A stretch of DNA of 64,000 bases from positions 67,689-131,688 of the forward strand of contig CAZJAJ010000004.1 of NCBI GenBank assembly GCA_964544335.1, written 5' to 3'. Below are positions 1-64,000 of the stretch, in pieces. The notes beneath the pieces are model-generated. The model had not been told where the DNA came from. It saw nothing but the letters and a program-made list of their open reading frames with translations, and did not search any database. The stretch's first letter is position 1. Every line of letters begins with the position of its first letter. The translations under genes were made by a program, and so were the position numbers. Source of the DNA: an uncultured Methanosarcinales archaeon. Its GTDB lineage: Archaea > Nanobdellota > Nanobdellia > Woesearchaeales > JABIAG01.

Positions 1-174
1 ACATAGATGGCTACTTTAGTCATATGCTAAAATTGCATAGGGTGCTTATTATTGTTTCTATATTAGATAGGTAGAAAAAGGGTCAAAAAATGGCTTTTTT
101 GCTAGAATTTTAAAGTTTTAGAAGCTCTACTCTTGTTTGAAAAGTGTGGACTAAGGGTGCCCTTAGTATATGGT

Positions 175-1155
175 TTATTGCGATTTAATCTCATATCTCC
201 CACATTTTCCACTAATATCATCAAAAATGCTTCGTATGTGTTTTTGACTGATGTCCCCATATATGGTAAACGTCCCTTGCTTCATTCGCACTGATCCTGA
301 GTCATGACGTCTAATGTGTGATTGAATTTGGCGCTTTGCACTAATTAGCTGTGGCTTTTCAAAATTATCCGTTTCTACAACATATTCTCTGTGTTTCTTT
401 AACGTATCATCAAGACTATCAACAGATTGTCCCATTTTATCAATTTGATAATACATTAACGTTTGCTCACCATCAAATGATTGTTCACGTGCCATTCTTC
501 GTCCATAGTCACGCATTGCCCCACGAAGTAGACCATTATACGTCTCTCTTTCAGATTTAGGAATACATACCGTAGGCAACCCATTACTAAATAATATGGC
601 GTTCATTAACATTCGAGATGAACGTCCATTACCATCATAAAAAGGGTGAATTCTACAGATGTGCATATGCGCATTTAAAGCTCGAATACCAGGATTTAAG
701 TCAGTCATATTAAGATATTCAACAAGATCATACATCTCTCCTGCAACTCTTTGACCACCTGGCGGGTGCACATCACCGTGCCCAGACATTCTGACATCAC
801 CAGTTCTGTAATCATGACGTCTTGTATTTATACAAGATTGCCTCATGTGCGTTTCATCAAGGTGTGCAACAAGTTCAAGTAAGTATTCATCAGTAATATT
901 TCCTTCCTCGTAGTTTTCAGTTGCAAATTTCCATGCACTCATTAATCTATCAGTAAGTTCAGGTGTTTCCTGTTGATCTGGCTCAAGATGGACACTATGT
1001 CTGTTTGCATCATGAAATAGTGCATTTCGTGCTTCTTGGCGCCTTTTACAGGTATATTCAGGGTCATTTGCAATCCTTGCAGACTTTACTGCAATCCCAG
1101 ATAGTTTCAATTCAGGCATAAAATGATGATATTGTTTGATTAAATCTCGAGTCAT
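175..1155 (-). CDS. Fic/DOC domain protein
   Basis: Fic catalytic motif HPFYDGNGRSSR (613-648) preceded by HMHICRI helix; 326 aa. Confidence 0.85.
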   Translation of the reverse strand: MTRDLIKQYHHFMPELKLSGIAVKSARIANDPEYTCKRRQEARNALFHDANRHSVHLEPDQQETPELTDRLMSAWKFATENYEEGNITDEYLLELVAHLDETHMRQSCINTRRHDYRTGDVRMSGHGDVHPPGGQRVAGEMYDLVEYLNMTDLNPGIRALNAHMHICRIHPFYDGNGRSSRMLMNAILFSNGLPTVCIPKSERETYNGLLRGAMRDYGRRMAREQSFDGEQTLMYYQIDKMGQSVDSLDDTLKKHREYVVETDNFEKPQLISAKRQIQSHIRRHDSGSVRMKQGTFTIYGDISQKHIRSIFDDISGKCGRYEIKSQ

Positions 1156-1371
1156 GCGTCTTGGAATGAACTTTTAGTATATAAACGTTTGCTTTTTGTA
1201 ATCACTCGTGAGTGGTCAATACTAAAACAAATTATTTTCATTTTGCTTAAATGTTTTATGCTCGTTATTTTTAGTTTTTCATTGCAGTTTTCTACACCAA
1301 AAGTATTAGTTTTTGATATTAGAAAATAATTTATTAATTCATTAAGGAAAATCATAGAAAAGTGAACTTGC

Positions 1372-2082
1372 TTATCCCACATAAGAAATTTGTTTTTCCT
1401 TCTGGAGTTGGGAGACTTCAGAGGATTTTTGCACAAGACCTTTGACTTTTGCTTCAAAGAGTTCTGCTTGATGCAGTAGCGGCTCAGGATCCACCTTAAG
1501 GCCCAAATATTTGTCCAGAGAGAGGATTACGTTTGCAGCAGCTCTTGAGTCCGGCAGCTGAGAAGCAGTCTCAGCGAGCAAAGAAATGAACTTGTGTTGG
1601 TTTTGTGCAAGCATAGCTGCAGTTACTCCCACAATAATGCCTTCTTTGAGTTCTTTGAGATCATGTTTTTCTAGTGATGATTTGAATTTATTTTCATTCG
1701 TGTAGTAGAATACACTTTGCTCTTGTTCCTGTGGTGTTTGTGACATGACACCCTCTATAGAAATAATTTGTTTTGCTTGTGATTTTGTTGCAATGTCAAG
1801 AATGATGCTACTGATGTCCCATTCTTTCTTTTGTCCTGGAGCAATAGAATGTATGATGATAAGATTATACTTTTTTGCATAGTAGAGTGTGATGGGTTTG
1901 ATGAGCTTTCCTTCGTGAAGTGCTACAAGTGCTTGTTGATCTTTGAGAATGATTGCTCCTATCTCTTCTACATCCAGATGATTGATAAGAAATTCAGTTG
2001 TGATGGTTCCTACAAGTCCAAATCCAGGAAAGCCTTCAATAATTGTTGCACCTTTTGGTACTTTTTTTAGTTTTACGTCCAT
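1372..2082 (-). CDS. PAC2-family proteasome assembly chaperone
   Basis: N-terminal IIEGFPGFGLVGTI motif, GIIVGVTAAML and PDSRAAA segments typical of archaeal PAC2 proteins; 236 aa. Confidence 0.8.
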   Translation of the reverse strand: MDVKLKKVPKGATIIEGFPGFGLVGTITTEFLINHLDVEEIGAIILKDQQALVALHEGKLIKPITLYYAKKYNLIIIHSIAPGQKKEWDISSIILDIATKSQAKQIISIEGVMSQTPQEQEQSVFYYTNENKFKSSLEKHDLKELKEGIIVGVTAAMLAQNQHKFISLLAETASQLPDSRAAANVILSLDKYLGLKVDPEPLLHQAELFEAKVKGLVQKSSEVSQLQKEKQISYVG

Positions 2083-2127
2083 TATACTCGAGAAATTACA
2101 CTATTGGTGATATATAAACGTTGTGTT

Positions 2128-2790
2128 TTAAACAAGAGCAGTATCAGGAAATTCTCTTGTTGGTACGTCTATTTGTCCTCTATTTTGATCTTTTACTTGT
2201 AATAGTTGAATTGGTGCAAAGTTTCTATCTCGAACTCTTAGCGTACTAAATGGTTTCATTACACCTCTTACTCTTGCAAGATTTTCTCTACCAATTACTT
2301 CCTCAATTTCATTTTCCCAGTTATCTTGATATTCCAGTAATATGGGTCTTCCAAATAGAAAAGAATTAGGTGGTGCAATTGCGCGTGTGATCACTTCACC
2401 ACACACTATTTTATAGGAGTTCATTTTTGCAAATAATGTACTCAATTCAACTTCGGGAGTATAAAATTGTGCTGCAACAGCAAATTGCTTTCCAAGGTGC
2501 ACGGGAGCACTTATTTGATAAAATATTTCATCCATACGCATAGATCGTAGGTTACTTTCACGAAAAAAATTTCTTTTTTTTGCATCTATATCTGCATACA
2601 TGAGCGTTTCTAGAATTCTTTTTTCTCTTTTTTTAATTTGACTTAGTGATACCTCTAAATCATCAGTTAAATCGACATCAAGTGAGCTTATTTGCATAAA
2701 TGGAGGTGACCATGGTTCAATCATGCCTAACTCTCTGCCATCTCTTGCTACATATTGATTATTCCTGAATTCTACAGATGTTAATTGCAT
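2128..2790 (-). CDS. hypothetical protein
   Basis: 220-aa ORF filling the gap between PAC2 and tRNA-Thr; no family recognised. Confidence 0.55.
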   Translation of the reverse strand: MQLTSVEFRNNQYVARDGRELGMIEPWSPPFMQISSLDVDLTDDLEVSLSQIKKREKRILETLMYADIDAKKRNFFRESNLRSMRMDEIFYQISAPVHLGKQFAVAAQFYTPEVELSTLFAKMNSYKIVCGEVITRAIAPPNSFLFGRPILLEYQDNWENEIEEVIGRENLARVRGVMKPFSTLRVRDRNFAPIQLLQVKDQNRGQIDVPTREFPDTALV

Positions 2791-2847
2791 AAGGTTGCGT
2801 GAATTGTTGTTTGTTTAAAAAGAATTGGGTGTTTAGAAAAAAAGGAG

Positions 2848-2944
2848 AGCCTCCGCCGAGACTTGAACTCGGGACCTCTGCATCTTTGTTATGTGCTACT
2901 GCACAAATACCAATGCAACGCTCTACCAACTGAGCCACGGAGGC
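2848..2944 (-). tRNA. tRNA-Thr(GGT) with 24-nt intron at 37/38 (2884-2907); CCA not encoded
   Basis: Cloverleaf GCCTCCG/CGGAGGC, D arm GCTC/GAGC, anticodon GGT (2909-2911), T arm CCGAG-TTCAAGT-CTCGG; 73 nt after intron removal. Confidence 0.95.
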
Positions 2945-3037
2945 AATTTTTGTTTTTCGTACGGCCTTTTAGGTCGTACATGACCTTCGTGTCAAGTGAG
3001 AACGCACTTGCGCGTTATCAAATAAGCCACGGAGGCA
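2933..3037 (-). repeat. 13-bp duplication of the tRNA-Thr 5' end (2933-2945 and 3025-3037) heading a degenerate tRNA-like segment
   Basis: agccacggaggca occurs twice, 92 bp apart; the upstream copy continues into a D-arm-like segment and two hairpins. Confidence 0.6.
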
Positions 3038-3078
3038 TGTATACCAACTCGTGACGTCTGGTTGTTTTTTAAATATTA

Positions 3079-3495
3079 CTACTCCATGCCTTTACGAATG
3101 ATGCTAGATTTGAATGTATCTGGTTTGTGTGCGTTTTTAGAGCGCAATATTTGCGGTCTAAGGCCTCTTTGTGCGAGTTCTTGCTCTAGTTGATCGGTGA
3201 ATGCAAACTGGTCGTAGCCAAGAAATATGACGTCAGGATTCACTTCGACTACTACGGTGTATTTGTCTTCGCCTTCGTTGCCTAGCATGGCATGATCAAC
3301 AAATTCGAGTTCCTGGATGGCATGAAGTCGCTCTTCTTCGTTATGAACGGGAAGTTGCCCTTTTACTTTTTTTACCGTTGAGTCTCTTGCAACGACTACT
3401 ACGAGAATGTCTCCGTGTTCTTTTGCTTCTTGAAGGAAGTGTTTGTGTCCTTCGTGGAGTGTGTCAAAGGTTCCAAATGATAAGACGGTTGTCAT
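3079..3495 (-). CDS. ribL: FAD synthase / cytidylyltransferase-family protein
   Basis: SFGTFDTLHEGH (HxGH) motif, VVVARD, PDVIFLGYDQ; start taken at MTTVLSF (3495) rather than the longer ORF. Confidence 0.8.
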   Translation of the reverse strand: MTTVLSFGTFDTLHEGHKHFLQEAKEHGDILVVVVARDSTVKKVKGQLPVHNEEERLHAIQELEFVDHAMLGNEGEDKYTVVVEVNPDVIFLGYDQFAFTDQLEQELAQRGLRPQILRSKNAHKPDTFKSSIIRKGME

Positions 3496-3575
3496 GAGGT
3501 GATGTTTGGGTTGTTTTTTTTTTAAATATAGTGGATCACAATAACCCTTAAAAATGACCATTTTGTTGTATTTGT

Positions 3576-6008
3576 ATGAAGCTCACTCCCGGTATGCAGC
3601 AGTATATGGATGTTAAGAATGCGCATCCTGATTGTATCATTCTGTTTCGGATGGGTGATTTTTATGAGACGTTTTTTGAGGACGCAAAAATTTGTGCACG
3701 CGAACTTGAGATTACACTGACTGCAAGAGGGAAGGGTGAGACGCGAGCTCCACTTGCAGGTATTCCCTATCATTCTATTGACCCCTACATTGCTAAATTG
3801 ATTAAGAAAGGATACAAGGTGGGAATTGTTGAGCAAACAGAGGATCCAAAAAAAGCAAAAGGTCTTGTGAAACGAGATCTTGTTCGGATCATTACTCCGG
3901 GAACTGTTGTTGAATCACTGATGCTTTCTGAGGGAGAGAATAATTATTTGATGGCGCTTGCAAAAGAGAAAGATGATGTTGCTCTTGCGGTGTGTGATAT
4001 GTCTACAGGTGAGTTTTTGACTACGCAACTTTCCAAAGAAAAATTGATGAGTGAAGTTCGGCGTCTTTCACCAAAAGAAATTGTGTATCCTATGTCGCTT
4101 GATCATGCTGATTTTATTGCAGAGCTTAAAGAGCAACAATTTTTACTTCATGATTTTGATGATCGACATTTTCAACAAGAAAAAGCAATGCAGGAATTGA
4201 AAGATCATTTTAGTGTTGCAAACTTGAAAGGTTTTGGCGAGTATTCTGATTTGATGGTGCAAACAAGTGGGGCGTTGCTTTCCTACTTGAAGACGACGCA
4301 AATGACTGCACTCCCACATATTCAATCTTTGCACCAGTATGTGCTTGATGAGTTCATGCATCTTGATAGTTCGACTATTCGAAATTTAGAATTGGTTTCT
4401 GGATTGTTTAGTGATAGTGATGAAGGAACGTTACTAAAGGTTGTTGATCATACCGTTACGCCAATGGGTAAACGATTGCTTCGTAAATGGATTACAGCTC
4501 CACTTAAGCAGAAGATGATGATTGATGAGCGGCTTGATGCGGTTGCATCACTCAAGGATGATTTACTTTCTAGAACACGACTTCGTGAATCACTTTCAAA
4601 TATGTATGACATTGAACGACTGGTTGCACGTATCTCATTTGGTAATGCAAATCCAAAAGACTTAGTGAGTTTGAAACTATCTCTTGGTGAACTTCCTTCT
4701 GTTCGTACGTTACTTACCACACAGAAAGCACCGCTGCTTGTGTCTATTGCATCACTTCCGGATGTGTCACGTGCGCATGATTTGATTGCTAAAGCAATTA
4801 AGGATGAACCCAATACAACGCTTCGTGAAGGGAATGTCATTAAGAAAGGATACCATAGTGAACTTGATGAGCTTCGTGAAATTGCAACGCATGGGAAAGA
4901 TCATCTTGCTGCACTTGAAGAGAGAGAACGAGAAAAAACTGGCATTAAATCTCTTAAAGTGAAGTTCAACAAAGTGTTTGGATATTTTATTGAAGTGTCA
5001 AAATCAAATTTACATTTAGTTCCTGAAGAATACATTCGTAAACAAACACAAGTAAATGCTGAGCGATATATCACTGAAGAACTCAAAGAAATGGAAAATA
5101 AAATTCTTGGTGCTGAAGAACGCAATGTGCAATTGGAGTATGAATTATTTATGCAAGTGCTTGAAGAATTGAAACGATTTATTGCACCCATTCAAGATAT
5201 TGCAAAAAAACTTGCAACGCTTGATTGTATTATCTCACATGCACATCTTGCACAAGCACGAGCGTATGTAAAACCTGAAATGAATGAAGATGGTGTGCTT
5301 GAACTCATTGATTCGAGGCATCCTGTTGTTGAGGCATTGTCTTCTCATCCTTTTATTCCAAACAATTGTTCTCTTCGTGAAGATGCACGCATGATGATTA
5401 TTACTGGCCCTAATATGGCAGGTAAGTCCACATACATGCGGCAAGTTGCTTTGATCACACTTATGGCACACATTGGATGTTTTGTTCCTGCGCAATCTGC
5501 TTCTGTTTGTGTTGTTGATCGCATCTTTACGCGTATTGGTGCGTATGATGATTTGGTTTCAGGACAGAGTACGTTCATGGTTGAGATGAATGAGACGGCA
5601 AATATTTTACATAATGCTACAAAGGATAGTCTAGTTATTGTTGATGAAATTGGAAGAGGTACTTCAACGTACGATGGTCTCTCACTTGCGTTTGCTATTG
5701 CTGAATATTTGTATGCGAATATTTCTTGCATGACGTTATTTGCAACACACTATCATCATTTGAATCAACTTGCGGATATGCATGAGGGGATTAAAAATTA
5801 TAATATTGCTGTTGAAGAACGCGATGATGATATTATTTTCCTTCGAAAGATTGTTGAAGGCGGTACTGATAAAAGTTATGGTATTCAGGTTGCGCGACTT
5901 GCAGGTGTTCCTCAAGCTGTGATTGATACATCAAAAAAAGTGATGAGTGAATTTGAAGAGAAGAAAGAGAGGAGGGAGCGAGATTTTACGCTCAATAGAT
6001 TTTTCTAA
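3576..6008 (+). CDS. mutS: DNA mismatch repair protein MutS (MutS1 type)
   Basis: TPGMQQY, LFRMGDFYETF mismatch-binding motif, GPNMAGKSTYMRQ Walker A, STFMVEM, DEIGRGT, FATHYH, SYGIQVARLAG. Confidence 0.97.
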   Translation: MKLTPGMQQYMDVKNAHPDCIILFRMGDFYETFFEDAKICARELEITLTARGKGETRAPLAGIPYHSIDPYIAKLIKKGYKVGIVEQTEDPKKAKGLVKRDLVRIITPGTVVESLMLSEGENNYLMALAKEKDDVALAVCDMSTGEFLTTQLSKEKLMSEVRRLSPKEIVYPMSLDHADFIAELKEQQFLLHDFDDRHFQQEKAMQELKDHFSVANLKGFGEYSDLMVQTSGALLSYLKTTQMTALPHIQSLHQYVLDEFMHLDSSTIRNLELVSGLFSDSDEGTLLKVVDHTVTPMGKRLLRKWITAPLKQKMMIDERLDAVASLKDDLLSRTRLRESLSNMYDIERLVARISFGNANPKDLVSLKLSLGELPSVRTLLTTQKAPLLVSIASLPDVSRAHDLIAKAIKDEPNTTLREGNVIKKGYHSELDELREIATHGKDHLAALEEREREKTGIKSLKVKFNKVFGYFIEVSKSNLHLVPEEYIRKQTQVNAERYITEELKEMENKILGAEERNVQLEYELFMQVLEELKRFIAPIQDIAKKLATLDCIISHAHLAQARAYVKPEMNEDGVLELIDSRHPVVEALSSHPFIPNNCSLREDARMMIITGPNMAGKSTYMRQVALITLMAHIGCFVPAQSASVCVVDRIFTRIGAYDDLVSGQSTFMVEMNETANILHNATKDSLVIVDEIGRGTSTYDGLSLAFAIAEYLYANISCMTLFATHYHHLNQLADMHEGIKNYNIAVEERDDDIIFLRKIVEGGTDKSYGIQVARLAGVPQAVIDTSKKVMSEFEEKKERRERDFTLNRFF

Positions 6009-7759
6009 TGGCCATTCATATTTTACCAGATTCGTTGATTAATAAAATTGCTGCAGGTGAAGTAATTGAACGACCTGCTTCTGTTGTAAAAGAACTTATT
6101 GAAAATTCCATTGATGCTAAGGCAAATAGTATTGAAGTGAGTATTGAACAAGCCGGTCTTGGTTTAATTAAAGTTGTGGATAATGGTGTTGGCATGGATG
6201 AGAAAGATGCAAAGTTGTGTTTTGCTCGTCATGCAACGTCAAAGATTCATGATGGAAAAGATATTTTTGCCATTGGATCTCTTGGATTTCGTGGTGAAGC
6301 ACTTGCAAGTATTTCAGAAGTTGCTCATGTTACTTTGTTAACAAAGGATAGTGCTGATGTGGGAACGATGCTTGTTGTTGAGAGCGGAAAGGTACTCAAG
6401 GAAGAAGCAGCTAGTCGCGCACGCGGGACCACTATTGAAGTAAGAGATTTATTTTTTAATGTTCCTGCACGTAAAGCGTATTTGAAATCTGTTCAGGTTG
6501 AGATGAATCATATTACGAATGTGGTTATGCAATATGCGCTTATTCATCCTGAGATCAATATTCGGTTGTTGTCTAATGGAAAAGAAATCATTCATGCACC
6601 CATTACTGATAATTTTTTGAACAATGTGATGTTTGTGTATGGAACTGAAATTGGAAAAGAATTGATTCCTGTCGATTTTAGTTTAAATAACATTCATGTG
6701 ACGGGTGTTATTTCTCGTCCTTCATATACGAGGGGAGATAGAAGTAATCAATCGTTGTATATTAATTCGCGGCATATCAAACATTCTCTGATTACCGATA
6801 GTGTGTATGATGGGTATGAACGTTTATTATTTACTGGAAGACATCCTGTTTTTGTGTTGAATATTGACATGGATTTTTCTCTTGTTGATGTAAATGTGCA
6901 TCCTGCAAAACGAGAAGTTCGTTTGAAAAATGAGCAGGAACTTGAGATTGTTGTTCGTCAGGCTGTTGCTGATGCACTTTCTGATGCAAATTTAATTACG
7001 CCTGCAACACTTGAGAATGAGACTACGCAGGCACCGATTGCCAATTATACGTTTAGTACCGATACACAAGAGACACTGCAGGTTGCAGAGGAGGTTGAGA
7101 AATATGTGAGTACTCGTCAAGCGCCTGATGTGGTTCAAAAAGAACGTGAACGTGTGTATGTTGGTGATGAAAAAGTGAAACTTGGTCCGTTTAATATTTT
7201 AGGTCAAGTCAATCGTACGTTTGTAATTGCAGAAAATCCACAAGGTCTTTGTATTATTGATCAGCATGCTGCACATGAGCGTGTGAATTATGAAACGTTT
7301 CTTGCAGATCTTGAAGGGAAGAGTTTGAAAATTCAAGAACTCATTACGCCAAAGGTACTTGAAGTAACTCCGGTGCAATTTGGTATTGCACTTGCAAACA
7401 AAGAGCAAATTGAATCACTTGGGTTTAGATTTGAAGAATTTGGAAATAATAGTTTGAAGCTTTCGGCAATTCCACAATTGTTTGATCGTTTGAAGTCAAC
7501 ATTATTTTTGGATATTTTGAATCAGATTGAGTCGTCTGGTGCAAAAGTGATAGATGATGAAGTACTTGATAGAATTATTCGCTTTAGTTGTAAGGCATCT
7601 ATTAAGGCTGGGGAAGAATTGACTACGATTCAGCTGAAGACCTTGCTTGGGCAACTTGAAGGATGTAGTAATCCATATTCCTGTCCGCATGGTCGACCTA
7701 CGCTTATTCAGTTATCGATTGCTGATCTTGAGAAGAAGTTTAAGCGAAGTGGGTGGTAG
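6008..7759 (+). CDS. mutL: DNA mismatch repair endonuclease MutL
   Basis: IAAGEVIERPASVVKELIENSIDA, GFRGEALASI, DVNVHPAKREV, DQHAAHERVNYE, SCK and CPHGRP motifs; 1-bp overlap with mutS. Confidence 0.97.
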   Translation: MAIHILPDSLINKIAAGEVIERPASVVKELIENSIDAKANSIEVSIEQAGLGLIKVVDNGVGMDEKDAKLCFARHATSKIHDGKDIFAIGSLGFRGEALASISEVAHVTLLTKDSADVGTMLVVESGKVLKEEAASRARGTTIEVRDLFFNVPARKAYLKSVQVEMNHITNVVMQYALIHPEINIRLLSNGKEIIHAPITDNFLNNVMFVYGTEIGKELIPVDFSLNNIHVTGVISRPSYTRGDRSNQSLYINSRHIKHSLITDSVYDGYERLLFTGRHPVFVLNIDMDFSLVDVNVHPAKREVRLKNEQELEIVVRQAVADALSDANLITPATLENETTQAPIANYTFSTDTQETLQVAEEVEKYVSTRQAPDVVQKERERVYVGDEKVKLGPFNILGQVNRTFVIAENPQGLCIIDQHAAHERVNYETFLADLEGKSLKIQELITPKVLEVTPVQFGIALANKEQIESLGFRFEEFGNNSLKLSAIPQLFDRLKSTLFLDILNQIESSGAKVIDDEVLDRIIRFSCKASIKAGEELTTIQLKTLLGQLEGCSNPYSCPHGRPTLIQLSIADLEKKFKRSGW

Positions 7760-7761
7760 AG

Positions 7762-8502
7762 TTATTTAGAACATACTACACAGGTAAGTTCTCTGTCATG
7801 AACATAATCAGTATTACTTTCACACCATGCTGAGTTACATTGCATTTCTGTTTGGTATACAATGCCCTGACCATTTCCTGTACCAAGAGAATTAAAGTCA
7901 TCATCTAAACAAATTTCATCCTGATTTGCGTGACTGTAGTACCCCCCTACATAGTACCCGTCATATTGTTCTGTCCATCCTGATGGGCAATTGTTTATGC
8001 CTACAATGTCCATGGTTACTGATGTCCTGGGTACATAACACACTGCACACGAGATTATTGCATCGTTAGGGAATGTAGTTCCAAGGTCATACCCATTTGT
8101 TCGTATTTGCACTGGATAAAATAATTGCCCATCGCTGTTTCTATCATTATATGTGCCATAGTTTGGACTTTGTGGCATGCATCTCATTTGAGGACCACTG
8201 TGACTATGATATGATCCTGCTGCCCAACCATCGTAGACTTTTTCACCACCGGCAGGACAGTTTGTATTACCCCAATGCGTGTATACTGATGCAATACTAT
8301 CAAAGCTTTCTTGGATGGTTTTAATTTCCCCATCTATTTCTATAACGACTTCATCTGCGCTGTGTCCAAAGGTGGCTGCTTGTGATGCTGCTTTGTTAAA
8401 TGCATCATTGTATGCTGATACGCCTACGATTGCAATGAGTGTGAGAATGAGTGCTACGAGTATGTACAGGTGTTTTTTTGCTATGTTAATCTCTACTTTC
8501 AC
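7762..8502 (-). CDS. secreted/membrane-anchored protein with Cys-rich C-terminal domain resembling spongin short-chain collagen C4 / collagen IV NC1
   Basis: N-terminal hydrophobic segment; two internal repeats (WGNTNCP...YDG...CMP...CAVC; GINNCPSGW...YDG...CLD...ELTCVVCSK). Confidence 0.75.
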   Translation of the reverse strand: MKVEINIAKKHLYILVALILTLIAIVGVSAYNDAFNKAASQAATFGHSADEVVIEIDGEIKTIQESFDSIASVYTHWGNTNCPAGGEKVYDGWAAGSYHSHSGPQMRCMPQSPNYGTYNDRNSDGQLFYPVQIRTNGYDLGTTFPNDAIISCAVCYVPRTSVTMDIVGINNCPSGWTEQYDGYYVGGYYSHANQDEICLDDDFNSLGTGNGQGIVYQTEMQCNSAWCESNTDYVHDRELTCVVCSK

Positions 8503-8580
8503 GAAGATTAATTAATATATAGGTTCTTAAATTCTTCGATTTACCTCTATCTTTTTATGTAAGAGCTGTTTCCTTCCTTC

Positions 8581-8880
8581 ATGGTTAGTAATGAACAGGT
8601 TGATAATTATCTTCAGGCAACTGATTATTTTGCACTTATCCGTGACGCCTTTGTTCCCTTAGAGCATGCAGAAGTGTATTTTACGCATTTAGAACAGCTA
8701 GAAACAGGCATACACGGTCTACTTGCCGATGTAACTGAGGATAATCTTGTTGCTGTTGTCAAGCATCTTGGACATTTTATCCATTGTACTAGACCGGATG
8801 GGTATGGGCACATCCTAGACTTATTGTCGTATGATACACGTATTGCTACTGCGTTTGTAGAAGGTTTTGAGTTACGCTGA
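8581..8880 (+). CDS. hypothetical protein
   Basis: 99-aa ORF divergent from the 7762-8502 gene, protein-like composition. Confidence 0.5.
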   Translation: MVSNEQVDNYLQATDYFALIRDAFVPLEHAEVYFTHLEQLETGIHGLLADVTEDNLVAVVKHLGHFIHCTRPDGYGHILDLLSYDTRIATAFVEGFELR

Positions 8881-9408
8881 TTGTTTTCTTAGGTTCTTGA
8901 ATTCTTTTTCTAGCTTTTCTTTTTTCTGTAGTAATTCATTGTACTCATACCTGCACTCTTCAACGATTCGTCTCATTCTCTTAATTTGATGGGGTGATGC
9001 TTCAAGGTCATGTAAGGCATTGTTGTATTGCTTTACTTTTTCTCTGTATTGACTTTCTGCGATGTTCAACTTACTTCGAGCATATCTGTTTGCTTCAGAT
9101 GCATTGATTGCTTTTGTATTACGTGTTACGATGCCTTTTTTGAACAGTTCATATGTTTGTCTTTCTCTTTGATTCCACTCTTGCATTTGTATTCGTACAT
9201 GTTCTCTTACATGTTCTGCCTGTGGTTTAAAGAAATTTTGTTCTATATCTTTTATTATCTCTTCAGAAGTTTGCATGGATTGTTGTGTTGTTTCAATTCT
9301 ATTCTCATATTGAAGCATTTTTTCAGCAAGTTCTTTCATTCTGAGCATTATTTTACCAAGATCTTCTCCTGTTTTTTCTAATACACTTTTTTTCTTAAAC
9401 AGACCCAT
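8872..9408 (-). CDS. coiled-coil hypothetical protein
   Basis: MGLFKKK start followed by continuous K/E/Q-rich heptads. Confidence 0.6.
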   Translation of the reverse strand: MGLFKKKSVLEKTGEDLGKIMLRMKELAEKMLQYENRIETTQQSMQTSEEIIKDIEQNFFKPQAEHVREHVRIQMQEWNQRERQTYELFKKGIVTRNTKAINASEANRYARSKLNIAESQYREKVKQYNNALHDLEASPHQIKRMRRIVEECRYEYNELLQKKEKLEKEFKNLRKQSA

Positions 9409-9489
9409 GTGTTTTTTCTTGTTTTTTTCTTTATAATCTTTTTGTTTGGAGGATAACACATATAAGCGATGAGTTTTCTGCGTTGTTTC

Positions 9490-9741
9490 ATGAGAAAAGT
9501 GTATGGTCAGTCACAGATTACGCCTTGTCCGTTTTGTAGCGAGTCTTCATTTGTTCGCAATGCGCAGGGCATTCCTGTATGTCAGGCGCACAAGGATGAA
9601 GTGTTTCCTGATGTGAAGTGTACATGTGGATCCTGGCTTGAGCGAAAAGAAGGAAAATTTGGCACGTTTTTTGTGTGTGCCAATTGCGGCATAATCAATA
9701 TGAGAAAAGCAATTTCTATGTTTAATATGTCTAAGAGGTGA
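9490..9741 (+). CDS. small zinc-binding protein (zinc-ribbon-like)
   Basis: CPFC, CQAH, CTCG and CANC motifs with GKFGTFFVC; start 9469 or 9490. Confidence 0.65.
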   Translation: MRKVYGQSQITPCPFCSESSFVRNAQGIPVCQAHKDEVFPDVKCTCGSWLERKEGKFGTFFVCANCGIINMRKAISMFNMSKR

Positions 9742-18637: not shown

Positions 18638-20428
18638 ATGGTTGGGTTTGGTAATCCGGGGGGATTAGTTGCACTCCTTGGTGTATTGGCATTGATTGTC
18701 TTCTATCTCTTTTTTAAGAGACCGGTTAAGAAGGTATTTCCGTCTATTATGTTCTTTTTACGAAAAGATCAGGCTAAGCGTAAATCCTTTATGTTTAAGC
18801 GTTTCATGAGTAATTTTCTCTTTTTCGTGCAGTTTCTTGCACTTGGTCTTATTGGTCTTGCAGTTGCAACACCATTTCTTGAGGCACCAACTAATACGAG
18901 TGATGCTAATATTGTTCTTGTAATTGACACAAGTGCGAGTATGCAGACTGTTTCTGATGGCACTACTCGGTTTGAGCTTGCTATGAAAGATGCAAGAGAG
19001 ATTGCAACACGTAGTGAACGTGCATCCATTGTGCTTGCGGAAAGGTTTCCTATAGTGGTTGCAGATAATATACTGCAAGAGAGTGTGCAAGCAGCACTTG
19101 ATAGTGTTGGTCCTTCGGATACGACATCAACTATTGGTGATGCTATGCTACAGGCTATGACGCTGGTTGATGGCGGAACCGTATATGTGTTCTCTGATTT
19201 TGCATCAGTAAGTGGTACTGACCCTATTGTTGCAAAGCGACAGCTCAATGCTCGTGGTACCAGAGTTGTGTTTAAGGAATATGGTGAACCTGCAAGAAAC
19301 GTTGGGTTTGTTGATGCTAGTGTGCAGGGCGATAAGGCATATCTTAAAGTGAAGAATTTCTATTCAGGTGTTGTTGAAACGAGTATTAAGAGTGATTCCT
19401 TTGAGAAGGGGATTCGTCTTACTGAACAGGATTTACAAGAGATTGAAGTTCCACTACAACCTGGAACGAATCAGTTTTATCTTGATCTTGTTGATGATAT
19501 GCCTGCCGATAATAGTGTCTTTTTGTATAATCCCACTGATGCTCGGTTTAATGCGTTATTTATTTCAAATTCTAATGAACCTTCTTCATTTAGAGCTGCA
19601 CTTGAGTCGCTTAATTTATTTGATTTTACTGAAGCATCACTTCCTGTAGTTCCAGATCAGGATTTTGATGTGTATGTTGTTCATGATATTGATAAAGATA
19701 AACTGCTTCCTGCTACGTTTTCTGATCTATATAGAAAAGCCCAGGATGGCGCAACGGTGATTGTACATGTACAAGCAGATTCGGGAAGCATTAATTATGA
19801 TCAACTTGGTATTGTAGAACTGGGAAGTCGAGGAACTTCAGAGAAACTGGTTGATGTTATTCAAAATGAAGCAACACATGATCTTCTATTTGGAGATATT
19901 GCTTCTTATTTCTATACTCCTTCAAGTGATTGTATCCCATGGGTGAAAACATCTAATGATCAAACGGTAATTTGTGAGCAGCAAGCAGGGGATGGTAAGA
20001 TCCTATGGTTTGGTATTTTGGAAAGTGGAAGCGGATTTAAGAACACACCAAGCTATCCACTCTTTTGGAATAATGCCATTCATTACCTTAAAGATATTGA
20101 TCAAGAAGAGCGTAATTTGAAAACAGGTACGCTTATCCCTATTGGTTTTACGACAGTAACTACTCCTCTTGGTGAGTCTTTTACAAATCGTTTAATTTTG
20201 GATCAGAGTGGCTTTTATTCCTACTTTAACAAAACTGTTGCTGCAAATCTCGTTAGTTTTGATGAGAGTAATGTGAATGCAAAGTATGAACTTATTGAAG
20301 AAAATGCACAACTGAGTGAAGGAAGTGCTACTTCTAGTGAGCGTCCCCTTGCAAAAGATTTTATGCTCATTGCACTGCTTCTTGTAATCATTGAATTTAT
20401 TGTTATTAAGTGGAGGGGAGATTTATGA
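18638..20428 (+). CDS. BatA/VWA domain membrane protein
   Basis: N-terminal FGNPGGL...FPSIMFF BatA-like region, DTSASM MIDAS, C-terminal TM. Confidence 0.85.
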   Translation: MVGFGNPGGLVALLGVLALIVFYLFFKRPVKKVFPSIMFFLRKDQAKRKSFMFKRFMSNFLFFVQFLALGLIGLAVATPFLEAPTNTSDANIVLVIDTSASMQTVSDGTTRFELAMKDAREIATRSERASIVLAERFPIVVADNILQESVQAALDSVGPSDTTSTIGDAMLQAMTLVDGGTVYVFSDFASVSGTDPIVAKRQLNARGTRVVFKEYGEPARNVGFVDASVQGDKAYLKVKNFYSGVVETSIKSDSFEKGIRLTEQDLQEIEVPLQPGTNQFYLDLVDDMPADNSVFLYNPTDARFNALFISNSNEPSSFRAALESLNLFDFTEASLPVVPDQDFDVYVVHDIDKDKLLPATFSDLYRKAQDGATVIVHVQADSGSINYDQLGIVELGSRGTSEKLVDVIQNEATHDLLFGDIASYFYTPSSDCIPWVKTSNDQTVICEQQAGDGKILWFGILESGSGFKNTPSYPLFWNNAIHYLKDIDQEERNLKTGTLIPIGFTTVTTPLGESFTNRLILDQSGFYSYFNKTVAANLVSFDESNVNAKYELIEENAQLSEGSATSSERPLAKDFMLIALLLVIIEFIVIKWRGDL

Positions 20429-22764
20429 TTGAGAATATCTTGTGGATATGGGGTATTCCTATTGCATTTTTCCTCTTGATGATCTTTGTGCATACGAATG
20501 TTGTTCGTGATGATGTTCCCAAGAAACTTAGACATCTTATTTTTATTACACGATTTTTGACTATTACATTATTGCTACTAGGTCTTGCAGCTCCGTATAC
20601 GCTCACGATGGATGAATCGCAAGGAGATACTACGGTTACTGTACTGTATGATTTGTCTAAGTCCATGGATGTGTATGAGGATAAGCGAGATGAGGTGGTG
20701 CAAACACTTGGCTCGCTTGATCGTGTTGATATTATTCCTATTGGAGATGGGTTCTCTAGCCCTATTGGAACATCACTGCTTAATGCGATGCTTGGCGGAG
20801 ATAACATTTTGCTCGTAAGCGATGGTAATGTGAATAGTGGTAAGGATTTGCGTGATGTGCTTGCATTTGCATCAACTATTGACACGACTGTTAATGTGCT
20901 TGAACTTGAGCCTGATAAACAGGATTCATCTATTGCTATTGTTGGTCCCAAACAAGTGCTTGCAAATGTGGAAGGGACGTTCTATGTGAATGTAGAGAAT
21001 GTTGGTGGAAAGGCATATGATGCTGTTGTGACACGAAATGGTCAGCAAATTCTTTCGTTTAGTTCATCTGAAGGGACTACGCGTGCACTTCCTCTTACGC
21101 TTGGTCCTGGATATCATAAACTTGAGGCAAGACTTACCACGGCTGATGATAATGTGGAAAACAATATTTTTAGAATGGTGGTACATGCACTTGATAAGCC
21201 TTCTATTCTCTATGTTGCAGATACGCCTAGTCCTGCATTTAATTTATTTGATGATTTATATGATGTTACTCGTTTAACGGTTGTTCCTGATAATTTGAAT
21301 CAGTATTTTGCTGTTGTGCTTGACAATGTTGATGCAAATAAAGTTGCAAGTAAGGTTGATGCACTTCGAACATACATTCGAGACGGTAATGGCCTCATGG
21401 TTATTGGAGGAGAGAACTCATATGATCTTGGCGGATATGATAAGAGTGAACTTGAATCTATTCTACCTGCGCATGTAGGTGCTGCTGTTGTTGAGAACAT
21501 AACTGAGCTCAATACGGTGTTTGTTCTTGATATTTCTGTCAGTTCGGGTCTTGCAACTGAATCATCTAATGTGATTAATGTTGAGAAGGCACAAGCCATC
21601 AAGGTATTTAATCAAATGGAGCCAGATGATTATCTTGCTGTTGTTGCATTTAATAATGAGGCGCATACTATTGTTCCACTCAAACGTATTGCAGAACAGT
21701 TTACAACTCCAGGTAAGATTGAGAAGTTACAAAATAGTGGCGGTACGTATATGGAAACTGGTCTTCTTGAGGCATCAACTATTTTAGATGGTGTTTCGGG
21801 AAATAAGAATATTATTATCTTTTCTGATGGGAAAACAAAAAATCCAGAATCAGTGATTGAGATTACCAAAAATCTTCGTAAAAAAGGGATCAATACATAT
21901 GCTATGGGCGTTGGTCCTGGTACTGATGTTGCATTTATGGATCGTCTTGCAACTGCAGGCGGAGGATTATACTTGCAAGTGGGTCAAGAAGGTACACTGA
22001 GTCTTGAATTTGGTAAAGAACGTGATGATGCATCATCTCAAAGAACATTGAGTATTGTGAGCGATCAACATTTTATTACTAATAACTTAGAACTTACTGC
22101 ATCCATTAATGGATACAATCAAGTTGTTCCAAAAAGTGCAGGTCAAACTTTGGTGACTACAGCAAATGGTCTTCCTGTGCTTACGGTTTGGCGATATGGT
22201 CTTGGACGTGTTGCAACGCTTTCTACTGATGGCGGGCAAAAGTGGGCAGGAGAGCTGCTTAAGAAACCAAGTAGTCAGCTTTATTCACGTAGTGCGAATT
22301 GGGTTATTGGAGATCCACGGCGTCGTCAGGCAACTCGTGTGTATATTGATGATGGCCGCCTTGAAGATAATCTTGAGGTAAGCATTATTTCAAATGTGAA
22401 ACCAGAAAATACCGAGATTTCTCTTACTGAAGTTGATGTAAACTTGTATAAGGGCGTCATTAGACCTGATGAAGTGGGATACTTTAGTATATTGGGTGAA
22501 CAATTTGCTGTTAATTATCCTACTGAGTATGAACATATTGAAATGAATCCTGATCTTGATAATCTTGTTGCTATGACTGAAGGTCAAGTACTTTCGCTTA
22601 ATCGTCCTCAAGAGATTATTGAAAAAATTCAGCAAGATAGTGTTGTTGTTGAAGAGACAAGAAATTACTTTAGAGAATACATCCTTGGGGCTGCTATTTT
22701 GCTCTTTTTACTTGATATCTACATTAGGAGGAAATTTTCACGCACCGCAATAGTTAAAAACTAG
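20425..22764 (+). CDS. double-VWA protein with glutamine-amidotransferase-like domains
   Basis: DLSKSM and DISVSS MIDAS-like motifs, SDG motifs, GNGLMVIGGENSY and WRYGLGRVA segments; ATG at 20425. Confidence 0.8.
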   Translation: MIENILWIWGIPIAFFLLMIFVHTNVVRDDVPKKLRHLIFITRFLTITLLLLGLAAPYTLTMDESQGDTTVTVLYDLSKSMDVYEDKRDEVVQTLGSLDRVDIIPIGDGFSSPIGTSLLNAMLGGDNILLVSDGNVNSGKDLRDVLAFASTIDTTVNVLELEPDKQDSSIAIVGPKQVLANVEGTFYVNVENVGGKAYDAVVTRNGQQILSFSSSEGTTRALPLTLGPGYHKLEARLTTADDNVENNIFRMVVHALDKPSILYVADTPSPAFNLFDDLYDVTRLTVVPDNLNQYFAVVLDNVDANKVASKVDALRTYIRDGNGLMVIGGENSYDLGGYDKSELESILPAHVGAAVVENITELNTVFVLDISVSSGLATESSNVINVEKAQAIKVFNQMEPDDYLAVVAFNNEAHTIVPLKRIAEQFTTPGKIEKLQNSGGTYMETGLLEASTILDGVSGNKNIIIFSDGKTKNPESVIEITKNLRKKGINTYAMGVGPGTDVAFMDRLATAGGGLYLQVGQEGTLSLEFGKERDDASSQRTLSIVSDQHFITNNLELTASINGYNQVVPKSAGQTLVTTANGLPVLTVWRYGLGRVATLSTDGGQKWAGELLKKPSSQLYSRSANWVIGDPRRRQATRVYIDDGRLEDNLEVSIISNVKPENTEISLTEVDVNLYKGVIRPDEVGYFSILGEQFAVNYPTEYEHIEMNPDLDNLVAMTEGQVLSLNRPQEIIEKIQQDSVVVEETRNYFREYILGAAILLFLLDIYIRRKFSRTAIVKN

Positions 22765-22780
22765 GGAGACTAAAAATACC

Positions 22781-23296
22781 ATGGCTTATTTAAAACGAAA
22801 TATTAATTTGTTGTTACTTGTATTGTGCGTATTACTACTTGGTTTTACGCTATCCATTACATCATATTCACAAAATCAGTTTGAGACTATTACTGTGCAA
22901 TATTATGATCGTGTGAATGAATATCAGAGTGTTATTGATGAACTTCAAGAGAGGGAACAGGCACTGAATACCACAAGTTTTGAACTTACACGAAAGACAC
23001 AAGATACGGCAAAACTCAATGAACTCTATACGCAAGTTGAAGGGGAGCGTAATGATCTTGAGATTGCACTGCAGAATGCACAAACTGAACTTTCACAAAC
23101 TAAAGCACAACTGAGTGCGGCACAAGATGATATTCGGCAAAAAGATGTAGAGATTACGTTGCTTGAGAACGATATAGAAGATTATGAGGAGTTGCTTGCT
23201 GATTTAGATGATGAGATTGATGATCAAAAAGCTGCTGCAAGTGTGAGTTGGACACAGATTGATGAAATAGTAGGAGATTTACTCAGAGTATCATGA
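22781..23296 (+). CDS. membrane-anchored coiled-coil protein
   Basis: N-terminal TM then acidic heptad repeats; overlaps next gene. Confidence 0.7.
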   Translation: MAYLKRNINLLLLVLCVLLLGFTLSITSYSQNQFETITVQYYDRVNEYQSVIDELQEREQALNTTSFELTRKTQDTAKLNELYTQVEGERNDLEIALQNAQTELSQTKAQLSAAQDDIRQKDVEITLLENDIEDYEELLADLDDEIDDQKAAASVSWTQIDEIVGDLLRVS

Positions 23297-24168
23297 AGAA
23301 AGGCGTTAGCGTATCAATACTAAAAGAAATCACAAAAGATATGTGGATGATTAGAGTACTGCGTGCTCTACTTGGTGCATCTATTGTGTATTTGGCTGTG
23401 TATGTGATTACAATGTTGTTTACGTTGCCTACGCTTCCTATTGCGCTTTCTTTTGCGAGTTTGTATTTTATTACTGAACTTGTTAATGCTGCATCAGTTC
23501 ATCCTTTTGTTCAGGTTGAGAAGCAGTATCCTTCACTTGATGAAGAACTTCGAACGGTTCGTGACTCACTTGGTGAGGAAAATGAACTTGTTCTTGATTT
23601 GAGAAAAGATGTGTTTAAGAAAGCTAGAACGCTTATTGATATGGGTGACTTTGTTGATTTTAGGCAACTTACTGCTCGAACACTTTCTGTGTTCTTTTTG
23701 TCATTCTTAATTATTCTTATTGCATCGCTCAATGTTCGTATTGTTGATGCAGGTGAAGTGTATGATCTTGGTAAAAATTTACTTGATGATCTTCGTCAAG
23801 ATACGCTTAATGCAGGACGAGAACAGTTTCAAGTAGCCGGAGGAGATAATGTATTATCTAATCGATTCAAGAAGGTTGCTGCCATGGCAGGAATTAATGC
23901 TGGGGAGAATGAAGGTGGTGATCTCTTCGGGGAGGCAGAGCTTGCCGAACTGGGCGGAGAGAGACTTACGGTAGAGATTAGGCCTACTGATTTTGAGGTC
24001 AGTCTTGATGATTTTGAAGATGTACAAAAGAAAGATTTTCAAGACGTTGCTTTTACAGGAGAGGTGGAATCATTACAATCACTTGGACTTGAAGAAACTA
24101 TTAATGTTGAAGAGCAAGCTATTGTTAAACGATATTTTGACAAACTTGCACAGGAGGGAAGCTCATGA
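23293..24168 (+). CDS. membrane protein of MoxR/VWA operon
   Basis: 3 TM, VEKQYPSLDEELRTVRD segment, acidic C-terminus ending VKRYFDKL. Confidence 0.7.
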   Translation: MKKGVSVSILKEITKDMWMIRVLRALLGASIVYLAVYVITMLFTLPTLPIALSFASLYFITELVNAASVHPFVQVEKQYPSLDEELRTVRDSLGEENELVLDLRKDVFKKARTLIDMGDFVDFRQLTARTLSVFFLSFLIILIASLNVRIVDAGEVYDLGKNLLDDLRQDTLNAGREQFQVAGGDNVLSNRFKKVAAMAGINAGENEGGDLFGEAELAELGGERLTVEIRPTDFEVSLDDFEDVQKKDFQDVAFTGEVESLQSLGLEETINVEEQAIVKRYFDKLAQEGSS

Positions 24169-25091
24169 CGCGCTACAAAAATGTTTATGACTCTGTGGTA
24201 AAGGAAATCCACAAGGTCGTAGTTGGACAGGATGAAATGATCGAGCAGGTAATTGTTGCCTTGCTATGTAACTCAAATGCTCTACTTGAAGGGTACCCAG
24301 GTCTTGCTAAGACGTTAACTATTAACACCTTAGCACAGGTTATGGATCTTAAGTTTAGTCGTATTCAGAATACACCTGATCTTATGCCATCAGATATTAC
24401 TGGTACCTACATTATTACTGAGCAAAAAGGTGGACGGGCATTCTCTTTTCAGGAAGGACCTATTTTTGCAAATTTAGTACTTGCTGATGAGATTAATCGT
24501 GCAACACCTAAATCACAGTCTGCGTTTCTTGAAGCGATGCAGGAGAAGCAAGTTACTGTTGGTAAGAAAACGTTCAAACTTGATGATCCGTTCTTTGTAC
24601 TTGCTACACAGAACCCAATTGAACAAGAAGGTACGTATCCACTTCCTGAAGCTCAGGCAGATCGGTTCTTACTTAAGATTAATTTAGATTATCCTTCTGA
24701 GGAAGAAGAAATTGAAATTGTGCAGCGATTTACTGGTAAGAAGGACCCAAGTAATCCTAAAAAGATTCTTGATAAAAAGGGTCTTAAGAAACTGCAGGAA
24801 CTTGTGCGTGATATGCCAATTTCAAAAGATCTTGAGAAGGGCGTTGTAAAAATTATTGGAGCTACACGTAAGAATAAAACATTATTCCAGTATGGTGCGT
24901 CTCCTCGTGCGTCCATGTCACTTATTTTGGCATCAAAGGCACGAGCTTTGATTAAGGGAAGAGCTCACGTAAGTAGTGAGGATGTTAAGGCAATGGCAGC
25001 CCCGGTTCTTCGGCACAGAGTAATTTTAAGTTTTGATGCTGAACGAAAGGGCATGACTGTTGATGATGCGATTCAAAAGATAATCAGATGA
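24165..25091 (+). CDS. moxR: MoxR family AAA+ ATPase
   Basis: EGYPGLAKT, RIQNTPDLMPSDITG, DEINRA, ATQNPIEQEGTYPLPEAQADRF. Confidence 0.95.
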   Translation: MTRYKNVYDSVVKEIHKVVVGQDEMIEQVIVALLCNSNALLEGYPGLAKTLTINTLAQVMDLKFSRIQNTPDLMPSDITGTYIITEQKGGRAFSFQEGPIFANLVLADEINRATPKSQSAFLEAMQEKQVTVGKKTFKLDDPFFVLATQNPIEQEGTYPLPEAQADRFLLKINLDYPSEEEEIEIVQRFTGKKDPSNPKKILDKKGLKKLQELVRDMPISKDLEKGVVKIIGATRKNKTLFQYGASPRASMSLILASKARALIKGRAHVSSEDVKAMAAPVLRHRVILSFDAERKGMTVDDAIQKIIR

Positions 25092-25933
25092 TTCAATCAG
25101 ACTTTTTGGATGAGTTGAAGAAATTTAGTCTTGTGGTTAACAAGCGAGTTACTTCTAAGTATTCAGGGGAACGTAAGAGTTCCTACTCTGGTAATGGAAC
25201 CATCTTTAAGGACCATAGAATCTACACACTTGGTGATAATTATAAGGCTATAGATTGGCGGGTGTTTGCGCGTACCGACGATCTCTATATCAAAGTGTTT
25301 GAGGAAGAGCGAAATTTAGATGTTCACATTATCCTTGATGCAAGTAATAGTATGCATCATCGAGGAAAGTTTGATTATGCAGGTAAAATTGCTATTGGTA
25401 TGGCTTTTCTTGCGATGAAAAATAATGAGAAGGTACACTTTGCTTCTTTTGGAACAAAGGTTGAGCCGTTTAAAGGTCGTAAGGGTTTGAAACAAATTGT
25501 ATCTATGATGGATCATTTTAATTCTCTTAGACCTGCTGGGCAAACCAACATCATTTCTGCACTGCAAGAATATAGTAGTTATATTAGAACAAAATCACTT
25601 GTGGTGATTGTATCTGATTTTTTGTATCCTAATGAAACGCTTGAGAAAGCATTGCATTACATTCGAAAGGGTCATAAGGTGAAGTTAGTTCAGATTCTTG
25701 ATGAAGAGGAGGTTGAGATGCCACTGAGCGGTGACTTTAAGTTTATTGATTCTGAATCAAAGGTTGTGCTACGTACGTATGTGTCTAAACGTCTTCAAGA
25801 ACAATACAAAGAACGACTGGAGGGGCATACTCATGAAGTTCGTGAACTTGCTGCGCTTCATGGATTTACTTTTCTTTCTTTTTCAACTGAAACGCCGTTG
25901 TTTGATAGCTTCTTTGAGCTCACTACAACATAA
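25088..25933 (+). CDS. DUF58 domain protein
   Basis: FKDHRIYTLGD...IDWRVFART...EEER, DASNSM, VSDFL. Confidence 0.9.
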   Translation: MIQSDFLDELKKFSLVVNKRVTSKYSGERKSSYSGNGTIFKDHRIYTLGDNYKAIDWRVFARTDDLYIKVFEEERNLDVHIILDASNSMHHRGKFDYAGKIAIGMAFLAMKNNEKVHFASFGTKVEPFKGRKGLKQIVSMMDHFNSLRPAGQTNIISALQEYSSYIRTKSLVVIVSDFLYPNETLEKALHYIRKGHKVKLVQILDEEEVEMPLSGDFKFIDSESKVVLRTYVSKRLQEQYKERLEGHTHEVRELAALHGFTFLSFSTETPLFDSFFELTTT

Positions 25934-27069
25934 TGGTTGATCATACGCAGGTGCAGTCACACCAGTATCATTATTTTCAGAATAGAGAGATTGATGAGCT
26001 TTACATTAGTATTGCACTTCGAACATTTGCTGTTGCACTGATTGCTATTTTTGTTCCTGTGTATTTGATTAATTTAGGTTTTTCTTTGGGAACGGTATTT
26101 TTGTATTTCATTATTTATTATGCAACGGCTACTGCCATTATGCCCTATGCTATGTTGTTTAATACGTTTGGTATTAAGAAAAATATGGCGTTCGGTAGCC
26201 TTTTTCTTATTGTATACTATTTATTTTTGACTAACATTGGGAGTATTCATTTTTCAATTGTTGCTATTTTAGGTGGCCTTTCTTCTGCATCCTATTTTGC
26301 CGGATATCACATAGAATTTAGTCATTTTCATACGAAGGGAAGCGAAGGGAAACAGAGTTCAATTATTTATGTATCTACTGTTCTTGCAGCATCGCTTGGT
26401 CCAATCATTGGTGGACTATTGATTGACAAGTTTACCTATTCTGTTGTATTTTTTGTTGCATCTGTTGTTATGGTGTGTTCTCTTATTCCATTATTTATGT
26501 CAAAAGATTACAAGATGCGTTCTTCAACGGTTGATTATGGTAAGATTTTACGATCTGATAAGTTATCCAAGGGATTTGCATATATTGCCTCTGGTTCAAC
26601 ACTTGTTGTTGCAGGGATTGCGTGGCCGTTGTTTATCTATACACAACTGAGCAGTGTTGTTTCACTTGGGGTGATTATTAGTATGACTTCTCTTTTGCTA
26701 TGTGTATTTTCATTTTACATGGGTAAGATTATTGATGGGTCCTTTGGTAGAGTCTTTAAACTGGGAATTTGGACGTATTCTTTGAGTTGGTTCTTTCGGT
26801 TCTTACTGATTAGTCCTGTTGGATTGTTTATTGCTAATACGTATGCGTCTTTTAGTGGAACGCTTATTGAGCTGTCTATGGCAAAGATGATTTATCTTCG
26901 ACGTAAGAATTTGATGAATTATTTCTTGTTTCGGGAGATCTATTTGTTTATTGGTAGAATTGGCGTTTTGATTATTGCGTATTTTGTTTTAGATTTTGTG
27001 GTGTTGTTTATTTTGGCGTTTTTATGTACGCAGTTGTATTGGTTTTTAGAAGTAAAGCAGAAGAAGTAG
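25933..27069 (+). CDS. MFS transporter
   Basis: About 12 TM, LGPIIGGLLID motif. Confidence 0.85.
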   Translation: MVDHTQVQSHQYHYFQNREIDELYISIALRTFAVALIAIFVPVYLINLGFSLGTVFLYFIIYYATATAIMPYAMLFNTFGIKKNMAFGSLFLIVYYLFLTNIGSIHFSIVAILGGLSSASYFAGYHIEFSHFHTKGSEGKQSSIIYVSTVLAASLGPIIGGLLIDKFTYSVVFFVASVVMVCSLIPLFMSKDYKMRSSTVDYGKILRSDKLSKGFAYIASGSTLVVAGIAWPLFIYTQLSSVVSLGVIISMTSLLLCVFSFYMGKIIDGSFGRVFKLGIWTYSLSWFFRFLLISPVGLFIANTYASFSGTLIELSMAKMIYLRRKNLMNYFLFREIYLFIGRIGVLIIAYFVLDFVVLFILAFLCTQLYWFLEVKQKK

Positions 27070-27077
27070 GTTTTGCT

Positions 27078-28136
27078 CTATAGCTGTACTGGCGTGTTAC
27101 GAATTTCATCCATAAGTAGTTCTTCTTTATTTTTTGGAAGTGGTGGGAATGACATCCTCTTTATTTCAGATCCGTTATATGCAATTAAGTGGTTATCGTA
27201 GCCCATTGCTATTCCTTGAAGCGTATTCATGTCAGGAATGACAGAAAAACCATTAGGTGTGTGATCTACACCACTAAATACTCTTACGGTGTGATCTAGG
27301 TTTGACAACACGGCCCATATATTTTGATGTTCATCAAGTGCTGCCGTGATATCTCCGTATTTCATTTGCATGTTACCATCATATACAAATCGTCTATGTT
27401 CTGCGTCAGATGCAATATATTCAATTTGTAGATGGTTTGTTACACTTTCTTCCTGAGTTCCATCCATCATGTCAAATAATGTGCTTTTTCCTTGTGATCG
27501 CACAGGGTTACTTCTTAGAAGATATACATCCCTGCCATTTGCTACCCCTTCTAATTTAGAACCAGTGTTGTGTGTTGTAAGGTCTAGTAATGTAATTCCT
27601 CTGCCCGGATTACCCTTTGGATTTATTCGGTGTAATTTTGACTTCCACATATACCATCTTGACATTTCATCTTTAGATCTTAATGTCGTTATAACGTGTA
27701 GTTGTTCACCCAGTAACAATTTAGGCTTGATACCAAAACGCTCTTCACCTTCTTTTTCATTTACCGTATCCAATATCACTCTACCTAGCGAAAAATCTTC
27801 GCTTACTATTCTTACTCTTCCATTTTGGACTGCATACCCATTTCCTTCAAAAAAAGCAACATCAGAAATTCTTCTTTTTCCAAGATTTGCAATTCTTTCT
27901 TTTTGACTTAAATCTTTTGAAAACCAGTATAGATTATTGCCAATTTCTTTGAATTCATCTTCTTCCTTTACTTTCTCATCAATTCCACACAGGAAGCCAT
28001 CATCAAAGAGATCATTCCCTGGGACTTTTCTTAGAAATGTAATAAAGGATGCTGGACAGAATTCATATGATCCTGCGCTTTGGAGTTCGAATACGTTTGG
28101 TAATGTTCTCATTGTGTATGTGTAAGATATAGGCAT
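27078..28136 (-). CDS. hypothetical protein (beta-rich)
   Basis: 352-aa ORF, no family recognised. Confidence 0.6.
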   Translation of the reverse strand: MPISYTYTMRTLPNVFELQSAGSYEFCPASFITFLRKVPGNDLFDDGFLCGIDEKVKEEDEFKEIGNNLYWFSKDLSQKERIANLGKRRISDVAFFEGNGYAVQNGRVRIVSEDFSLGRVILDTVNEKEGEERFGIKPKLLLGEQLHVITTLRSKDEMSRWYMWKSKLHRINPKGNPGRGITLLDLTTHNTGSKLEGVANGRDVYLLRSNPVRSQGKSTLFDMMDGTQEESVTNHLQIEYIASDAEHRRFVYDGNMQMKYGDITAALDEHQNIWAVLSNLDHTVRVFSGVDHTPNGFSVIPDMNTLQGIAMGYDNHLIAYNGSEIKRMSFPPLPKNKEELLMDEIRNTPVQL

Positions 28137-28213
28137 ATATTAATTTAATTGTAGTTCTGTGCATTTATTACCCACAACATAAAGTTTAAATACTCTGTTT
28201 CTGGTGTAATTGT

Positions 28214-30022
28214 ATGGACATGAAAGAGCTTTGTGCAATGGCAACCATCCTTCGCAAGGACTCCATTGAGATGACTACGGCTGCGGGATCTGGACACCCC
28301 ACAAGCTGTTTGTCGTGTGCGGATGTGATGAGTGCCCTCTTCTTTCATGCCATGTCTTATGATACTTCTGATCCACAGAATCCAAATAATGATCAGTTTA
28401 TTTTGAGTAAGGGACATGCGGCACCTATTTTGTATGCTGCATTGTCACATGCTGGGTGTATTGATGATGATTTACTGGGTTTGCGTTCATTTAAGAGCAG
28501 GCTTGAGGGGCATCCCAATCCTCGTTCTTTACCTTGGGTGAAGGTGGGAACGGGTTCTTTGGGTCAAGGTCTTTCTATTGGTCTTGGTATGGCACTTGCT
28601 GCACGTGAACAAAAGCGTAAGTATATGACGTATGTGTTGCTTGGTGATGGTGAGATTGCTGAAGGGTCAGTGTATGAGGCACTTGAACTTGCAAACGAGT
28701 ATGGTGTGAATAATTTGTGTGCTATTGTTGATGTGAATCGTCTTGGACAATCTGGTCCTACGATGATTGAGCATAGAATGAAGGTGTATAAGAAACGGTT
28801 TAGTTCATTTGGTTGGGATGTGATTGTTGTAAATGGTCATAGTATGCGGGCTGTTGTTCGCGCTCTTGATAAGGCAAAGAGTAGTAAGAAGCCAACGTGT
28901 ATTCTTGCTAAGACGTACAAGGGATATGGTGTTTCGTTCTTGCAAGATAAGGATGGGTGGCACGGTAAGTCACTGAGCTTAGAGGAAGCTGGAGAAGCAT
29001 ACAAGGAACTTGGTATGGCCGTTGCACCTCATATGAAAATTAAGCGTGTGAAGAAAGCCAAAGGTATTGATGTGCGGGCTGTGAAGTTGTCCTGTAATTT
29101 TAAGAAAGGTGATCTTGTTGCAACACGTGATGCGTATGGTGTTGGTCTTAAACTACTTGCTAAGAAGAGTAAACATCTCATTGTTACTGATGGGGAAGTT
29201 CGAGGAAGTACTCGTGCAGGTAAAATGCTTGATGTTGCTCCCGATAGATTTTTTGATGGGTATATTGCTGAGCAAAATTTAGTTGGTCTGAGTCTTGGGC
29301 TTGCATGCCAGGGACATCCCGTGTTTACATCTACTTTTTCTGCATTTTTTACTCGGGCGCATGATCAGATTCGTATGGGTGCTCTTTCGTTAGTTAATTT
29401 GAACTATGTTGGTTCACATGTGGGCGTATCTATTGGCGCTGATGGTGTTTCACAAATGGCTCTTGGTGATCTTGGGATGTTTCGTTCATTTCCTGATATG
29501 AAAGTGGTGTGTCCATCTGATGCTGTGAGTACGGTTAAATTACTTGAGCAGATGCATAATGATCCAGGTCAATGCTATATGCGAACGGCTCGTCCAAAGA
29601 CGCCTGTTTTATATGGTAATTCTGAAAGCTTTCCTATTGGGACGTTTAAGATTGTGCATAGTTTGCCAAAACCTAAAGCGTTGATTTTGGCTATGGGTGT
29701 TACGGTTGCTGAAGCCTCTGAAGCGTTTAAGGAACTGAAGAGTTCTGGTGTGAACACTACAGTGCTTGATTGTTATTCACTCAAACCCTTTGATGATAAG
29801 AAGTTGCAACGGATGGCAAAAGGTGTGAAGAAAATTGTTGTGGTAGAAGATCATTATGAACAAGGCGGTCTTGGTGAGCGTGTGTTTAGAAGTCTTAGTG
29901 GCATGAAGGTCGATATTGTGCATTTGTATGTGCATGGTGTTCCACATTCTGGTAGTGGTAGAGAACTACTTGGTGTGTATGGTATTGATAAGGATGCTAT
30001 TGTGAAGGCTGTTAGGAAGTAG
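28214..30022 (+). CDS. tkt: transketolase, single-chain
   Basis: GSGHPTS, SKGHAAP, GSLGQG, GDGE...N TPP motif, IAEQN, GADGVSQM, EDHY. Confidence 0.93.
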   Translation: MDMKELCAMATILRKDSIEMTTAAGSGHPTSCLSCADVMSALFFHAMSYDTSDPQNPNNDQFILSKGHAAPILYAALSHAGCIDDDLLGLRSFKSRLEGHPNPRSLPWVKVGTGSLGQGLSIGLGMALAAREQKRKYMTYVLLGDGEIAEGSVYEALELANEYGVNNLCAIVDVNRLGQSGPTMIEHRMKVYKKRFSSFGWDVIVVNGHSMRAVVRALDKAKSSKKPTCILAKTYKGYGVSFLQDKDGWHGKSLSLEEAGEAYKELGMAVAPHMKIKRVKKAKGIDVRAVKLSCNFKKGDLVATRDAYGVGLKLLAKKSKHLIVTDGEVRGSTRAGKMLDVAPDRFFDGYIAEQNLVGLSLGLACQGHPVFTSTFSAFFTRAHDQIRMGALSLVNLNYVGSHVGVSIGADGVSQMALGDLGMFRSFPDMKVVCPSDAVSTVKLLEQMHNDPGQCYMRTARPKTPVLYGNSESFPIGTFKIVHSLPKPKALILAMGVTVAEASEAFKELKSSGVNTTVLDCYSLKPFDDKKLQRMAKGVKKIVVVEDHYEQGGLGERVFRSLSGMKVDIVHLYVHGVPHSGSGRELLGVYGIDKDAIVKAVRK

Positions 30023-30029
30023 GAGTTAA

Positions 30030-30443
30030 TCATTTGTTTAGTTCTTCTTCAATTTTTTCAAGATTTTGTCTTTTCTTTTCAGAAAAGAACATAAAAAACC
30101 ATCCTGCAAGAATTAAACCCAGGGATTGGTATGGAGATTCTCCAGTGAATAAAGTGACTATTCCCCCCGTTAAAAGACCAATGCCAATTTTATCATAATA
30201 TCTATAGCTTGCATTATGAGACTTTATTATGTTTTCAGTATTAAATTCACCATACATTAATTCATTAACCACGGCAATAATTATTGCAATGAAGATACTA
30301 ATTAAACCAAAAAAAGCTAAACTAATGTTGTAATTCCGAAAATCAATACTGTAATTTATGAAATTATAAAGTATAATGAAAATGGTTCCGACTATTAAAA
30401 GTGTTTTAGCAAGTTCATTATAAAAATCAAATCTCTTTTTCAT
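30030..30443 (-). CDS. small membrane protein (about 4 TM)
   Basis: Hydrophobic segments; visibly AT-richer than neighbours. Confidence 0.55.
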   Translation of the reverse strand: MKKRFDFYNELAKTLLIVGTIFIILYNFINYSIDFRNYNISLAFFGLISIFIAIIIAVVNELMYGEFNTENIIKSHNASYRYYDKIGIGLLTGGIVTLFTGESPYQSLGLILAGWFFMFFSEKKRQNLEKIEEELNK

Positions 30444-30479
30444 AGATCTGCTAATAATATCTAAAATATAATTTTTTCC

Positions 30480-30953
30480 CTACACCACTTCAACAATTCG
30501 TACGTGATCGCCTCTGCCTTCGTATTTTACTTCGATGATTTTACCAGCAGGGTAGCAGAGCTCTGGAACTTCGTCGCCTGTTTTATTGATGGTTTTGATA
30601 TCTTCTACAAATCCGCTTCTTAATATGAGATTGCTGTCAAACAAGAAGAGGTTGTCTGTATCTGTTCCTGCGTAGGATTGAATTGGGATTTTTGTGGAAA
30701 GTGCGTGGTCTGTTACATAGCATACTTCACTTACACCTAAAGGAACTCGGTATTCGAATACTTGTGTTGTTCCTCTCAGGCGCTTTATTTGTGATGCGTC
30801 ATTTTGTACGTCTTGGATGAATCTAGTCATTTCTACTTCAGAACTGGTGTCTGATAGTTTTGAAATTGCCATGTAACCAAAGAGCATCACTAAGCCCATG
30901 ATTATTGCAACAAGAATGAAGACAAATACCATATTTGTTTGGCCTTTTTGCAT
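30480..30953 (-). CDS. pilin-like protein with class III signal peptide
   Basis: MQKGQ followed by a hydrophobic stretch (K-G|Q prepilin pattern); start taken at 30953. Confidence 0.6.
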   Translation of the reverse strand: MQKGQTNMVFVFILVAIIMGLVMLFGYMAISKLSDTSSEVEMTRFIQDVQNDASQIKRLRGTTQVFEYRVPLGVSEVCYVTDHALSTKIPIQSYAGTDTDNLFLFDSNLILRSGFVEDIKTINKTGDEVPELCYPAGKIIEVKYEGRGDHVRIVEVV

Positions 30954-31048
30954 GTTGTTACTCTCATTTACGACATTTATAAATGTTGTTCTCAATTTTG
31001 CATTACATGCTAAATCTTTATAAAATTAGATTGGCTCTTTTTTAGTCT

Positions 31049-32011
31049 ATGAAACACTATATCATTGCAATTATGGCCATTATTGCGATTCTGATGGTAG
31101 GTTGTACGCAATCACAACCGGTACCCGTTTTTGATACAACTACTTCAGATGACAGCAGTGATGACAATGATCAGCTACAGGCTCTACAAGAGCGGCTAGA
31201 TCAGTTGGAAAGAGAAAATCAAAACCTCGAAAGAGCGCTAGACGATGAAAGAGACTCATCAAGTACTGTTGACCAACAGGTAAGTAACGATGTTGATGAT
31301 ACAGCAGATTATACTAGAGCTGATACACAAGATAAGTTTGATGCTTTTATTGAAGATGAATCAGATGTTCGATTCAATGATCTTGATTGTGAACTAGGTC
31401 TTGAAAGTATTGCTGAAGATTTCTTTGCAGATCTTGGCGATAGAATTGAAGATTACGAAACCGTTCTAGAAGACGGTGTTGAAGAAGATCTTGATACACT
31501 AGAAGAAGATCTTGAAGATTTTCAAGCAGATCTTAGCGATATTAACTGGGATAGTGACCTTGAATCATCATCCACAAGTGGCATTACAGGTAACTACCAA
31601 AATGTAAGTGCAATTCTTGCACGAGCAGATACATTCTTCAATGATACCTACAGTGCTATTGATGATGTTCGAACTGAAATTGATAACGCAAAAGATTCAC
31701 TTAGTGATGAAGATGATTACGAAGATGCAGCAGATGATATCGACAATATTGTTGATGAACTTGATGATCTTGAAGATTCATTAAATGATCTTGCTGCAGA
31801 AATTAGTGATATCGAAAGTGCAATTGATGACGACTACGAAGATAACGCAGATGATGTTAAAGACGTAGAAGAAGATGTTGATGCACTTTCATCTGATATT
31901 AGCAGAATGCAAGATGATCTTGATGATCTAAGAGACATTGTAGAAGATCTTGCTAACGCATATGAAGATGAAGACGATACACTAAAAGAATTTGAGGTAC
32001 TTTGCCGATAA
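31049..32011 (+). CDS. very acidic helical lipoprotein
   Basis: Signal peptide ending LMVGC; 107 of 320 residues D/E by manual count; heptad periodicity. Confidence 0.75.
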   Translation: MKHYIIAIMAIIAILMVGCTQSQPVPVFDTTTSDDSSDDNDQLQALQERLDQLERENQNLERALDDERDSSSTVDQQVSNDVDDTADYTRADTQDKFDAFIEDESDVRFNDLDCELGLESIAEDFFADLGDRIEDYETVLEDGVEEDLDTLEEDLEDFQADLSDINWDSDLESSSTSGITGNYQNVSAILARADTFFNDTYSAIDDVRTEIDNAKDSLSDEDDYEDAADDIDNIVDELDDLEDSLNDLAAEISDIESAIDDDYEDNADDVKDVEEDVDALSSDISRMQDDLDDLRDIVEDLANAYEDEDDTLKEFEVLCR

Positions 32012-32034
32012 ATTCTTTCTTCTTATTTTTTCTT

Positions 32035-33243
32035 TTATTTCTTTCTTGTAAACGGTGCGTTTACGTTATATAAGATTACTAAACCAAGCACAAAGAATAC
32101 GAGTACGCTAAAGAGTGCTGCTTTGATGTTTACTGAAACAGAGAGGATACCAAAGACGACTGGTTGGATGCCTCCTAACTTTTCGGTGAGTCCTTGAAAA
32201 CCAAGTAATTCTGCGAGTTTATTTTTTGGTGCAAGATCAATCATCAGTGGTCGTGTTGCTGTCCAGGTTCCACCAAGGATTGCGCCACCTACCAATCCTA
32301 CGATGTAGTAGGTGAGTAGTTCTGTTTGCACGATCATGGCAAGTAATGCTGCTATCCAAATGATGAGAATGGTTACAAGTGTATTCTTTGGTCCTATGAC
32401 ATCAGTCATTCTGCCAAAAATAAGTGATCCTGCTCCTGCAGTAAGCGCCATTGCGCCCAGTATCCAAAAGAATTCTTGTATACCTATGCCAAAAGATTCT
32501 CTTCCAAATCTGAAGAGGAAGATGATAAGCGTGTTTGCAGCACCTACATAGGTGAAAGATGCGAGAAGGAATAGCCAGATGTTCTTGTGTTTTTTTGCAT
32601 CAGTGAGTGTTGATTTTATTTCTTTGATAGCTATTTTGAATCCGTTTTTGTGTGACATCTGTTTGACATATTTGTCCTTTACACCAAAGAAAAGGAAGAG
32701 TGAGAATACAAAGAAAAATGCTGCTGTGAACATGAAGATTGCTCGTACTGCGGTGATGTTTACATCCCAGTTCATTTGTGAAAGTATTATTGCACCGATA
32801 AGTAGAGATAGAACTGTTCCCATGTACCCAAATGCTGTTCCTATTCCTGATGCTGAACCGATTCTTGATGGTTTTACGATGTCTGGTAAGATACTGTCAT
32901 ATATATCAAGTGATGCGTGATAGAAAAGGTTTGCAAAAAGTCCTAACACGATTGCCCAGAAGAGATTTCCATAGGAGATTGCAAGTGTTGCTGCTATACA
33001 TATGAGTGTAAAAAGTACTATGTAGGTTCGTTTTACTTTTGTTGCATCAGACATGCCTCCTGCAATGGGTACGATGATTGCTGATAGGACTAATGAGAGG
33101 CCCATGGCAAGTCCTACGTGAAAATCTGTTCCACCAAGGAATTCTGTAATGAGTAGTGGGAAGAAAATAGTGATGATTAATGCGGAAAATGCTGTGTTTC
33201 CTAGGTCATAGAGTGACCAATAGAAGAGTTTACGATTGCGCAT
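32035..33243 (-). CDS. MFS transporter (UMF1/Atg22-like)
   Basis: WSLYDLGNTAFS start, YDSILPDI, ASGIGTAFGYMG; about 12 TM. Confidence 0.88.
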   Translation of the reverse strand: MRNRKLFYWSLYDLGNTAFSALIITIFFPLLITEFLGGTDFHVGLAMGLSLVLSAIIVPIAGGMSDATKVKRTYIVLFTLICIAATLAISYGNLFWAIVLGLFANLFYHASLDIYDSILPDIVKPSRIGSASGIGTAFGYMGTVLSLLIGAIILSQMNWDVNITAVRAIFMFTAAFFFVFSLFLFFGVKDKYVKQMSHKNGFKIAIKEIKSTLTDAKKHKNIWLFLLASFTYVGAANTLIIFLFRFGRESFGIGIQEFFWILGAMALTAGAGSLIFGRMTDVIGPKNTLVTILIIWIAALLAMIVQTELLTYYIVGLVGGAILGGTWTATRPLMIDLAPKNKLAELLGFQGLTEKLGGIQPVVFGILSVSVNIKAALFSVLVFFVLGLVILYNVNAPFTRKK

Positions 33244-33283
33244 CGTTATTTTTGGTAAAAGAGGTATATAAATGTATCTTCTG

Positions 33284-33394
33284 TTTGCTTGGTAGGACTT
33301 ACTCTTTTGGATCGACTGCTCAGTCCTGAAAGGTCAGAGACACACCCTGTCCACCTGCGCTTTGCTTGGTAGGACTAGTCTTTAGGATCGACTG
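33284..33394. repeat. imperfect direct repeat (35/34 bp) of the DUF357 gene 3' end with 42-bp spacer
   Basis: tttgcttggtaggact(t)a(c/g)tcttt(t/a)ggatcgactg at 33284-33318 and 33361-33394. Confidence 0.8.
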
Positions 33395-33671
33395 TGAAGA
33401 GCACATTATCGCCATCGACATCAAAGAGTCCGAGTCTTGCGCCTGCATCAAGCCAGCCGTGTGCGTAGTTGAGAGCTGCAAATGCGTTGATGAAGTCATT
33501 TTTTTCTTCAAAGTGCTTTGCGTCTGAAAAGTAGCGTGATGCCATGTCAAAGAAGTCTTCTGCTTTTTCCTTCCAATCAAATGTTCCACTTTCTGTGAGC
33601 TTTACTTTTTTGAGGGCTCTTCCTGTCACATCGAAGTATTTGTCTAGTTTTTCTCGTGTAATCTCTTGCAT
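33375..33671 (-). CDS. DUF357 domain protein
   Basis: YFSDAKHF...NAFAALNYAHGWLDAGARLGLF motif. Confidence 0.9.
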   Translation of the reverse strand: MQEITREKLDKYFDVTGRALKKVKLTESGTFDWKEKAEDFFDMASRYFSDAKHFEEKNDFINAFAALNYAHGWLDAGARLGLFDVDGDNVLFTVDPKD

Positions 33672-33708
33672 ACAAACATTTAAATAGTGTTTTTATAAAA
33701 AACTTACT

Positions 33709-33716
33709 GAGGTGAT
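33709..33716 (+). promoter_or_regulatory. Shine-Dalgarno site
   Basis: GAGGTGAT, complementary to the archaeal 16S 3' end, 5 nt before ATG 33722. Confidence 0.7.
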
Positions 33717-33721
33717 ACAGT

Positions 33722-34084
33722 ATGAGTTTTGAACCAATTGAAGATAAACGAGATATGGTATGCACAATTGCTGCTGTTCTGTTAATTATTGTTGGTGTAC
33801 TTTCATACCTTGGCATCACGGTTCCGTATTTAGTGCCTGTTGTTGCAGTGCTCTTTATTGTGGGTGGTCTATTTGGTATCTTTGACGCATTTAGTGTTGA
33901 TGGTACTGCAAGACTAATCTACATTGCATTGTTTCTGGTACTAGTGGTTATGGGTCTTAGTCAATTTATGGCAATTCCTGTAATTGGAGACGTGCTTGGT
34001 CTTGCGTTTGTGGGTACTACACATTTAGTAGTGAATGCTATTGTAGCAATTGCATTGCTTGCAGCTGCATTTCAAAGTTTCTAG
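33722..34084 (+). CDS. small membrane protein (4 TM)
   Basis: Almost entirely hydrophobic 120 aa; strong SD. Confidence 0.75.
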   Translation: MSFEPIEDKRDMVCTIAAVLLIIVGVLSYLGITVPYLVPVVAVLFIVGGLFGIFDAFSVDGTARLIYIALFLVLVVMGLSQFMAIPVIGDVLGLAFVGTTHLVVNAIVAIALLAAAFQSF

Positions 34085-34357
34085 ATTTTTTGTTTTATTT
34101 TTTCTTTTTTATGAGGTAGCTTTTTAAAGGGTCATTTAGTTCATGGTGTTCATGACTCAAGACAATACACACATTGGTGCTCTTGTAGAAGAGTGCGATT
34201 GTTTGGATATAGAAGAATGTATGGAATACTGTATTCGACCTAAACAACCCGTTAGCGAGGGAATTACTGGTCCTTGGAGATCTATTGATCACCCATCAAC
34301 CGAATATCTGCCAACTAATGATCGAGCAATGTCACAAGATATCTATCTGGGATAATT

Positions 34358-35329
34358 TTATTCTTTAGAAGATTCTTTAGGGAATTGATAGAATACTTTT
34401 GATATTTCTACTGCGAGTCCCTTCTCGTTTTTCATAATGCTCGCTGATGACATTTTTGCGGTTCCTAGTGCTACGAGTTCATCTTTGAGTGTCATGATCG
34501 CTACTTGCTGATCTGGTTCTATGATATCGTAGAGTTTTACAATTCCTGGGACGTTTAAATCAACGCCATGAGTGAGTGGTTTTACTGCAGTGTCATGGAT
34601 CCAGATTTTTGGTAGGTGTTCTACTGCTGTTTCCATGGGTTGTAGAATTTTCATTAATGGTTTGCTGTCACCTTCTTTGTGATAGTGCATGGCATCTGCA
34701 AGATCTTGGAGCGTGACAATGGTTTCTTCTGTAAATGGACCTGCTCGTGTTCGTCTTAGAGACTGCATGTGCGCTCCACAGCCCATTCTTTGCCCAAAGT
34801 CATGAATGTATTTTCGAATGTAGGTTCCTGCTTGTGTTCCTACTCTAAATAGGATGTCTTGTCCATCAATTTCTAGAATTTCTGCATAGTAGATGGTTCG
34901 TTTTCTCCATGCACGTTTGACAGCAGATTTTTTTGGAGGTAGTTGATCGATGGTTCCGATGTACTCATCAAAGGTCTTTCTGATCTCTTCTTCTGATTTT
35001 TCTGCGTGTAGGTGCATAATGGCAATGTACTCTTTTCCTGCGGTGAGTAGTGCTTGCACAATTCGTGTTGCTCGTCCAAATGCCATTACGAGTACGCCGG
35101 TAACTCCAGGGTCGAGTGTTCCTGAGTGCCCTGCTTTTTTGGTTTTGAGAATACGTTTGGTAAATTCTGCTGCTTGGTGAGAGGTTGGCCCTGATGGTTT
35201 GTCGATGTTAACAATAGCACCTTCTAGGAGTTCATCTGCTGTTCTCTCTTCTGGCCGTTTACCTAGTTCTCCCTTTGCTTCTTGCTTTGTGAGAATGGTG
35301 AACTGCTTTTCTTCATATGGGAATGGCAT
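34358..35329 (-). CDS. cbf5: RNA-guided pseudouridine synthase Cbf5 / TruB
   Basis: DKPSGPTSH, GHSGTLDP, GTYIRK, LRRTRAG and C-terminal PUA domain. Confidence 0.95.
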   Translation of the reverse strand: MPFPYEEKQFTILTKQEAKGELGKRPEERTADELLEGAIVNIDKPSGPTSHQAAEFTKRILKTKKAGHSGTLDPGVTGVLVMAFGRATRIVQALLTAGKEYIAIMHLHAEKSEEEIRKTFDEYIGTIDQLPPKKSAVKRAWRKRTIYYAEILEIDGQDILFRVGTQAGTYIRKYIHDFGQRMGCGAHMQSLRRTRAGPFTEETIVTLQDLADAMHYHKEGDSKPLMKILQPMETAVEHLPKIWIHDTAVKPLTHGVDLNVPGIVKLYDIIEPDQQVAIMTLKDELVALGTAKMSSASIMKNEKGLAVEISKVFYQFPKESSKE

Positions 35330-35350
35330 TGTAGGTGGATTATCGTTGGT

Positions 35351-35785
35351 TTACATAAAAAGGTTTAGATCTACGTCAAAATATTTGGGAAAGCATTCTT
35401 TCTTTTTTTGGTATTCGTCTTTTGCAAATGAGGAGTAATCAATCCCTAGTGCTTGGATTGGAAATTTTACTTTTGTTGTTTGTCCTATGTCTTCACTAAG
35501 ATAGCAATGTAGTGGTAATCCTAATGTGTGGTAAGCAACGGCTCTTGTGTGTCCACCATCAAGTAATGCAACGTCTCCATGCATCAGTATTGGCTCGGGA
35601 TCAAGATAGTATGCCCCTTGAGATTGTAATCGATCAAGAATAGGTATTGGAGGTAGTTGATCTCCATTACGTATTGCTTTTATGAGTGCTTCTAAGCAGA
35701 ATCCATTTACAGATGTTTGAAATCCAATTACTTTGTAGTCAGCTAGTGGTATTTGAATTGTTGTGTGCTTGTTTGGGTCATACAT
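35351..35785 (-). CDS. ParB/sulfiredoxin-like N-terminal domain protein
   Basis: LPPIPIL...LLDGGHTRAVAY resembles the ParB/Srx DGxHR motif. Confidence 0.55.
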   Translation of the reverse strand: MYDPNKHTTIQIPLADYKVIGFQTSVNGFCLEALIKAIRNGDQLPPIPILDRLQSQGAYYLDPEPILMHGDVALLDGGHTRAVAYHTLGLPLHCYLSEDIGQTTKVKFPIQALGIDYSSFAKDEYQKKKECFPKYFDVDLNLFM

Positions 35786-35832
35786 GTGTTAAGAGAATTG
35801 AGATGATATTAAAAAAATGAGTGAAAAAACAA

Positions 35833-36363
35833 TTACTGTTTTTCAGTTGTTTTCTGCAGTTCTGCAACTTTTTCTGCTTTTTCGTCTTGAGCTGCGTTTT
35901 CAGCTTCTTTTGCAACTGCTTTTTCTTCAGCTTTTACTTCAGGTGTTGCCTTAGGAGCTGATGTTTCTACTGCTTTTTCATCTGCTTTTGATTCTGCTGG
36001 AACGTCTGTTGATTCCTTTTCTTCTTCTTTAGCAGGTGCTTTTGCAGCAGCTTTTGATTCTGTTTTTGGTTTAGCTTCTTTCTTTTCAGAAGCAACAGGT
36101 GCAATTCCTTCAAGATTTGCCATTACTTTTCCTTCCTTGTCTTTTACTGCATCAACAGTAATTTTACCAGGAGGATTTCTAGAACCGTTTTTCCATAGCA
36201 GTAAGTTCAGTTCTTTTCCAAGCTTTACATTGTCTGACTTCATGTGTTTTTCAAGGAAAGCTCGAACTGCTTTAACTGCTCTGTTTGTTCTCTTTTGGCG
36301 TGTTGCCTTTTGAGATTCTTTTCTGATAGGAATTGTGTATGTTCGTTTAAGTTCGTCTGCCAT
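35833..36363 (-). CDS. rpl31e: 50S ribosomal protein L31e with K/E/A-rich C-terminal extension
   Basis: RTYTIPIR, RAVKAVRAFLEKHMK, LWKNG...PPGKITV. Confidence 0.93.
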   Translation of the reverse strand: MADELKRTYTIPIRKESQKATRQKRTNRAVKAVRAFLEKHMKSDNVKLGKELNLLLWKNGSRNPPGKITVDAVKDKEGKVMANLEGIAPVASEKKEAKPKTESKAAAKAPAKEEEKESTDVPAESKADEKAVETSAPKATPEVKAEEKAVAKEAENAAQDEKAEKVAELQKTTEKQ

Positions 36364-36365
36364 CT

Positions 36366-36539
36366 TTACTGTTTGGTTTTACCCCGTCTCCAGTGTCTTT
36401 TTACGGATGTGTGTCTTCCAGGGTGTACCTTTTGACCTTTACCATACATTTTCAAAACGGTCCAGAATGGAGCCCAACGGGTTTGCCGTCCTGCTTTGAT
36501 AAGCCGTTTTTTTCGTGAATAGTGAACAAATCGTGCCAT
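36366..36539 (-). CDS. rpl39e: 50S ribosomal protein L39e (57 aa, not in ORF track)
   Basis: Translates as MARFVHYSRKKRLIKAGRQTRWAPFWTVLKMYGKGQKVHPGRHTSVKRHWRRGKTKQ; lies between rps19e and rpl31e. Confidence 0.9.
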   Translation of the reverse strand: MARFVHYSRKKRLIKAGRQTRWAPFWTVLKMYGKGQKVHPGRHTSVKRHWRRGKTKQ

Positions 36540-36540
36540 T

Positions 36541-36954
36541 TTATTTAGCCACCTTATTGATTAGTGCTTTTCCTTCAGCAGTGATTGCTCGGCCTTTGTG
36601 TGCGCCTTGCTCAACTTGTTTTACTAGCTTTGCTGCTTCAAGTTGCTGAAGTACTTTACGAATGATATTTCCAGATGCTTTTCTTTGTGCTTCTGGCTTT
36701 ACGCCTCGGTTCTTTCTACCACCGTATTTGGTTCGTAGTTTACTTACACCGATAGGTCCTTTGATTGCAACTACACGTAGAACAGATGCTGCTCGTGTTT
36801 GCCACCAATCATCTGCTACAGGAGGTCGTTGTTTGTGATTACCTGTTTTACAAAATGCTGCCCACTCTGGAGCGCTTATTTCTTTAATGTTTTTTAGCTC
36901 GTCTGCAAGTGCAGAGATTAAAACGTTTGGATTTTGTTTCTTAACTGATACCAT
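36541..36954 (-). CDS. rps19e: 30S ribosomal protein S19e
   Basis: PEWAAFCKTG, WWQTRAASVLR, GVSKLRTKYGG, SGNIIRKVLQQLE. Confidence 0.97.
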   Translation of the reverse strand: MVSVKKQNPNVLISALADELKNIKEISAPEWAAFCKTGNHKQRPPVADDWWQTRAASVLRVVAIKGPIGVSKLRTKYGGRKNRGVKPEAQRKASGNIIRKVLQQLEAAKLVKQVEQGAHKGRAITAEGKALINKVAK

Positions 36955-37096
36955 TTATTATCCTCAGACTCTTCAGAAAATCAGGTCCGTTTATAAATGT
37001 TACTGATGCCCTTAGGCGTCATAATTGGCAAATACTGCATCCTGGAACTCTTTCTGAGAGCAATAAGCTTAAATAGGTGAAAAATTGTAGGGTGTC

Positions 37097-37579
37097 ATGA
37101 TTTCATTGCATGCTCTTCGTGAACAGGTACACACTATTCCTTCTGTTGAGGAGGCAATTTCTCGTGTGCAATCTGAGATTAAGACGTATGTTGAGGAAAC
37201 GCAAGATGAGGGAATGGTTGCTCATTACTTGCAATTATCTCGGTTATTTGCTGAACTTTGCACGCATGAGCAGACGACTGAGCGACTGCAGAGTTTAGTG
37301 TCTGGCATTGGTTCTCTTCGTGGCGCTCTTGTGGTTGATGATGCAAAAACGGCTATGAAACTGGTGCAGAAACACTCTAGTGATGGGAAACTGAGTGCTT
37401 TGGTGCAGCGATCTCGTGATTTTCGAGGAGAAATTAGAAAATTGAAAGGCTTTGAAGATACGTTGCCACAATTAACATTGCTTCGAAAAGATTTGAAAGC
37501 AATTCAAGATCAGCAGTATCAACTTGTGAAAGCAGGTTCTGTTAAATTTCTAGAATTGAGTAGACGCGCTCTGCAGTGA
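37097..37579 (+). CDS. hypothetical helical protein
   Basis: 160-aa ORF divergent from rps19e. Confidence 0.55.
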   Translation: MISLHALREQVHTIPSVEEAISRVQSEIKTYVEETQDEGMVAHYLQLSRLFAELCTHEQTTERLQSLVSGIGSLRGALVVDDAKTAMKLVQKHSSDGKLSALVQRSRDFRGEIRKLKGFEDTLPQLTLLRKDLKAIQDQQYQLVKAGSVKFLELSRRALQ

Positions 37580-37581
37580 TT

Positions 37582-38463
37582 CTAGGAAAACCAGTGACTG
37601 GATTTTACATTAAATCGGTTTCCTGACATTCTGGAATGATGTGGGTCAGTTTCTAAATGATCTATTGCAATGCCAATACTAAGTGCATCGCTTTCGAAAT
37701 CAGGATTTTCTTCCATTACAACTGTTCTGTACTGAACAATACTCATTTTGTTTGCACGCATTGAAGTATCATAACCACCTATTGTTATTACCATTGGGTT
37801 TGGTGCTTCACCCTTTCCTTTTTCATGATTATACATTCGCATGGCATACATCTCTTGAAGTGCTACCGGAGATGGAATCGGTTTTCCACTTTGTACTACG
37901 ATAGATAGTATTGGAAACGTTTCTTCCATGTTTAAATTGCCCATTGAATGACTTGTTGTTTTATTTGATGCAGTTAGATCTAATTCCACCATGGATGCTT
38001 CCTTAACTAGACGTTCTATTTCACCATCTATTTTTTTTGCCTCTTCTTCAGGCATGTTTGATTTTATTCTTAGGAGTGCTGATTTTGCTTGAGCTGTTGC
38101 TTGATGTGCATAAGAAATATTTTGATTAGGATCAAGCATATATACTTCACTTTTTCCACCAATGTGTGAAAATGGATGGTACATGATACCTTGATTATGT
38201 GAAAAGAACGCTTGCATGCCATGTACTCGTTTGGTTTTTTTCGTCCTTTGAATGAGTGTTTTTATTGCATATACTACTTCGGGACTTTCTAATTCATCAA
38301 AAATGCTTCTTTGTGCAAAGGTCCCTTCTTGGTGTACCATGAGCGGATCCATATTTGTTTTAAGGAAGTATCCTTTTGTAAGATCGTGTTCTGTTGCAAG
38401 TTTTTGCCCCGATTCATCTTTTTGGGCAAGTTTTTTGACAAATTCTCCAAGATCAATAATCAT
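37582..38463 (-). CDS. hypothetical protein
   Basis: 293-aa ORF, no family recognised. Confidence 0.6.
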   Translation of the reverse strand: MIIDLGEFVKKLAQKDESGQKLATEHDLTKGYFLKTNMDPLMVHQEGTFAQRSIFDELESPEVVYAIKTLIQRTKKTKRVHGMQAFFSHNQGIMYHPFSHIGGKSEVYMLDPNQNISYAHQATAQAKSALLRIKSNMPEEEAKKIDGEIERLVKEASMVELDLTASNKTTSHSMGNLNMEETFPILSIVVQSGKPIPSPVALQEMYAMRMYNHEKGKGEAPNPMVITIGGYDTSMRANKMSIVQYRTVVMEENPDFESDALSIGIAIDHLETDPHHSRMSGNRFNVKSSHWFS

Positions 38464-38551
38464 AATGAAGGCAAAGAAGTAATGAGCATTTAAAAAGGAT
38501 CGTGCTATCTATGTGATAAAATATATAAACGTCTCTTTGGTTGTAAACGTC

Positions 38552-41500
38552 ATGAAATACGACTTCAAGGTGATCGAAGAGGCATCACATGCATTCTGGA
38601 AGCAACATGACATCTACAACAAGGTGAAGATGGCAAAGAAGGGCGGTAAAAAGTTCTTCTTTTTGCAAGGTCCACCATATACTTCTGGAAATATTCATAT
38701 TGGTCATGCATGGAATGCGGCTTTGAAGGATATGGCACTTCGTTATAGACGTATGCAAGGTTTTGATGTATGGGATCGATGGGGCTATGATATGCATGGT
38801 CTTCCAACTGAGAATAAAGTACAGAAGAAACTTGGTCTTAAGACAAAGGAAGATATTATTGCGTATGGCCTTGATAAGTTCCAAAAGGAATGTTATGATT
38901 TTTGTATGACATATGCAAAAACGATGAATGAAGATTTTACGAATCTTGGACTTTGGGTTGATTATGAGAATGCATACTTGCCCATTACACCATCATTTAT
39001 TTCAGGTGAGTGGGCCTTGATTAAGAAAGCTCACACTTCTGGACGTTTGTATAAGGGTAAAAAAGTAATGACGTGGGATGCTGAGACAGAAACTGCTCAT
39101 GCAAAACACGAACTGGAATATGAAACGGTTACTGATACCTCCATTTATGTGAAGTTTAAGGTTGCTGAAAGGGATGAATTTCTTGTTATTTGGACAACAA
39201 CACCTTGGACTATTCCATTTAACATGGGTGTTATGGTAAATCCTACTAAAGAATATGTTCGCGTAGATGCTTCTGGTGAAACATGGATTGTTGCAAAAGA
39301 TCTTGTTGAGAGTGTAAGTGAGGTTGCTAAACAAGAACTTACTATTAAAGAGGAATTCTTAGGTAAAGCACTTGAAGGTGTAAAATATATTCACCCACTT
39401 AAAGATAAAATTCCTGCATTTGCTGAAATGAATTTTGAAAAGTTACATACGGTGTTACTTTCAGAACAATTTGTTGATACCACTTCAGGTACTGGACTTG
39501 TGCATTGTGCACCTGGATGTGGTCCTGAAGATTATGAAGTGGGTCGTGCGTATGGTCTTGAAGCATTTAACTATGTGAATGAACAAGGCGTGTTTGAACA
39601 TATGGGCGCTCTTGATGGTCTTCGTGCAAAAGTTGATGATCAACAATTTATTGATAAGCTTAATGAGGTTGGCGCTCTTGTTGCAAAGAGAAAGATCACA
39701 CATGAGTATCCGCACTCATGGAGAAGTCACAAGCCAATTATTTTTAGAACAACAGAACAGTGGTTTATGAAAGTGGAAGATCTTCGTGAGAATTTACTTT
39801 CACAGAATAAGGCTGTTGAGTGGAATCCTGATATTATTAACAACACGTTTGAAAGTTGGATTGGTAATCTTAAGGACAATGCGATTACACGTCAACGATT
39901 TTGGGGTTGTCCTGTTCCTATTTGGGAAGATGAAGATGGTAATGTGGAAGTAATTGGTTCTCTTGAAGAGCTTAAGCAAAAAGCGATTACTCCTGTGCCT
40001 GAAGATTTACATATTCCGCACATTGATAGTGTTAAGTTAAAGAGTTCTTCTGGAAAAGAGATGACTCGTGTTCCAGATGTACTTGATGTGTGGCTTGATG
40101 CTGGTTCTGTGTCATGGAATGCTCTGAACTATCCTCATGAAACTAAAGACTTTGATGAGTTGTTTCCTGCTGATTTAATTATCGAGGGTGCTGATCAGGC
40201 ACGATTGTGGTTTACGATGCTGCAAATTTGTAGCGCTATTATGTTTGATGAAACAGCGTACAAGAACGTATACTCACATGGAATGATTCTTGATTTTAAT
40301 GGAGAGAAGATGAGTAAGTCCCTTGGGAATGTTATTAGTCCTAATGAAGTGATTGACAAAGTAGGCGCTGATGTCTTTAGGTATTATGTGTGTGAAACCA
40401 CACCTGGTCAAAATATTAACTTTACTTGGGATGAACTTACACTTAAGCAACGTAATATGAATGTGCTGTGGAATATGCACAATTATTTACTTGATTTACA
40501 TGCACATCTTCCTTTGGGTGAACCTGCTGAGAGAGATGTTGAAGAACGCTACATCATTAGTAGGCTAAATAGTACTATTAAGAGCGTTACTGAAGCGTAT
40601 GACAATAATCAATTTGATAAAGTGTCAAAACGTATTGAAGACTTTTATTTAGATCTGAGTAGAACCTACATCCAACTTGTTCGTGATAAGGCAACGGTTG
40701 GAACTGATGAGGAGAAACTACTGGTGTATGATACGCTTCGTAAGTGTATTGATGGCGTACTTCGTATGCTTTCTACTGTGTGTCCTATGACGTGCGAGCA
40801 GATGTATTTGAATTTGAAAAAGGTGTATGCTGCTGATGAAGAGAGTGTTCACATGCTCCCATGGCCTAAGGCTGATGAAAGTCTCATTGATGAACAACTT
40901 GAAATGGAGATGGATGTGTTTGGTTCTCTTCTTCAAGCAGGTCTTGCTGGACGTGAAGAAGCAAAACTGGGTCTGAGATGGCCAATTAAGCAACTGATTA
41001 TTGAAAGCAGTGATGCAAGCGTTGTTGATATGATGCAACATGTTGATGGACTTATTCGAAAACAATTGAATGTGAAAAATATTGCACTTGTTGATGCACT
41101 TGAAGGTGTTTCTTATAACGTGAAGGTGAATCATAAAACACTTGGCAAGAAATATGGCAAGGATCTTCCTAAAATCATTCAAAACATTGGTGAGGGCGAG
41201 CCGCATGAACTGTATGCAAATATTGTTGGAAGTGGTAGCTTGACAATTGATGTTGAGGGAACTGAATTTGTTATTGAAAAAGATGATTTGATCTTTGATA
41301 AGCAAGCGCCTGAACATTTGAAAGGGAGTTCATTTAGTTTAGGTAATGTGTATGTTGATACAACTCGAACGCCTGAACTTGACGCTGAAGGGTATGCGCG
41401 TGAAGTAATGCGACGTGTGCAACAACTGCGTAAAAATGATGGTCTTGAGCGAAAGGATAGAATTAATTTACATATTAAGACAGATCTTGAAGGATTTGAT

Positions 41501-41638
41501 TTGTATTCAGAACATATTAAAGATAAATGTGGTGTTGCACAGTTGGTTATTGGATCAGGTGATGCTTCCTACATGCCAAAAGATACGTTTGAAGTTAAAG
41601 GTAAGACGTTTGGTCTAAGTTATGATATTGTGCAGTAA
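38552..41638 (+). CDS. ileS: isoleucine--tRNA ligase
   Basis: GPPYTSGNIHIGH, GTGLVHCAPG editing motif, RQRFWG, KMSKS; start taken at MKYDF (38552). Confidence 0.95.
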   Translation: MKYDFKVIEEASHAFWKQHDIYNKVKMAKKGGKKFFFLQGPPYTSGNIHIGHAWNAALKDMALRYRRMQGFDVWDRWGYDMHGLPTENKVQKKLGLKTKEDIIAYGLDKFQKECYDFCMTYAKTMNEDFTNLGLWVDYENAYLPITPSFISGEWALIKKAHTSGRLYKGKKVMTWDAETETAHAKHELEYETVTDTSIYVKFKVAERDEFLVIWTTTPWTIPFNMGVMVNPTKEYVRVDASGETWIVAKDLVESVSEVAKQELTIKEEFLGKALEGVKYIHPLKDKIPAFAEMNFEKLHTVLLSEQFVDTTSGTGLVHCAPGCGPEDYEVGRAYGLEAFNYVNEQGVFEHMGALDGLRAKVDDQQFIDKLNEVGALVAKRKITHEYPHSWRSHKPIIFRTTEQWFMKVEDLRENLLSQNKAVEWNPDIINNTFESWIGNLKDNAITRQRFWGCPVPIWEDEDGNVEVIGSLEELKQKAITPVPEDLHIPHIDSVKLKSSSGKEMTRVPDVLDVWLDAGSVSWNALNYPHETKDFDELFPADLIIEGADQARLWFTMLQICSAIMFDETAYKNVYSHGMILDFNGEKMSKSLGNVISPNEVIDKVGADVFRYYVCETTPGQNINFTWDELTLKQRNMNVLWNMHNYLLDLHAHLPLGEPAERDVEERYIISRLNSTIKSVTEAYDNNQFDKVSKRIEDFYLDLSRTYIQLVRDKATVGTDEEKLLVYDTLRKCIDGVLRMLSTVCPMTCEQMYLNLKKVYAADEESVHMLPWPKADESLIDEQLEMEMDVFGSLLQAGLAGREEAKLGLRWPIKQLIIESSDASVVDMMQHVDGLIRKQLNVKNIALVDALEGVSYNVKVNHKTLGKKYGKDLPKIIQNIGEGEPHELYANIVGSGSLTIDVEGTEFVIEKDDLIFDKQAPEHLKGSSFSLGNVYVDTTRTPELDAEGYAREVMRRVQQLRKNDGLERKDRINLHIKTDLEGFDLYSEHIKDKCGVAQLVIGSGDASYMPKDTFEVKGKTFGLSYDIVQ

Positions 41639-41685
41639 GTATGAAAAACACATACTTTAAATACTGCTAATAACATTTAGGTATA

Positions 41686-42156
41686 ATGGCACAAAAAGTG
41701 AGCAAAGATACACCGATTGCGGAGATTACGCTGCGTAAATATGAGCGTCCGGATGGTGTTGAAGGTCGTGAACTGGTGCGTAAATTATGTCTTTCTGTTG
41801 GGCTTTTGCAGCCTGGCGATTCTCGTGATGTGATTGTTGATATTTTACATGTACTGCTTGATGCACAGAAGAAAAAATTGTTACTTAATTCTGAAGAAAT
41901 TCGGTATGAGGTTACGAAGAATCGTAAAAAAAGAAAATTACCTATGCTAGGTATTGCAAGTTCTAATATTCGAAGGCAACTACTTCGACTTCGGGATTTG
42001 TTTATTGTTGAGAAAGTTGCGAATCAGTATCGTATTAATGAAAATGAATCTCTTGATAATATTTTTAAGGAAAAAATTAAACGCTATTATTTGACAAGTA
42101 TTACTGAGCGTGTTGAAGAGTATGTGAAAGCCATTTCACAGATGCAAAAAAAATGA
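41686..42156 (+). CDS. conserved hypothetical protein, possible wHTH
   Basis: EITLRKYERP...LGLLQPGDSRD...SNIRRQLLRLRDL pattern. Confidence 0.65.
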   Translation: MAQKVSKDTPIAEITLRKYERPDGVEGRELVRKLCLSVGLLQPGDSRDVIVDILHVLLDAQKKKLLLNSEEIRYEVTKNRKKRKLPMLGIASSNIRRQLLRLRDLFIVEKVANQYRINENESLDNIFKEKIKRYYLTSITERVEEYVKAISQMQKK

Positions 42157-42680
42157 AGCCTGTGTATGAACCGCGGGAAGATTCTTATCTGTTATTGAAA
42201 CATATCAAAGAGTTTGCCAAGGGACGTATTTGTGATATGGGAACCGGCAGTGGTATTTTAGGTGAAGAGGCACGTAAATTTGGTGAAGTGGTGTGTGTTG
42301 ATGTGAATCCTGCTGCACTTGAAGAAAGTAAAAAGAGAAATGGCGATGGTGCTACGTATGTGCTTTCTGATTTGTTTAGTGATGTATCTGGTAAGTTTGA
42401 TTTGATTATGTTTAATACTCCATACTTGCCACAGGACGAGCATGATATTGAAGATGTGGGCATTTATGGTGGGAAGGAAGGGTATGAAGTGATTGTGCGA
42501 TTTTTAGAAGAGGCTAAAGATCATTTGAATTCTGGTGGCGTTATTTTAATGTTATTTAGTTCGTTTAGTAAGCCCGATGTTATTTGCAAGAAGATGGATG
42601 AACTTGGGTATTCGTATTCTGTGCTTGATCAGGAGCATGTGAGTTTTGAGGATTTATTGTTGTATAAGGTGTGGCTATGA
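42153..42680 (+). CDS. HemK2-type N5-glutamine methyltransferase
   Basis: VYEPREDSYLL, DMGTGSG, FNTPYLP, GGKEG. Confidence 0.9.
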   Translation: MKPVYEPREDSYLLLKHIKEFAKGRICDMGTGSGILGEEARKFGEVVCVDVNPAALEESKKRNGDGATYVLSDLFSDVSGKFDLIMFNTPYLPQDEHDIEDVGIYGGKEGYEVIVRFLEEAKDHLNSGGVILMLFSSFSKPDVICKKMDELGYSYSVLDQEHVSFEDLLLYKVWL

Positions 42681-43267
42681 AGATTAGTGGCGTTACACAG
42701 ATTACATACTTGGCAAAGGGTTCTCGCGGTCTTGTGTATACTGGAGTGTTTCGTGGAAAGAAGGTTGGTATTAAGGCACGCAACCCCACGTCAAAGGCAT
42801 CACTTACGCTTGCAAAGGAAGCATCTATGCTGCAAAAGGTAAATGCACTTGGCATTGGTCCTACGTTCTTGCGTCTTGGAAAGCATTATGTAATGTATGT
42901 GTTTGTTGAAGGGGTGCATATGGATGTGTGGGAGAAGACGGCAACTGATGTGCAAAAGAAACGTGTGTACAAGCGATTGTTTGCGCAGTGTTATGCGATG
43001 GACAAGATGGGACTGAATAAAGAAGAGATGCTTCGTCCGTATTCTAATGTAATTATTACAAAGGGCAATATTCCTGTGCTGATTGATTTTGAGCGAGCTC
43101 ATTTTAGTGAGCAGCCAAAGAATGTGACGCAGTTTGCATCCTATGTGATTAGTAAGTGTGGATTTAATAGTCTTAAGAAGAAAGAACTTTATAAGCTCAG
43201 TTCGCTGTATAAGCCAAATCCATCAAAAAAAATGTTTGATGAGCTTGTAAGAAAATGTCTACAGTAA
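42677..43267 (+). CDS. atypical Ser/Thr protein kinase-like protein
   Basis: KGSRGLVY Gly loop, VGIK, GIGP, NVII, LIDFE; ATGA overlap with the HemK2 gene. Confidence 0.75.
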   Translation: MKISGVTQITYLAKGSRGLVYTGVFRGKKVGIKARNPTSKASLTLAKEASMLQKVNALGIGPTFLRLGKHYVMYVFVEGVHMDVWEKTATDVQKKRVYKRLFAQCYAMDKMGLNKEEMLRPYSNVIITKGNIPVLIDFERAHFSEQPKNVTQFASYVISKCGFNSLKKKELYKLSSLYKPNPSKKMFDELVRKCLQ

Positions 43268-43962
43268 ATAACACTCATATTGATCAAAATTTTGTAGATA
43301 GAAGAACTAAGCGTCTTTTTGTGTGCCATGCTAAGAAGTTTATTTTTGCTGAAATACCAAAAGCAGGTTGTAGTTCTCTTAAATATGCCATTTTACAGCA
43401 TGATTTTCCAAAGCGTCTTACTAAAAACATTGACCAGATTCATAATCGGGTTGGTTATTATTTTAGTAATCCCAATGTAATTTCAACAGATGATTTAAAT
43501 CTTGAAAAATTTAAAGATTATACCACTTTCATAGTGTATCGAGATCCTGTTAAGAGGTTTTCTTCATTTTATAATGAAAAGATATGCTCAGATAGAACTA
43601 AATCAGTGTTTGTTGAAGATAATCATGCAAAAGGAATGAGTCCCATGCAGGTTCTTGATTTAGTTAAGAAGGAATTTCAAAAACCAATCCATAGACAAGA
43701 ACCTCATGTTCGTAAACAGATTCTATCTCATACTATACCTTTTGATTATGTGGTTGATTTAGGTGATCTTAATATGTTCATGAAAGAAAAGTTTGATGTT
43801 AGTCTTAAGGTATTAAATGCTAAGAAAAAGAGATATAGACTTACTGAGAAAGAAGCAGAGAGAGTAAAAGAGATATATGCTGATGATTATGCTATCAAGG
43901 TAACTTATCATCCGAAAACTGAAACTTTTTTTTCTCGTATACTAAAGAAGTTATTGAATTAA
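43255..43962 (+). CDS. sulfotransferase (Sulfotransfer_2-like)
   Basis: IPKAGCSS 5'-PSB and RDPVKRFSSFY 3'-PB motifs. Confidence 0.85.
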   Translation: MSTVNNTHIDQNFVDRRTKRLFVCHAKKFIFAEIPKAGCSSLKYAILQHDFPKRLTKNIDQIHNRVGYYFSNPNVISTDDLNLEKFKDYTTFIVYRDPVKRFSSFYNEKICSDRTKSVFVEDNHAKGMSPMQVLDLVKKEFQKPIHRQEPHVRKQILSHTIPFDYVVDLGDLNMFMKEKFDVSLKVLNAKKKRYRLTEKEAERVKEIYADDYAIKVTYHPKTETFFSRILKKLLN

Positions 43963-44361
43963 GTTGATGTTTTGATTGATCACTGTTGGGTTCATGCCAA
44001 TTAATTCATCTGTGAAGATAGATTGTGGTATTGGATTGTAAAGATAAATTTTCTTTTTCATTCTCCATGCAGTGTAGATTTCAAGAAATGTTGCGCCACC
44101 AATGTAGTTTTGCTGTCCGTTTTTTTCAAGATTGAGAATTAATGCTGCATCCGTTGGGGCGATGTTTTCTTCGTCTTTTCTGAGCATGGCTTTTTTCCAT
44201 TGTTGATGCTCTTCTTTTGACATGGATTTAAAGCGTTCTTCTTGCATGGGCTCTTCGTAGCTGTTTGGCAGGGTTACTTCGTGCCCGTTTGCTTCAAGTT
44301 GCTCTTTTATTTCTGGAATGTGTTGGTAGAAATGTTTTGAGCAGCCAATGAATATCTTCAT
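43951..44361 (-). CDS. nucleoside 2-deoxyribosyltransferase-like protein
   Basis: MKIFIGCS...DAALILN...YIGGATFLEI...KKIYL pattern. Confidence 0.55.
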   Translation of the reverse strand: MKIFIGCSKHFYQHIPEIKEQLEANGHEVTLPNSYEEPMQEERFKSMSKEEHQQWKKAMLRKDEENIAPTDAALILNLEKNGQQNYIGGATFLEIYTAWRMKKKIYLYNPIPQSIFTDELIGMNPTVINQNINLIQ

Positions 44362-45278
44362 TTTTTCTTAGATTTCTTGAGTTCTTTTTCAAGACCAAGC
44401 TTTTCTAGGAGTTCTTTGTACCTATTTCTAATGGTTACTTCAGTTACGCCTGCAACATCTGCTACTTCTCGCTGTGTTCTTCGCTCGTTGTGAAGAAGTG
44501 CTGAGACATAGAGTGCTGCTGCTGCAATTCCTGTTGGTCCTCGTCCTGAGGTAAGTTCTTTCTTTTGTGCTTGTTCTAGCACTTTGATTGCACGTGATTG
44601 TGCTTCAGGACTGAGCTTTAGTGCACTTGCAAATCTGCTAATGTAATCAACAGGATTTGATGGTAAGATACTAATCCCTAGTTCTCTTGTGATAAAACGG
44701 TATGTTCGTCCGATTTCTTTTTTATCAATATTTGATGCTTCTGAGAGTTCATCAAGTGTTCGTGGCACTTCGTGACGTCTACATGCTGCATAGAGTGCTC
44801 CTGCTGCAACGCTTTCCATTGATCGTCCTCGTACGAGTCCTCGTTGTACTGCAAGGGTGTAGATTCTTGCTGCTTCTTCTTCTACCGAAGCTGGGAGTCT
44901 TAGATAGGAAGATACTCGTTTTAATTCAGATAATGCAAGTTTAAGATTTCGTTCAATAGCCGTTGAGATTCTGTACTGCCATTTTCTTAGACGCATGAAT
45001 TTATTTCGGGATTTTTGTCCCATAGAAAATAAGTCGCCACGTTGACCAATTTCTGTCCCAAGACCTCTGTCATATTGTGTATAGGTCATTGGCGCGCCTG
45101 TTCTTCGCTTTTTATCAGCATCAGCGCTGTCGCCTTCGGTCCATTCCTGACCAAAGTCAACCATTTTTTCTTCTATTACAAGACCGCAGTCTCTACAAGC
45201 GATTTCACCTTTTTCTCGATTAATCGTTAGATTTACACTACTACATTCTGGACACTTTCTAATATATTCTCTACTCAT
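44358..45278 (-). CDS. tfb: transcription initiation factor IIB
   Basis: CPEC/CRDC zinc ribbon, RRTGAP, two cyclin repeats, TEVTIRNRYKEL; start taken at 45278. Confidence 0.97.
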   Translation of the reverse strand: MSREYIRKCPECSSVNLTINREKGEIACRDCGLVIEEKMVDFGQEWTEGDSADADKKRRTGAPMTYTQYDRGLGTEIGQRGDLFSMGQKSRNKFMRLRKWQYRISTAIERNLKLALSELKRVSSYLRLPASVEEEAARIYTLAVQRGLVRGRSMESVAAGALYAACRRHEVPRTLDELSEASNIDKKEIGRTYRFITRELGISILPSNPVDYISRFASALKLSPEAQSRAIKVLEQAQKKELTSGRGPTGIAAAALYVSALLHNERRTQREVADVAGVTEVTIRNRYKELLEKLGLEKELKKSKKK

Positions 45279-45481
45279 ACTGTGCTTCCCCCCAGTTGCA
45301 CCCATAAACTATATATATGAGATCGTGCCTTAGTTTATAAAGATTACGTATTTCTTGGTGTTTTTTTGCCGTTTATGACCCCTATTTCCGATACTACTGG
45401 TAATAGCAGGAGTTTCTATATTGTTGTTTATGTCAATTAGATTTAAATAGGGGAGTTGTCACCCAATGTAAATACGCTTAT

Positions 45482-45579
45482 GCCGTGATCGCATAATCTG
45501 GTATTGCGCCGGTCTTGAAGGAACATCCTAGAGAACCGGTTTCCGAAAGGATATCCCGGTTCAAATCCGGGTCACGGCG
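45482..45579 (+). tRNA. tRNA-Ser(TGA) with 14-nt intron at 37/38 (45520-45533); CCA not encoded
   Basis: GCCGTGA/TCACGGC, CCGGT-CT-TGA-A|A-ACCGG, long variable arm, CCCGG-TTCAAAT-CCGGG, G73. Confidence 0.95.
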
Positions 45580-45687
45580 TTTCTTTTCTAAAGGATTTGA
45601 ACCTCCGGTTCATCCTCAAAAATCTTTAATTTTTGGTACCTCGCTCATTTCATTTGCAAGGAATCCGGGTCACGGCGTTTCTTTTCT
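45564..45687 (+). repeat. 26-bp direct repeat of the tRNA-Ser 3' end (45564-45589, 45662-45687)
   Basis: aatccgggtcacggcgtttcttttct occurs twice, 98 bp apart. Confidence 0.9.
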
Positions 45688-45821
45688 CATGATAAACCAT
45701 ACTTAGGTCCACGTCCAGGGTATGTTGAGCATCCTAGAAAAGAATAATTGATTGATTCTTATAAAGATATTTTCCTCATAATAATATTTATATACGTCTT
45801 TTCTTGTGATTTTTTGTTACT

Positions 45822-46286
45822 ATGATGAATTACATGGATATTGCAATTGAAGAATCAGTAAAGGGCGTTCATAAAAACCACGGTGGTCCTTTTGGGGCCG
45901 TAATTGTCCATAAGGGAAAGATTATTGCAAAGAACCACAATAGAGTAGTTAAGACAAAAGATCCCACAGCGCACGCTGAAATGCTTGTCATACGAGAAGC
46001 TGCAAAGAAGCTTAAGCGGTTTCATCTTGCTGATTGTGAGTTGTATACTACGTGTGAACCCTGTCCGATGTGTCTTAGCGCTATTTACTGGGCTCGAATT
46101 GAGAAAGTATACTATGGTGCTGGCAAAGAAGATGCAGATGCCATTGGTCTTATTGACAAGGAAATATATAAGATACTTAAGGGAAATCGTTCTTCTAGAA
46201 CTATACAATTAATACAAAAATCAAAGAAAAAATGTGTTGATGTTATGCAAACGTGGGTAAAGAAACTTGATAAAGTAATGTACTAA
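45822..46286 (+). CDS. nucleoside/guanine deaminase (CDA fold)
   Basis: GGPFGAVIV, HAE, PCPMC zinc motifs. Confidence 0.9.
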   Translation: MMNYMDIAIEESVKGVHKNHGGPFGAVIVHKGKIIAKNHNRVVKTKDPTAHAEMLVIREAAKKLKRFHLADCELYTTCEPCPMCLSAIYWARIEKVYYGAGKEDADAIGLIDKEIYKILKGNRSSRTIQLIQKSKKKCVDVMQTWVKKLDKVMY

Positions 46287-46306
46287 ATTAATTCTCTTTT
46301 ATTTAA

Positions 46307-47149
46307 TCATGTGTTTCTTGAGAAGATGTTTTGTATGAGTTCTACTGCCCCGGGGAGGTTCTGATCATTGTACTGCAAGGCATATCCGTTTTTTTGGGAG
46401 AGTTTACAGGCAAAATCAAAGAATTGCTCTTGTGCTTGTCTATTGTCTGGGACGCCCATGTTTTTTGCAACGTTGTCGTTAATGATGTTATTGAGTATTT
46501 GTGGTGAGGAGAGCTTTGTTAGTAGGGGATTATGTTCTTGTTTATAGGTTGGAAATATGAAGATGAGTTGTTTGTGGGTGCTTGTTTTTTGTGACATGGT
46601 GGGATTTTTGATGTTCTTGTCTTCTTGGTTTCGTATGCGTATGGAGGACATGAAGGGAATGATATCAAATCCATTTTGTGTTTCTTTTATGAAGATCATG
46701 TCATCACACTGAAGGTGAAAGCCTTGCGTGCTCATGAGGGTTGAGAGGGTTGATTTTCCTGACATGGATGGTCCTGAGAAAATGATTGATGCACGTTCAT
46801 TGGTCACTAGGGCTCCATGGATACGTTCGTATCCCATTGATGAGAGAATGCTACCTAATGGGCGTTGAATGATCATGTCTGCATCAAGTAGAAATGGGAG
46901 CTCAAGGTAGTTGCCATACACTTTCTTTTGTTTGAAGTCGATAAATGATTGTTCGAACGGAAAGCCGTTCTCTTCTGTGAAGGCGTTTTCTTTTTTGGTT
47001 GCAAGATAGAAGGTGATGGTAATTTGATCTTGTTGTTGTGTTTGTAGGTCACAGAGATGTTCTTCTATTATGTCAAGTATGGCCTTGCTGTCTGCGAAAA
47101 CTTCTATTTTGAGTCTATTGGTTTTGAATTCCTTGTAGTGCTCAAACAT
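46307..47149 (-). CDS. HPr kinase-like P-loop kinase (lasso/RiPP-associated type)
   Basis: IHGA, GPSMSGKST P-loop, CDDMIFI; 8-bp overlap with the GT4 gene. Confidence 0.8.
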   Translation of the reverse strand: MFEHYKEFKTNRLKIEVFADSKAILDIIEEHLCDLQTQQQDQITITFYLATKKENAFTEENGFPFEQSFIDFKQKKVYGNYLELPFLLDADMIIQRPLGSILSSMGYERIHGALVTNERASIIFSGPSMSGKSTLSTLMSTQGFHLQCDDMIFIKETQNGFDIIPFMSSIRIRNQEDKNIKNPTMSQKTSTHKQLIFIFPTYKQEHNPLLTKLSSPQILNNIINDNVAKNMGVPDNRQAQEQFFDFACKLSQKNGYALQYNDQNLPGAVELIQNIFSRNT

Positions 47150-48440
47150 CTTTTTTCTCCAAAAGTGGTTTTATTTGCTCGTTGTAGATTTTTTCTTCGT
47201 TGTAGCGTCTTCGTATGTCTATTGCCATTTGTTGTGCTTTGTTTTTTTTGAGCTCTTTTATGATGTCTTTTGCAATTTTTTTGTAAAATGATTTATTTTT
47301 CTTGTAGTATTCTGCAAAAAGTTCCTGCGGGTTATGTTCTTGCTTCCAATTTACTCCATATGTACTTCTCATTTTTCCTCTAAGATCTGCGAAAGGATAA
47401 TATAGTGCATGTTCTCCACCCATTTCTTTTAGTGCAGGTGTGTTGTTGTTGAGTATGCAGAGATTACTCATAATTGCTGCTTCTTGGAGAATGAGACTAC
47501 ATGCTTCTGCAGTTGATGGGTGTATGAATACATTTGATAGAGAAAAGAGTTCCTGCATTACTTCTGAACTACACCCTCCCATGAGTTTTTCGTCAACTTC
47601 TGTGGTGAATGTGACGTATGATTCCTCAAGACCTATTTTTTGCATAAGACTTTTTGTTTTTAGATGACCTAGTCCTTCACCCACTCTTCCACCATATGCT
47701 TCTGCAAGTATTACTCTGGCATTTTTTCCTTGATCAACGAGTGCTTTTGTAATGAAAAGAATGTGTTCTATTTGTTTAAATCCTCTATCTAGGCTTGTTC
47801 CAAACACGATGGAAACGTCTGCTTGAAGTATATTACTTTTTTGTACTATTTTTTCAGTTAATGAATGCAGATTAAGATATTCAGGACTCACTCTTGTATT
47901 GTGAACAAATGTGACATTTTTTTTAGGCATATCATACATTTTTGCAAAACCACTCACGTGTTCTTTTGCAACTGTTACAAGAATCGAAGATGGTATTGGG
48001 TTAAAGCGGAGTTCGTGAGGAAATGTTGGGTTTTTTTGATGTTGTTGCGCGGTTGAATGAAACCAGTGTAACCACTTGACTTTTGGGTATTTGTTGATGT
48101 ATTTTCTTATAGCTTTATTCACGTGAAGGAATTTTGGGTGATAGATGAGATCGTGTTCCACAACTACATCTATGTCTTCTAGTTCTTTTTCTAGTGCTTT
48201 GTAAAATTTTTCTACTTGTTTTTCAAACTCCTCTTCTGTTTCTTCTTTAAGATAATCAACGTTAGGTAGTTCTGAAATGTAGGATACATTAGGCAATTTT
48301 TTCCATTGGGGACATGTTTTTGGAAGAATAACGCGAACAGTATGTTCTTTTGAAAACATCCGTATGTGGGATTTTACTACAGAATTCACACTATAATTTG
48401 GGTCCCAAGAATACGTTAGATGAACTATTGCAACATTCAT
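47142..48440 (-). CDS. GT4-family glycosyltransferase
   Basis: MNVAIVH start, HDLIY, HWFHS, PSTAEACSLILQEA (E-x7-E); start taken at 48440. Confidence 0.8.
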   Translation of the reverse strand: MNVAIVHLTYSWDPNYSVNSVVKSHIRMFSKEHTVRVILPKTCPQWKKLPNVSYISELPNVDYLKEETEEEFEKQVEKFYKALEKELEDIDVVVEHDLIYHPKFLHVNKAIRKYINKYPKVKWLHWFHSTAQQHQKNPTFPHELRFNPIPSSILVTVAKEHVSGFAKMYDMPKKNVTFVHNTRVSPEYLNLHSLTEKIVQKSNILQADVSIVFGTSLDRGFKQIEHILFITKALVDQGKNARVILAEAYGGRVGEGLGHLKTKSLMQKIGLEESYVTFTTEVDEKLMGGCSSEVMQELFSLSNVFIHPSTAEACSLILQEAAIMSNLCILNNNTPALKEMGGEHALYYPFADLRGKMRSTYGVNWKQEHNPQELFAEYYKKNKSFYKKIAKDIIKELKKNKAQQMAIDIRRRYNEEKIYNEQIKPLLEKKDV

Positions 48441-48444
48441 ACAT

Positions 48445-48499
48445 GAAGTAAAAAAAAGGAGATTAAAAATATTCCCACACCAGGGTATACCTTTACTCC
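48445..48499 (-). terminator. possible stem-loop / T-tract between precursor and GT4
   Basis: Minus-strand GGAGTAAA pairs with TTTACTTC (one G-T), with an 8-nt T run. Confidence 0.3.
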
Positions 48500-48501
48500 A
48501 C

Positions 48502-48711
48502 CTATGGTGATGTGGTAGGCGGAGATGTAGTAGGTGGAGATGTAGTTCCTGGAGACGTGGTTCCTGGAGACGTGGTTCCTGGAGATGTAGTTCCGCCACC
48601 AGTTGTTCCAGGAGATGTCGTTCCGCCGCCTGTTGTTGCTGTTGCCATAACCACTTCCTTTACTTCACCGTGACTAGTCAATTTTGGTTTTTCGTATGTT
48701 TCTTTGTTCAT
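48502..48711 (-). CDS. RiPP-like precursor peptide: lasso-type leader + (TTSP)x7 core
   Basis: YEKPKLTSHGEVKEVV matches YxxPxLxxxG; 2 bp downstream of the RRE gene; repeat differences sit at synonymous positions in this frame. Confidence 0.85.
   Translation of the reverse strand: MNKETYEKPKLTSHGEVKEVVMATATTGGGTTSPGTTGGGTTSPGTTSPGTTSPGTTSPPTTSPPTTSP
48505..48621 (-). repeat. coding tandem repeat, mostly 15-bp units encoding (G/P)TTSP
   Basis: Units such as ggttcctggagacgt / agttcctggagatgt repeated on the + strand. Confidence 0.9.
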
Positions 48712-48713
48712 AA

Positions 48714-48980
48714 TTATTTTCTCTGTAAAATCTCTTTTGATGTTAATTCCATGATGAGTTCATCCACATCAGTGGTAAGTGTCTTTTCTGCAACTTCAAA
48801 TTGACCCATTAGCTCTTTTGTAATGTCCTGATTATTTTTTCCACTAATTACGTGTTCAAATATTCTTGAAGCAGTCTTATTGAGACTAAAGTGTTTTCCG
48901 CTTTGCGTATTAAGAATTACTGTGTGATCATTCATCGTTCTGTGGATGATATTGTCACTTAATACTAAACTTTCAGTCAT
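48714..48980 (-). CDS. PqqD-family RiPP recognition element (RRE)
   Basis: 88 aa; VILNTQSGKHFSLNKTASRIFE...ITKELMGQFEV...DVDELIMEL. Confidence 0.92.
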   Translation of the reverse strand: MTESLVLSDNIIHRTMNDHTVILNTQSGKHFSLNKTASRIFEHVISGKNNQDITKELMGQFEVAEKTLTTDVDELIMELTSKEILQRK

Positions 48981-49108
48981 TGTGTAATTATGCTAGAAGA
49001 CCTATTTAAATATTTCTATTTGCAAATAGGTGTTCTCGACGTTAATTGCGCATCTAAGACCTTTTAAACCACAAGAATATTTATATTTGTTTTTCACTGC
49101 TCAGTGTT

Positions 49109-50155
49109 ATGGGTTATCGGGGGATTTTAGTTGATGTTATTAAGAACGAGTTTAATGAGGATACTTCTTATTCCCCTACCGAGGTAGATAAGGTTTACCT
49201 GCCTGAAGAGGTAGTAAGAAATAAGTATGTTGTGCGGTTGTTACTTTATTATCTTGACAAGATGAATGTTACTTGCTTATCTTCACCAAGTGTATCATTT
49301 TTACTAAGTCAACAACTGGTCACACACTCTAAGAATGAGATGTATGTACAGGTTACAAAAGAAATTGTCTCTTTGCTCGAATTAAATGGTGTTGAATGCG
49401 TACTCATGAAAGGTATAGCTCTGCTAGATACATTGTATGATGGGGACCTAGATCAGCGCAACATGAGCGATATTGACTTATTTGTTCCGAGTAATACGTT
49501 ACTGTTCTCTAAAGATCTTCTTGTGAAAGAAGGATTTGTTGTTATTGAAGAGCGTGAACATGAGATTGGATTTGTAAGAGATGGTGTTCTAGTAGAATTA
49601 CATTCTGATTTTCATGAAGGATATGTTCCTTTGGATCCATCTACTCACAAGATTGATTTTTTTGGAAATACTATTTCTGTATTTACTCCTGAGGAAATGC
49701 TGCTTCTACTCATTCTTAATTTTTATAGGGACTCTTTTGGAACGTTCTTCTTCTCTCAGTCAGATAAAAGAGTTGGTGATGATATCTTTTTTTCAACGCT
49801 TCCCTTTATTGCAGAGATTAGGCGATTTGTTCACAAAAAACCTATTGATTATGAACGTTTATTGTATCTTACGAAGAAGTGTCCGGTTCCTCATGCTGTG
49901 TTTGGTGTATTGCTTGTGATCAAGGAATATTTTAGAGAAGATATTCCTGATGAATTTTTTGATCATGATAGGCGACTTGTAAGATTAGGTGATGCCATGA
50001 AAGAAGATTCTTTTGCTTCATGTTTTATGTTGCTGCGAAGATATTGTATTATCCACGAGAGTATTCATCTATTGAAATCTCCTCTACTTTTATTTCGTAA
50101 ATGTATTTCATTTTTTTCAAGGTCATCTTTAAGGAGGCATTATGAAGACACATAA
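49109..50155 (+). CDS. nucleotidyltransferase (NTP_transf_5-like)
   Basis: LMKGIAL...RNMSDIDLFV, VELH motifs. Confidence 0.85.
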   Translation: MGYRGILVDVIKNEFNEDTSYSPTEVDKVYLPEEVVRNKYVVRLLLYYLDKMNVTCLSSPSVSFLLSQQLVTHSKNEMYVQVTKEIVSLLELNGVECVLMKGIALLDTLYDGDLDQRNMSDIDLFVPSNTLLFSKDLLVKEGFVVIEEREHEIGFVRDGVLVELHSDFHEGYVPLDPSTHKIDFFGNTISVFTPEEMLLLLILNFYRDSFGTFFFSQSDKRVGDDIFFSTLPFIAEIRRFVHKKPIDYERLLYLTKKCPVPHAVFGVLLVIKEYFREDIPDEFFDHDRRLVRLGDAMKEDSFASCFMLLRRYCIIHESIHLLKSPLLLFRKCISFFSRSSLRRHYEDT

Positions 50156-50615
50156 AGGGGAGTATGCGCTTAAGGTAAGGAGTAATAAGAGCATGAGGCC
50201 TTTACTTCATGTGGGTGATGTGTTGTTGTATTCTCATCGTCCCATTAAACGAGGTGATGTAGTATTATATGCTGCTAAAAATAAGGTGGTTGTTCACAGA
50301 GTGCTTAGTTTTACTATGCGACATGGAGAGCAATCCTTATTGTGTAAGGGTGACAGTATGGCTTTTGAAGACCAGTGGATTATTCCAAGAAAGTGTATTT
50401 TGGGTGTTTTAGATACTATCGTTCGTGGTAAGAAGGTTATTTCACTTCATTCGGGAAAATTTCTTTATGTGAATCGTATCCTTTACATTCTTTCAAGAGT
50501 GCACTTTTGTTTTCGCTCAATGCTGTCAAGACGTTTGAGAAAAAAATATGTTAAACCACTCCATAAGATTAATTTGTTTTTTTTAAAATGTGTAGAAGTT
50601 ATTTTTAGACTATAA
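50142..50615 (+). CDS. S24/S26-family peptidase
   Basis: SMRPLL, GDVVLY, VVHRVL, KGD; overlaps the nucleotidyltransferase gene by 14 bp. Confidence 0.85.
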   Translation: MKTHKGEYALKVRSNKSMRPLLHVGDVLLYSHRPIKRGDVVLYAAKNKVVVHRVLSFTMRHGEQSLLCKGDSMAFEDQWIIPRKCILGVLDTIVRGKKVISLHSGKFLYVNRILYILSRVHFCFRSMLSRRLRKKYVKPLHKINLFFLKCVEVIFRL

Positions 50616-52253
50616 CTGTCGCTTTATTTTTGATTGTGCTACTTTTTTAATCTCATCATAGGTGTTTTGTGTTATATTTTCAATTAATTCTTCTTTTTCT
50701 TTAGTGAATGTGTAATTTGATTTTTTATGTCCTACCCAATTTCTTCCTTCTATTTGTTGGAGGATGTTCTCTTCTTTTCCATGAGGATCTATTGAGAGAA
50801 ATTTATAGAGAGCTTTTAGTACATTTTTTTGAGGATCAATGAGATCTTCATATTCTATTATGAATGTATTGTTTGGATAAAGTAGAGAAAATTCCAACAT
50901 GCAGTTGTTAACTTCTTTCCAATCCTCTGAAAGTAATTTGGTTGATCTCTGTACTTCTGCCATTTTGAATGACCTTCGATAGCTTTCAATTACTGCTTTT
51001 GGATTTCTTACCAAAAATACAAACTTTGCTTGCGGATAGAGTGAGATTAGAAATTCGAATGTCTTTCTATCTCTGTCCCCAAACCGTACTTCCTTATACC
51101 CCCAGTATTTTTTTTTGAGAGGATTAAACAATGATTCAATGAAAGTTCTACATGAACGTTTAATGTGATCATCGCCAAACCAATTTGTCCATGCCTGCCA
51201 TACACTAGGATTCTTTAATTGTGCAGTTGCTTCTTTTAGGTTATTGAGTGGTTTCTTTTTCAGTGTAAGATTTTGTTCTTCATAGAGTGTATAATATATT
51301 TTAGTGAGGTGATGCATTATGTCTCTGTTTTCACCCCAGATGGTTATGTCAGAATGAGCATTTAGTATCCGTTGCAATAATGTTGTCCCACTTCTTGCCA
51401 TACCATACATGAAGAGAGGAGATTCTGGGTTAGGTACGTGTGTTTTAATGGATACAAGGATTGATTTTGCTTTTTCTTTTATTTTTAGAGGAATTGTTTT
51501 CTTTTTTTTCAATTTTAATGTGGTGTATGTGTTGTATAGCAGGTACATTTCTTTAGAGTAAATTGGGTGTATTGAATGTGCTTTTTTTGAAAGAAGTATA
51601 TCTGTTTTTTCTTTTCTACTTTTTACGTAGACGTTTCTGTGTCTTCCGTTGCATGCTGTGAGGTCAATCCCGTTTTGTTTGAGAATGTCTCCGACCATCA
51701 TATCTTCTGTTGATGATTCGGGAATTATTTTTTCGTATTTTTCTTTTTTGAGTGGTACGCGTTCTCCATACCACCAAGGATTTCCTATTCCTTTTTGAAA
51801 ATCATAGGTTGCAAGTGTATCTACTGCTTTTTTGCTTAGCATATAACAGCCACCTGATGCCCATGTAATTCTTCTTTTTTCTTTTCGTCTGCTGTTATTT
51901 ACAATGACACCATAATAGTCACATTTTGGAATTGTATCTTCTAACCATTCATTTGGAAGAAAGAGCGTGTCGTCATCAATTTTGAAGACATAATCAAATT
52001 TTTTGTTTTTTGAGAGGTATTTTGCTAGTTGGTGTGTTTTTTTTGCAAGGTCTTGATAGGTGTCTTCACATTCTACAAAGAGCCTTTTTTCTTTTTCATC
52101 ATAATGTTCTTTTTTTGCACCTTCTACAAAGAACCATTCTACGTTATCTGGGATTAATTTTGCCCATGTTTCTCTTACTGCTTTTTGTCTTGTTTCTCTG
52201 TGTGCCTTGCAAGAGGTGATTACGAAAATGACTTTTTTATTCTTTAATTGCAT
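50610..52253 (-). CDS. GT31-like glycosyltransferase fused to a sulfotransferase
   Basis: N-half: RETW, EDTYQDLAKK, KIDDD, ASGGCYMLS, EDMMVG; C-half: GMARSGTT, WGYKE, VRNP...S, YEDL. Confidence 0.82.
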   Translation of the reverse strand: MQLKNKKVIFVITSCKAHRETRQKAVRETWAKLIPDNVEWFFVEGAKKEHYDEKEKRLFVECEDTYQDLAKKTHQLAKYLSKNKKFDYVFKIDDDTLFLPNEWLEDTIPKCDYYGVIVNNSRRKEKRRITWASGGCYMLSKKAVDTLATYDFQKGIGNPWWYGERVPLKKEKYEKIIPESSTEDMMVGDILKQNGIDLTACNGRHRNVYVKSRKEKTDILLSKKAHSIHPIYSKEMYLLYNTYTTLKLKKKKTIPLKIKEKAKSILVSIKTHVPNPESPLFMYGMARSGTTLLQRILNAHSDITIWGENRDIMHHLTKIYYTLYEEQNLTLKKKPLNNLKEATAQLKNPSVWQAWTNWFGDDHIKRSCRTFIESLFNPLKKKYWGYKEVRFGDRDRKTFEFLISLYPQAKFVFLVRNPKAVIESYRRSFKMAEVQRSTKLLSEDWKEVNNCMLEFSLLYPNNTFIIEYEDLIDPQKNVLKALYKFLSIDPHGKEENILQQIEGRNWVGHKKSNYTFTKEKEELIENITQNTYDEIKKVAQSKIKRQL

Positions 52254-52334
52254 GGTTTTAGGCTCTTTGGAGGGTTAATAAATATTATGGCAGACGAGAA
52301 ATGTTTTTAAATGTATATTGATATCTATTTTCTT

Positions 52335-52865
52335 ATGACCTTTTCGTCATTTAAGGAAATTAGTGACTTGGCTGAAAAAGCTTCGTTTACACCTATTGTT
52401 CCAACAGACTTACTTGATAGAAGTACTGTTGATAAAGAGCAATGGTTTCTTTTTGAAGATGGATTTACAGCTGTTAGAGAATTGTTTCAAGATTCGTATT
52501 TTGTGGACTGTTTTTGGGGATATGCTGTTGATGAACCCTGTTTTATGGCAGGTCGTTTTCCAAGTCCAGGTGAGAAAGCATACGATGTTACTTTAGATAG
52601 AATGAGTAATAGGATCTCTTATTTACATCTTATGCGACAATATTATGATGCAAACATCAGTTGGAGAACTGTTGCTACTGCGGGTAGTTCTTTTGCTACT
52701 ATTGCAACACTCACTACTGATGTTTTGACAAGTATGATTGTTGGTGTAGGGTGTGTTGGGATTGAACGTTTTATTGCTGCAAAGGAAAGACCTTTGTTTA
52801 AAGGTGAAAAAATGGTAAAAGGATATTTGAAATATCATGAATTACGGCATAAAACCAAGGCGTAA
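52335..52865 (+). CDS. hypothetical protein with C-terminal hydrophobic segment
   Basis: ORF divergent from the GT31 fusion; start 52311 or 52335. Confidence 0.5.
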   Translation: MTFSSFKEISDLAEKASFTPIVPTDLLDRSTVDKEQWFLFEDGFTAVRELFQDSYFVDCFWGYAVDEPCFMAGRFPSPGEKAYDVTLDRMSNRISYLHLMRQYYDANISWRTVATAGSSFATIATLTTDVLTSMIVGVGCVGIERFIAAKERPLFKGEKMVKGYLKYHELRHKTKA

Positions 52866-52915
52866 TTATTCTTTGTATACAATAAGTTTAAAAGTGATTT
52901 TACTTGTTATGTAGT

Positions 52916-54595
52916 ATGCTCATGACCATTTTAGGATTGTTATTGTTACTGCTTCCTTTGCTGTGCTTTAAACTGCATAAAGCTCTTGGATGTATTGTAG
53001 TTGTGCAACTTGCTATTGGTCTTATTACGCAATTATTTGGTGTGTTTACGTATCCTGTTGTGTTTGGGCTGAATCTGGTTGTTGCATTGTTTTTAGTGAG
53101 GAAAGTCAGGTTTAGGATTAATTGGACGGTTATTGCTGTTGCTGCTATTTTGTTGTTTTCGTTTTATGGCGTGCATTATAATTACACTGGTGATGCAGTT
53201 TTTTCAGGTCAGCAACTTGATACTGTTGAAGGGATGCACTATCCTCTGCCCTATGCTTCGGATGAGTGGTATGGTGCATCAATTGCACAGCATGCTATTG
53301 AAACAGGAGGATTGCCGCTTGATCAACCGCTTCGAGAAGATATCTTCTTTATTAATTTGCAAATTGCATTTCATTCTCTGCTTGCTGAAGTTTTTATGCT
53401 TCTTGATCTTGATGTGGTGTGGAATTTTGGGGTTGCTGTTATGTTGTTTTCCACTGCCATTTGTCTTGTTGTGTATGCATTGTTGATGTTGTTTGGCGTT
53501 AGACCATCTGCTGCCATCTTTGGTTCGTTATTCACTTCGTATGTTGCGTCAAGCGGAAATATATTCACGTTATGGAACGTTATTCCTGCAAGCGTTGGTA
53601 TTTTGACGTTATTGCTTGCGTATTGTTTCTTAGTTGAAAAGAATACTCGTTACTTTTTCTTATTTGGTTTTCTGACATTAATCTTTTATCCTCCTTTTGG
53701 TGTGTTTTTACTTCCTGCAGCGTTTGTTGGACTTTCTAAAGAGTATCGTATGCGTTTTATGTATGTGGTGCTTGGTAGCGGTGTAGGTCTATTTCTTGTT
53801 GCTCTTCTTCTTGCTCCAAGATTGCAATCTGCATGGTTGTTTGTTTGGAATAAAGTATACTATCTCTCCTACACGCCCATTGGGATTGCGTATTTATTTC
53901 CCTGGGTAATCATTCCTCCTCTTTGTTTGGTGTTTGTGCTCTTTTCTTATGGGGAACTCAAGAAACGAACATGGTTTATGTACACTCTTGGTGTTGGCCT
54001 TGCGTATTGGTTGGTGTATCATTTTACGATTCAGTTCTTTATTATTAGTCAAGAACGAGTGGTGTATGTTGCTGCAGTATTACTTGTTATTGCGTGTTCA
54101 CTTGGTTTTCATCGTCTGAGTAATTTATGGAAGAAATATGATCGTTATGTTGTGGTTGGGCTGTTACTTCTTTTTGCTGTGTTTTCTTTTACCTATACAG
54201 AGGATGATCGGTTTAGAGACATGCCACTTATTGCTCACGAGAATGGAAATGTATATCGTTATGTACCTGGACCTACTGCTAGCGCCTATTTTGATGATAG
54301 TGATGCTGATTTATTTTCCACACTTGAACCATCAGTATTTTTATCAGACCCGTGGAAATCAACGGTTATTTCCATTGCTCTTGGGCATACTCCCACAACA
54401 TTAAAATCAGGTACGTTTGGGTATAAGGAAGAAAAATATCCTTATTTTTTGAATCAGAATTGTGATGGGAAGAAGAAGATACTTGACCGAGATGATATTG
54501 CATATGTGTATGGTGCACCTGAAGAGTGTTCTTTCTTAAGGTTGATAGGTATTTCAGATGAAGGATATCATTTGTATGTGTATGATGAAAATTAG
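52916..54595 (+). CDS. polytopic membrane protein, GT-C-like glycosyltransferase
   Basis: More than 10 TM, acidic YASDEWYG motif in first external loop, soluble C-terminal domain with SDPW. Confidence 0.6.
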   Translation: MLMTILGLLLLLLPLLCFKLHKALGCIVVVQLAIGLITQLFGVFTYPVVFGLNLVVALFLVRKVRFRINWTVIAVAAILLFSFYGVHYNYTGDAVFSGQQLDTVEGMHYPLPYASDEWYGASIAQHAIETGGLPLDQPLREDIFFINLQIAFHSLLAEVFMLLDLDVVWNFGVAVMLFSTAICLVVYALLMLFGVRPSAAIFGSLFTSYVASSGNIFTLWNVIPASVGILTLLLAYCFLVEKNTRYFFLFGFLTLIFYPPFGVFLLPAAFVGLSKEYRMRFMYVVLGSGVGLFLVALLLAPRLQSAWLFVWNKVYYLSYTPIGIAYLFPWVIIPPLCLVFVLFSYGELKKRTWFMYTLGVGLAYWLVYHFTIQFFIISQERVVYVAAVLLVIACSLGFHRLSNLWKKYDRYVVVGLLLLFAVFSFTYTEDDRFRDMPLIAHENGNVYRYVPGPTASAYFDDSDADLFSTLEPSVFLSDPWKSTVISIALGHTPTTLKSGTFGYKEEKYPYFLNQNCDGKKKILDRDDIAYVYGAPEECSFLRLIGISDEGYHLYVYDEN

Positions 54596-55629
54596 TTATT
54601 CTTTTTACTTTTGATACCTAGTGTTGAGAGCATGAATGCTGAGAAAATGGTTTGCATACCTATAAGTCCGAATGTGACCGTGAGCAATGGATTTGTGGTG
54701 AAATAGTATACGCTTGATAGGATGATGATTGCTCCAACAATTGCTACTTTTTCTATGCTTAGATGTTTGAATAAGTGTTCTAATCTGTTGTCTTTTTGAT
54801 TGAGATAGTTGTGCATATAGATTTTTGAGAACACAAAAAAGAAGAGGAGTTGGTATCCAAAGAGTGTTGACATGGCCATTGCTGCGCTTAAGAGTCTTCC
54901 TGGAAAATAGATAAATCCAACAATTCCAAAGAGCATGAAGTAGAGTGCGGGCAGTAGGAAAAGAATATCTGGTGTGTAAAGCAACATGTAGCGCAGATGT
55001 CTCCATCCGTCTCTAAAAGAGGATAGTTTTGATTCTCCTATGCGCGGATTGTAGGCAATTGGTATTTGTTTTGTTTTTAGTTTGTGTTTTGCTACTGCTG
55101 CAACCATTTCTGTTGCATATTCCATGCCTGTTGTTTGTAGGTTTAATGTATCATATGCTTCTTTTGTAAATGCACGCATACCGCAGTGCACATCTCTTAC
55201 GTTTGTTTTCATAAACCATCGTGCTAGTGTTGAGAGTACTGGGTTACCGATGTATTTGTGATGCCAAGGCATTGCTTTTTTGTGCATGCGTCCTGAGAAT
55301 CTATCTCCTATGACAAAATCATATCCTTTTTGTAGTGCGTGTATGAACTGTGGTATTTTATTAAAGTCGTATGTGTTATCACAATCCATCATGATAATGT
55401 ATTTACCCTTTGCTGCTTCTATTCCGTGTATGAGTGCATTACCATAGCCGTCTTGATCGTGTTTTATTACTCTTGCACCTAATTTTTTTGCAATTATTGG
55501 ACTATTATCTGTTGAACTGTCTGAAAGAATTATTTCATGAGGTATTTTTGCTAAAATGTTTTGTATTTTTTTAATGCATACTGGAACTGCTTTTTCTTCG
55601 TTTTGACAGGGTAGAACGATTGAGATCAC
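54592..55629 (-). CDS. GT2 glycosyltransferase, dolichol-phosphate mannose synthase-like
   Basis: SIVLPCQNEE, DSSTD, GYGNAL, MDCD, GDRF, DVHCGMRAF; C-terminal TMs. Confidence 0.9.
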   Translation of the reverse strand: MISIVLPCQNEEKAVPVCIKKIQNILAKIPHEIILSDSSTDNSPIIAKKLGARVIKHDQDGYGNALIHGIEAAKGKYIIMMDCDNTYDFNKIPQFIHALQKGYDFVIGDRFSGRMHKKAMPWHHKYIGNPVLSTLARWFMKTNVRDVHCGMRAFTKEAYDTLNLQTTGMEYATEMVAAVAKHKLKTKQIPIAYNPRIGESKLSSFRDGWRHLRYMLLYTPDILFLLPALYFMLFGIVGFIYFPGRLLSAAMAMSTLFGYQLLFFFVFSKIYMHNYLNQKDNRLEHLFKHLSIEKVAIVGAIIILSSVYYFTTNPLLTVTFGLIGMQTIFSAFMLSTLGIKSKKNN

Positions 55630-55767
55630 TGTTTTTGTAATTTTATGTTGTTTATAATTATTTGTAGCTTTTGTATTAATTTATCTATTTTTTTGTTGAT
55701 TTCTCGTCGATAAAAAACTAGAACATCGGAATATTTATATAATTGTAAACATTAATAGAGTATTAGC

Positions 55768-56736
55768 GTGTTAAAAAAACTAACTCAACGAGCCCTGCCG
55801 TATGTTGCGGGATTAGGATTTCTTTTAACGAGTAGCGCGTATGCACAAGATACTTCTTCTGATGCAGTCATTGCAAGAGTTGTTGTTCCAAAACCACTTA
55901 TTGTTGAACCACCAAAAGAAGGAAGGCCAGATCGGCTCACGAGTAGGCTTCTTGGAGCAAATTTAGATGGTGTTGAAGCAAGTCCCTTATATGATATTAT
56001 GCATGAACAACTGGATGAGCATGAATTAGTCAATTATAGAATTTCACCTGATTATAATTCCCTTACTTTTGATTTACCTATTGTAGGTAGAGTTGCTTCT
56101 GTTCCTATTGATGAATTAAATCACAAAATGGAAGAGAGCATGAAAGGTATGCGAATGGGGGACAATTATAATGATGGATGGAGTAATCCTGTTCGAGATG
56201 AAATCAGAGAAGAGTATCAAAATGATTTAGAAGGCATTGGTAAGGATGTACTTTCTGACTGGGGGAAGGAATTCAAACCTATGGCCATGAATATTTTAGA
56301 AGAAAGTTCTTTCTTTAATGCACTTAGTCTTGGTAATCGAGGTTTTTTTGCGAATAAATTTAAAGTGCATGGGACTGAAAAAGATGAAGAGAAAGGGTAT
56401 GGACGTAGTTCCTCATCTAACTATGAAATTGATAGATTTAGTACGGGTTTTTCTGTTGGTGGAAGCATTGGTAATCCCTCAGTTGGTGTGAAAGTTCGCA
56501 CCTCATATTTATTTGAAGTAAATCTTGATGGAGAATATGAGTTAAAAGATGGACTAAAAACTGAAGCCATCGTACCTCTTTATCGGGGTCGTACACGAGA
56601 AGGTACTATTGATCTTAGTGTGTATGGTTCATATGAAGAAGAAGATGGTTCTTCTGCAGGTATTCGTCTAGATGCTCCTCTTGCACCCATTACTGAGCGG
56701 ATTGGTCGCATTTTTACGCGTAAGAAAGGTAAATGA
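55768..56736 (+). CDS. putative secreted protein
   Basis: Signal peptide ending AYA-Q; beta-strand-like C-terminal half. Confidence 0.6.
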   Translation: MLKKLTQRALPYVAGLGFLLTSSAYAQDTSSDAVIARVVVPKPLIVEPPKEGRPDRLTSRLLGANLDGVEASPLYDIMHEQLDEHELVNYRISPDYNSLTFDLPIVGRVASVPIDELNHKMEESMKGMRMGDNYNDGWSNPVRDEIREEYQNDLEGIGKDVLSDWGKEFKPMAMNILEESSFFNALSLGNRGFFANKFKVHGTEKDEEKGYGRSSSSNYEIDRFSTGFSVGGSIGNPSVGVKVRTSYLFEVNLDGEYELKDGLKTEAIVPLYRGRTREGTIDLSVYGSYEEEDGSSAGIRLDAPLAPITERIGRIFTRKKGK

Positions 56737-56788
56737 GGTGATTGTTTGCACCACTGATTTTTATGTAGTGTAATGAATTCTTGGGGTT

Positions 56789-58237
56789 ATGGTAAATGAT
56801 AGAGCACTTGGTTTACATCCAGATCATGTTGGATTTTTAGTTGGACATAATTTTTACTCTCCTTCACATGCAGCTGAAGGATTTATTGGAGCAACCCCTG
56901 CCAACAATTTACGTGGTGTTGTTGGTCTTGAAGAAAGACTACATGGCGTTGTTGAGAGGATTTTAGATGATGATAAGAGAGCAGAGGAAACACCTGTGCT
57001 TTCTTATTTAGTTAGAAAAATAGATGAACAAGGTGAACGTTTTGATTTAAATGCTATTCGTGCATTGGTAAAGAAAGCATATGGTACGAGTAAACTTATT
57101 GATCAAGAAGCAGTGACTGTTGATCGAATTCCTAAAGAGAGTATGCGTGGTCAGTTTGTTGGCACGGTGAAGACTCGACGAAGTAAGTTTGATCGTACTC
57201 ATCAAGATCATACCATGAGCGTGTATGATGTGTTAGTTGATGATGCTAGTGATGGTCAGTACATTTCTTTTGCAGGTGGAACTGAACATGCACAAACACA
57301 TTTGAGACGTGGTTCACATTGGTCACGAGGTATTTCACATGAATCTGACTTTATTGACTTGTTAAGAAGGAATGGGAATACGACATATGATGAGGGCATT
57401 CATGTTGTTGATTATGCAAGTAGTGCATTTTTAACCTATTTACATCAAATGCAGAGCGTTGGACTTCTTGGAAGCAAAGGCGATATTTCTGATGATGCTT
57501 TTGTGTTTATGCCATTTGATTTTAGTAAACGAGATGATCTTGCTTTTGAAGTACTTGCTATGCGGTATGCTTCTGTAAAAGATATTAAGGGATCTGGTTC
57601 ATCTCTTAGTGGTAAGGCGACTCTTATTGATGTTGATCGGCACATGATGGGCAAGAGAGGATTTGTGCAACCTTTTATGAAAGAGTTGTATGCGTCTGGT
57701 GGGGCTACACGAAGTGTACTTCCCAAAGGCAAACGTCTTGATAATCATACGTGGGCCATTATGCAAGCATGGGAAGAGCATGCGTTTGGTGAAGGAAGAG
57801 ACTTTAGAGGGTATTCGCTTGAATTTCCTGGATGCGAGTATGAAACGACATCAATTGTATTTGATTTTCATAATGGGAAGCATGATGTGAGTATGCGGCT
57901 ACTTGTTGATGATCACTTTGGTCTTCCTATGGTGATGTACAAAAGTTTTGTTCGAGATGAGTATTATGGTACATGGAGACATAGTGAGAAGGATCCTGCT
58001 AATCGTGTCAATATATCAGATGACTTACGTACACGTGATTGGGTATATCGACATCATGAAGATGTTGATTGGCATTCTGGAAGAGAAAATGTGAGTAGTA
58101 TCTTTCAACCAACTGATGCAATTCTTGAGCGTGCGAGTGAACTTACGCGTGCTGGAGGTAAACGTGGCGTTAGTGCAGGAGAATTTAGAAAACGATATGT
58201 GAATAATTATTTTAGAATAAAGAATAAAGTAAAATGA
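56789..58237 (+). CDS. hypothetical protein
   Basis: 482-aa ORF with host-like codon pattern; no family recognised. Confidence 0.65.
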   Translation: MVNDRALGLHPDHVGFLVGHNFYSPSHAAEGFIGATPANNLRGVVGLEERLHGVVERILDDDKRAEETPVLSYLVRKIDEQGERFDLNAIRALVKKAYGTSKLIDQEAVTVDRIPKESMRGQFVGTVKTRRSKFDRTHQDHTMSVYDVLVDDASDGQYISFAGGTEHAQTHLRRGSHWSRGISHESDFIDLLRRNGNTTYDEGIHVVDYASSAFLTYLHQMQSVGLLGSKGDISDDAFVFMPFDFSKRDDLAFEVLAMRYASVKDIKGSGSSLSGKATLIDVDRHMMGKRGFVQPFMKELYASGGATRSVLPKGKRLDNHTWAIMQAWEEHAFGEGRDFRGYSLEFPGCEYETTSIVFDFHNGKHDVSMRLLVDDHFGLPMVMYKSFVRDEYYGTWRHSEKDPANRVNISDDLRTRDWVYRHHEDVDWHSGRENVSSIFQPTDAILERASELTRAGGKRGVSAGEFRKRYVNNYFRIKNKVK

Positions 58238-58245
58238 AGAAAAAA

Positions 58246-58719
58246 TTAGTGGTGGCAACCGCAATCGTCACCGCATGCTTCTTTTTCTTCAACTTTTTCA
58301 CCAACTTCTACAAGTTTTAGTTTAAAGTTGAGTACTTTTCCTGCAAGTGGAGGATTCATGTCGATAGTTGCTTCATCGTTTTCCACTTTGGTGATTTTTG
58401 CTGGAATGTGATGGCCGTTTGGCATACCCACTGCTAGGGTGTCACCTTCTTTTGCTCCTTCAGGAAGTTTGTCTGCTGGAACTTTTTGGATAAATTGATC
58501 GTTTGGCATTCCGTATGCTTCGTCTGGTTGTAGGGTGATTTCTTTTTCTTGTCCTACTTGCATTTCACAGATTGCTTTGTCAAATCCAGGAACTACTTGA
58601 CCGATTCCTGCTACAAATTCTAATGGTTGACCGTGTTTTTCAGAACTGTCAAATACGGTTCCATCTTCTAGTGTGCCTGTGTATTCTACTTTTACTTTGT
58701 GACCTTTTACTTCTGTCAT
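58246..58719 (-). CDS. slyD: FKBP-type peptidyl-prolyl isomerase (SlyD-like)
   Basis: VEYTGTLEDGTVFDSS, PDEAYG, DMNPPLAGKVLNF; Cys/His tail. Confidence 0.92.
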   Translation of the reverse strand: MTEVKGHKVKVEYTGTLEDGTVFDSSEKHGQPLEFVAGIGQVVPGFDKAICEMQVGQEKEITLQPDEAYGMPNDQFIQKVPADKLPEGAKEGDTLAVGMPNGHHIPAKITKVENDEATIDMNPPLAGKVLNFKLKLVEVGEKVEEKEACGDDCGCHH

Positions 58720-58763
58720 TGTAGTAGACTTATTATGGGGGCGTTTATAAAGGTATGTTATAA

Positions 58764-59336
58764 TTAAAGACGTATTCTGCTTCGTGGCATGGATTGAAAT
58801 GTCATTAAGTCTTCATGTGTGACGTGTCCCATGCCTTTTAGTAATTTGAGAAATTTGTGCATGACTTCTACGGTTGCTTTGGTATCTGACATTGCTCTGT
58901 GTGCTTGATTGTTGTCTATGTTAAAGACTTCGCAGAGTGCGCCTAGTTTTTTACTGTAGAGATCTGGCAGGAGTCTGTTTGCAAGCATGCGTGTGCAGAG
59001 TTTATTGTTATTTAGTGAGTGGCCGATTAGCGATGCGTTGTGATGAAGAAATTTAAAATCAAATGATGCGTTGTGTGCAACAAAGGTGTCATCTCCAAGA
59101 AATGCTAAGAATTCTGGCATGGCTTCTTCGATGGTTGGATGTCCTTGCACCAGATCGTTATCTATGCCCGTGAGTCTTGTGATGAAGCGTGGAATATCTA
59201 CTTGTGGGTCAACAAGTGTTTGAAATTCATCGATGATGTTTTCTCCATCGGTTCGTACTGCTGCGATTTCTGTTATCTTATGTCTGTCAGGAGAGAGTCC
59301 GGTTGTTTCAATATCTACGACGACAAAATGTGGCAT
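58764..59336 (-). CDS. DnaQ-like DEDDh 3'-5' exonuclease
   Basis: VVDIETTG, VAHNASFD, HRAMSD. Confidence 0.92.
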   Translation of the reverse strand: MPHFVVVDIETTGLSPDRHKITEIAAVRTDGENIIDEFQTLVDPQVDIPRFITRLTGIDNDLVQGHPTIEEAMPEFLAFLGDDTFVAHNASFDFKFLHHNASLIGHSLNNNKLCTRMLANRLLPDLYSKKLGALCEVFNIDNNQAHRAMSDTKATVEVMHKFLKLLKGMGHVTHEDLMTFQSMPRSRIRL

Positions 59337-59377
59337 TCTCTTTTGCCAAATTTCTGATATTTAAGTATTTATTACAA

Positions 59378-60913
59378 CTACAGCATAGTTGCAAGTACGA
59401 GTCCAAGTATTCCTGCAAGAAGTGCGTAGCCAAGTGAGATCCAGATGGTGTGACGTATGATGGTTCCTTCTTGACCATTGAGTTTTACAGTTGCTTGTGC
59501 TGCAAGGACGTTGTGAATGGCAATCATATTTCCTATTGCTCCACCTACTGCTTGGAGTGCTATGATCATTATTGTTGGAAATTGTATTCCTTGGGCAACG
59601 GTTACTTGTAAGTTTGTGAAGAGCAGATTTGATACTGTGTTTGATCCGGTGATGAATGCTCCTAGTGCTCCGATAAATGGTGCTGCAATGGGATAGAATT
59701 GTCCAAGAACGGATAATGATGCACCAATGGTTGCAGGAATTGAAGCGATGCCACCTTTTGCTGAGAGAAGAAGGAGTTGTACGAGTCCTAGTGTAAAGAT
59801 GAGGGCAAGTGCTGGTTTGATGAGTGTTTTGAGGGATTGTGTTGCCGTTGTAGCGTAGTTTTTTGTAGATTGTTTGTGTATGAGCAATGTTATAATTGCA
59901 ACGAGTATGAGAAAGAATGATGGACTAAAGAGCGGATAAAATGCGTGCGTAATGTCGTTTGCTCCAATGGTTATGACTGCTTGTTTTAACAGTGTTCCTA
60001 ATTGTGGAAGAATTCTTGAAAGTGTGAGTAATACGACTAGTATAATGTAGGGTGTGAATGCAAGTACCGTTTGTTTTGTGGTTGTGTTCTTTTTTGCGAT
60101 TTTTTTACAAGAGACGATGTGTTTTGGAACGCAGATGTTATGTTTTTCTGCAAGTGATACGATAATGATTCCCACAAGACCTGCAACCAGTGATGGTAAT
60201 TCGGGTCCTATGAAATGTGCAGTGAGGTAGTATGGGATGGAAAAGCTTGCTCCTGCAAGCAGTGCGAGTGGAATTGCGTCTTTGTATGATCCTTTTTTGA
60301 GGAACTTATCGGTTAGGAGAATGAGCACCAGAGGGATGAAGAACCCAATGATTGCGTGAATAAGTGCACTTGTTGTTGTGATTTGCGATAGTGATGTAAT
60401 TCCTTGTGATCCAAGACCGATGTTTATTGGTGTTCCAACGGCACCAAAGGTTACGGGTGTTGAGTTTGCAACCAGTGCAAGAATGACTGCTTGAATAGGT
60501 TTGAATCCAATTGCTACAAGCAGTGGTGCTACGATTGCTGCTGGTGTTCCAAATCCTGCTGCACCTTCAATGATTGCTCCAAAGAACCATGCAACGATGA
60601 TAACTTGTACTCTTGTGTCTTTTGAAATTTTCGTAAGCGTTGTTTGAATGGTGGTTATAGCGCCTGTTACTTTCATTGTTTCTAAGAGCCAAATTGCACC
60701 AAAGATTATGAGTGCTATTTCAAGTGTGATGGCAACTCCTTTTAGGAGTGCAAGTGATAATACTATTGGTGTGATGTTCCAGAAGAAGAACAGTAAGATG
60801 TTGGTGAGCACCCACACTATTGGCATAGTAATTATTGCAGGGATGCGTTTAATGACCATGAGGTAAATGAGAAGAATAAAAGGTAGAAGTGAGAGAATAA
60901 GGAGTGTGTTCAT
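59378..60913 (-). CDS. lctP: L-lactate permease
   Basis: [36 protein letters not shown]. Confidence 0.9.
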
Positions 60914-62400
60914 TTTAGCGTTACCGCATCACCTTTGAGTAATTCTTTTCTTGCAAACTGAAGTTTTTCTTTGTTATCTGCATGTATGGTGAGAATAGTT
61001 TGACCTTTTTTGAGCATATCGCCTTCGTGTACATGTAAATAGATGCCTGCCCCTTGATCGTGTGGCGCTCCTGCAACTTTTGCTACTTTTGCAATTGCTT
61101 TATTGTTGAGGTCTTTTACTTTTCCTTCTTTTGATGCTTTGTAGGTGTAGGTGTATTTTCCTACTTTGATGTCAGATGATTTTATGCTTGATTTTCCACC
61201 TTGTGCTTTTATGATTTCTTTGAATTTTTTAAGAGCTCTTCCATCATCAAGGATTTCTTGTGCTAGACGCTTTCCGTTGTTTGTTATCTTTGCCATTTCA
61301 AGCATCTTTCCTGCCATTTCAACGGATTTCTTTTCTAAGTCTAGTGGGCGAGTATCAGATCGTTGGAGTACTTTTAGGACATCTTTTGCTTCAAGAGCTG
61401 GACCAATTCCATTTCCAATTGGTTCATTGCCATCTGTGATGATTACTTCAAGGTGCATCCCTATTTTTTTACCGATGCGTTTAAAGAGTGTTGCGAGATG
61501 TTTTGCTCGTTTTGCACTGGTTATTTTTGTTTGATTTCCAATTGGAATGTCAATGAGTACGTGTGTTGAACCTACACTTCCTTTTTTTGCAAGAATGCTT
61601 GCAAGCAATTGTCCTTCTGCATCAATAGAGAGTGGTGATTCTACTTGTATTATTTTATCATCTGCTGGTGCAAGATTGATTGCTCCGCCCCACACGATGC
61701 ATCCACCGTTCTTATGTACCATTTTTTGCATTTTCTCTTTGTTGTGTATTACTGGTGCTATTACTTCCATGGTATCTGCAGTTCCTGCAGGTGATGTGAT
61801 TGCTCTGGAGGATGTTTTAGGTATTTTGAGTCCTGCTGCTGCAATAATTGGTACAATAATTGGTGTTGTTCTATTTCCTGCAACGCCACCGGTGCAGTGT
61901 TTGTCAAGTACTATTTCACCTGGGAAGATGAGTGTGTCTCCGGTGTTGATCATTGCTTTTGTGAGGTTGACGGTCTCTTCTTCGTTAAGTCCGTGCACTG
62001 CTGAACCTGCAACAAAATACGTGATTTCAACAGGGCTGAGTTTGCCATATACTAGATCAGTAATGATTTCATTGATTTCTTCTTTTTTGAGTCTTCTTCC
62101 TTCGAGTTTTTCTCTAATATATCTGATAGAATCGGGTTTTTTTTCTAAGTGAATTTTTACGGTGCTTCCGTTTTTACATCCCAAATATTTGAGCACTTCT
62201 TCAAATAAGCCAAGTGATCCCACTTTGACACTTTTTTCTGTGTCTGTGATGTTCATGATGGCATGAGCGTGTCGTTTTTTGTAGACTATTCCGATACGAT
62301 CACCATGGTGCAGTCCTAATTTGAATGCGTCTTTTGCGTGCATGATTACTACTAAGATGCCACCTGATGCAATGTCTACGTCTTTTACTTTGAAATTCAT
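60910..62400 (-). CDS. deoA: AMP phosphorylase
   Basis: [47 protein letters not shown]. Confidence 0.95.
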
Positions 62401-63482
62401 ACTGCGTTCTCCTCATACATGCTAAATAAGGTCATGCATAGTGCTAAAATAATTGGTCCAATGAAGATTCCCATGAATCCAAAGACAAAGAGTCCTCCAA
62501 AAATACCTAAGTACATAATTAATGGTGGGACGTGTGCTTTTTTTCCTGCAAGTAGTGGTCTTGCAAGATTGTCAACGTTTGAGATTACCACTATTCCATA
62601 AATTGCAAGCGTTACTCCGCCCCAGAACATGTTTGTTGTTTCTGTTGCAAGACCAATTGCTATGAAGTAGAATGACATAGGTGCCCATACAAATCCTGCC
62701 CCGATGAGTGGAAGCAGAGAGAGTATTGCAAGCAGAACTGACCAGAGAATTGGTGCTGTGATGAGTGGTTCTGCTCCTGAAAATATGAAATTGAGTATCC
62801 AAAAGCCAACGAGTGCAAAGATACCTTGTACTATTCCTGCACCCACATATCCATACACGATGGATTTTGATAATGTGATAAATCGTGTGAAGATTCTTTC
62901 ACTATTCTTTTTATTGAGTGGAGTTAATTTTCTTATTCCATCTACAATGTGATCACCATCTCTTAGGAAATAAAAGAGTGAGATGAGCAAAATGATGATT
63001 GACATGAATAATCGTGGTAGACTTACTAAGAACGAGCTTGTTTCTGCAACGACTGCTTCTTGTACTTTTTCTGCAGAATCACTGATGTAGAATGCGTATC
63101 TTGGGCTTGAAATGATTTCTTGTACTTCTCCTATGAGTCCGCAGTTTGTTTGATTGTGGCCACAATCACTTTGTCCGAGTTTGAAGAGTGCTTGTTTTAC
63201 TTCAATTACCGCAACAGTGCTTTCTTCTGCTGCTTTGTTGAGAAGAAAACCTGCCGGTACAAGAATGATAGTGAATACGATGAGCAGTGTTAAAAGTGCG
63301 GCTATGGTTTCTGTTCCTGTTTTTTTTCTTAACCATTCGTTGAGTGGTGAGAAAACAAATGCGAGAATAATTGCTGCGATAATTGGTTTTGCAATCGGTG
63401 AGAGCACATAGAGTGCTAGGAGTACGAATATTGCAAACAGTAGATAAAAGAACACCTTTTGGTGTTTTATTTTCCTCTTCAT
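62397..63482 (-). CDS. AI-2E family transporter
   Basis: YFLRDG, LPLIGA, VDNLARP, GIFIGP; start taken at MKRKIK (63482). Confidence 0.88.
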   Translation of the reverse strand: MKRKIKHQKVFFYLLFAIFVLLALYVLSPIAKPIIAAIILAFVFSPLNEWLRKKTGTETIAALLTLLIVFTIILVPAGFLLNKAAEESTVAVIEVKQALFKLGQSDCGHNQTNCGLIGEVQEIISSPRYAFYISDSAEKVQEAVVAETSSFLVSLPRLFMSIIILLISLFYFLRDGDHIVDGIRKLTPLNKKNSERIFTRFITLSKSIVYGYVGAGIVQGIFALVGFWILNFIFSGAEPLITAPILWSVLLAILSLLPLIGAGFVWAPMSFYFIAIGLATETTNMFWGGVTLAIYGIVVISNVDNLARPLLAGKKAHVPPLIMYLGIFGGLFVFGFMGIFIGPIILALCMTLFSMYEENAV

Positions 63483-63509
63483 GATACCTCTTTTTTGATG
63501 ATGGATGTG

Positions 63510-63670
63510 CAAATGGACACGGCCGGAGTTATAACGAAAATATTCATTTTCGAACAACATCCGTTGGTCATTTGTTTTACAAATGGACACGGCCGGAGTT
63601 GTAACACCACTTGTCGTGATGGGACAACTCAGTCCTACCATTTGCTGTGCAAATGGACACGGCCGGAGTT
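63510..63670 (-). repeat. three 21-bp copies of the tRNA-Val 3' end at exact 70-bp period
   Basis: caaatggacacggccggagtt at 63510-63530, 63580-63600, 63650-63670; 49-bp spacers. Confidence 0.95.
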
Positions 63671-63726
63671 GCACCGGCGATCTTCGCCAAGTCAAGGCGA
63701 TGTCATAGCTACTAGACCACGCGTCC
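63654..63726 (-). tRNA. tRNA-Val(GAC), with atypical loop residues; CCA not encoded
   Basis: GGACGCG/CGTGTCC, GTC/GAC D stem, TCGCC-TT-GAC-TT-GGCGA, GCCGG-TGCAACT-CCGGC, A73; 73 nt. Confidence 0.85.
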
Positions 63727-63892
63727 GATGTGTTTTATGGACGTGAAATCGTTTAAAAATCTTTCGAGCTATGTGTTTTACCTTGTGTAATCGTCTACCC
63801 CACCTCTATTTTTTAGGTGTAGGTGGTATTTAAATGTTGCCACGATACACTTGGTAGCAAAGCTTTATATCCTACCAACTATACTTCTGAGT

Positions 63893-64000
63893 ATGGAACG
63901 TATTCAGAAGATCCTTGCAAATGCTGGTTTTTGTTCACGCCGAAAGGCAGAAGGGCTTATTGCTGCTGGTAAAGTTATTGTAAATAACGAAGTTGCCAAG
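63893..64000 (+). CDS. RsuA/RluB-family rRNA pseudouridine synthase, N-terminal S4 domain (truncated by window edge)
   Basis: MERIQKILANAGFCSRRKAEGLIAAGKVIVN. Confidence 0.8.
   Translation, partial: MERIQKILANAGFCSRRKAEGLIAAGKVIVNNEVAK

Follow-up and report, generated by a model that had tools for sequence, protein, structure and literature searches.

The NC1 domains of collagen IV associate into trimers, and into hexamers of two trimers, through the exchange of beta-hairpins between neighboring chains, and their sulfilimine cross-link involves the residues Met93 and Lys211. A related domain, with ten conserved cysteines (seven in common with collagen IV and three spongin-specific) and no HSQ motif, has been described in the spongin short-chain collagens (Fidler 2017, PMC5395295), and the same relationship is given by Aouacheria 2006 as cited in PMC5560861. 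Published reports of this C4/NC1 domain are limited to animals and the filasterean Ministeria, and the spongins have been termed 'specific of invertebrate metazoans' (PMC5395295, PMC5560861).

A domain of this kind occupies the C-terminal part of a 246-residue protein (P0001) encoded in the 64,000-nucleotide stretch of archaeal DNA analyzed here (the window). The features of the gene are as follows, all on the minus strand.

8503..8580, minus: upstream intergenic region, 78 bp, AT-rich (sequence reading)
7762..8502, minus: complete gene, 246 codons plus a TAA stop at 7762-7764 (ORF list and sequence reading)
8413..8469, minus: hydrophobic segment LYILVALILTLIAIVGVSA, residues 12-30 (Kyte-Doolittle)
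8296..8412, minus: linker, residues 31-69 (about 40 residues), with GHSADE[VI]VI..DGE (comparison of P0001 with P0002)
8029..8295, minus: first C4-like subdomain, residues 70-158 (VYTHWGNTNCP ... CMP ... ISCAVCYVP), with Cys 82, 108, 152 and 155 (hhalign, Cys map and model)
7765..8028, minus: second C4-like subdomain, residues 159-246 (NCPSGWTEQYDGY ... ICLD ... C..WC ... RELTCVVCSK), with Cys 172, 198, 222, 227, 241 and 244 (HMM, hhalign, Cys map and model)

The start codon is a GTG at 8502, and the gene is convergent with mutL, whose stop at 7759 lies 2 nt away. Within the upstream region, TTTAAG (8526-8531) begins 29 nt ahead of the GTG; the archaeal TATA-box consensus being TTTAWA, this hexamer would fit a putative TATA box for a leaderless transcript.

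The C-terminal 177 residues (70-246) make up an acidic domain with ten cysteines and two homologous halves. By its sequence, this domain belongs beyond doubt to the C-terminal non-collagenous family of the spongin short-chain collagens ('short-chain collagen C4-like'). A family HMM built from 125 sequences, with the archaeal ones and P0011 left out, matched residues 70-246 of the protein with HMM positions 3-182 of 182 and a score of 134 bits (E = 4.5e-34 at Z = 1.8e9). The ten cysteines all fell in the ten cysteine columns of the family, which are 99-100% Cys among 128 family sequences, and the profiles of the N-half (70-158) and C-half (159-246) aligned with each other over 82 columns (hhalign probability 97.9%, E = 4.2e-13). 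Although a search with the single sequence returned only four matches, a profile search reached a Pinctada 'Short-chain collagen C4-like' protein. The domain-only profile retrieved 3,141 proteins, many of them carrying the collagen domain PF01391; the name short-chain collagen C4(-like) is borne by members from Cnidaria, Branchiostoma, molluscs, Amphiura and Saccoglossus. An exhaustive search gave 4,406 representatives. The window protein ranked among the named animal members in both searches. Scanned alone against Pfam and NCBIfam, it had no relevant match (a spurious TPR_21 at E = 0.037). The preliminary description, made from the sequence, had anticipated much of this: a signal or transmembrane segment (hydrophobic residues 12-30) followed by a GHSADEV linker (residues 46-52, window 8347-8367), two internal repeats, resemblance to the spongin-type domain, and the motifs VYTHWGNTNCP, CMP, CAVC, NCPSGWTEQYDGY, ICLD and RELTCVVCSK, all of which are present.

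With the spongin short-chain collagens, the window protein shares the end-to-end profile match, the ten cysteines, the tandem subdomains, the absence of HSQ and the position of the domain at the extreme C-terminus, ending in ELTCVVCSK; other family members likewise end with the domain. It differs from them in its archaeal rather than metazoan host and in lacking a Gly-X-Y or coiled-coil stalk, in place of which it has the N-terminal hydrophobic anchor or signal and the 40-residue GHSADEV linker. In other family members the domain follows such trimer-prone stalks on the C-terminal side: 85 of 266 proteins contain collagen Gly-X-Y, and P0005-P0010 contain coiled coils. The window protein contains no run of three or more Gly-X-Y triplets, as the preliminary description had noted, and no PF01391 match; it thus carries the domain without being a short-chain collagen. 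In addition, the GGGSNY loop of the family is cut down to SGPQM. Nine of the ten cysteines, and not the published seven, co-aligned with NC1 cysteines in a MAFFT alignment, so that the division into shared and specific cysteines depends on the alignment.

The archaeal nature of the host is evident from the window itself: its aIF2-gamma scores 526 bits with the archaeal equivalog TIGR03680, above the cutoff of 514.5, intron-bearing tRNAs, PAC2 and Cbf5 are further archaeal marks, and gene packing is prokaryotic. The genes for MutS and MutL adjoin the gene studied here, and the rest of its neighbors are small uninformative ORFs. Mis-binned animal spongin-type genes do occur in GTDB representative MAGs (Dehalococcoidia, Nitrospirales and Metamycoplasmataceae), which lends some plausibility to an assembly chimera or contamination that wrongly put a fragment of an animal gene into an archaeal contig or bin. 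However, contig L008 from an independent Logan assembly (SRR15635848) is 100% identical to the window over positions 6855-8894 (2,040 bp), spanning both junctions, and a syntenic ortholog, flanked by mutL and a Zn-ribbon gene, is present in L001, L002 and L010, from three other datasets. The gene is moreover a single intron-less ORF with a GTG start, adjacent to the mutL stop, and has a prokaryotic signal segment and a host-like GC content (40.4%, versus 38.2% for the window). An artifactual origin thus has a negligible probability, and the gene belongs to its contig, a point that the preliminary description had left for verification.

Vertical inheritance and fast evolution characterize the gene in a small clade of marine archaea. 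Synteny with L010 extends over about 14 kb, with identities of 83% for MutS, 81% for MutL and 85% for aIF2-gamma (79-85% for the neighbors), compared with only 47% for the 246-residue protein. The gene is part of a variable island; relatives carry different small genes in place of the other ones there. The L001 and L010 copies differ by 17 substitutions (dN/dS 0.24, from too few changes to inform on selection), 16 of which lie in the first 69 codons, suggesting recombination; P0001 and P0002 are too divergent for a selection test. Taken jointly, family membership, an archaeal host and a genuine gene are highly probable.

The link between this domain family and the true NC1 domain of collagen IV is remote but real. 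Both consist of two tandem homologous, beta-rich C4-type subdomains and share the motifs C-P...Y.G, CAVC, CPSGW..Y.GY and a terminal CxVC, but the window domain is about 50 residues shorter than that of collagen IV (PF01413; PDB 1LI1, 1M3D, 5NAX and 8TYS), with ten instead of 12 cysteines. The two HSQ motifs of collagen IV and its three NC1-only cysteine columns are absent, and Met93 and Lys211 align to gaps. The spongin-type profile aligned with NC1 co-linearly from end to end (hhalign probability 60-71%, P = 3.7e-5 to 8.5e-5, with all 20 shuffled controls at P of 0.095 or above), pairing C-P, CAVC, CPSGW and the terminal CxVC. Against the PDB, a profile built from full-length proteins was overwhelmed by coiled-coil noise that came from the N-termini of the animal sequences; with the domain-only profile used instead, NC1 chains were the sole sequences at E of 10 or below, with E-values (0.11-2.2) that are not significant alone. 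An AlphaFold2 monomer model built on a 128-sequence alignment reached a pLDDT of 89.9 (85-96 in the first subdomain and 84-98 in the second) and a pTM of 0.84, while a 5-sequence alignment gave an unusable model (pLDDT 45). The best 22 Foldseek matches of this model in the PDB were all collagen IV NC1, with probabilities of 0.95-1.00 and E-values from 1.6e-4 to 3.8e-3, and the first match to another fold came at E = 0.09; yet global superposition was poor (TM-scores of 0.25-0.30, rmsd 15-19 Å), and the model therefore does not demonstrate a geometry competent for NC1 quaternary structure.

These low TM-scores, the PDB sequence E-values and the Pfam C4 model (PF01413), which does not match the window protein even at E of 10 or below, would be consistent with convergence, that is, a Cys-rich beta domain that has come to resemble NC1 without kinship to it. 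With Pfam C4, only one among 11 family members reached E = 0.23. Convergence is nevertheless very improbable in view of the certain spongin-type membership, the co-linear alignment with NC1 at P-values far below those of the shuffled controls, the common tandem-duplicate organization and the NC1 chains as the only significant fold matches, and it would disagree with the published analyses (PMC5395295; Aouacheria 2006 as cited in PMC5560861). The homology to collagen IV NC1 asserted in the preliminary description accordingly holds at the level of profile alignment and Foldseek ranking; it does not extend to a PF01413 match or to global superposition.

The domain is also present in other prokaryotes. 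A 175.6-kb bacterial genome contig (P0226, GCA_964586155.1) carries it together with a TonB-dependent receptor, and the contigs of P0200 and P0011, with about 70% GC, have T9SS/FlgD_ig and bacterial TSP3/DUF4215 neighbors. About ten further proteins with the domain, including P0116, P0106, P0143 and P0156, have bacterial-style surface-protein architectures; the contigs of P0116 and P0085 are too short to inform on context. P0157 represents a second archaeal lineage, its contig encoding TBP, RadA, DNA ligase and RNAP subunit L. Both P0157 and P0107 have the same minimal layout as the window protein (transmembrane segment, short linker, domain), and P0157 shares with it the N-terminal motif M-E-I-x-I-N-I-x-K-K. 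The bacterial members resemble the window protein in the C-terminal position of the domain on exported proteins and in their prokaryotic gene contexts, but have large N-terminal modules that it lacks (Cys repeats, a P_proprotein domain, short Gly-X-Y runs and a recurring module, rich in beta structure, of the pattern 'NFQG...LW.E...G.F.V.LG'), and their domains are about 50% identical to animal ones, to which the window protein is far less close. Short Gly-X-Y runs together with the domain were seen in the prokaryote-style P0085 and P0121. Given its presence in bacteria and a second archaeal lineage, the domain is not confined to animals as the literature assumes. No publication on these prokaryotic proteins turned up in the literature searched.

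A scan of GTDB genomes for prokaryotic copies gave four MAG loci, assigned to Dehalococcoidia, Nitrospirales and Metamycoplasmataceae. L004 and L005, on inspection, proved to be mis-binned animal sequence, gene-poor and of low coding density, in which the spongin-type genes are accompanied by Gly-X-Y collagen or by pol ORFs of gypsy-type retroelements, and they were rejected as prokaryotic evidence; L006 is on the same contig as L004, and L007 was judged on GC content alone. A by-product of the analysis is that animal contamination is flagged in several GTDB representative MAGs.

The window domain is part of a sparse prokaryotic distribution comprising bacteria and at least two archaeal lineages, and its link with the animal domains is horizontal transfer, in either direction. 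The protein is 33-42% identical to all other members, equidistant from verified prokaryotic and animal ones, and forms a long branch (mean distance 1.42, versus 0.81 among animal members). Two NJ/bootstrap analyses gave strong support only to the archaeal pair (98-99%) and to the split between spongin-type domains and true NC1 (100%), and no placement of the window clade that would point to a donor lineage was strongly supported. The phylogeny proposed in the preliminary description thus recovers these two groupings but not the donor.

The preliminary description had also proposed that the module was acquired from or shared with animals and might serve in host attachment. In this scenario it would have been taken directly from an animal and, through mimicry of the extracellular matrix, would fasten the archaeon to its host, an animal or another cell. 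The family is overwhelmingly animal, its proteins numbering in the thousands in cnidarians, molluscs, amphioxus and echinoderms, and animal symbionts are known to carry eukaryote-like proteins. In Exaiptasia, short-chain collagen C4 genes are also up-regulated in the pedal disc, which is adhesive (PMC6626399). However, no animal group is closer to the window protein than the prokaryotic members, its long branch has no supported placement, its GC content is fully host-like, and two archaeal lineages from marine metagenomes have inherited it vertically at a housekeeping locus that is conserved; the bacterial and other archaeal copies offer prokaryotic donors. The genes of the window (glucokinase, G6PD, transketolase, lactate permease, MFS transporters and MutS/MutL) give it a content that looks like that of a free-living marine heterotroph, not of a reduced symbiont, and nothing in it indicates an animal or cellular host. 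Direct acquisition from an animal for host attachment is consequently quite improbable, and neither of these proposals was upheld.

In the opposite direction, the C4 domain of spongins and collagen IV may be an old prokaryotic surface-protein module, a C-terminal oligomerizing knob on exported proteins, which the stem of animals and filastereans acquired horizontally and fused to Gly-X-Y to give spongins and perhaps the NC1 of collagen IV. The verified bacterial contigs (at least three), the roughly ten bacterial-style architectures and the two archaeal lineages would be consistent with this origin, as would the short Gly-X-Y runs that P0085 and P0121 combine with the domain and the deep branching of the window's clade within the spongin-type clade, without support for its exact placement. 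Conversely, the animal members far exceed the prokaryotic ones, which are sparse, in number and diversity, and the identity of about 50% between bacterial and animal domains suggests relatively recent exchange. This scenario is at present quite improbable.

The protein as a whole is best explained, in our assessment with somewhat better than even chances, as an exported, disulfide-stabilized and probably oligomerizing archaeal surface knob. Its N-terminus is short and basic, with K9-K10 preceding the hydrophobic segment, whose 19-residue Kyte-Doolittle mean of 2.7 is the maximum of the protein (no other 19-residue segment of which exceeds 1.6). Residues 12-30 would act as a signal-anchor or as a Sec signal peptide, the latter with a putative V-x-A-Y cleavage site, and V-[SDN]-A-Y is kept at the end of this segment in all three archaeal copies of the clade. 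A class III (pilin-type) signal peptide was rejected because no [KR]-[GA] cleavage motif precedes the hydrophobic stretch. The basic N-terminus and single hydrophobic segment would direct export through the Sec pathway, followed by N-terminal anchoring or by release through cleavage between A and Y of V-S-A-Y, which would place the linker of about 40 residues and the 177-residue acidic ten-Cys domain outside the cell. An extracellular location is likely, judging from the hydrophobic N-terminus only, and of the 'archaeal surface protein' of the preliminary description the archaeal part is firm, the surface part having this same basis. The linker motif GHSADE[VI]VI..DGE is invariant between P0001 and P0002 despite their 47% overall identity, and in the window and L010 this GHSADEV-type motif is confined to the 246-residue gene.

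The conserved V-x-A-Y at the end of the hydrophobic segment would equally fit cleavage by signal peptidase I and hence a secreted, soluble factor instead of a surface knob, either a component of a matrix or biofilm or a binder directed at competitors or viruses, and part of a fast-evolving variable island. The location of the gene in such an island, its much faster evolution than that of its neighbors and the clustering of substitutions in the first 69 codons, with its suggestion of recombination, are compatible with a factor of this type. Against it, the hydrophobic segment is long (19 residues) and anchor-like, the protein has no toxin-like or enzymatic motif, and the gene and its neighbors yielded no BFVD structural match, no IMG/VR locus or viral contig and no PHROGs match, so that a soluble factor appears unlikely.

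As a surface knob, the stand-alone ectodomain would form a disulfide-stabilized oligomer, probably a trimer, without the collagen or coiled-coil stalk of its animal counterparts; this model assumes extracellular disulfide formation in the archaeon. Trimerization of the archaeal domain rests on the analogy with collagen IV NC1, monomers having been modeled, and the collagen IV sulfilimine cross-link cannot be used, the equivalents of Met93 and Lys211 being absent. Such a knob may serve in adhesion or in building a surface matrix, a role that we propose tentatively; to our knowledge, no binding partner has been described for any spongin-type NC1 domain.

Collagen IV is regarded, together with its spongin variants, as a founding invention of animal tissues, and the domain is now seen to span all three domains of life, with archaeal, bacterial and animal copies. 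This distribution makes the origin of the NC1 recognition module testable by phylogeny, as transfer from animals to prokaryotes or the reverse. We know of no solved structure and no ligand for spongin-type NC1 domains, and the archaeal protein, as a minimal version of about 180 residues that is free of collagen and introns, could be used to study their intrinsic assembly and binding.

The gene at window positions 7762-8502 (minus strand) is an intact ORF of 246 codons with a GTG start; it converges with mutL, and 2 nt separate it from the mutL stop codon. Its product, the window protein, begins MKVEINIAKKHLYILVALILTLIAIVGVSAY, and its sole strongly hydrophobic stretch (residues 12-30; Kyte-Doolittle 19-residue mean of 2.7) is preceded by K9-K10 and ends with V-S-A followed by Y. 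A linker of about 40 residues that includes GHSADEVVIEIDGE leads to an acidic C-terminal domain (residues 70-246) with 10 Cys, which ends in ...RELTCVVCSK at the C-terminus. The two internal repeats noticed in the preliminary description were recovered, with profiles of the N- and C-terminal halves aligning over 82 columns (probability 97.9%, E = 4.2e-13); the observation as such, an intact ORF with an N-terminal hydrophobic segment, two repeats and a 10-Cys domain reaching the C-terminus, is thus confirmed. A search of the window protein for a Gly-X-Y run found none, as had been stated. The 78-bp intergenic region upstream of the gene is AT-rich, and a TTTAAG beginning 29 nt before the GTG is a candidate element that would fit a leaderless archaeal transcript.

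Three features of the window bear on the identity of the host:
12522-13772, aIF2-gamma, passing the curated archaeal equivalog TIGR03680
2848-2944, minus strand, tRNA gene of 97 nt
10254-10372, minus strand, tRNA gene of 119 nt
The lengths of the tRNA genes are presumably in keeping with introns; the second was detected by Rfam alone (44.8 bits), ARAGORN having reported just the first, as tRNA-Lys(ttt). Together with genes for PAC2 and Cbf5 (DKCLD + TruB + PUA) and a tight gene packing with frequent overlaps, these features identify the window, from its sequence, as archaeal. Bacterial-type mutS and mutL adjoin the NC1-like gene.

Chimeric assembly, which the preliminary description had named as the explanation that would undo its observation, is effectively excluded. 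A 2,040-bp contig from a Logan assembly (L008, run SRR15635848) is 100% identical to window 6855-8894 and spans both gene junctions, and an orthologue (P0002, 47% identical) occupies the same locus in two JGI contigs (L001 and L002) and in a 26.6-kb ENA marine contig (L010). The latter is collinear with the window over about 14 kb, with amino-acid identities of 83% for MutS, 81% for MutL, 83% for a Zn-ribbon ORF and 85% for aIF2-gamma. The GC content of the gene (40.4%) matches that of the window (38.2%). This shared locus and host-like GC indicate that the gene is vertically inherited within a small marine archaeal clade, where it evolves far faster than its neighbors (47% versus 81-85% amino-acid identity). 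The small flanking genes have been replaced between the two lineages, making the region a variable island. Between mutL and the conserved Zn-ribbon gene, the window (8503-10162) has two ORFs, one of 99 aa (8581-8880) and one of 195 aa (8872-9459) that is Lys-rich and coiled-coil-like. The L010 segment (8396-11453) instead encodes proteins of 216 aa (with an HExxH motif, LAHEYGHHMH), 181 aa (coiled-coil) and 236 aa; searches of these ORFs in Pfam, NCBIfam and PHROGs gave no match. The P0002-type copies in L001 (1722-2489) and L010 (10001-10768) are 97.8% identical. Their first 69 codons hold 16 of the 17 substitutions (9 synonymous), and the 186-codon domain has a single change, zero synonymous; this mosaic points to recombination or to a recent sweep affecting the domain part.

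Searched singly, the window protein had no relevant match in Pfam and NCBIfam, and its homologues numbered only four in 5.8 billion proteins. The profile from these four reached a Pinctada protein with the UniRef name 'Short-chain collagen C4-like', and a domain-only profile recovered 3,141 proteins, many with the collagen repeat PF01391, including named short-chain collagen C4(-like) proteins of Nematostella, Acropora, Porites, Exaiptasia, Branchiostoma, Pinctada, Mya, Mytilus, Amphiura and Saccoglossus. An exhaustive HMMER search yielded 4,406 representatives (E <= 1e-3); the top ones, P0012 (3,949 aa) and P0013 (3,827 aa), have 9 and 6 domain copies per predicted protein, which reflects either genuine giants with tandem arrays or gene models in which tandemly duplicated animal genes were fused. 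Circularity was avoided with an HMM built from 125 family members, leaving out the archaeal sequences; its end-to-end match to the window protein scored 134 bits, with E = 4.5e-34 scaled to 1.8 billion sequences. Spongin NC1 domains have been defined by 7 Cys common with collagen IV, 3 spongin-specific Cys, the loss of 4 collagen IV Cys and no HSQ (Fidler et al., PMC5395295). The archaeal domain has exactly the 10 invariant Cys of the family and lacks the HSQ motif, which together with the HMM match assigns it to the spongin-type NC1-like family. The assignment given in the preliminary description was therefore correct, and we hold the identity of the protein with high confidence. Because the collagen part is absent, the window protein is not itself classed as a short-chain collagen; here a known domain family takes on a new architecture and extends to new domains of life.

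The relationship to collagen IV NC1 is likely one of remote homology, in agreement with the literature. The window protein falls outside Pfam C4, the collagen IV NC1 family, and phmmer against the PDB picked up the CAVC...CPSGW...GY junction only; with the domain profile, NC1 chains were the sole PDB sequences at E <= 10 (E = 0.11-2.2). The family was further compared by hhalign with human alpha1(IV) NC1, in a sequence verified as 100% identical to 1LI1_A, and six more verified NC1 sequences from the same output. The alignments (probability 60-71%, P = 3.7e-5 to 8.5e-5) were co-linear end to end with paired cysteine motifs, against P = 0.095-0.87 in 20 column-shuffled controls, and convergence, a resemblance arising without common ancestry, is effectively excluded. 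An AlphaFold2 model of the window protein (128-sequence alignment; pLDDT 89.9, pTM 0.84) confidently predicts a two-lobed, beta-rich, 10-Cys domain of the spongin/NC1 kind. In Foldseek against the PDB, its best 22 matches were all collagen IV NC1 (E = 1.6e-4 to 3.8e-3, probability 0.95-1.00), with TM-scores of just 0.25-0.30, the modelled match being local in structure and sequence rather than a rigid-body overlay; the next fold was PCSK9 (E = 0.09).

The window protein would be exported through the Sec pathway, acquire five extracellular disulfides, and either stay anchored by its N-terminus or be cleaved between VSA and Y. We regard an extracellular location as likely; the leading functional alternative to a surface knob is a soluble factor released by cleavage. 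Oligomerisation, probably trimeric, might follow through hairpin exchange, by which collagen IV NC1 assembles. It is supported by the C-terminal placement of the domain in other members, always at the extreme end of trimer-prone stalks, with collagen stalks counted in 85 of 266 proteins and coiled-coil ones present in P0005-P0010. Unlike collagen IV NC1, the archaeal domain cannot use the sulfilimine cross-link, as the equivalents of Met93 and Lys211 were sought and are absent. With no stalk to nucleate, it is probably itself the working head, by analogy that of a knob on the cell surface that serves adhesion or the formation of a surface matrix; an oligomeric adhesive role can be proposed only tentatively.

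Host attachment, suggested in the preliminary description and taken here to work by matrix mimicry, found no support, since the gene content, including glucokinase, G6PD, transketolase, a MoxR-VWA-BatA cluster, MFS transporters and lactate permease, resembles that of a free-living heterotroph and not that of a reduced episymbiont. A bacterial-type glucose-6-phosphate dehydrogenase (G6PD_N/C) is followed by the glucokinase/ROK gene (15935-18149, plus strand), near a full-length transketolase (28214-30022, plus strand); the oxidative pentose-phosphate branch is unusual in archaea. An additional surface or aggregation system may be encoded by the BatA/VWA/MoxR-type cluster (18638-25091, plus strand), in which DUF7406/7407/7408 accompany a BatA N-terminal domain and the other members are a 784-aa VWA protein, DUF7502 and a MoxR AAA+ ATPase. 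Another candidate for an animal-like enzyme, here one that would modify glycans, is a 547-aa protein (50610-52253, minus strand), which carries sulfotransferase domains (Sulfotransfer_3, E = 4e-24) and at its N-terminus weakly matches Galactosyl_T (PF01762, E = 8e-8), a mostly eukaryotic family. Close to the window start (175-1155, minus strand) is a gene for a 326-aa protein of the Fic/DOC family (E = 2.9e-14).

The origin of C4 has been placed in Filozoa, and spongins described as specific to invertebrate metazoans (Grau-Bove et al., PMC5560861); our literature search found no report of the domain in prokaryotes. Four MAG loci matched in a scan of GTDB genomes. Two were rejected as mis-binned animal DNA, both gene-poor with 41-44% GC: L005 (CBDBCZ010000011.1, a 705-kb contig of a 'Nitrospirales' MAG), with a Gly-X-Y collagen stretch fused to the spongin-type domain at 9809-10537, and L004 (CAXXBX010000119.1, 'Dehalococcoidia' MAG), with gypsy-type retroelement pol ORFs at 263-4290. 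L006 shares the contig of L004, and L007 (CBDHHR010001025.1, 'Metamycoplasmataceae' MAG) was judged by GC alone; such animal-like contigs in species-representative MAGs are probably host contamination or mis-binning.

Genuine prokaryotic copies nevertheless exist. The bacterial protein P0226 is encoded on a 175.6-kb contig of GCA_964586155.1 (71% GC), among genes for a TonB-dependent receptor, Peptidase_M75 and other bacterial proteins. Its flanks (L014, CAZPHC010000010.1) also hold an HTTM/VKGC-lumenal (vitamin-K carboxylase-like) protein, Dicty_CTDC-repeat proteins and a 1,705-aa RCC1/WD40 protein, a cluster of eukaryote-like domains in a Gram-negative genome. P0200 and P0011 lie on contigs of about 70% GC beside T9SS/FlgD_ig and bacterial TSP3/DUF4215 proteins. 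P0011 itself has a proprotein-convertase P-domain, and the product of the downstream gene (L009 1521-2615, plus strand) has, besides its signal peptide, a DUF4215 Cys repeat and bacterial TSP3 repeats, a segment that matches TSP_C, the thrombospondin C-terminal region (E = 2.4e-9), placing two animal-matrix-type domains side by side on a 70.6% GC contig. About ten more representatives have a signal peptide and typical bacterial surface-protein modules before the domain, two with short Gly-X-Y runs. P0157 is assigned to a second archaeal lineage, since its contig (30.5% GC) also encodes TBP, RadA, ATP-dependent DNA ligase and RNA polymerase subunit L; it shares with the window protein the TM-linker-domain layout, and their N-terminal motifs (MEIKINIKK) are similar.

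In neighbor-joining bootstrap trees, the window protein and P0002 formed a supported pair (98-99%) and the spongin-type domains were split from true NC1 (100%), with no other grouping supported; the archaeal pair sat on a long branch that was deep and unplaced, and its identity to verified members was 33-42% whether these were prokaryotic or animal. Given these equal identities, the unplaced branch and the prokaryotic copies, a direct, recent transfer from animals is not indicated, and the acquisition from animals proposed initially is, in that form, not supported. Where the NC1 module originated can now be tested, and its occurrence here would moderately to strongly surprise specialists in matrix evolution.

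Follow-up and report, generated by a model that had tools for sequence, protein, structure and literature searches.

A probable archaeal gene cluster of the LPP type, with its own glycosyltransferase, for a linear, leader-guided, O-modified peptide

The locus at positions 46307-52253 of the window (i.e. the whole 64-kb stretch of DNA analysed here) probably directs the biosynthesis of a ribosomal peptide that is linear, leader-guided and O-modified, and would then be an archaeal, glycosyltransferase (GT)-containing variant of the clusters for 'linear polyphosphorylated peptides' (LPPs). An archaeal LPP-type cluster with a built-in glycosyltransferase would be new, although the LPP kind itself is already known from Bacillota, to which the first description of the kind considered it restricted (Popov et al., Nat Commun 2026;17:6633; PMC13381572). 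In that work, the cluster of Paenibacillus alginolyticus is lppA-K-B-S-D-N, and the LPP core set comprises a SipW-like peptidase, a discrete RRE, a kinase of HprK-like type, an NTP transferase and a YxxP leader. The first-pass annotation of the window had stated that no characterised pathway has the same make-up; this no longer holds, as LPPs share the core set and the roles of their kinase and peptidase were demonstrated by gene deletions and mass spectrometry (PMC13381572). The product of the window locus is most likely phosphorylated, sugar-decorated, trimmed and still linear. The locus consists of the following features:

46307..47149, minus strand: HprK-like (ScmC/LppK-like) peptide kinase, 280 aa
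47142..48440, minus strand: GT-B/GT4-like glycosyltransferase, 432 aa
48502..48711, minus strand: precursor peptide, 69 aa
48505-48648, minus strand: precursor core, approximately residues 22-69, MATATTGGG(TTSPG)n...TTSP
48649-48711, minus strand: precursor leader, approximately residues 1-21, MNKETYEKPKLTSHGEVKEVV
48714..48980, minus strand: discrete RRE, PqqD-like, 88 aa
48981..49108: intergenic region between divergent genes; A/T-rich boxes resembling TATA lie approximately 25-30 nt upstream of each start codon
49109..50155, plus strand: NTP_transf_5 nucleotidyltransferase (LppN/PsmN-like), 348 aa
50142..50615, plus strand: soluble archaeal/ER-type signal-peptidase-I homologue (S26; LppS-like leader peptidase), 157 aa
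50610..52253, minus strand: GT31-like glycosyltransferase::PAPS-type sulfotransferase, 547 aa

All seven ORFs were found at the coordinates given earlier, and the domains and coupling first described for them were recovered as well. The minus-strand operon runs from the PqqD-type RRE through the 69-aa peptide and the GT-B glycosyltransferase to the HprK-like kinase, the peptide ATG lying 2 nt past the RRE stop and the GT and kinase genes overlapping by 8 nt; the probable GT start is the ATG at 48440, rather than the GTG at 48599, which would make the gene overlap that of the peptide. Divergent from this operon is the pair formed by NTP_transf_5 and the archaeal-type signal peptidase I, overlapping by 14 nt, and the GT31::sulfotransferase gene is convergent with the S26 gene, with a 6-nt overlap. 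The TATA-like boxes read from the intergenic sequence, 'atatttaaatagg' 5' of the RRE gene and 'atatttatatttg' 5' of the nucleotidyltransferase gene, are putative promoters. The archaeal origin of the window is confirmed by the markers that it contains (TFB, S19e, L31e, S6e, aIF2-gamma), and also by two tRNA genes whose length exceeds that of a plain tRNA and which probably carry introns. The top named relative of its IleRS comes from a Woesearchaeota MAG (49% identity), and a host in the DPANN group seems plausible.

The RRE matches PF05402 (PqqD; E 1.4e-11) and lasso_PqqD_Strm (E 4.4e-14); among NCBIfam families, it comes closest to the lasso B1 chaperone, at 52 bits and thus below the cut-off of 70, and its closest solved relatives are TbiB1 (5v1u, E 1.8e-8) and TfuB1. 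Its residues N34/D71 align with N33/D70 of LppB, which hold the Pro kink and the Tyr hydroxyl of the leader (PMC13381572), and match the Tyr-binding type, so that a YxxP leader would fit. Such a motif, YxxPxL, is present in the adjoining peptide at Tyr6-x-x-Pro9-x-Leu11; in the six-frame translation of the window, [YW]xxPx[LVI] has a frequency of 0.31 per 1000 residues, and a Y-x-x-P-x-[LIV] leader stands beside PqqD in five independent cassettes. We therefore propose, from the conserved Asn/Asp pair and the adjoining leader, that the RRE would bind this segment of the precursor. The precursor itself matches lasso_cyano (E 2.9e-5) and falls just short of lasso_leader_L3 (18.9 bits versus a cut-off of 19; NCBIfam). 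Against a profile of Bacillota LPP leaders, its leader scores an insignificant 3.5 bits; the FET cleavage motif is missing, and the window and LPP leaders share just YxxPxL and a His. The boundary between leader and core probably lies near residue 21/22.

At the DNA level, the core is built of tandem 15-nt units, and every nucleotide difference among the seven TTSP units (42/42) affects a third codon position when the minus-strand frame is read. Thus, the peptide frame is real, and it is under purifying selection. The composition of the core (T19 G10 P9 S7 A2 M1; no Asp, Glu or Cys) makes a lasso macrolactam ring impossible for want of Asp/Glu, and, with Cys lacking too, leaves neither macrolactam nor thioether as an option. 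This bears directly on the possibility of a split lasso pathway, in which the precursor would become a tailored lasso peptide through a cyclase and a B2 protease whose genes lie at some other genomic site. Both RRE and leader are indeed of lasso type, genes for a kinase, a nucleotidyltransferase and a sulfotransferase are known to tailor lasso peptides (as in loci L017 and L018), and our inspection covered 64 kb of the genome. However, besides the isopeptide ring being ruled out by the core, the Thr at -2 on which B2 proteases rely is missing from the leader, and a dedicated S26 peptidase is present at the locus. Moreover, the Pfam scan (64 window ORFs, among them all those of at least 110 aa except opposite-strand ORFs nested inside larger genes) detected neither Asn_synthase (lasso cyclase) nor Transglut_core3 (lasso B2), which bears out the earlier remark that both are absent near the locus. 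One membrane-anchored, generic Transglut_core protein is encoded at 14421-15056, 32 kb from the locus, and gave no lasso-B2 NCBIfam match. A split pathway is accordingly most improbable. No ABC exporter was detected among the same 64 ORFs either.

The first-pass annotation had further proposed that lasso leader recognition was re-used for a linear peptide. The lasso-type RRE, with its relatives TbiB1 and TfuB1, and the YxxPxL leader support this part of the proposal. An origin as a lasso cluster minus its cyclase does not follow: cyclase-less cassettes of RRE, HprK-like and NTP_transf_5 genes (often with S26) accompanied by radical-SAM (rSAM) enzymes are common in bacteria, so that the module is not simply such a cluster. 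One cassette, in an Eisenbacteria MAG, combines PqqD, a ScmC-like kinase, a 43-aa ORF with YEAPKL and a protein in which S26 and NTP_transf_5 are fused. Another conceivable origin is that the window locus is a decayed or non-functional relic of a ScmC/PqqD-type radical-SAM cassette, acquired from bacteria and since deprived of its rSAM maturase. Around NTP_transf_5 relatives, most of the close contexts do associate PqqD, a ScmC-like kinase and the nucleotidyltransferase with an rSAM-SPASM enzyme and Cys-rich cores, and the window proteins are very divergent: the closest relative of the nucleotidyltransferase among 1.84 billion cluster representatives is just 27% identical, and k-mer searches with this protein and with the kinase returned no relatives. 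Yet every ORF is intact with its catalytic residues conserved, the genes are translationally coupled, the Cys-free core looks adapted to O-modification, and another archaeal locus (L012) keeps the pairing of GT and kinase in the form of a fusion. We regard decay as very unlikely.

The enzymes of the locus are consistent with O-modification of a linear peptide. The kinase matches HprK_rel_A (TIGR04352, E 4.5e-9) and ScmC (E 5.6e-5), and carries a precomputed PF27840 ScmC annotation; its family profile has HPr kinase 1ko7 as top PDB match, HPr kinases being its best solved relatives, and no variation is seen among six cassette kinases at H111, at the P-loop G126-x4-G131-K132-x-T134 or at D149. 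LppK and the paeninodin kinases polyphosphorylate one Ser. By homology to these, the window kinase would phosphorylate one or more hydroxyl residues of the Thr/Ser/Pro/Gly-rich core. LppK rejected an S3T substrate (PMC13381572), whereas the core predicted here from the leader register has Thr at position +3. For the glycosyltransferase, a Glyco_trans_1_4 match (E 8e-4) and an E-x7-E motif (AEACSLILQEA) read from the sequence lend some support to the earlier label 'GT4', but no match was obtained against PDB sequences and the label stays tentative; the structure model has a pLDDT of 45. The nucleotidyltransferase matches PF14907 (E 3e-23) and shares K101, G102, R117, D121/D123, E163 and H165 with its relatives. 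PsmN, the NTP_transf_5 enzyme of pseudomycoidin, adds hexoses to phospho-Ser. By analogy, the window enzyme and the GT-B, which would be co-translated with the kinase, may add sugars or phospho-linked sugars. LppN was inactive in the heterologous host used (PMC13381572).

The S26 protein exceeds the cut-off of TIGR02228 (53.5 bits), and its S17, H52 and D71 (with D77) line up with catalytic residues in SEC11A and in cassette homologues; no TM segment is predicted. With a profile built from eight Bacillota LppS-type peptidases, the protein reaches 51.4 bits, versus 24.9 bits with housekeeping archaeal signal peptidases, and by this measure groups with the former. These scores, together with the precedent of LppS, which removes the LPP leader solely when the RRE is present (PMC13381572), support the earlier suggestion that S26 removes the leader: the soluble peptidase would cut it off an RRE-presented peptide, near Val21/Met22 or after Ala23-Thr24-Ala25 according to the register with LPP leaders. 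No N-terminal extension of the window protein is possible, so that most of an alpha1 helix like that of LppS, which contacts the RRE (PMC13381572), is missing. Finally, the GT31::sulfotransferase combines Galactosyl_T (E 8e-8, residues 22-104) and Sulfotransfer_3 (E 4e-24, residues 279-489) with a DDD motif and PAPS-binding motifs (RSGTT, RNPK) read from the sequence, and no TM segment is predicted. It is possibly an accessory tailoring enzyme of the cluster, with adjacency as the sole link, and one might speculate that it extends and sulfates the glycan in the cytoplasm.

Judged by sequence, the closest related locus is L012, where a 722-aa GT::kinase fusion resembles the window GT in its N-terminal half (41% identity over the full length, E 3e-116) and the window kinase in its C-terminal half (35%, E 4e-49), next to a nucleotidyltransferase, an S26 peptidase, an ABC-2 (Wzm/Wzt-like) exporter pair and extra GTs. 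Neither an RRE nor a candidate precursor is found on its 9.7-kb contig, and the GT31::sulfotransferase is missing as well. This locus is an argument for a pathway other than a RiPP, in which the enzymes would serve a surface glycan, a teichoic-like polymer or protein glycosylation, the RRE and short ORF being a remnant or a regulatory/carrier accessory. In the same direction point locus L004, where NTP_transf_5 occurs with GT2 and PMT_2 and an RRE is missing, and the genes that flank the window locus, an AglJ-like GT2 (dolichyl-phosphate-hexose transferase) and a polytopic membrane protein. The setting is indeed a glycosylation neighbourhood, and capsule loci likewise house the Bacillota lpp clusters. 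Against this reading, the RRE and precursor genes come first in one tightly coupled operon with those of the GT and kinase, purifying selection acts on the peptide frame and the leader-binding residues are kept in the RRE; in addition, the RRE and precursor sometimes lie at another genome site in the Bacillota dataset, which could account for L012. It is the alternative to which we give some, albeit limited, credit, and an LPP-type peptide cluster remains our preferred reading.

Among known systems, the HPr-rel-A system (TIGR04352 HprK_rel_A, TIGR04353 PqqD_rel_X) pairs a PqqD-family chaperone with HprK-like proteins and provides the top NCBIfam match of the window kinase, but the scores are far under the family cut-offs (35.8 bits versus 200), the window RRE has no PqqD_rel_X match and a second HprK-related protein is lacking. 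The uncharacterised ScmC/PqqD radical-SAM cassettes (SynChlorMet-like; TIGR04248-TIGR04251, PF27840) share PqqD, a ScmC-type HprK-like kinase, NTP_transf_5 and often an S26-like peptidase with the window, and have short precursors with KKxYxxPx[LIV] leaders; what sets them apart are maturases of the rSAM-SPASM kind (one or two per cassette), Cys-rich cores and, usually, ABC-2 exporters, in place of which the window has glycosyltransferases. Paeninodin/pseudomycoidin-type lasso clusters resemble the window in their lasso-type RRE, leader motif, NTP_transf_5 enzyme and HprK-like kinase (which acts on the linear precursor) and, in some clusters (PMC8498205) and in the lasso-type locus L017, in a sulfotransferase gene. 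The window, in contrast, lacks the Asn-synthetase-like cyclase and transglutaminase-like B2, its core is unable to cyclise, its leader peptidase is a serine S26 enzyme, and its RRE belongs to the Tyr-binding type, unlike the two paeninodin-like RREs used for comparison, which are of the Trp type. From the LPP clusters, the window differs by its archaeal host, the absence of an MsbA-like exporter and of the VLxHQxIxFET leader consensus, a TTSP(G/P) repeat in the core, a GT-B glycosyltransferase within the operon and coupled to the kinase, a GT31::sulfotransferase as neighbour, a peptidase without the N-terminal helix of LppS, and identities of just approximately 20-30% between proteins. Both nevertheless combine, without a cyclase and in glycosylation-rich surroundings, a discrete RRE whose Asn/Asp pair would bind a YxxP leader, an HprK-like kinase, a PF14907 NTP transferase, a signal peptidase I of the SipW/archaeal type that is soluble, has a Ser-His-Asp triad and ends in a basic tail, and a precursor whose N-terminal leader follows the pattern YxxPx[VL]..H and whose Gly/Pro-rich core is variable.

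The feature at 46307-52253 is real: all of the ORFs described by the first-pass annotation are present where it had placed them, and Pfam and NCBIfam searches characterize them as follows.

46307-47149, minus strand: HprK-related kinase (Pfam/NCBIfam)
47142-48440, minus strand: GT-B/GT4-like glycosyltransferase, weak match (Pfam/NCBIfam)
48502-48711, minus strand: 69-aa ORF, the first 20 residues of which match lasso leader models (E 2.9e-5; 18.9 bits versus a cut-off of 19)
48714-48980, minus strand: PqqD-type RRE (Pfam E 1.4e-11; best NCBIfam model, lasso B1 chaperone)
49109-50155, plus strand: NTP_transf_5 (PF14907) nucleotidyltransferase (Pfam E 3e-23)
50142-50615, plus strand: archaeal-type signal peptidase I of the S26 family (exceeds the TIGR02228 cut-off)
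50610-52253, minus strand: Galactosyl_T + Sulfotransfer_3 fusion (Pfam/NCBIfam)

The RRE and peptide genes are separated by 2 nt, and overlaps of 8 and 14 nt join the glycosyltransferase to the kinase and the nucleotidyltransferase to the S26 peptidase, respectively. None of the six locus enzymes carries a transmembrane segment, so that the chemistry is expected to be cytoplasmic.

The 69-aa ORF encodes the peptide MNKETYEKPKLTSHGEVKEVV-MATATTGGGTTSPGTTGGGTTSPGTTSPGTTSPGTTSPPTTSPPTTSP, whose C-terminal 48 residues consist of 19 Thr, 10 Gly, 9 Pro, 7 Ser, 2 Ala and 1 Met, and no others. This core is encoded by a 15-nt tandem repeat, and all of the nucleotide differences among its seven TTSP units (42/42) are confined to the third codon position when read in the minus-strand frame, which argues that the peptide frame is genuine. 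A 53-aa plus-strand ORF across the repeat was rejected as coding, as the repeat-unit divergence is synonymous only in the minus-strand frame. No Asp or Glu occurs beyond residue 19, so that a lasso isopeptide ring is impossible and the reading of the product as a lasso peptide was rejected; the lack of Cys in the core likewise makes a sacti-, ranthi- or lanthipeptide impossible. Hydroxyl groups are the only side-chain targets open to modification. This acid-free, Cys-free TTSP-repeat core would be an attractively simple substrate for resolving the chemistry of the kinase, nucleotidyltransferase and glycosyltransferase. A search for [YW]xxPx[LVI] motifs from 44 to 56 kb revealed no further precursor.

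Pfam scans covered 64 ORFs, i.e. all those of at least 110 aa minus opposite-strand ORFs nested within larger genes. Neither Asn_synthase nor Transglut_core3 (PF13471) was detected among these 64 ORFs of the 64-kb window, in agreement with the earlier claim that a lasso cyclase and a lasso B2 protease are absent near the locus. Radical_SAM and SPASM domains were found in none of the scanned ORFs, ABC_tran in 0 of the 64, and no ABC transporter was found among window ORFs of at least 400 aa. The sole transglutaminase-like protein (14421-15056, plus strand; 211 aa, N-terminal transmembrane helix, Transglut_core PF01841 E 1e-14) lies 32 kb from the locus and has no lasso-B2 match in NCBIfam.

According to reviews, paeninodin-type lasso clusters come with HprK-like kinases, PF14907 nucleotidyltransferases and sulfotransferases, and the pseudomycoidin enzyme PsmN puts hexoses on phospho-Ser (PMC8498205). 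The first-pass annotation had proposed that lasso-type leader recognition was re-used to deliver a linear Ser/Thr-rich peptide to O-modifying enzymes, with an S26 peptidase removing the leader, and knew of no characterized pathway of this make-up; its mechanism appears largely right, whereas its novelty has been overtaken by the ‘linear polyphosphorylated peptides’ (LPPs) of Popov et al. (Nat Commun 2026; PMC13381572). In LPP clusters, the signal peptidase I (LppS) is SipW-like and of archaeal type, the RRE (LppB) is a discrete protein, the kinase (LppK) is HprK-like, and an NTP transferase (LppN) and an MsbA-like pump are also encoded; the clusters have no cyclase, encode a precursor with the leader YxxPxVLxHQxIxFETxxS, and often sit within capsule/glycosyltransferase-rich loci (PMC13381572). 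LppK polyphosphorylates core Ser3, leader removal by LppS requires LppB, and no activity of LppN could be detected in the heterologous host, possibly because a partner was missing (PMC13381572). The family is called restricted to Bacillota in that paper; its Supplementary Data 1 includes SpI-RRE pairs outside Bacillota, labelled ‘RRE others’ and absent from the text discussion, for instance in a Bathyarchaeota MAG (OGD46515/OGD46518), in Beckwithbacteria of the CPR, in Acidobacteriota, Bacteroidota and Brocadia, and in Chondromyces, the last with a kinase::RRE fusion (PMC13381572).

Sequences from the supplement of Popov et al. were used for direct tests against the LPP family. The window S26 protein reaches 51.4 bits with a profile built from eight LppS-type peptidases, versus 24.9 bits with housekeeping archaeal ones. 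Its Ser17, His52 and Asp71/77 align with the catalytic residues of SEC11A and LppS, and it has in common with the LppS type a basic C-terminal tail and the lack of an N-terminal membrane anchor or transmembrane segment. No N-terminal extension of the ORF is possible, and the protein thus lacks the alpha1 helix, which in LppS touches the RRE.

The RRE matches lasso_PqqD_Strm (E 4.4e-14), TbiB1 (E 1.8e-8) and ScmD (E 2.6e-3; 18 bits versus a cut-off of 100), and the leader matches lasso_cyano and lasso_leader_L3, a combination of PqqD-like B1-type RRE and YxxPxL leader for which all NCBIfam scores lie under the curated cut-offs. Against a profile of LPP RREs, it scores 31.0 bits, generic lasso B1 models and TbiB1 scoring higher. 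In the alignment, its N34 and D71 occupy the positions that hold N33 and D70 in eight LPP RREs, and Gly and Gln in the two Trp-specific paeninodin-like RREs compared. In LppB, N33 and D70 fix the leader Pro kink and the Tyr hydroxyl (PMC13381572), and such a Tyr-type pocket fits the YxxP leader of the window precursor. This leader shares with the LPP register the Tyr, the Pro, hydrophobic residues at +5 and +11 and a His at +8; it has no FET, and position +3 of the predicted core is Thr, where the LPP consensus has phospho-Ser. The LPP-leader profile gave it 3.5 bits, no better than six-frame background, and a PDB search with the leader returned chance TALE-repeat matches only.

The kinase matches HprK_rel_A, ScmC and Hpr_kinase_C, with the P-loop and Asp conserved, and its best PDB matches are HPr kinases; its likeness to LppK is at the level of family models and HPr kinase structures. 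The ScmC match is far under threshold (E 5.6e-5; 22.6 bits versus a cut-off of 125), and PF27840 is precomputed as ‘weak’. Homologues of the locus are distant: k-mer searches with the kinase and nucleotidyltransferase returned the queries themselves only, the conserved stretches were too few for alignment-based locus searches, and the nearest relative of the nucleotidyltransferase, sought exhaustively with HMMER among 1.84 billion cluster representatives, is 27% identical.

Relatives of the NTP_transf_5 protein were gathered by profile search followed by context look-ups, and fall into three kinds of neighbourhood. The first, at three loci (L005, L017, L018), is the classical lasso cluster with PqqD, Transglut_core3, Asn_synthase, a ScmC-like kinase and, in some cases, a sulfotransferase. 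The second (L003, L006/L007, L008, L010/L011, L016) consists of bacterial cassettes without cyclase, usually in the order PqqD, radical SAM(-SPASM) protein, short ORF, ScmC-like kinase, tailoring enzyme and NTP_transf_5, some with an S26-like peptidase and an ABC exporter, and all with Y-x-x-P-x-[LIV] near the N-terminus of the short ORF. At L003, in the Candidatus Eisenbacteria MAG GCA_042566975.1 (6825-11683), a 43-aa ORF with YEAPKL is followed by PqqD, PqqD-rSAM-SPASM, a ScmC-like kinase and a 560-aa S24/S26-peptidase::NTP_transf_5 fusion. The other loci of this second kind, among them L006 from an Aminicenantia MAG, form a recurrent cassette with a 53-57-aa Cys-rich precursor and a KKxYxxPx[LIV] leader, in some cases with a methyl- or acetyltransferase. 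The literature searched yielded no description of this radical SAM cassette, nor anything helpful on SynChlorMet, on PF14907 or on HPr kinases combined with radical SAM and PqqD proteins.

The third kind is represented by L012, an archaeal metagenome contig (Ga0315284_10018973) that encodes a DUF357 protein. Here, an ABC-2 exporter pair, the nucleotidyltransferase and the S26 peptidase converge on a 722-aa protein (4653-6821, minus strand), the N-terminal half of which is 41% identical to the window glycosyltransferase (E 3e-116) and the C-terminal half 35% identical to the window kinase (E 4e-49). The fusion strongly argues that the glycosyltransferase and the kinase act together. Neither an RRE nor a candidate precursor was found on the 9.7 kb of L012, and it is this contig that keeps alive the main rival explanation, namely that a surface-glycan pathway, and not a free peptide, is what these enzymes serve; in the Bacillota dataset, there are cases of RRE and precursor genes at another genomic location.

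Other searches with the glycosyltransferase gave little. An alignment search of GTDB genomes yielded no match, its profile found no sequence matches in the PDB, and hhalign of this profile against a bona fide GT4 was insignificant, though the E-x7-E region aligned. A single-sequence AlphaFold model (pLDDT 45.5) was set aside as a query for fold search.

At 52904-55629 stand a 563-aa polytopic membrane protein, with no PDB or family match, and a convergent AglJ/dolichyl-phosphate-hexose-transferase-like GT2 (E 1e-42). This pair may form a glycosylation module at the flank of the cluster, and the membrane protein could be a GT-C or an exporter that escapes recognition; together the two genes show that the cluster lies in a glycosylation neighbourhood, as in Bacillota. 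The GT31::sulfotransferase fusion is ascribed a role in the cluster by adjacency alone. A second sulfotransferase, of another family (Sulfotransfer_2, E 1e-11), is encoded at 43255-43962 on the plus strand, 2.3 kb past the operon end, adjoining genes for a 198-aa protein with weak likeness to Bud32/RIO and for one that resembles nucleoside 2-deoxyribosyltransferases.

Archaeal markers in the window include TFB, ribosomal proteins S19e, L31e and S6e, and aIF2-gamma, and the IleRS is 49% identical to that of a Woesearchaeota MAG, a match that makes a DPANN host plausible. The locus is also present in two sequencing runs of the source samples, SRR15635848 and SRR15635858. Two tRNA genes are longer than a plain tRNA and probably contain introns: a tRNA-Lys of about 97 nt (2847-2944), and a 119-nt match (10254-10372, minus strand) that is detected by Rfam and receives no call from ARAGORN. 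A scan for sigma-70 promoters and terminators stayed at or below the level of shuffled sequence, which is unsurprising in an archaeon. MutS-MutL, glucose-6-phosphate dehydrogenase, glucokinase and transketolase (3576-7759, 15935-18149 and 28214-30022), in what is a small-genome-type archaeon, seem to be of bacterial type, in keeping with the extensive gene transfer described for DPANN archaea. Elsewhere in the window, a BatA/VWA/DUF7408 - VWA - MoxR (AAA_3) - DUF58 gene set (18638-25933) resembles the Bacteroides aerotolerance (Bat) operon, and a Fic/DOC-domain protein (175-1155, minus strand; E 3e-14) lies at the window edge.

We propose that the locus functions like an LPP cluster: a linear peptide would be guided by the RRE to kinase-centred enzymes that O-modify it, and a dedicated soluble S26 peptidase would then release the modified product. 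The leader-RRE-kinase-nucleotidyltransferase-S26 module would in this way extend to an archaeon and at least one further archaeal metagenome contig, and a brand-new RiPP class would thereby reach Archaea. Two gene fusions are informative, GT::kinase in the archaeal contig and S26::NTase in Eisenbacteria. The glycosyltransferase is hard-wired to the module, through translational coupling in the window and through the gene fusion in L012, and is thereby nominated as a concrete candidate for the biosynthetic partner that is missing. Moreover, the bacterial radical SAM cassettes, the S26::NTase fusion and the present locus suggest a portable ‘phosphorylate, decorate, cleave’ module, common to lasso, radical SAM, LPP and glycosyltransferase-type pathways, whose kinase, nucleotidyltransferase and S26 peptidase would plug onto a lasso cyclase, a radical SAM enzyme, a glycosyltransferase or nothing, depending on lineage.

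A bolder and in our view improbable reading is that the product is a mucin-like linear peptide, its TTSP repeats bearing glycans, phosphate-linked and/or O-linked, to which sulfate is then added, with the kinase-coupled glycosyltransferase as the ‘missing partner’ of the LppN-type nucleotidyltransferase; such a product could be a peptide primer or anchor for the surface glycan of a host-dependent DPANN cell and not a secreted antibiotic. If true, this would be RiPP chemistry previously unseen and would offer a genetic handle on archaeal O-glycosylation, of which we know none.

Compared with known systems, the locus differs from SynChlorMet/ScmC-type cassettes, where a radical SAM/SPASM maturase, without counterpart among the scanned window ORFs, stands beside PqqD and ScmC. 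With lasso clusters it shares the PqqD-like B1 RRE and YxxPxL leader, but has no cyclase or B2 among the scanned window ORFs and lacks the Asp/Glu that lasso cores, with Gly/Ala/Ser/Cys at position 1, carry at positions 7-9 for the isopeptide ring. Nor is it a member of the Bacillota LPP clade, because the MsbA-like exporter LppD and the leader consensus with cleavage after T-1 are lacking and its host is an archaeon, whereas LPP hosts are Bacillota. It nevertheless has in common with LPP clusters an LppS-type peptidase, a Tyr-type RRE, an HprK-like kinase, a PF14907 protein and, over the 64-kb window, the absence of cyclase and B2, and on this gene content it is best filed as a putative new archaeal, glycosyltransferase-containing variant of the LPP type.

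Follow-up and report, generated by a model that had tools for sequence, protein, structure and literature searches.

The window, a 64-kb stretch of archaeal DNA, contains a short gene on its minus strand at positions 48502–48711. Its translation is the 69-residue peptide MNKETYEKPKLTSHGEVKEVVMATATTGGGTTSPGTTGGGTTSPGTTSPGTTSPGTTSPPTTSPPTTSP, which includes exactly seven TTSP units, whereas the plus-strand reading of the interval is nonsense. The ATG codon lies 2 nt downstream of the stop codon of a gene for a PqqD-family protein, a lasso-B1-type RRE, to which the precursor is translationally coupled. The parts of the gene are as follows.

48502–48711, minus strand: precursor peptide gene, 69 codons and a TAG stop codon at 48502–48504 (translation, wobble-only variation, leader homologues)
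48649–48711, minus strand: leader region, residues 1–21 (MNKETYEKPKLTSHGEVKEVV), with a match to NF033521 and a predicted boundary
48667–48696, minus strand: predicted RRE-binding motif Y6-E-K-P9-K-L11-T-S-H-G15 (YxxPxLxxxG), conserved in six of six family precursors
48505–48648, minus strand: core region, residues 22–69, MATATTGGG...(TTSP)x7
48505–48630, minus strand: tandem array of 15-nt, five-codon G/P-TTSP units (TRF and codon table)

The 48 core residues include 19 Thr and 7 Ser. Beyond residue 21 the peptide consists of Met, Ala, Thr, Gly, Ser and Pro alone, without Asp or Glu, Cys, or aromatic residues. TRF detected a 15/30/45-nt tandem array at 48509–48641. The seven 12-nt TTSP units vary in columns 3, 6, 9, and 12 alone; all 42 pairwise differences between units are at codon position 3, whereas codon positions 1 and 2 do not vary. 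With four variable columns out of 12, the probability of hitting precisely the wobble columns by chance is 1/495. A sequence-only reading of this DNA had given the coordinates, the translation, and the restricted core composition correctly, the strand being minus, and its argument that differences at third codon positions indicate coding holds. The minus-strand frame at 48502–48711 is a real gene.

Enzymes encoded around the precursor gene

The set of enzymes encoded around the precursor has already been named. It is that of the linear polyphosphorylated peptides (LPP), which were described in May 2026 and reported as restricted to Bacillota (PMC13381572). The LPP genes lppA/K/B/S/D/N are those of Paenibacillus alginolyticus and other Bacillota (Popov et al., Nat Commun 2026;17:6633, PMC13381572). 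The window contains the following elements.

48714–48980, minus strand: discrete RRE of the PqqD family and lasso-B1 type, 88 aa (Pfam PqqD, 1.4e-11)
47142–48440, minus strand: glycosyltransferase (GT) of the GT-B fold, GT4-like, 432 aa, EX7E motif (E312...E320), weak match to Pfam Glyco_trans_1_4
46307–47149, minus strand: HprK-like kinase, 280 aa, sub-threshold matches to Hpr_kinase_C, HprK_rel_A, and ScmC
49109–50155, plus strand: NTP_transf_5 (PF14907) nucleotidyltransferase-fold protein, LppN/PsmN-like (Pfam, 3e-23)
50142–50615, plus strand: predicted leader peptidase, Sec11/SipW-type (S26B) signal-peptidase-like, 157 aa (TIGR02228, 53.5 vs a cut-off of 51.85)
50610–52253, minus strand: fusion of GT31 (Galactosyl_T/Fringe-like) to Sulfotransfer_3, 547 aa (Pfam)
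43255–43962, plus strand: Sulfotransfer_2 protein, possible accessory gene (Pfam, 1e-11)
48981–49108: divergent intergenic region with the A/T-rich, TATA-like TTTAAATA, as read from the sequence
48441–48501, minus strand: spacer beyond the precursor stop codon, with a short hairpin and T5 and T8 runs

The RRE matches NCBIfam lasso_PqqD_Strm at 4e-14, under the cut-off. Its family profile is closer to TfuB1 (2e-10) and TbiB1 (2.5e-9) than to LppB (0.006), in which it differs from LPP, and on sequence comparison it probably lies outside the LppB clade. The invariant N34 and D71 of the RRE align with N33 and D70 of LppB, which touch the Pro kink and the Tyr of the leader (PMC13381572), and this Asn and Asp pair is shared with LPP.

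The kinase and GT genes overlap by 8 nt at the GT stop codon. The kinase family profile matches the HPr kinase structures 3tqf, 1ko7, and 1jb1, and its P-loop G-x-GKST and the pair D149-D150 are invariant. In PsmK, mutation of D158/D159, a predicted metal-binding pair, abolished phosphorylation. The pairing of an HprK-like protein with a PqqD-like protein is shared with the HPr-rel-A (TIGR04352) and SynChlorMet (ScmC/ScmD) systems; assignment to these systems (TIGR04352, TIGR04249) was rejected, as the kinase scores 35.8 bits vs a cut-off of 200 and 22.6 vs a cut-off of 125. HprK_rel_A is matched by 39 of the 40 distant kinase relatives scanned (best E = 1.7e-20), and one distant relative reaches 35.2 bits against the cut-off of 200.

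The GT is 42% identical to the N-terminal half of P0002, a GT-kinase fusion, and 37% identical to the GT of a related locus (L011), and its E312 and E320 are invariant in the GT alignment. An AF2 model built from a two-sequence alignment has a pLDDT of 60, and its top Foldseek matches are all GT4/GT20 with a TM of ~0.3, so that the assignment is limited to a GT-B/GT4-like fold class.

The peptidase gene lies 1.2 kb from that of the RRE, and its product has no N-terminal membrane anchor. It matches SEC11A in the PDB (4e-5) with the SMxP, VHRV, and KGD motifs aligned; H52, R53, K69, and D71 are invariant over five loci, four of which also retain the Ser. The two closest SSN clusters of Popov et al. 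in BLAST are cluster 3 (1e-10) and cluster 1 (5e-10), and the window peptidase differs from that of LPP in being nearest to cluster 3, which was unstudied in PMC13381572. SipW of Bacillus subtilis, which processes TasA/TapA, is likewise an S26B Ser/His/Asp peptidase with few dedicated substrates. Unlike SipW, the window peptidase lacks the membrane anchor, and its leader substrate is hydrophilic, with no Sec signal peptide. Like LppS, it would be expected to depend on the RRE.

The GT31-Sulfotransfer_3 fusion is a probable tailoring enzyme. The Sulfotransfer_2 gene lies 2.3 kb beyond the kinase, with TFB and deaminase genes between them. Further glycan genes near the precursor encode a GT2 and a multi-TM protein. 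A 563-aa membrane protein gave no BLAST match to the PMT_2 of L011, and its AF2 model (pLDDT 42) is unusable, so that we assign it to no GT-C/PMT class. The TATA-like TTTAAATA is positioned ~22–29 nt upstream of the RRE ATG. The spacer at 48441–48501 is a possible archaeal oligo-T attenuator on sequence grounds; the fold of its hairpin is not significant (z = -1.6), and a scan for bacterial-type terminators did not flag it.

Related loci and the shared leader

Kinase homologues were used as anchors for a search for related loci by exhaustive phmmer, since a word-indexed search returned the query only. Five other kinds of locus, from bacteria and probably also archaea, contain the same gene set. 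Four of the five have DNA beside the RRE or kinase, and in each of these four there is a short ORF that shares the leader. Loci L011 and L012 of the bacterial MAG GCA_030153525.1 contain PMT_2, NTP5, ABC, RRE, GT, kinase, an S26-like peptidase, and two precursors. Locus L009 combines sulfotransferases, an S26-like peptidase, a Sulfo2-RRE fusion, an RRE, a precursor, and a kinase; L006 contains NTP5, a precursor, an RRE, and a kinase, and L010 a precursor and a kinase. The P0003 locus encodes a GT14, an RRE, a 41-aa ORF, a GT, a kinase, and an S24-like peptidase, and L008 a GT-kinase fusion, an S24-like peptidase, NTP5, and ABC. Neither a precursor nor an RRE was found on the 10-kb contig of L008, which is incomplete. 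Homologues of the NTP_transf_5 protein are present in L006, L008, and L011. A GT6 occurs at L009 besides the GT14 at the P0003 locus. The gene set and the leader recur over independent loci.

The GT and kinase of L011 are coupled as in the window (8-nt overlap); at the P0003 locus the GT is directly upstream of the kinase with an overlap of a few nt, and in P0002 the two are fused. A metagenome scan with the GT alignment yielded one distant, virus-like locus, L003, without RRE or kinase. L008 and L011 carry pairs of ABC_tran and ABC2_membrane. Related loci thus have ABC-2 type transporters; unlike in LPP clusters, no MsbA-type exporter is present at the window, where no ABC transporter or exporter was found among the 50 ORFs scanned.

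On the NCBIfam model NF033521 lasso_leader_L3, which has a cut-off of 19, the 30-aa leader by itself reaches 20.9 bits. The pattern Y-x-x-P-x-[LI]-x-x-x-G-x-[LIV]...[VIY]-M/C is common to the six precursors; the cores that come after it are variable and often rich in Ser, Thr, Pro, and Gly. The YxxP motif is the RRE contact in LPP and lasso systems (PMC13381572). Positional alignment with LPP leaders puts the predicted cleavage after V21, and the -3/-1 rule of signal peptidases gave no single consistent site over the six precursors. The sequence-only reading had called the leader lasso-type, which is borne out by the curated model and by the match of the RRE to the lasso B1 structures TfuB1 and TbiB1. 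It had also pointed out that the Thr typical of the end of lasso leaders is absent, and there is indeed none at position -2, as the leader ends in EVVM. Its suggestion to look for short ORFs with the same leader beside RREs proved fruitful at four other kinase/RRE loci.

It is extremely improbable that the precursor is a chance ORF in repetitive DNA and no gene, and that reading is effectively refuted already. Low-complexity repeats keep several frames open here, among them a plus-strand ORF at 48512–48673 and a GTG-extended ORF of 485 aa. Moreover, the precursor ORF is missing from a database of 5.8 billion proteins, in which a search with the whole precursor gave zero matches, including the query itself; therefore, it has apparently not been predicted as a full-length gene before. 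One Logan contig carries a truncated 52-codon call of it. The sole other contig with the same RRE, L016, is identical and stops inside the repeat array, and neither the genome of the window nor a close relative was found among species-representative genome contigs by searches with the GT alignment or an alignment of three kinases. However, a chance ORF would not account for homologous leaders at four independent loci beside the same enzymes, the match to the curated leader model, the wobble-only variation, or GT homologues that begin at the equivalent of MNVAIV (48440), outside the repeat. It is very unlikely, too, that the gene is a decaying remnant, no longer used, whose core was overrun by slipped-strand expansion of the 15-nt repeat. 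Compared with the cores of the five other family precursors, this one is indeed much longer and more repetitive, but the 69 codons of the gene keep an intact frame, every difference between repeats is synonymous, the coupling to the RRE is intact, and catalytic motifs are kept in all partner enzymes.

There is next to no probability that the peptide is a true lasso precursor with its cyclase and B2 protease encoded elsewhere in the genome. The YxxPxL leader and the B1-like RRE are features of lasso systems, and a generic Transglut_core protein is encoded 34 kb away (14421–15056). However, the core has no Asp or Glu at position 7–9, or at any other, to form a macrolactam, as the earlier reading had recognized in calling a lasso macrolactam impossible. 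An Asn_synthase-like cyclase, a B2 protease, and Transglut_core3 were found neither among the ORFs scanned in the 64 kb nor in the related loci, and the transglutaminase-like ORF matches PF01841 only and sits among housekeeping genes. The composition of the predicted core effectively refutes the lasso reading.

Relationship to known leader-guided pathways

The window system would be LPP-like in its working and probably lies outside the LPP clade. It shares with LPP a SipW/archaeal-type SpI-like peptidase, a discrete lasso-like RRE, an HprK-like kinase, and a PF14907 NTP-transferase. Both have short precursors with an N-terminal YxxPx[VL] and a variable core that is often low-complexity and rich in Gly and Pro, and both have GT-rich surroundings. 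LPP has no cyclase, and none was found among the window ORFs scanned, so that the product would stay linear. Unlike LPP, the system belongs to an archaeal host, with related loci in non-Bacillota bacteria, and it combines a GT4-like GT, coupled or fused to the kinase, with sulfotransferases, one of them fused to an RRE. The window leader also lacks the HQxIxFET and Ser3 of LPP. In a comparison with the LPP motif YxxPxVLxHQxIxFETxxS only Y, P, L/V, S, H, V, and A coincide; T replaces the last S, and FET is absent. Thr24 of the window core (within MAT) aligns with Ser3 of LPP. An HMM of 12 published Bacillota LPP leaders gave E > 1 for all six family precursors, with 1049 window ORFs as background, and the published LPP dataset contains no precursor of the TTSP or KPKL type (PMC13381572).

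The lasso peptide systems paeninodin and pseudomycoidin of Bacillota also share an HprK-like kinase (PadeK/PsmK, catalytic DD), a PF14907 NTP-transferase (PsmN), a B1-type RRE, and a [Y/W]xxPxL leader with the window, and some of their clusters include sulfotransferase genes. In pseudomycoidin, PsmK and then PsmN add a phosphate and then a hexose to the lasso peptide. Unlike the window, these systems have B2 and a cyclase. Their peptides are phosphorylated on a C-terminal Ser, whereas the window core has a C-terminal Pro, and a C-terminal Ser occurs in none of the family members.

Proposed pathway and the TTSP array

We consider it likely that the product of 48502–48711 is processed, under guidance of its leader, into a non-cyclised RiPP, by a pathway that is a divergent archaeal relative of that of LPP. 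The discrete RRE (48714–48980) would bind the YEKP-K-L motif of the leader. The HprK-like kinase (46307–47149) would then phosphorylate a hydroxyl residue close to the core N-terminus, probably in several rounds; Thr24 is a candidate for this residue. The PF14907 NTP-transferase and the kinase-coupled GT4-like GT could add sugar to the phosphate or to Ser/Thr, and the GT31-sulfotransferase fusion may extend and sulfate the glycan. Many additional acceptor sites may lie in the (TTSP)7 array. Finally, the Sec11/SipW-type peptidase (50142–50615) would cut the leader off the RRE-bound, modified precursor. For this core we infer the modified residues, the modifying agents, and their order alike. 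The roles of the kinase, peptidase, and RRE and the PsmN-dependent addition of hexose to phosphate have been shown for LPP and pseudomycoidin (PMC13381572 for LPP): the LPP kinase polyphosphorylates a single core residue, Ser3, and the SpI-like peptidase, assisted by the RRE, cleaves off the leader (PMC13381572).

Several observations count against an LPP-type pathway. LppK did not accept Thr at core position 3 (S3T), the position at which the window has Thr, and LppN was silent in a heterologous host (PMC13381572). The E > 1 of the family precursors with the LPP-leader HMM, the distance of the RRE from LppB, the lack of an exporter near the cluster, the L008 contig without precursor or RRE, and the low confidence of the GT model point the same way.

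Mucin PTS domains, Leishmania proteophosphoglycans, and Ser-rich-repeat adhesins are comparators with Thr/Ser/Pro repeats. The likeness of the window system to mucins lies in tandem Thr/Ser/Pro beside GT31, the GT14 of the P0003 locus, the GT6 of L009, sulfotransferases, and a kinase/NTase pair. We take GT31 to be the core-1 family and the kinase/NTase pair to be able to make a Ser/Thr-phosphate-sugar linkage. Unlike mucins, the window product is a 69-aa leader-guided prokaryotic peptide, and the resemblance is one of composition and context only. Dense O-modification of the TTSP repeats as a multi-site acceptor, proposed in the sequence-only reading, is plausible. The case for dense O-glycosylation or sulfation is one of gene context, given by the kinase-coupled GT4-like GT, the GT31-sulfotransferase fusion, and the RRE-sulfotransferase fusion of a related locus.

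We put forward only tentatively that the leader/RRE pair steers the kinase, NTP-transferase, GTs, and sulfotransferases onto the Thr/Ser/Pro peptide, yielding a "mini-mucin" or proteophosphoglycan. The GTs would be of the GT4-like and GT31/GT14/GT6 types, in an archaeon and scattered uncultured bacteria, and the product would be prokaryotic and ribosomally templated, with many phosphate-, sugar-, and sulfate-bearing residues. It is possible, if less than probable, that the same pathway instead polyphosphorylates a single residue close to the core N-terminus, perhaps with a sugar added to the phosphate, and that the TTSP array is no multi-site acceptor. The repeats would then carry no modification and serve as an extended spacer or tail rich in Pro and Thr, and the GT31-sulfotransferase and other nearby GTs would serve cell-envelope glycan synthesis. 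The restriction of LppK to Ser3 and the embedding of LPP clusters in polysaccharide loci rich in unrelated GTs (PMC13381572) favor modification at a single site, as do the GT2 and multi-TM glycan genes close by in the window and the few hydroxyl residues of other family cores, such as APIKTLPALEPI. However, a single site is harder to reconcile with the GT that is coupled to the kinase in the window and L011, overlaps it from upstream at the P0003 locus, and forms a fusion protein with it in P0002. The L009 sulfotransferase is fused to an RRE and, therefore, appears to be leader-guided, and the wobble-only variation of the repeats shows selection for the exact TTSP peptide sequence.

The system suggests that the enzymatic logic of LPP exists also in Archaea and in other bacterial lineages. 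The coupling and fusion of GT and kinase and the fusion of a sulfotransferase to an RRE suggest that glycosylation and sulfation are real parts of the pathway, and the (TTSP)7 array suggests that the core of LPP-like precursors can expand into a mucin-like form. Together with the nearby sugar- and sulfate-adding enzymes, the repeat tail suggests a heavily decorated, mucin-like product of a new sort. The loci provide hypotheses, open to experimental test, on the late steps still missing from LPP biosynthesis, as well as a compact set of substrates and enzymes for leader-directed phospho-, glyco-, and sulfo-engineering of peptides. If the peptide is a "mini-mucin", it would show what final chemistry the LPP class carries out, represent the first leader-guided machinery for multi-site O-glycosylation and O-sulfation, and provide candidate enzymes for archaeal O-glycosylation.

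The precursor gene and its genomic neighbourhood

The precursor open reading frame lies on the minus strand at 48502-48711, the coordinates proposed in the sequence-only reading; the plus-strand reading of this segment is meaningless, whereas the minus-strand frame is coding. Its translation, MNKETYEKPKLTSHGEVKEVVMATATTGGGTTSPGTTGGGTTSPGTTSPGTTSPGTTSPPTTSPPTTSP*, contains seven TTSP units and, beyond residue 21, lacks Asp, Glu, Cys, and aromatic residues. Tandem Repeats Finder detects a 15/30/45-nucleotide array at 48509-48641. The seven 12-nucleotide TTSP units vary only in columns 3, 6, 9, and 12, and, as had been claimed from the sequence, all pairwise differences (42 of 42) are at codon position 3. 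Therefore, it is the TTSP peptide sequence that is conserved, and not merely a DNA repeat. The precursor was not found in a collection of 5.8 billion proteins, and thus has seemingly never been called as a complete gene. The repeat keeps open a plus-strand frame and a GTG-extended, 485-residue form of the next gene, which encodes a glycosyltransferase (GT); this extended start was rejected, because GT homologues have their start at the position corresponding to MNVAIV (48440).

Genes of the cluster and its flanks
43255-43962: Sulfotransfer_2 gene (Pfam)
44358-45305: TFB, archaeal host marker
46307-47149, minus: HprK-like kinase, overlapping the GT gene by 8 nucleotides
47142-48440, minus: GT, 432 residues, following the precursor
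48502-48711, minus: precursor
48714-48980, minus: RRE/PqqD (leader-binding protein), first in the minus-strand order; its stop codon is 2 nucleotides from the precursor ATG
49109-50155, plus: PF14907 NTP_transf_5 protein, diverging from the minus-strand genes
50142-50615, plus: Sec11/SipW-type signal-peptidase-like protein, 157 residues, passing TIGR02228
50610-52253: GT31 (Galactosyl_T/Fringe)-Sulfotransfer_3 fusion, adjoining the signal-peptidase-like gene

The RRE family profile matches the lasso B1 structures TfuB1 (2e-10) and TbiB1 (2.5e-9), and true PqqD far worse. A Pfam scan of the 50 window ORFs found no Asn-synthetase-like lasso cyclase, B2-type protease, or ABC exporter. The earlier description of a lasso-type leader on a peptide that is not a lasso is thus borne out by the core without Asp or Glu and by the lack of a cyclase or B2 among the scanned ORFs. 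A generic Transglut_core protein (PF01841; 14421-15056, plus), located among housekeeping genes 34 kb from the cluster, was rejected as a lasso B2, since it has no Transglut_core3 match and no RRE or cyclase nearby. The kinase family retains the P-loop and an invariant Asp-Asp pair, and its profile matches HPr kinase structures. The GT has an invariant E-x7-E motif, and its low-confidence model (pLDDT 60) retrieves only GT-B enzymes of the GT4/GT20 type. The peptidase aligns with human SEC11A across the catalytic motifs SMxP, VHRV, and KGD.

The host is an archaeon, as indicated by TFB, aIF2-gamma, and a 98-nucleotide, presumably intron-containing tRNA-Lys(UUU) at 2847-2944; the GC content is about 38%. 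The contig also carries bacterial-type MutS and MutL (3576-7759), glucose-6-phosphate dehydrogenase (15935-17308), and an aerotolerance-operon-like MoxR-VWA module of BatA/VWA/DUF7408, DUF7502, MoxR-type AAA_3 ATPase, and DUF58 genes (18638-25933, plus). Beyond the cluster, a 563-residue protein that matches no Pfam family and is predicted to have about 13 helices (52904-54595, plus) adjoins a polyprenyl-phosphate-sugar-synthase-like GT2 with C-terminal membrane helices (54592-55629, minus). A pair of neighbouring proteins, 322 and 482 residues long (55768-58237, plus), have no family assignment, and the N-terminus of the former resembles a signal peptide.

Precursor family and related loci

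With 19 matches below 1e-10 in an exhaustive phmmer search of 1.84 billion representatives, the kinase is rare. The gene set of the window recurs on the contigs of these homologues, and pairwise BLAST shows homology between loci for each protein type (RRE, kinase, GT, peptidase, and NTP-transferase).

Gene content of related loci
L008: P0002, a single 720-residue GT-kinase fusion (1711-3873) whose GT half shares 42% identity with that of the window; S24-like peptidase, NTP_transf_5, ABC-2 transporter
P0003 locus: GT14 (Branch), RRE, 41-residue ORF, GT, kinase, S24-like peptidase
L011/L012 (bacterial MAG GCA_030153525.1): PMT_2, NTP_transf_5, ABC; RRE, GT, kinase; S26-like peptidase; two small ORFs
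L009: GT6, two sulfotransferases, S26-like peptidase, Sulfotransfer_2-RRE fusion, free RRE, small ORF, kinase
L006: NTP_transf_5, small ORF, RRE, kinase
L010: small ORF, kinase

A search for short ORFs with the same leader near RREs, proposed with the initial reading, was positive, with the leader present at L006, L009, L010, and L011. Scanning all frames of all loci for the leader motif gave only the expected places and one unrelated match in L003.

Precursors
Window: MNKET-YEKPKLTSHG-EVKEVVM-ATATTGGG...
L006: ...ES-YKKPKLSRHG-KINEVIM-TGTPPPGGGAPPPAL
L009: ...VK-YERPEIKSRG-TIKQMYM-GSTGSPTISPTAAPTV
L010: ...DE-YAEPRLISHG-KINLMIC-QGSQFSKDDGW...
L011a: ...KD-YKKPKLSKKG-SLKKNLVM-APIKTLPALEPI
L011b: ...KG-YKKPKLSKKG-TLKKSLVM-KELQTMAY

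A conserved leader precedes a hypervariable core, as expected of RiPPs. Half of the six cores are rich in Ser, Thr, Pro, and Gly, and only that of the window is expanded into a tandem array. The conserved partners of the gene and its leader are the RRE, kinase, peptidase, and NTP-transferase, joined in the window branch by the GT.

The SpI-like peptidase of L004 (1370-1789) has Cys in place of the catalytic Ser (GRCMEP, compared with S-M-x-P elsewhere), which may reflect either a thiol-type enzyme or an error in the alignment or start site. A PMT_2 (GT-C) gene of L011 occupies the side of the cluster corresponding to the 563-residue window protein; no sequence similarity between the two was found, and the AF2 model was too poor to use. 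Genes of the dCMP/cytidine-deaminase family adjoin both the window cluster (45822-46286, plus) and the bacterial L011 (3357-3818), possibly by coincidence.

Relation to linear polyphosphorylated peptides

Clusters of linear polyphosphorylated peptides (LPP), said to be restricted to Bacillota, encode an archaeal-type SpI-like peptidase LppS, discrete RRE LppB, HprK-like kinase LppK, NTP-transferase LppN, and MsbA-like exporter (Popov et al., Nat Commun 2026, PMC13381572). The precursors have 35-200 residues and the motif YxxPxVLxHQxIxFETxxS; LppK adds up to four phosphates to core Ser3 and rejects the S3T substitution; LppS cuts after T-1, requires LppB, and prefers the phosphorylated precursor (PMC13381572). 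In the heterologous host LppN showed no activity, and the paper assigns LPP neither a final product nor a role (PMC13381572).

All four enzyme types that define LPP occur in the window, and no cyclase was found among its scanned ORFs, so its system most likely works like the LPP pathway. The family-invariant RRE residues N34 and D71 align with N33 and D70 of LppB, which hold the leader Pro kink and hydrogen-bond the leader Tyr (PMC13381572), and thus fit a Tyr-type YxxP leader. However, an HMM built from 12 published LPP leaders has no significant match to any of the six precursors, the RRE profile reaches LppB at only E = 0.006, no MsbA-like exporter was found among the scanned window ORFs, and TTSP-like or KPKL-type precursors are absent from the published dataset. 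The family peptidases are nearest to SSN cluster 3, from Schekmanbacteria, Desantisbacteria, and Acidobacteria, which co-localises with 'other' RREs (PMC13381572 Supplementary Data 1) and appears in that table without analysis in the paper. On these grounds, the system falls outside the LPP clade as defined in that paper.

The window leader can be overlaid on LPP leaders (Y=Y, P=P, L/V, S=S, H=H, V=V, A=A, T/S), so that Thr24 falls at the Ser3 position. This overlay places a candidate cleavage after V21 (EVV/MAT); an alternative candidate, VMA/T, fits the -3/-1 rule.

Proposed modification of the TTSP array

It has been established for homologues elsewhere that the RRE binds YxxP, the kinase is iterative, leader removal by the SpI-like peptidase depends on the RRE, and hexosylation of the phosphate requires the PF14907 protein. 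The C-terminal Ser of pseudomycoidin, a lasso peptide, is phosphorylated by the homologous kinase PsmK, and the addition of one or two hexoses onto this phosphate requires the PF14907 protein PsmN. The archaeal precursor would be phosphorylated near the core N-terminus and glycosylated by the NTP-transferase, the kinase-coupled GT4-like enzyme, or both; the GT31-sulfotransferase fusion, together with the Sulfotransfer_2 protein, may then extend the glycan and add sulfate to it, with the (TTSP)7 array multiplying the acceptor sites.

By analogy to mucins, a multi-site acceptor is a plausible role for the array. The main alternative, modification of a single site with the repeats serving as an unmodified spacer, agrees with the single-site activity of LppK and with the characteristic location of LPP clusters in GT-rich regions (PMC13381572); we give it a fair, though less than even, probability. 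That glycosylation and sulfation would belong to the pathway, and not to neighbouring envelope loci, is argued mainly by the P0002 fusion, a Rosetta-stone link between a GT and a kinase whose window counterparts are distinct, overlapping genes, the conservation of this overlap in the window, P0003 locus, and L011, and the sulfotransferase-RRE fusion of L009. In the latter (7155-7994), a Sulfotransfer_2 domain is joined to a PqqD/RRE domain beside a second, free RRE, which implies a putative leader-guided peptide sulfotransferase; no description of such an enzyme was found in the RRE literature consulted. Separately, the virus-like metagenome contig L003, from which RRE and kinase are absent, encodes a 102-residue protein (8176-8484) with the tail ...ATSTTSTSTSTSTSTSTSSSTSTSSTTTA and, 1.5 kb downstream, a homologue of the window GT (9968-11269; 27% identity). 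This pairing may hint that the GT family acts on Ser/Thr-repeat tails.

The enzyme logic was already known from LPP, published in 2026. The archaeal host, the non-Bacillota branch, the distinct leader, the tandem TTSP core, the GT-kinase coupling, and the candidate RRE-guided sulfotransferase are new.

Follow-up and report, generated by a model that had tools for sequence, protein, structure and literature searches.

A GT31 glycosyltransferase-sulfotransferase fusion protein encoded beside a candidate leader-guided peptide cluster in an uncultured Methanosarcinales archaeon

A gene found in a 64,000-nucleotide stretch of DNA from an uncultured Methanosarcinales archaeon (the window) encodes a single polypeptide that joins a glycosyltransferase of family GT31 to a PAPS-dependent sulfotransferase. 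As judged by its sequence, the fusion protein is, with high confidence, a soluble, cytoplasmic, two-headed glycan-building enzyme with one sugar-adding and one sulfating head. That it tailors the product of an adjacent leader-guided peptide pathway is about an even call, and the proposal relies on inference for the order of steps, donor sugar and linkage, and most of all for the acceptor.

The fusion is encoded by an uninterrupted ORF (50610..52253, minus strand) that begins with ATG and specifies 547 aa, arranged as follows:

51519..52253, minus strand: GT31 domain, aa 1-245 of the fusion protein (PF01762 and family profile)
51429..51518, minus strand: Lys-rich linker between the two domains, aa 246-275 (read directly from the sequence)
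50610..51428, minus strand: PAPS-dependent sulfotransferase domain, aa 276-547 (PF13469, PDB matches and AF2/Foldseek)

The initial annotation had described a GT31 domain fused to a sulfotransferase at this position, and the continuous frame and all of the motifs listed there were confirmed. A helix is predicted for aa 256-271 of the linker in the AF2 model, and hydropathy analysis found no membrane segment in the protein.

The N-terminal half carries the motifs RETW (aa 27-30), KIDDD (aa 91-95), SGGCYMLS (aa 133-140) and EDMMVG (aa 183-188), which include the DxD (D93-D95), GG.Y.LS (134-140) and xED (E183-D184) elements of the GT31 domain; His229 is also present. The Pfam families expected by the initial annotation were all recovered above their cut-offs, PF02434 for the N-half alone. 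Galactosyl_T (PF01762, cut-off 23) scored 32.7 bits with the whole protein and 36.2 bits with the N-half alone, and Fringe (PF02434, cut-off 21) 16.1 and 22.9 bits, respectively. A family profile built from 19 relatives of the N-half matched exclusively GT31 structures in the PDB, far beyond chance, with B3GALT6 the best (2.5e-16) and C1GalT1 next to it (5.2e-16), both across the full domain, and B3GALT5, B3GNT2, B3GLCT, CHSY3 and Manic Fringe also matched. RETW, D93-D95, GG.Y.LS, E183-D184 and His229 are invariant in the 19-sequence alignment, and B3GALT6 and C1GalT1 carry their DDD and ED motifs at the positions aligned with D93-D94-D95 and E183-D184. On these signatures, the N-half is a GT31-family glycosyltransferase, presumably inverting and of the GT-A type, which should transfer one beta-linked sugar from a UDP-sugar, with a divalent metal at the DxD motif, onto an existing sugar acceptor; here too we infer the donor sugar and linkage.

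Structure prediction was less informative for this half. From the single sequence without an alignment, AF2 gave a mean pLDDT of 35, which was unusable, and with a 25-row alignment the C-half was modelled well and the centre of the N-half poorly. In the GT31 half, ten-residue block means of pLDDT were 67-89 for aa 1-96; the shallow alignment for the N-half left aa 97-104, 106-136 and 154-232 with values under 50. On this low-confidence model, Foldseek retrieved B3GalT6 at just 7e-4.

The C-terminal half includes GMARSGTT (aa 284-291) and VRNP (aa 415-418) followed by Ser424, and matches Sulfotransfer_3 (PF13469) over aa 279-489 with 86.5 bits (cut-off 27). The 5'-PSB loop is R287-S-G-T-T291, the 3'-PB element is R416...S424, and the catalytic residues Glu308 and Lys387 lie in 'WGEN' and 'GYKEVRFG', respectively; R287, T291, E308, K387, R416 and S424 are invariant in relatives (alignment A4). 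Sequence matches in the PDB were the OLS and CurM sulfotransferases and TPST1/2. The AF2 model has pLDDT >90 across most of aa 280-547, and the top 24 Foldseek matches were all sulfotransferases, with TPST first (2.5e-9), in a fold group that also includes glycolipid and heparan-sulfate sulfotransferases. The residues present thus point to PAPS-dependent O-sulfation by the C-half, which falls in the Sulfotransfer_3 clade together with TPST and the CurM sulfotransferase.

Among 1.84 billion representative proteins, the same two-domain layout was found in only one other, P0026, which comes from an unrelated assembly and is colinear with the window protein across both domains (31% identity) with a shorter linker. 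A larger protein, P0068, likewise carries both GT31 and sulfotransferase domains. The sequence 'GEN' is common to all three GT31-linked sulfotransferases, and the others checked have 'GEH'. A word-indexed homologue search returned no full-length relative and just four relatives of the N-half, and a chimeric two-domain profile query did not return the 40%-identical relatives, which were retrieved solely by an exhaustive HMMER scan. The exact protein has no database record, no sequencing run was found to include the stretch, and its genome was missing from the GTDB representative genomes and from scans of JGI metagenomes and IMG/VR. No matches to the fusion protein were found in phage collections, and plasmid collections gave only distant single-domain matches. 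Neighbour-joining trees, one for each half, were poorly resolved, including on whether the window and P0026 fusions had a single or a double origin.

The window protein is a singleton cluster known from one contig and the centre of its N-half is modelled with low confidence, as would be seen if the fusion were an artefact of assembly or a frameshift merger, or if one half were a non-catalytic scaffold. Either is very improbable, given that the frame is continuous through the linker. Colinearity of P0026 across the two domains led us to reject an assembly artefact as the main reading. COSMC, an inactive GT31 member, is marked by the loss of the DxD and xED motifs (PMC7185993). The window GT31 half keeps both, and all PAPS-binding and catalytic residues of the other half are conserved as well.

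The initial annotation had also noted a TTSP-repeat peptide close to the fusion gene. The peptide is real, and its gene lies with that for a PqqD-type protein among seven tightly packed genes (46307-52253), bordered on the left by a housekeeping deaminase gene. In addition to the fusion gene, these are:

46307..47149, minus strand: HprK-related P-loop kinase-like protein, 280 aa (GPSMSGKST ... CDD)
47142..48440, minus strand: GT4/GT-B-like glycosyltransferase, 432 aa (start re-assigned to the ATG at 48440; very divergent)
48502..48711, minus strand: precursor peptide, 69 aa (leader and 44-aa core)
48714..48980, minus strand: PqqD-type RiPP recognition element, 88 aa (PF05402, 45 bits)
49109..50155, plus strand: PF14907 (NTP_transf_5) nucleotidyltransferase, 348 aa (Pfam 83.1 bits, cut-off 31.2)
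50142..50615, plus strand: signal-peptidase-I (S26) homologue, 157 aa (TIGR02228 53.5 bits, cut-off 51.85; weak Pfam S24)

The precursor starts 2 nt past the PqqD stop codon, and an oligo-T run follows its own stop codon. Its leader, MNKETYEKPKLTSHGEVKEVVMATA, includes a lasso-type YxxPxL motif (YEKPKL) and ends in A-T-A, which fits an AxA site; lasso leader models in NCBIfam scored 18.9 against a cut-off of 19 and 24 against 33. The 44-aa core is built of GTTSP-type repeats, encoded by 15-nt tandem repeats, and consists mainly of Thr (18), Gly (10), Pro (9) and Ser (7), so that 25 of its 44 residues are Ser or Thr and none is Tyr. A Ser/Thr/Pro-rich tandem repeat of the kind that serves as acceptor in mucin-type O-glycosylation is therefore present, although 'mucin-like' is used for this peptide by analogy only. 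The best NCBIfam matches of the PqqD protein were lasso PqqD chaperone models, at 52 against 70 and 42 against 80 and thus under their cut-offs. The HprK-like protein fell well short of HprK_rel_A (35.8 bits, cut-off 200) and of Hpr_kinase_C in Pfam (16.8 bits, cut-off 33.3), and its matches to ScmC and HprK_rel_B were far under the equivalog cut-offs. The GT4-like protein was below the Pfam cut-offs for both Glyco_trans_1_4 (19.7 bits) and Glycos_transf_1 (16.8 bits). These weak kinase and GT4 assignments count against a role in a peptide pathway. Neither the GT4-like nor the PF14907 protein matched any sequence in the PDB, including any solved GT4 structure. The signal-peptidase-I homologue has Ser17, His52 and the KGD box, lacks an N-terminal anchor or hydrophobic segment, with an ORF start that cannot move upstream, and is a candidate leader peptidase.

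No AsnB-like ORF was detected in the 64 kb (phmmer with a single AsnB query, E up to 10), nor was a B2 transglutaminase-like leader protease found by Pfam among the annotated ORFs. With neither a cyclase nor a B2 protease found in these searches, a lasso peptide cluster was rejected. The gene set nevertheless resembles, by analogy, the phospho-glycosylated lasso pathways minus their cyclase. PsmN of one such pathway presumably belongs to PF14907. In lasso pathways, an HprK-like kinase phosphorylates the C-terminal Ser (PMC8498205), and PsmN of the pseudomycoidin pathway, described as an uncharacterised NTP transferase, is required for the addition of a hexose to the phospho-Ser (PMC6993621). 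No GT27-like initiating enzyme was identified by Pfam among the cluster or neighbouring genes, and the candidate initiators are limited to the GT4-like, kinase and nucleotidyltransferase proteins.

The loci of the relatives give a divided picture. The nearest relatives of both halves (39-44% identity) lie in loci without a recognition element, and all of those examined are sugar assembly loci, several with an APS kinase gene. Their neighbours encode glycosyltransferases, pyruvyl transferases, sugar-nucleotide enzymes, APS kinase/CysDNC and Wzx/Wzy or ABC exporters, and the glycan islands of the closest relatives also include sialic-acid genes and ABC2 exporters. The P0026 locus (L144) is a large glycan island that has no recognition element, and none was seen in any examined locus of a GT31-half relative. 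At L149, the gene immediately after that for a sulfotransferase-GT2 fusion encodes a GT31 relative with 41% identity, and L031, the best long locus with a GT31 relative, is an ordinary bacterial neighbourhood that is uninformative on context. The earlier proposal that one polypeptide extends and sulfates a glycan is in keeping with these sugar assembly loci and with P0026, P0068 and L149.

On the sulfotransferase side, L001, a bacterial locus that includes the relative P0002, combines sulfotransferases of the same subfamily with PqqD, an HprK-like kinase and two PF14907 genes, and its PqqD has a C-terminal YQKPKL tail. Fusion to PqqD is seen in at least five of the sulfotransferase-half relatives themselves: P0035, P0072, P0083 and P0095 are sulfotransferase-PqqD fusions without a glycosyltransferase, and P0073 is a sulfotransferase-GT4-PqqD fusion. 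The PqqD-fused forms rank 14th or lower among the C-half relatives. Downstream of P0073 (L151) lies a Sulfotransfer_2 gene, a family also represented in the window (see below), though pairwise comparison of the window GT4, PqqD and Sulfotransfer_2 proteins with the P0073/L151 parts revealed family-level similarity only. A 71-aa ORF after P0073, considered as a precursor, was rejected as unlike one, on a contig too short for a firm judgement. A first alignment of relatives was too diverse for locus-search patterns. Using home-made profiles, the PqqD/HprK/PF14907 module was detected in 1 of 150 related loci, namely L001; the sensitivity of the profiles is limited because each was made from few (2-6) seed sequences. 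A YxxPxL leader with an S/T/P/G-rich tail was not found elsewhere in the 150 loci. The initial annotation had held that occurrence with surface polysaccharide loci only, and never with a recognition element or precursor, would count against its reading, and the outcome is mixed: P0026/L144 and the GT31-half relatives lack a recognition element, and P0002/L001 has PqqD. The repeated fusion to PqqD in this sulfotransferase subfamily suggests that a group of peptide-directed sulfotransferases is still to be explored.

The genes flanking the cluster bear on the acceptor, and three were assessed:

43255..43962, plus strand: second sulfotransferase, Sulfotransfer_2, 235 aa (PF03567 46 bits, cut-off 22)
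52904..54595, plus strand: polytopic membrane protein, 563 aa (~13 membrane segments and a C-terminal soluble domain by hydropathy)
54592..55629, minus strand: AglJ-like GT2 of the dolichyl-phosphate-hexose-synthase type (PF00535 100.7 bits)

The second sulfotransferase gene is ~2.3 kb to the left of the cluster, past a TFB gene, and its link to the cluster is uncertain. TFB, together with L31e, S19e and intron-bearing tRNAs, marks the stretch as archaeal. For the 563-aa membrane protein, Pfam, NCBIfam and the PDB gave no match; a GT-C-type transferase and an exporter are both possible identities, and its membership of the system is uncertain. In NCBIfam, the AglJ-like protein scored 146 bits for AglJ (cut-off 325) and 126 bits for a Dol-P-hexose transferase. 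No exporter was found in the window. As the initial annotation had stated, PAPS-synthesis genes are missing: a search of the 64 kb for APS kinase, CysD/CysN and ATP-sulfurylase motifs gave an EF-1alpha-like GTPase as the sole match.

Sulfated N-glycans are known on haloarchaeal S-layer proteins. It is possible, if somewhat doubtful, that the same enzyme acts on a non-ribosomal glycoconjugate, whether an exopolysaccharide repeat unit or a dolichol-linked precursor of the N- or O-glycans of S-layer or surface proteins, and that its proximity to the peptide genes is an accident of a compact genome. This would fit the glycan islands of P0026 and the closest relatives of both halves, the position of a second sulfotransferase outside the cluster, and the Dol-P-hexose synthase-like and 13-segment membrane proteins encoded 0.65 to 3.4 kb to the right, which suit ordinary archaeal surface glycosylation. 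Moreover, the fusion gene is its own transcription unit outside the PqqD-precursor operon, converging on the peptidase gene with a 6-nt overlap of the 3' ends. However, the annotated part of the window yielded no oligosaccharyltransferase, flippase or sugar-nucleotide genes, fusion or linkage to PqqD recurs in the sulfotransferase subfamily, and a 44-residue Ser/Thr-rich core, without other obvious tailoring chemistry, is encoded only 1.9 kb from the fusion gene. That the TTSP peptide is the scaffold for the glycan is evenly poised.

The site of sulfation can be considered separately. Attachment of sulfate to sugar rather than to peptide is somewhat favoured, and the C-half should sulfate a glycan, probably on the sugar just added by the GT31 half, as three proteins with a fused sulfotransferase and glycosyltransferase speak for successive reactions on a single glycan. 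Alternatively, the sulfotransferase half could act on Ser/Thr hydroxyls of the core and the GT31 half glycosylate other positions, the two sharing a scaffold without acting on a common sugar. This is unlikely, even though the best structural matches of the C-half are the peptide sulfotransferases TPST1 and TPST2, the four glycosyltransferase-free fusions join the subfamily to peptide-binding PqqD, and sulfation in known RiPPs is on peptide, as in RaxX and the sulfonated lanthipeptides (PMC11143521). Sulfation by TPST and in known RiPPs is on Tyr, which the core lacks, the nearest sulfotransferase relatives are in sugar loci, and the glycolipid and heparan-sulfate sulfotransferases share the fold.

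If the GT31-sulfotransferase does tailor the peptide product, PqqD would bind the YEKPKL leader of the 69-aa precursor, and the HprK-like kinase, the PF14907 nucleotidyltransferase and/or the GT4-like enzyme would place the first phospho-sugar or sugar onto Ser/Thr of the core. The fusion protein would then extend and sulfate the core glycans, and the anchor-less signal-peptidase-I homologue would cut after MATA. A sulfated mucin-like peptide is possible because the sugar-adding and sulfating fusion adjoins the T/S/P-repeat peptide genes. Cluster 46307-52253 is tentatively proposed to specify a new ribosomal product, namely a 44-residue repeat peptide that would be densely (phospho)glycosylated in the archaeal cytoplasm, with extended and sulfated glycans, akin to a miniature sulfated mucin or proteoglycan. 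The sulfomucin-like product of the initial annotation gains from the P0002/L001 module and the PqqD-fused relatives, and loses from the lack of a GT27-type initiator among the genes seen. If true, the sulfotransferase subfamily including its PqqD-fused forms would represent widespread, undescribed recognition-element-dependent RiPP tailoring enzymes. Read conservatively, the protein still represents a rare natural example of a GT31 enzyme fused to its cognate sulfotransferase, and its solubility and lack of a Golgi anchor make it attractive as a tool for the synthesis of sulfated beta-1,3-linked glycans.

The GT31 half shares PF01762/PF02434 and the RxxW, DxD, GG.Y.LS and xED motifs with the animal GT31 enzymes (C1GalT1 T-synthase, B3GALT5/6, B3GNT2, Fringe and the GT31 domains of chondroitin synthase), from which inverting beta-1,3 transfer onto a sugar acceptor would be expected. 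In contrast to these, the window protein is archaeal, soluble and cytoplasmic, with no type-II anchor or stem, a domain of ~240 aa and a fused sulfotransferase, and its GT31 half belongs to a prokaryotic and viral subfamily with a 'WWYG' insert. The C-half shares the 5'-PSB, 3'-PB, Glu/Lys and fold with TPST, the CurM/OLS polyketide sulfotransferase domains, mycobacterial Stf1/Stf9 and rhizobial NoeE, and differs in having 'GEN' rather than 'GEH', a fused glycosyltransferase and no Tyr in the nearby core.

Archaeal Agl glycosylation relies on cytoplasmic glycosyltransferases, soluble or peripheral, whose glycan products can bear sulfate. The AglJ-like gene near the fusion recalls that system, but AglB and a flippase are missing from the annotated part of the window and a recognition element and precursor lie next door; to our knowledge, GT31 is not a described Agl component. 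In the serine-rich-repeat adhesins of Gram-positive bacteria, the GT4 enzyme GtfA/GtfB acts first and soluble glycosyltransferases extend the glycans in the cytoplasm before export. The likeness is in cytoplasmic O-glycosylation of Ser/Thr-rich repeats with a GT4-type enzyme first, although the window GT4-like protein matches no solved GT4 structure. These adhesins are very large cell-wall proteins exported by SecA2/Y2 and lack sulfation as well as a leader or recognition element.

The phospho-glycosylated lasso pathways (paeninodin PadeK, pseudomycoidin PsmK/PsmN) resemble the window genes in their YxxPxL leader, PqqD, nucleotidyltransferase and, tentatively, HprK-like kinase, and an uncharacterised sulfotransferase gene has also been noted in some phospho-lasso clusters (PMC8498205). 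Unlike those, the window genes are archaeal and include no cyclase, the core consists of a 44-aa T/S/P/G repeat with a last residue other than Ser, the position of a leader protease is occupied by a signal-peptidase-I homologue, and GT4-like and GT31 enzymes are added. Glycocins (SunS-type GT2), RaxX/RaxST and the sulfonated lanthipeptides are, as proposed here, ribosomal peptides tailored by a glycosyltransferase or a PAPS sulfotransferase, but they carry a single sugar added to Cys/Ser/Thr by a GT2 enzyme, or Tyr-O-sulfate. We know of none that pairs GT31 glycan extension with sulfation, and of none that is archaeal. If the peptide is indeed the acceptor, its product would be the first glycan-extended, sulfated ribosomal peptide and the pathway among very few archaeal RiPP pathways, re-using a lasso-type leader and recognition element without the lasso cyclase as a genetically compact route to sulfated mucin-like glycopeptides.

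Judging by its sequence, the 547-aa fusion protein encoded at 50610..52253 (- strand) is very probably a genuine GT31-sulfotransferase, rare, intact and bifunctional. The reading frame runs without interruption, and the initial annotation, which had placed a GT31 and a sulfotransferase domain in one ORF, was confirmed by Pfam, by PDB profile matches and by the intact motifs; all six motifs that it named were found (aa 27-30, 91-95, 133-140, 183-188, 284-291 and 415-418). In Pfam, the N-terminal half (aa 1-245) matched Galactosyl_T with 32.7 bits (cut-off 23) and, when scanned alone, also exceeded the cut-off for Fringe (22.9 bits against 21). Nineteen relatives of this half were combined into a profile, which, when searched against all PDB sequences, matched only GT31 enzymes, and did so across the whole domain; the matches included B3GALT6 (2.5e-16), C1GalT1 (5.2e-16), B3GALT5, B3GNT2, B3GLCT, chondroitin synthase 3 and Manic Fringe. 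Invariant in the alignment of 19 sequences are Trp30, Asp93, Asp95, Gly134-Gly135, Glu183-Asp184 and His229, among them the DxD and xED motifs, the loss of which marks COSMC, an inactive GT31 member (PMC7185993). The fusion protein contains no hydrophobic segment and is therefore soluble and cytoplasmic, unlike the animal GT31 enzymes.

The C-terminal half (aa 276-547) includes a Sulfotransfer_3 domain at aa 279-489 (Pfam, 86.5 bits, cut-off 27). In its alignment with relatives, the 5'-phosphosulfate loop (R287-S-G-T-T291), Glu308, Lys387 and the 3'-phosphate motif (R416 ... S424) are invariant. A GEN motif after the catalytic Glu is common to all three GT31-linked sulfotransferases, and GEH occurs in the stand-alone and PqqD-fused enzymes among those for which the motif was retrieved. 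Among proteins of known structure, the OLS and CurM polyketide sulfotransferase domains and TPST1/2 come closest in sequence. An AF2 model of the fusion protein, computed from a 25-row alignment, was confident for the C-terminal half (pLDDT >90 across most of it), and Foldseek matched this part to TPST1/2 (2.5e-9), OLS, CurM, mycobacterial Stf9 and Stf1, and heparan-sulfate 3-O-sulfotransferases. A TPST-like C-terminal half might sulfate the peptide encoded beside the fusion gene directly, a minor and improbable alternative to the sulfation of a glycan that is supported by the genomic contexts of close relatives.

No full-length relative of the fusion protein was found in a word-indexed search of 5.8 billion proteins. 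An exhaustive scan with HMMER, covering 1.84 billion representatives, returned 4044 hits, and the same two-domain layout was seen in only one other protein of that set, P0026 (504 aa), which is colinear with the fusion protein and 31% identical across both domains. Stand-alone relatives with ~40% identity were P0027, P0029 and P0033 for the N-terminal half (each ~240 aa) and P0025, P0028 and P0030 for the C-terminal half (each ~280 aa). Two further proteins have other architectures: P0068 (1309 aa) consists of TPR repeats, GT31, a GT2-type domain and a sulfotransferase of the same subfamily, and in P0047 a GT31 domain of the same subfamily is fused to a methyltransferase. Distance trees for the two domains, a step proposed in the initial annotation, were built but were poorly resolved. 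In the distance comparison, the N-terminal half is nearest to stand-alone P0027 and the C-terminal half to stand-alone P0025 and P0030, and the sulfotransferase of P0026 ranks only 119th of 151 by closeness to the C-terminal half. With poorly resolved trees, split nearest relatives and this low rank, the fusion may have arisen once or more than once.

Every readable genomic context of the close relatives is a sugar-assembly locus, as follows.

L144 (contig of P0026), 1-21515: a glycan island of 30% GC, containing three sulfotransferases besides P0026, RmlA/B/D-type genes, GT2, GT7-like, pyruvyl transferase, APS kinase, a GT31-GT29 fusion, NeuB, CMP-sialic-acid synthetase, GT29, GT32 and methyltransferases
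L145 (P0030): ABC2 exporter, pyruvyl transferase, GT1, GT2 and APS kinase
L147 (P0025): pyruvyl transferase, another sulfotransferase and two GT2 genes
L149 (P0029): the GT31 relative, 41% identical, directly after a gene for a 745-aa sulfotransferase-GT2 fusion
L150 (P0027): the relative is flanked by a ribonucleotide-reductase gene on one side and an HNH gene on the other, with a phage-like look
L140, L141 and L143: Wzy, Wzx, GT4 genes, several sulfotransferases and CysD/CysNC

Many enzyme families in L144 are animal-like, and the sulfotransferases there span four families. These contexts indicate that GT31 and this sulfotransferase subfamily are a recurrent pair, and they lend support to the earlier proposal that one polypeptide adds a sugar and sulfates the glycan. 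In the best-supported mechanism, the GT31 half would add a beta-linked sugar and the C-terminal half would then sulfate the glycan in a PAPS-dependent reaction. Genes for PAPS synthesis are absent from the window, as had been stated.

To its left, the fusion gene adjoins a tightly packed block of genes.

46307-47149, - strand: HprK-related P-loop protein with weak family matches
47142-48440, - strand: very divergent GT4-like protein, its start re-assigned to the ATG at 48440
48502-48711, - strand: peptide gene (69 aa)
48714-48980, - strand: PqqD recognition element, its stop codon 2 nt before the peptide ATG
49109-50155, + strand: PF14907 nucleotidyltransferase (83 bits)
50142-50615, + strand: signal-peptidase-I homologue (TIGR02228, 53.5 bits, cut-off 51.85)

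The peptide leader, MNKETYEKPKLTSHGEVKEVVMATA, contains a YxxPxL motif (YEKPKL) and scores 18.9 bits against a lasso-leader model with a cut-off of 19. Its final A-T-A would fit the -3/-1 rule of signal peptidase I. The peptidase homologue retains the Ser, His and KGD boxes, has no membrane anchor and is encoded by an ORF that cannot be extended upstream; it is a candidate leader protease. Four residue types account for the whole 44-aa core, Thr (18), Gly (10), Pro (9) and Ser (7), and tandem repeats of 15 nt encode it. The precursor stop codon is followed, within 48441-48501 and ahead of the GT4-like start, by an oligo-T run (TCTCCTTTTTTTTACTT, coding strand); as a possible archaeal terminator or attenuator, it could favour the precursor transcript over those of the enzymes. 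The cluster (46307-50615) is RiPP-like and lies in an archaeal host.

The chances are about even that the neighbouring T/S/P/G-repeat peptide is the glycan acceptor. The gene block is physically packed and bounded on its left side by a housekeeping deaminase and TFB, and the core offers 25 hydroxyl acceptors, with other tailoring chemistry not apparent nearby. L001, a high-GC bacterial polysaccharide locus, carries two sulfotransferases of the same subfamily together with PqqD, an HprK-like protein, two PF14907 genes, GT4, GT2, a Wzx flippase and a pyruvyl transferase. The PqqD protein of L001 (10047-10481, - strand) carries the leader-like motif YQKPKL in its C-terminal tail, and thus one chain holds both a recognition element and a sequence resembling a leader. 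The PqqD domain is also repeatedly fused to this sulfotransferase subfamily, as in P0035, P0072, P0083 and P0095; in P0073 the order is sulfotransferase-GT4-PqqD, and the next gene codes for a Sulfotransfer_2 protein (L151, 83-2233, a short contig). No description of fusions between a recognition element and a sulfotransferase was found in the literature that was searched. P0062 is a further relative of the C-terminal half among those fused to a C-terminal PqqD domain. Just past the TFB gene from the cluster lies a second sulfotransferase gene, of a different family.

43255-43962, + strand: Sulfotransfer_2 (PF03567, 46 bits)

The GC content of this gene is 30.2% and that of the fusion gene 33.4%, as against 38.2% for the whole window, which is compatible with, though not proof of, acquisition of both from elsewhere.

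The interpretation given in the initial annotation is thus partly supported: its sulfomucin-like peptide product is in keeping with the physical packing and the PqqD-linked sulfotransferase relatives, but the closest relatives of both halves have no recognition element near them. The PqqD-fused sulfotransferases are not the nearest relatives of the C-terminal half, the best of them ranking 14th with 34% identity, and the PqqD/kinase/nucleotidyltransferase module was detected with our own few-seed profiles in only 1 of 150 related loci. Moreover, the fusion gene is a separate transcription unit, convergent with the cluster. Another glycoconjugate, rather than the peptide, may be the acceptor, a less probable reading, and one that the right-hand neighbours of the fusion gene fit as ordinary archaeal surface glycosylation.

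52904-54595, + strand: 563-aa polytopic protein, ~13 membrane segments, no family or PDB match
54592-55629, - strand: AglJ-like Dol-P-hexose synthase, adjoining the membrane protein

This arrangement is reminiscent of a GT-C-type transferase paired with a lipid-sugar synthase. Directly to the right of these glycosylation genes, 55768-58237 (+ strand) contains two ORFs of 322 aa and 482 aa without a family match, the former with a hydrophobic N-terminus resembling a signal peptide (MLKKLTQRALPYVAGLGFLLTSSAYAQ).

Elsewhere in the window, two over-long, probably intron-bearing tRNAs were found, a 98-nt tRNA-Lys at 2847-2944 (- strand) and a 119-nt tRNA at 10254-10372 (- strand) that was detected by Rfam and missed by ARAGORN. 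Together with TFB (44358-45305), L31e and S19e, they identify the window as archaeal. Adjacent MutS and MutL mismatch-repair genes of bacterial type occupy 3576-7759 (+ strand) of this archaeal contig, a BatA/von Willebrand-A/MoxR-AAA block including DUF7406-7408 and DUF7502 proteins lies at 18638-25091 (+ strand), and a Fic/DOC-domain protein (54 bits) is encoded at the left edge (175-1155, - strand).

A lasso peptide cluster was considered and rejected, because a search of the whole 64-kb window with an AsnB query found no Asn-synthetase-like lasso cyclase and no B2 protease was seen among the annotated cluster genes. In its gene set, the cluster resembles the accessory part of phosphorylated lasso pathways, in which the C-terminal Ser is phosphorylated by an HprK-like kinase, the NTP transferase PsmN is required for the addition of hexose onto the Ser phosphate, and uncharacterised sulfotransferase genes have been noted in the clusters (PMC8498205; PMC6993621).
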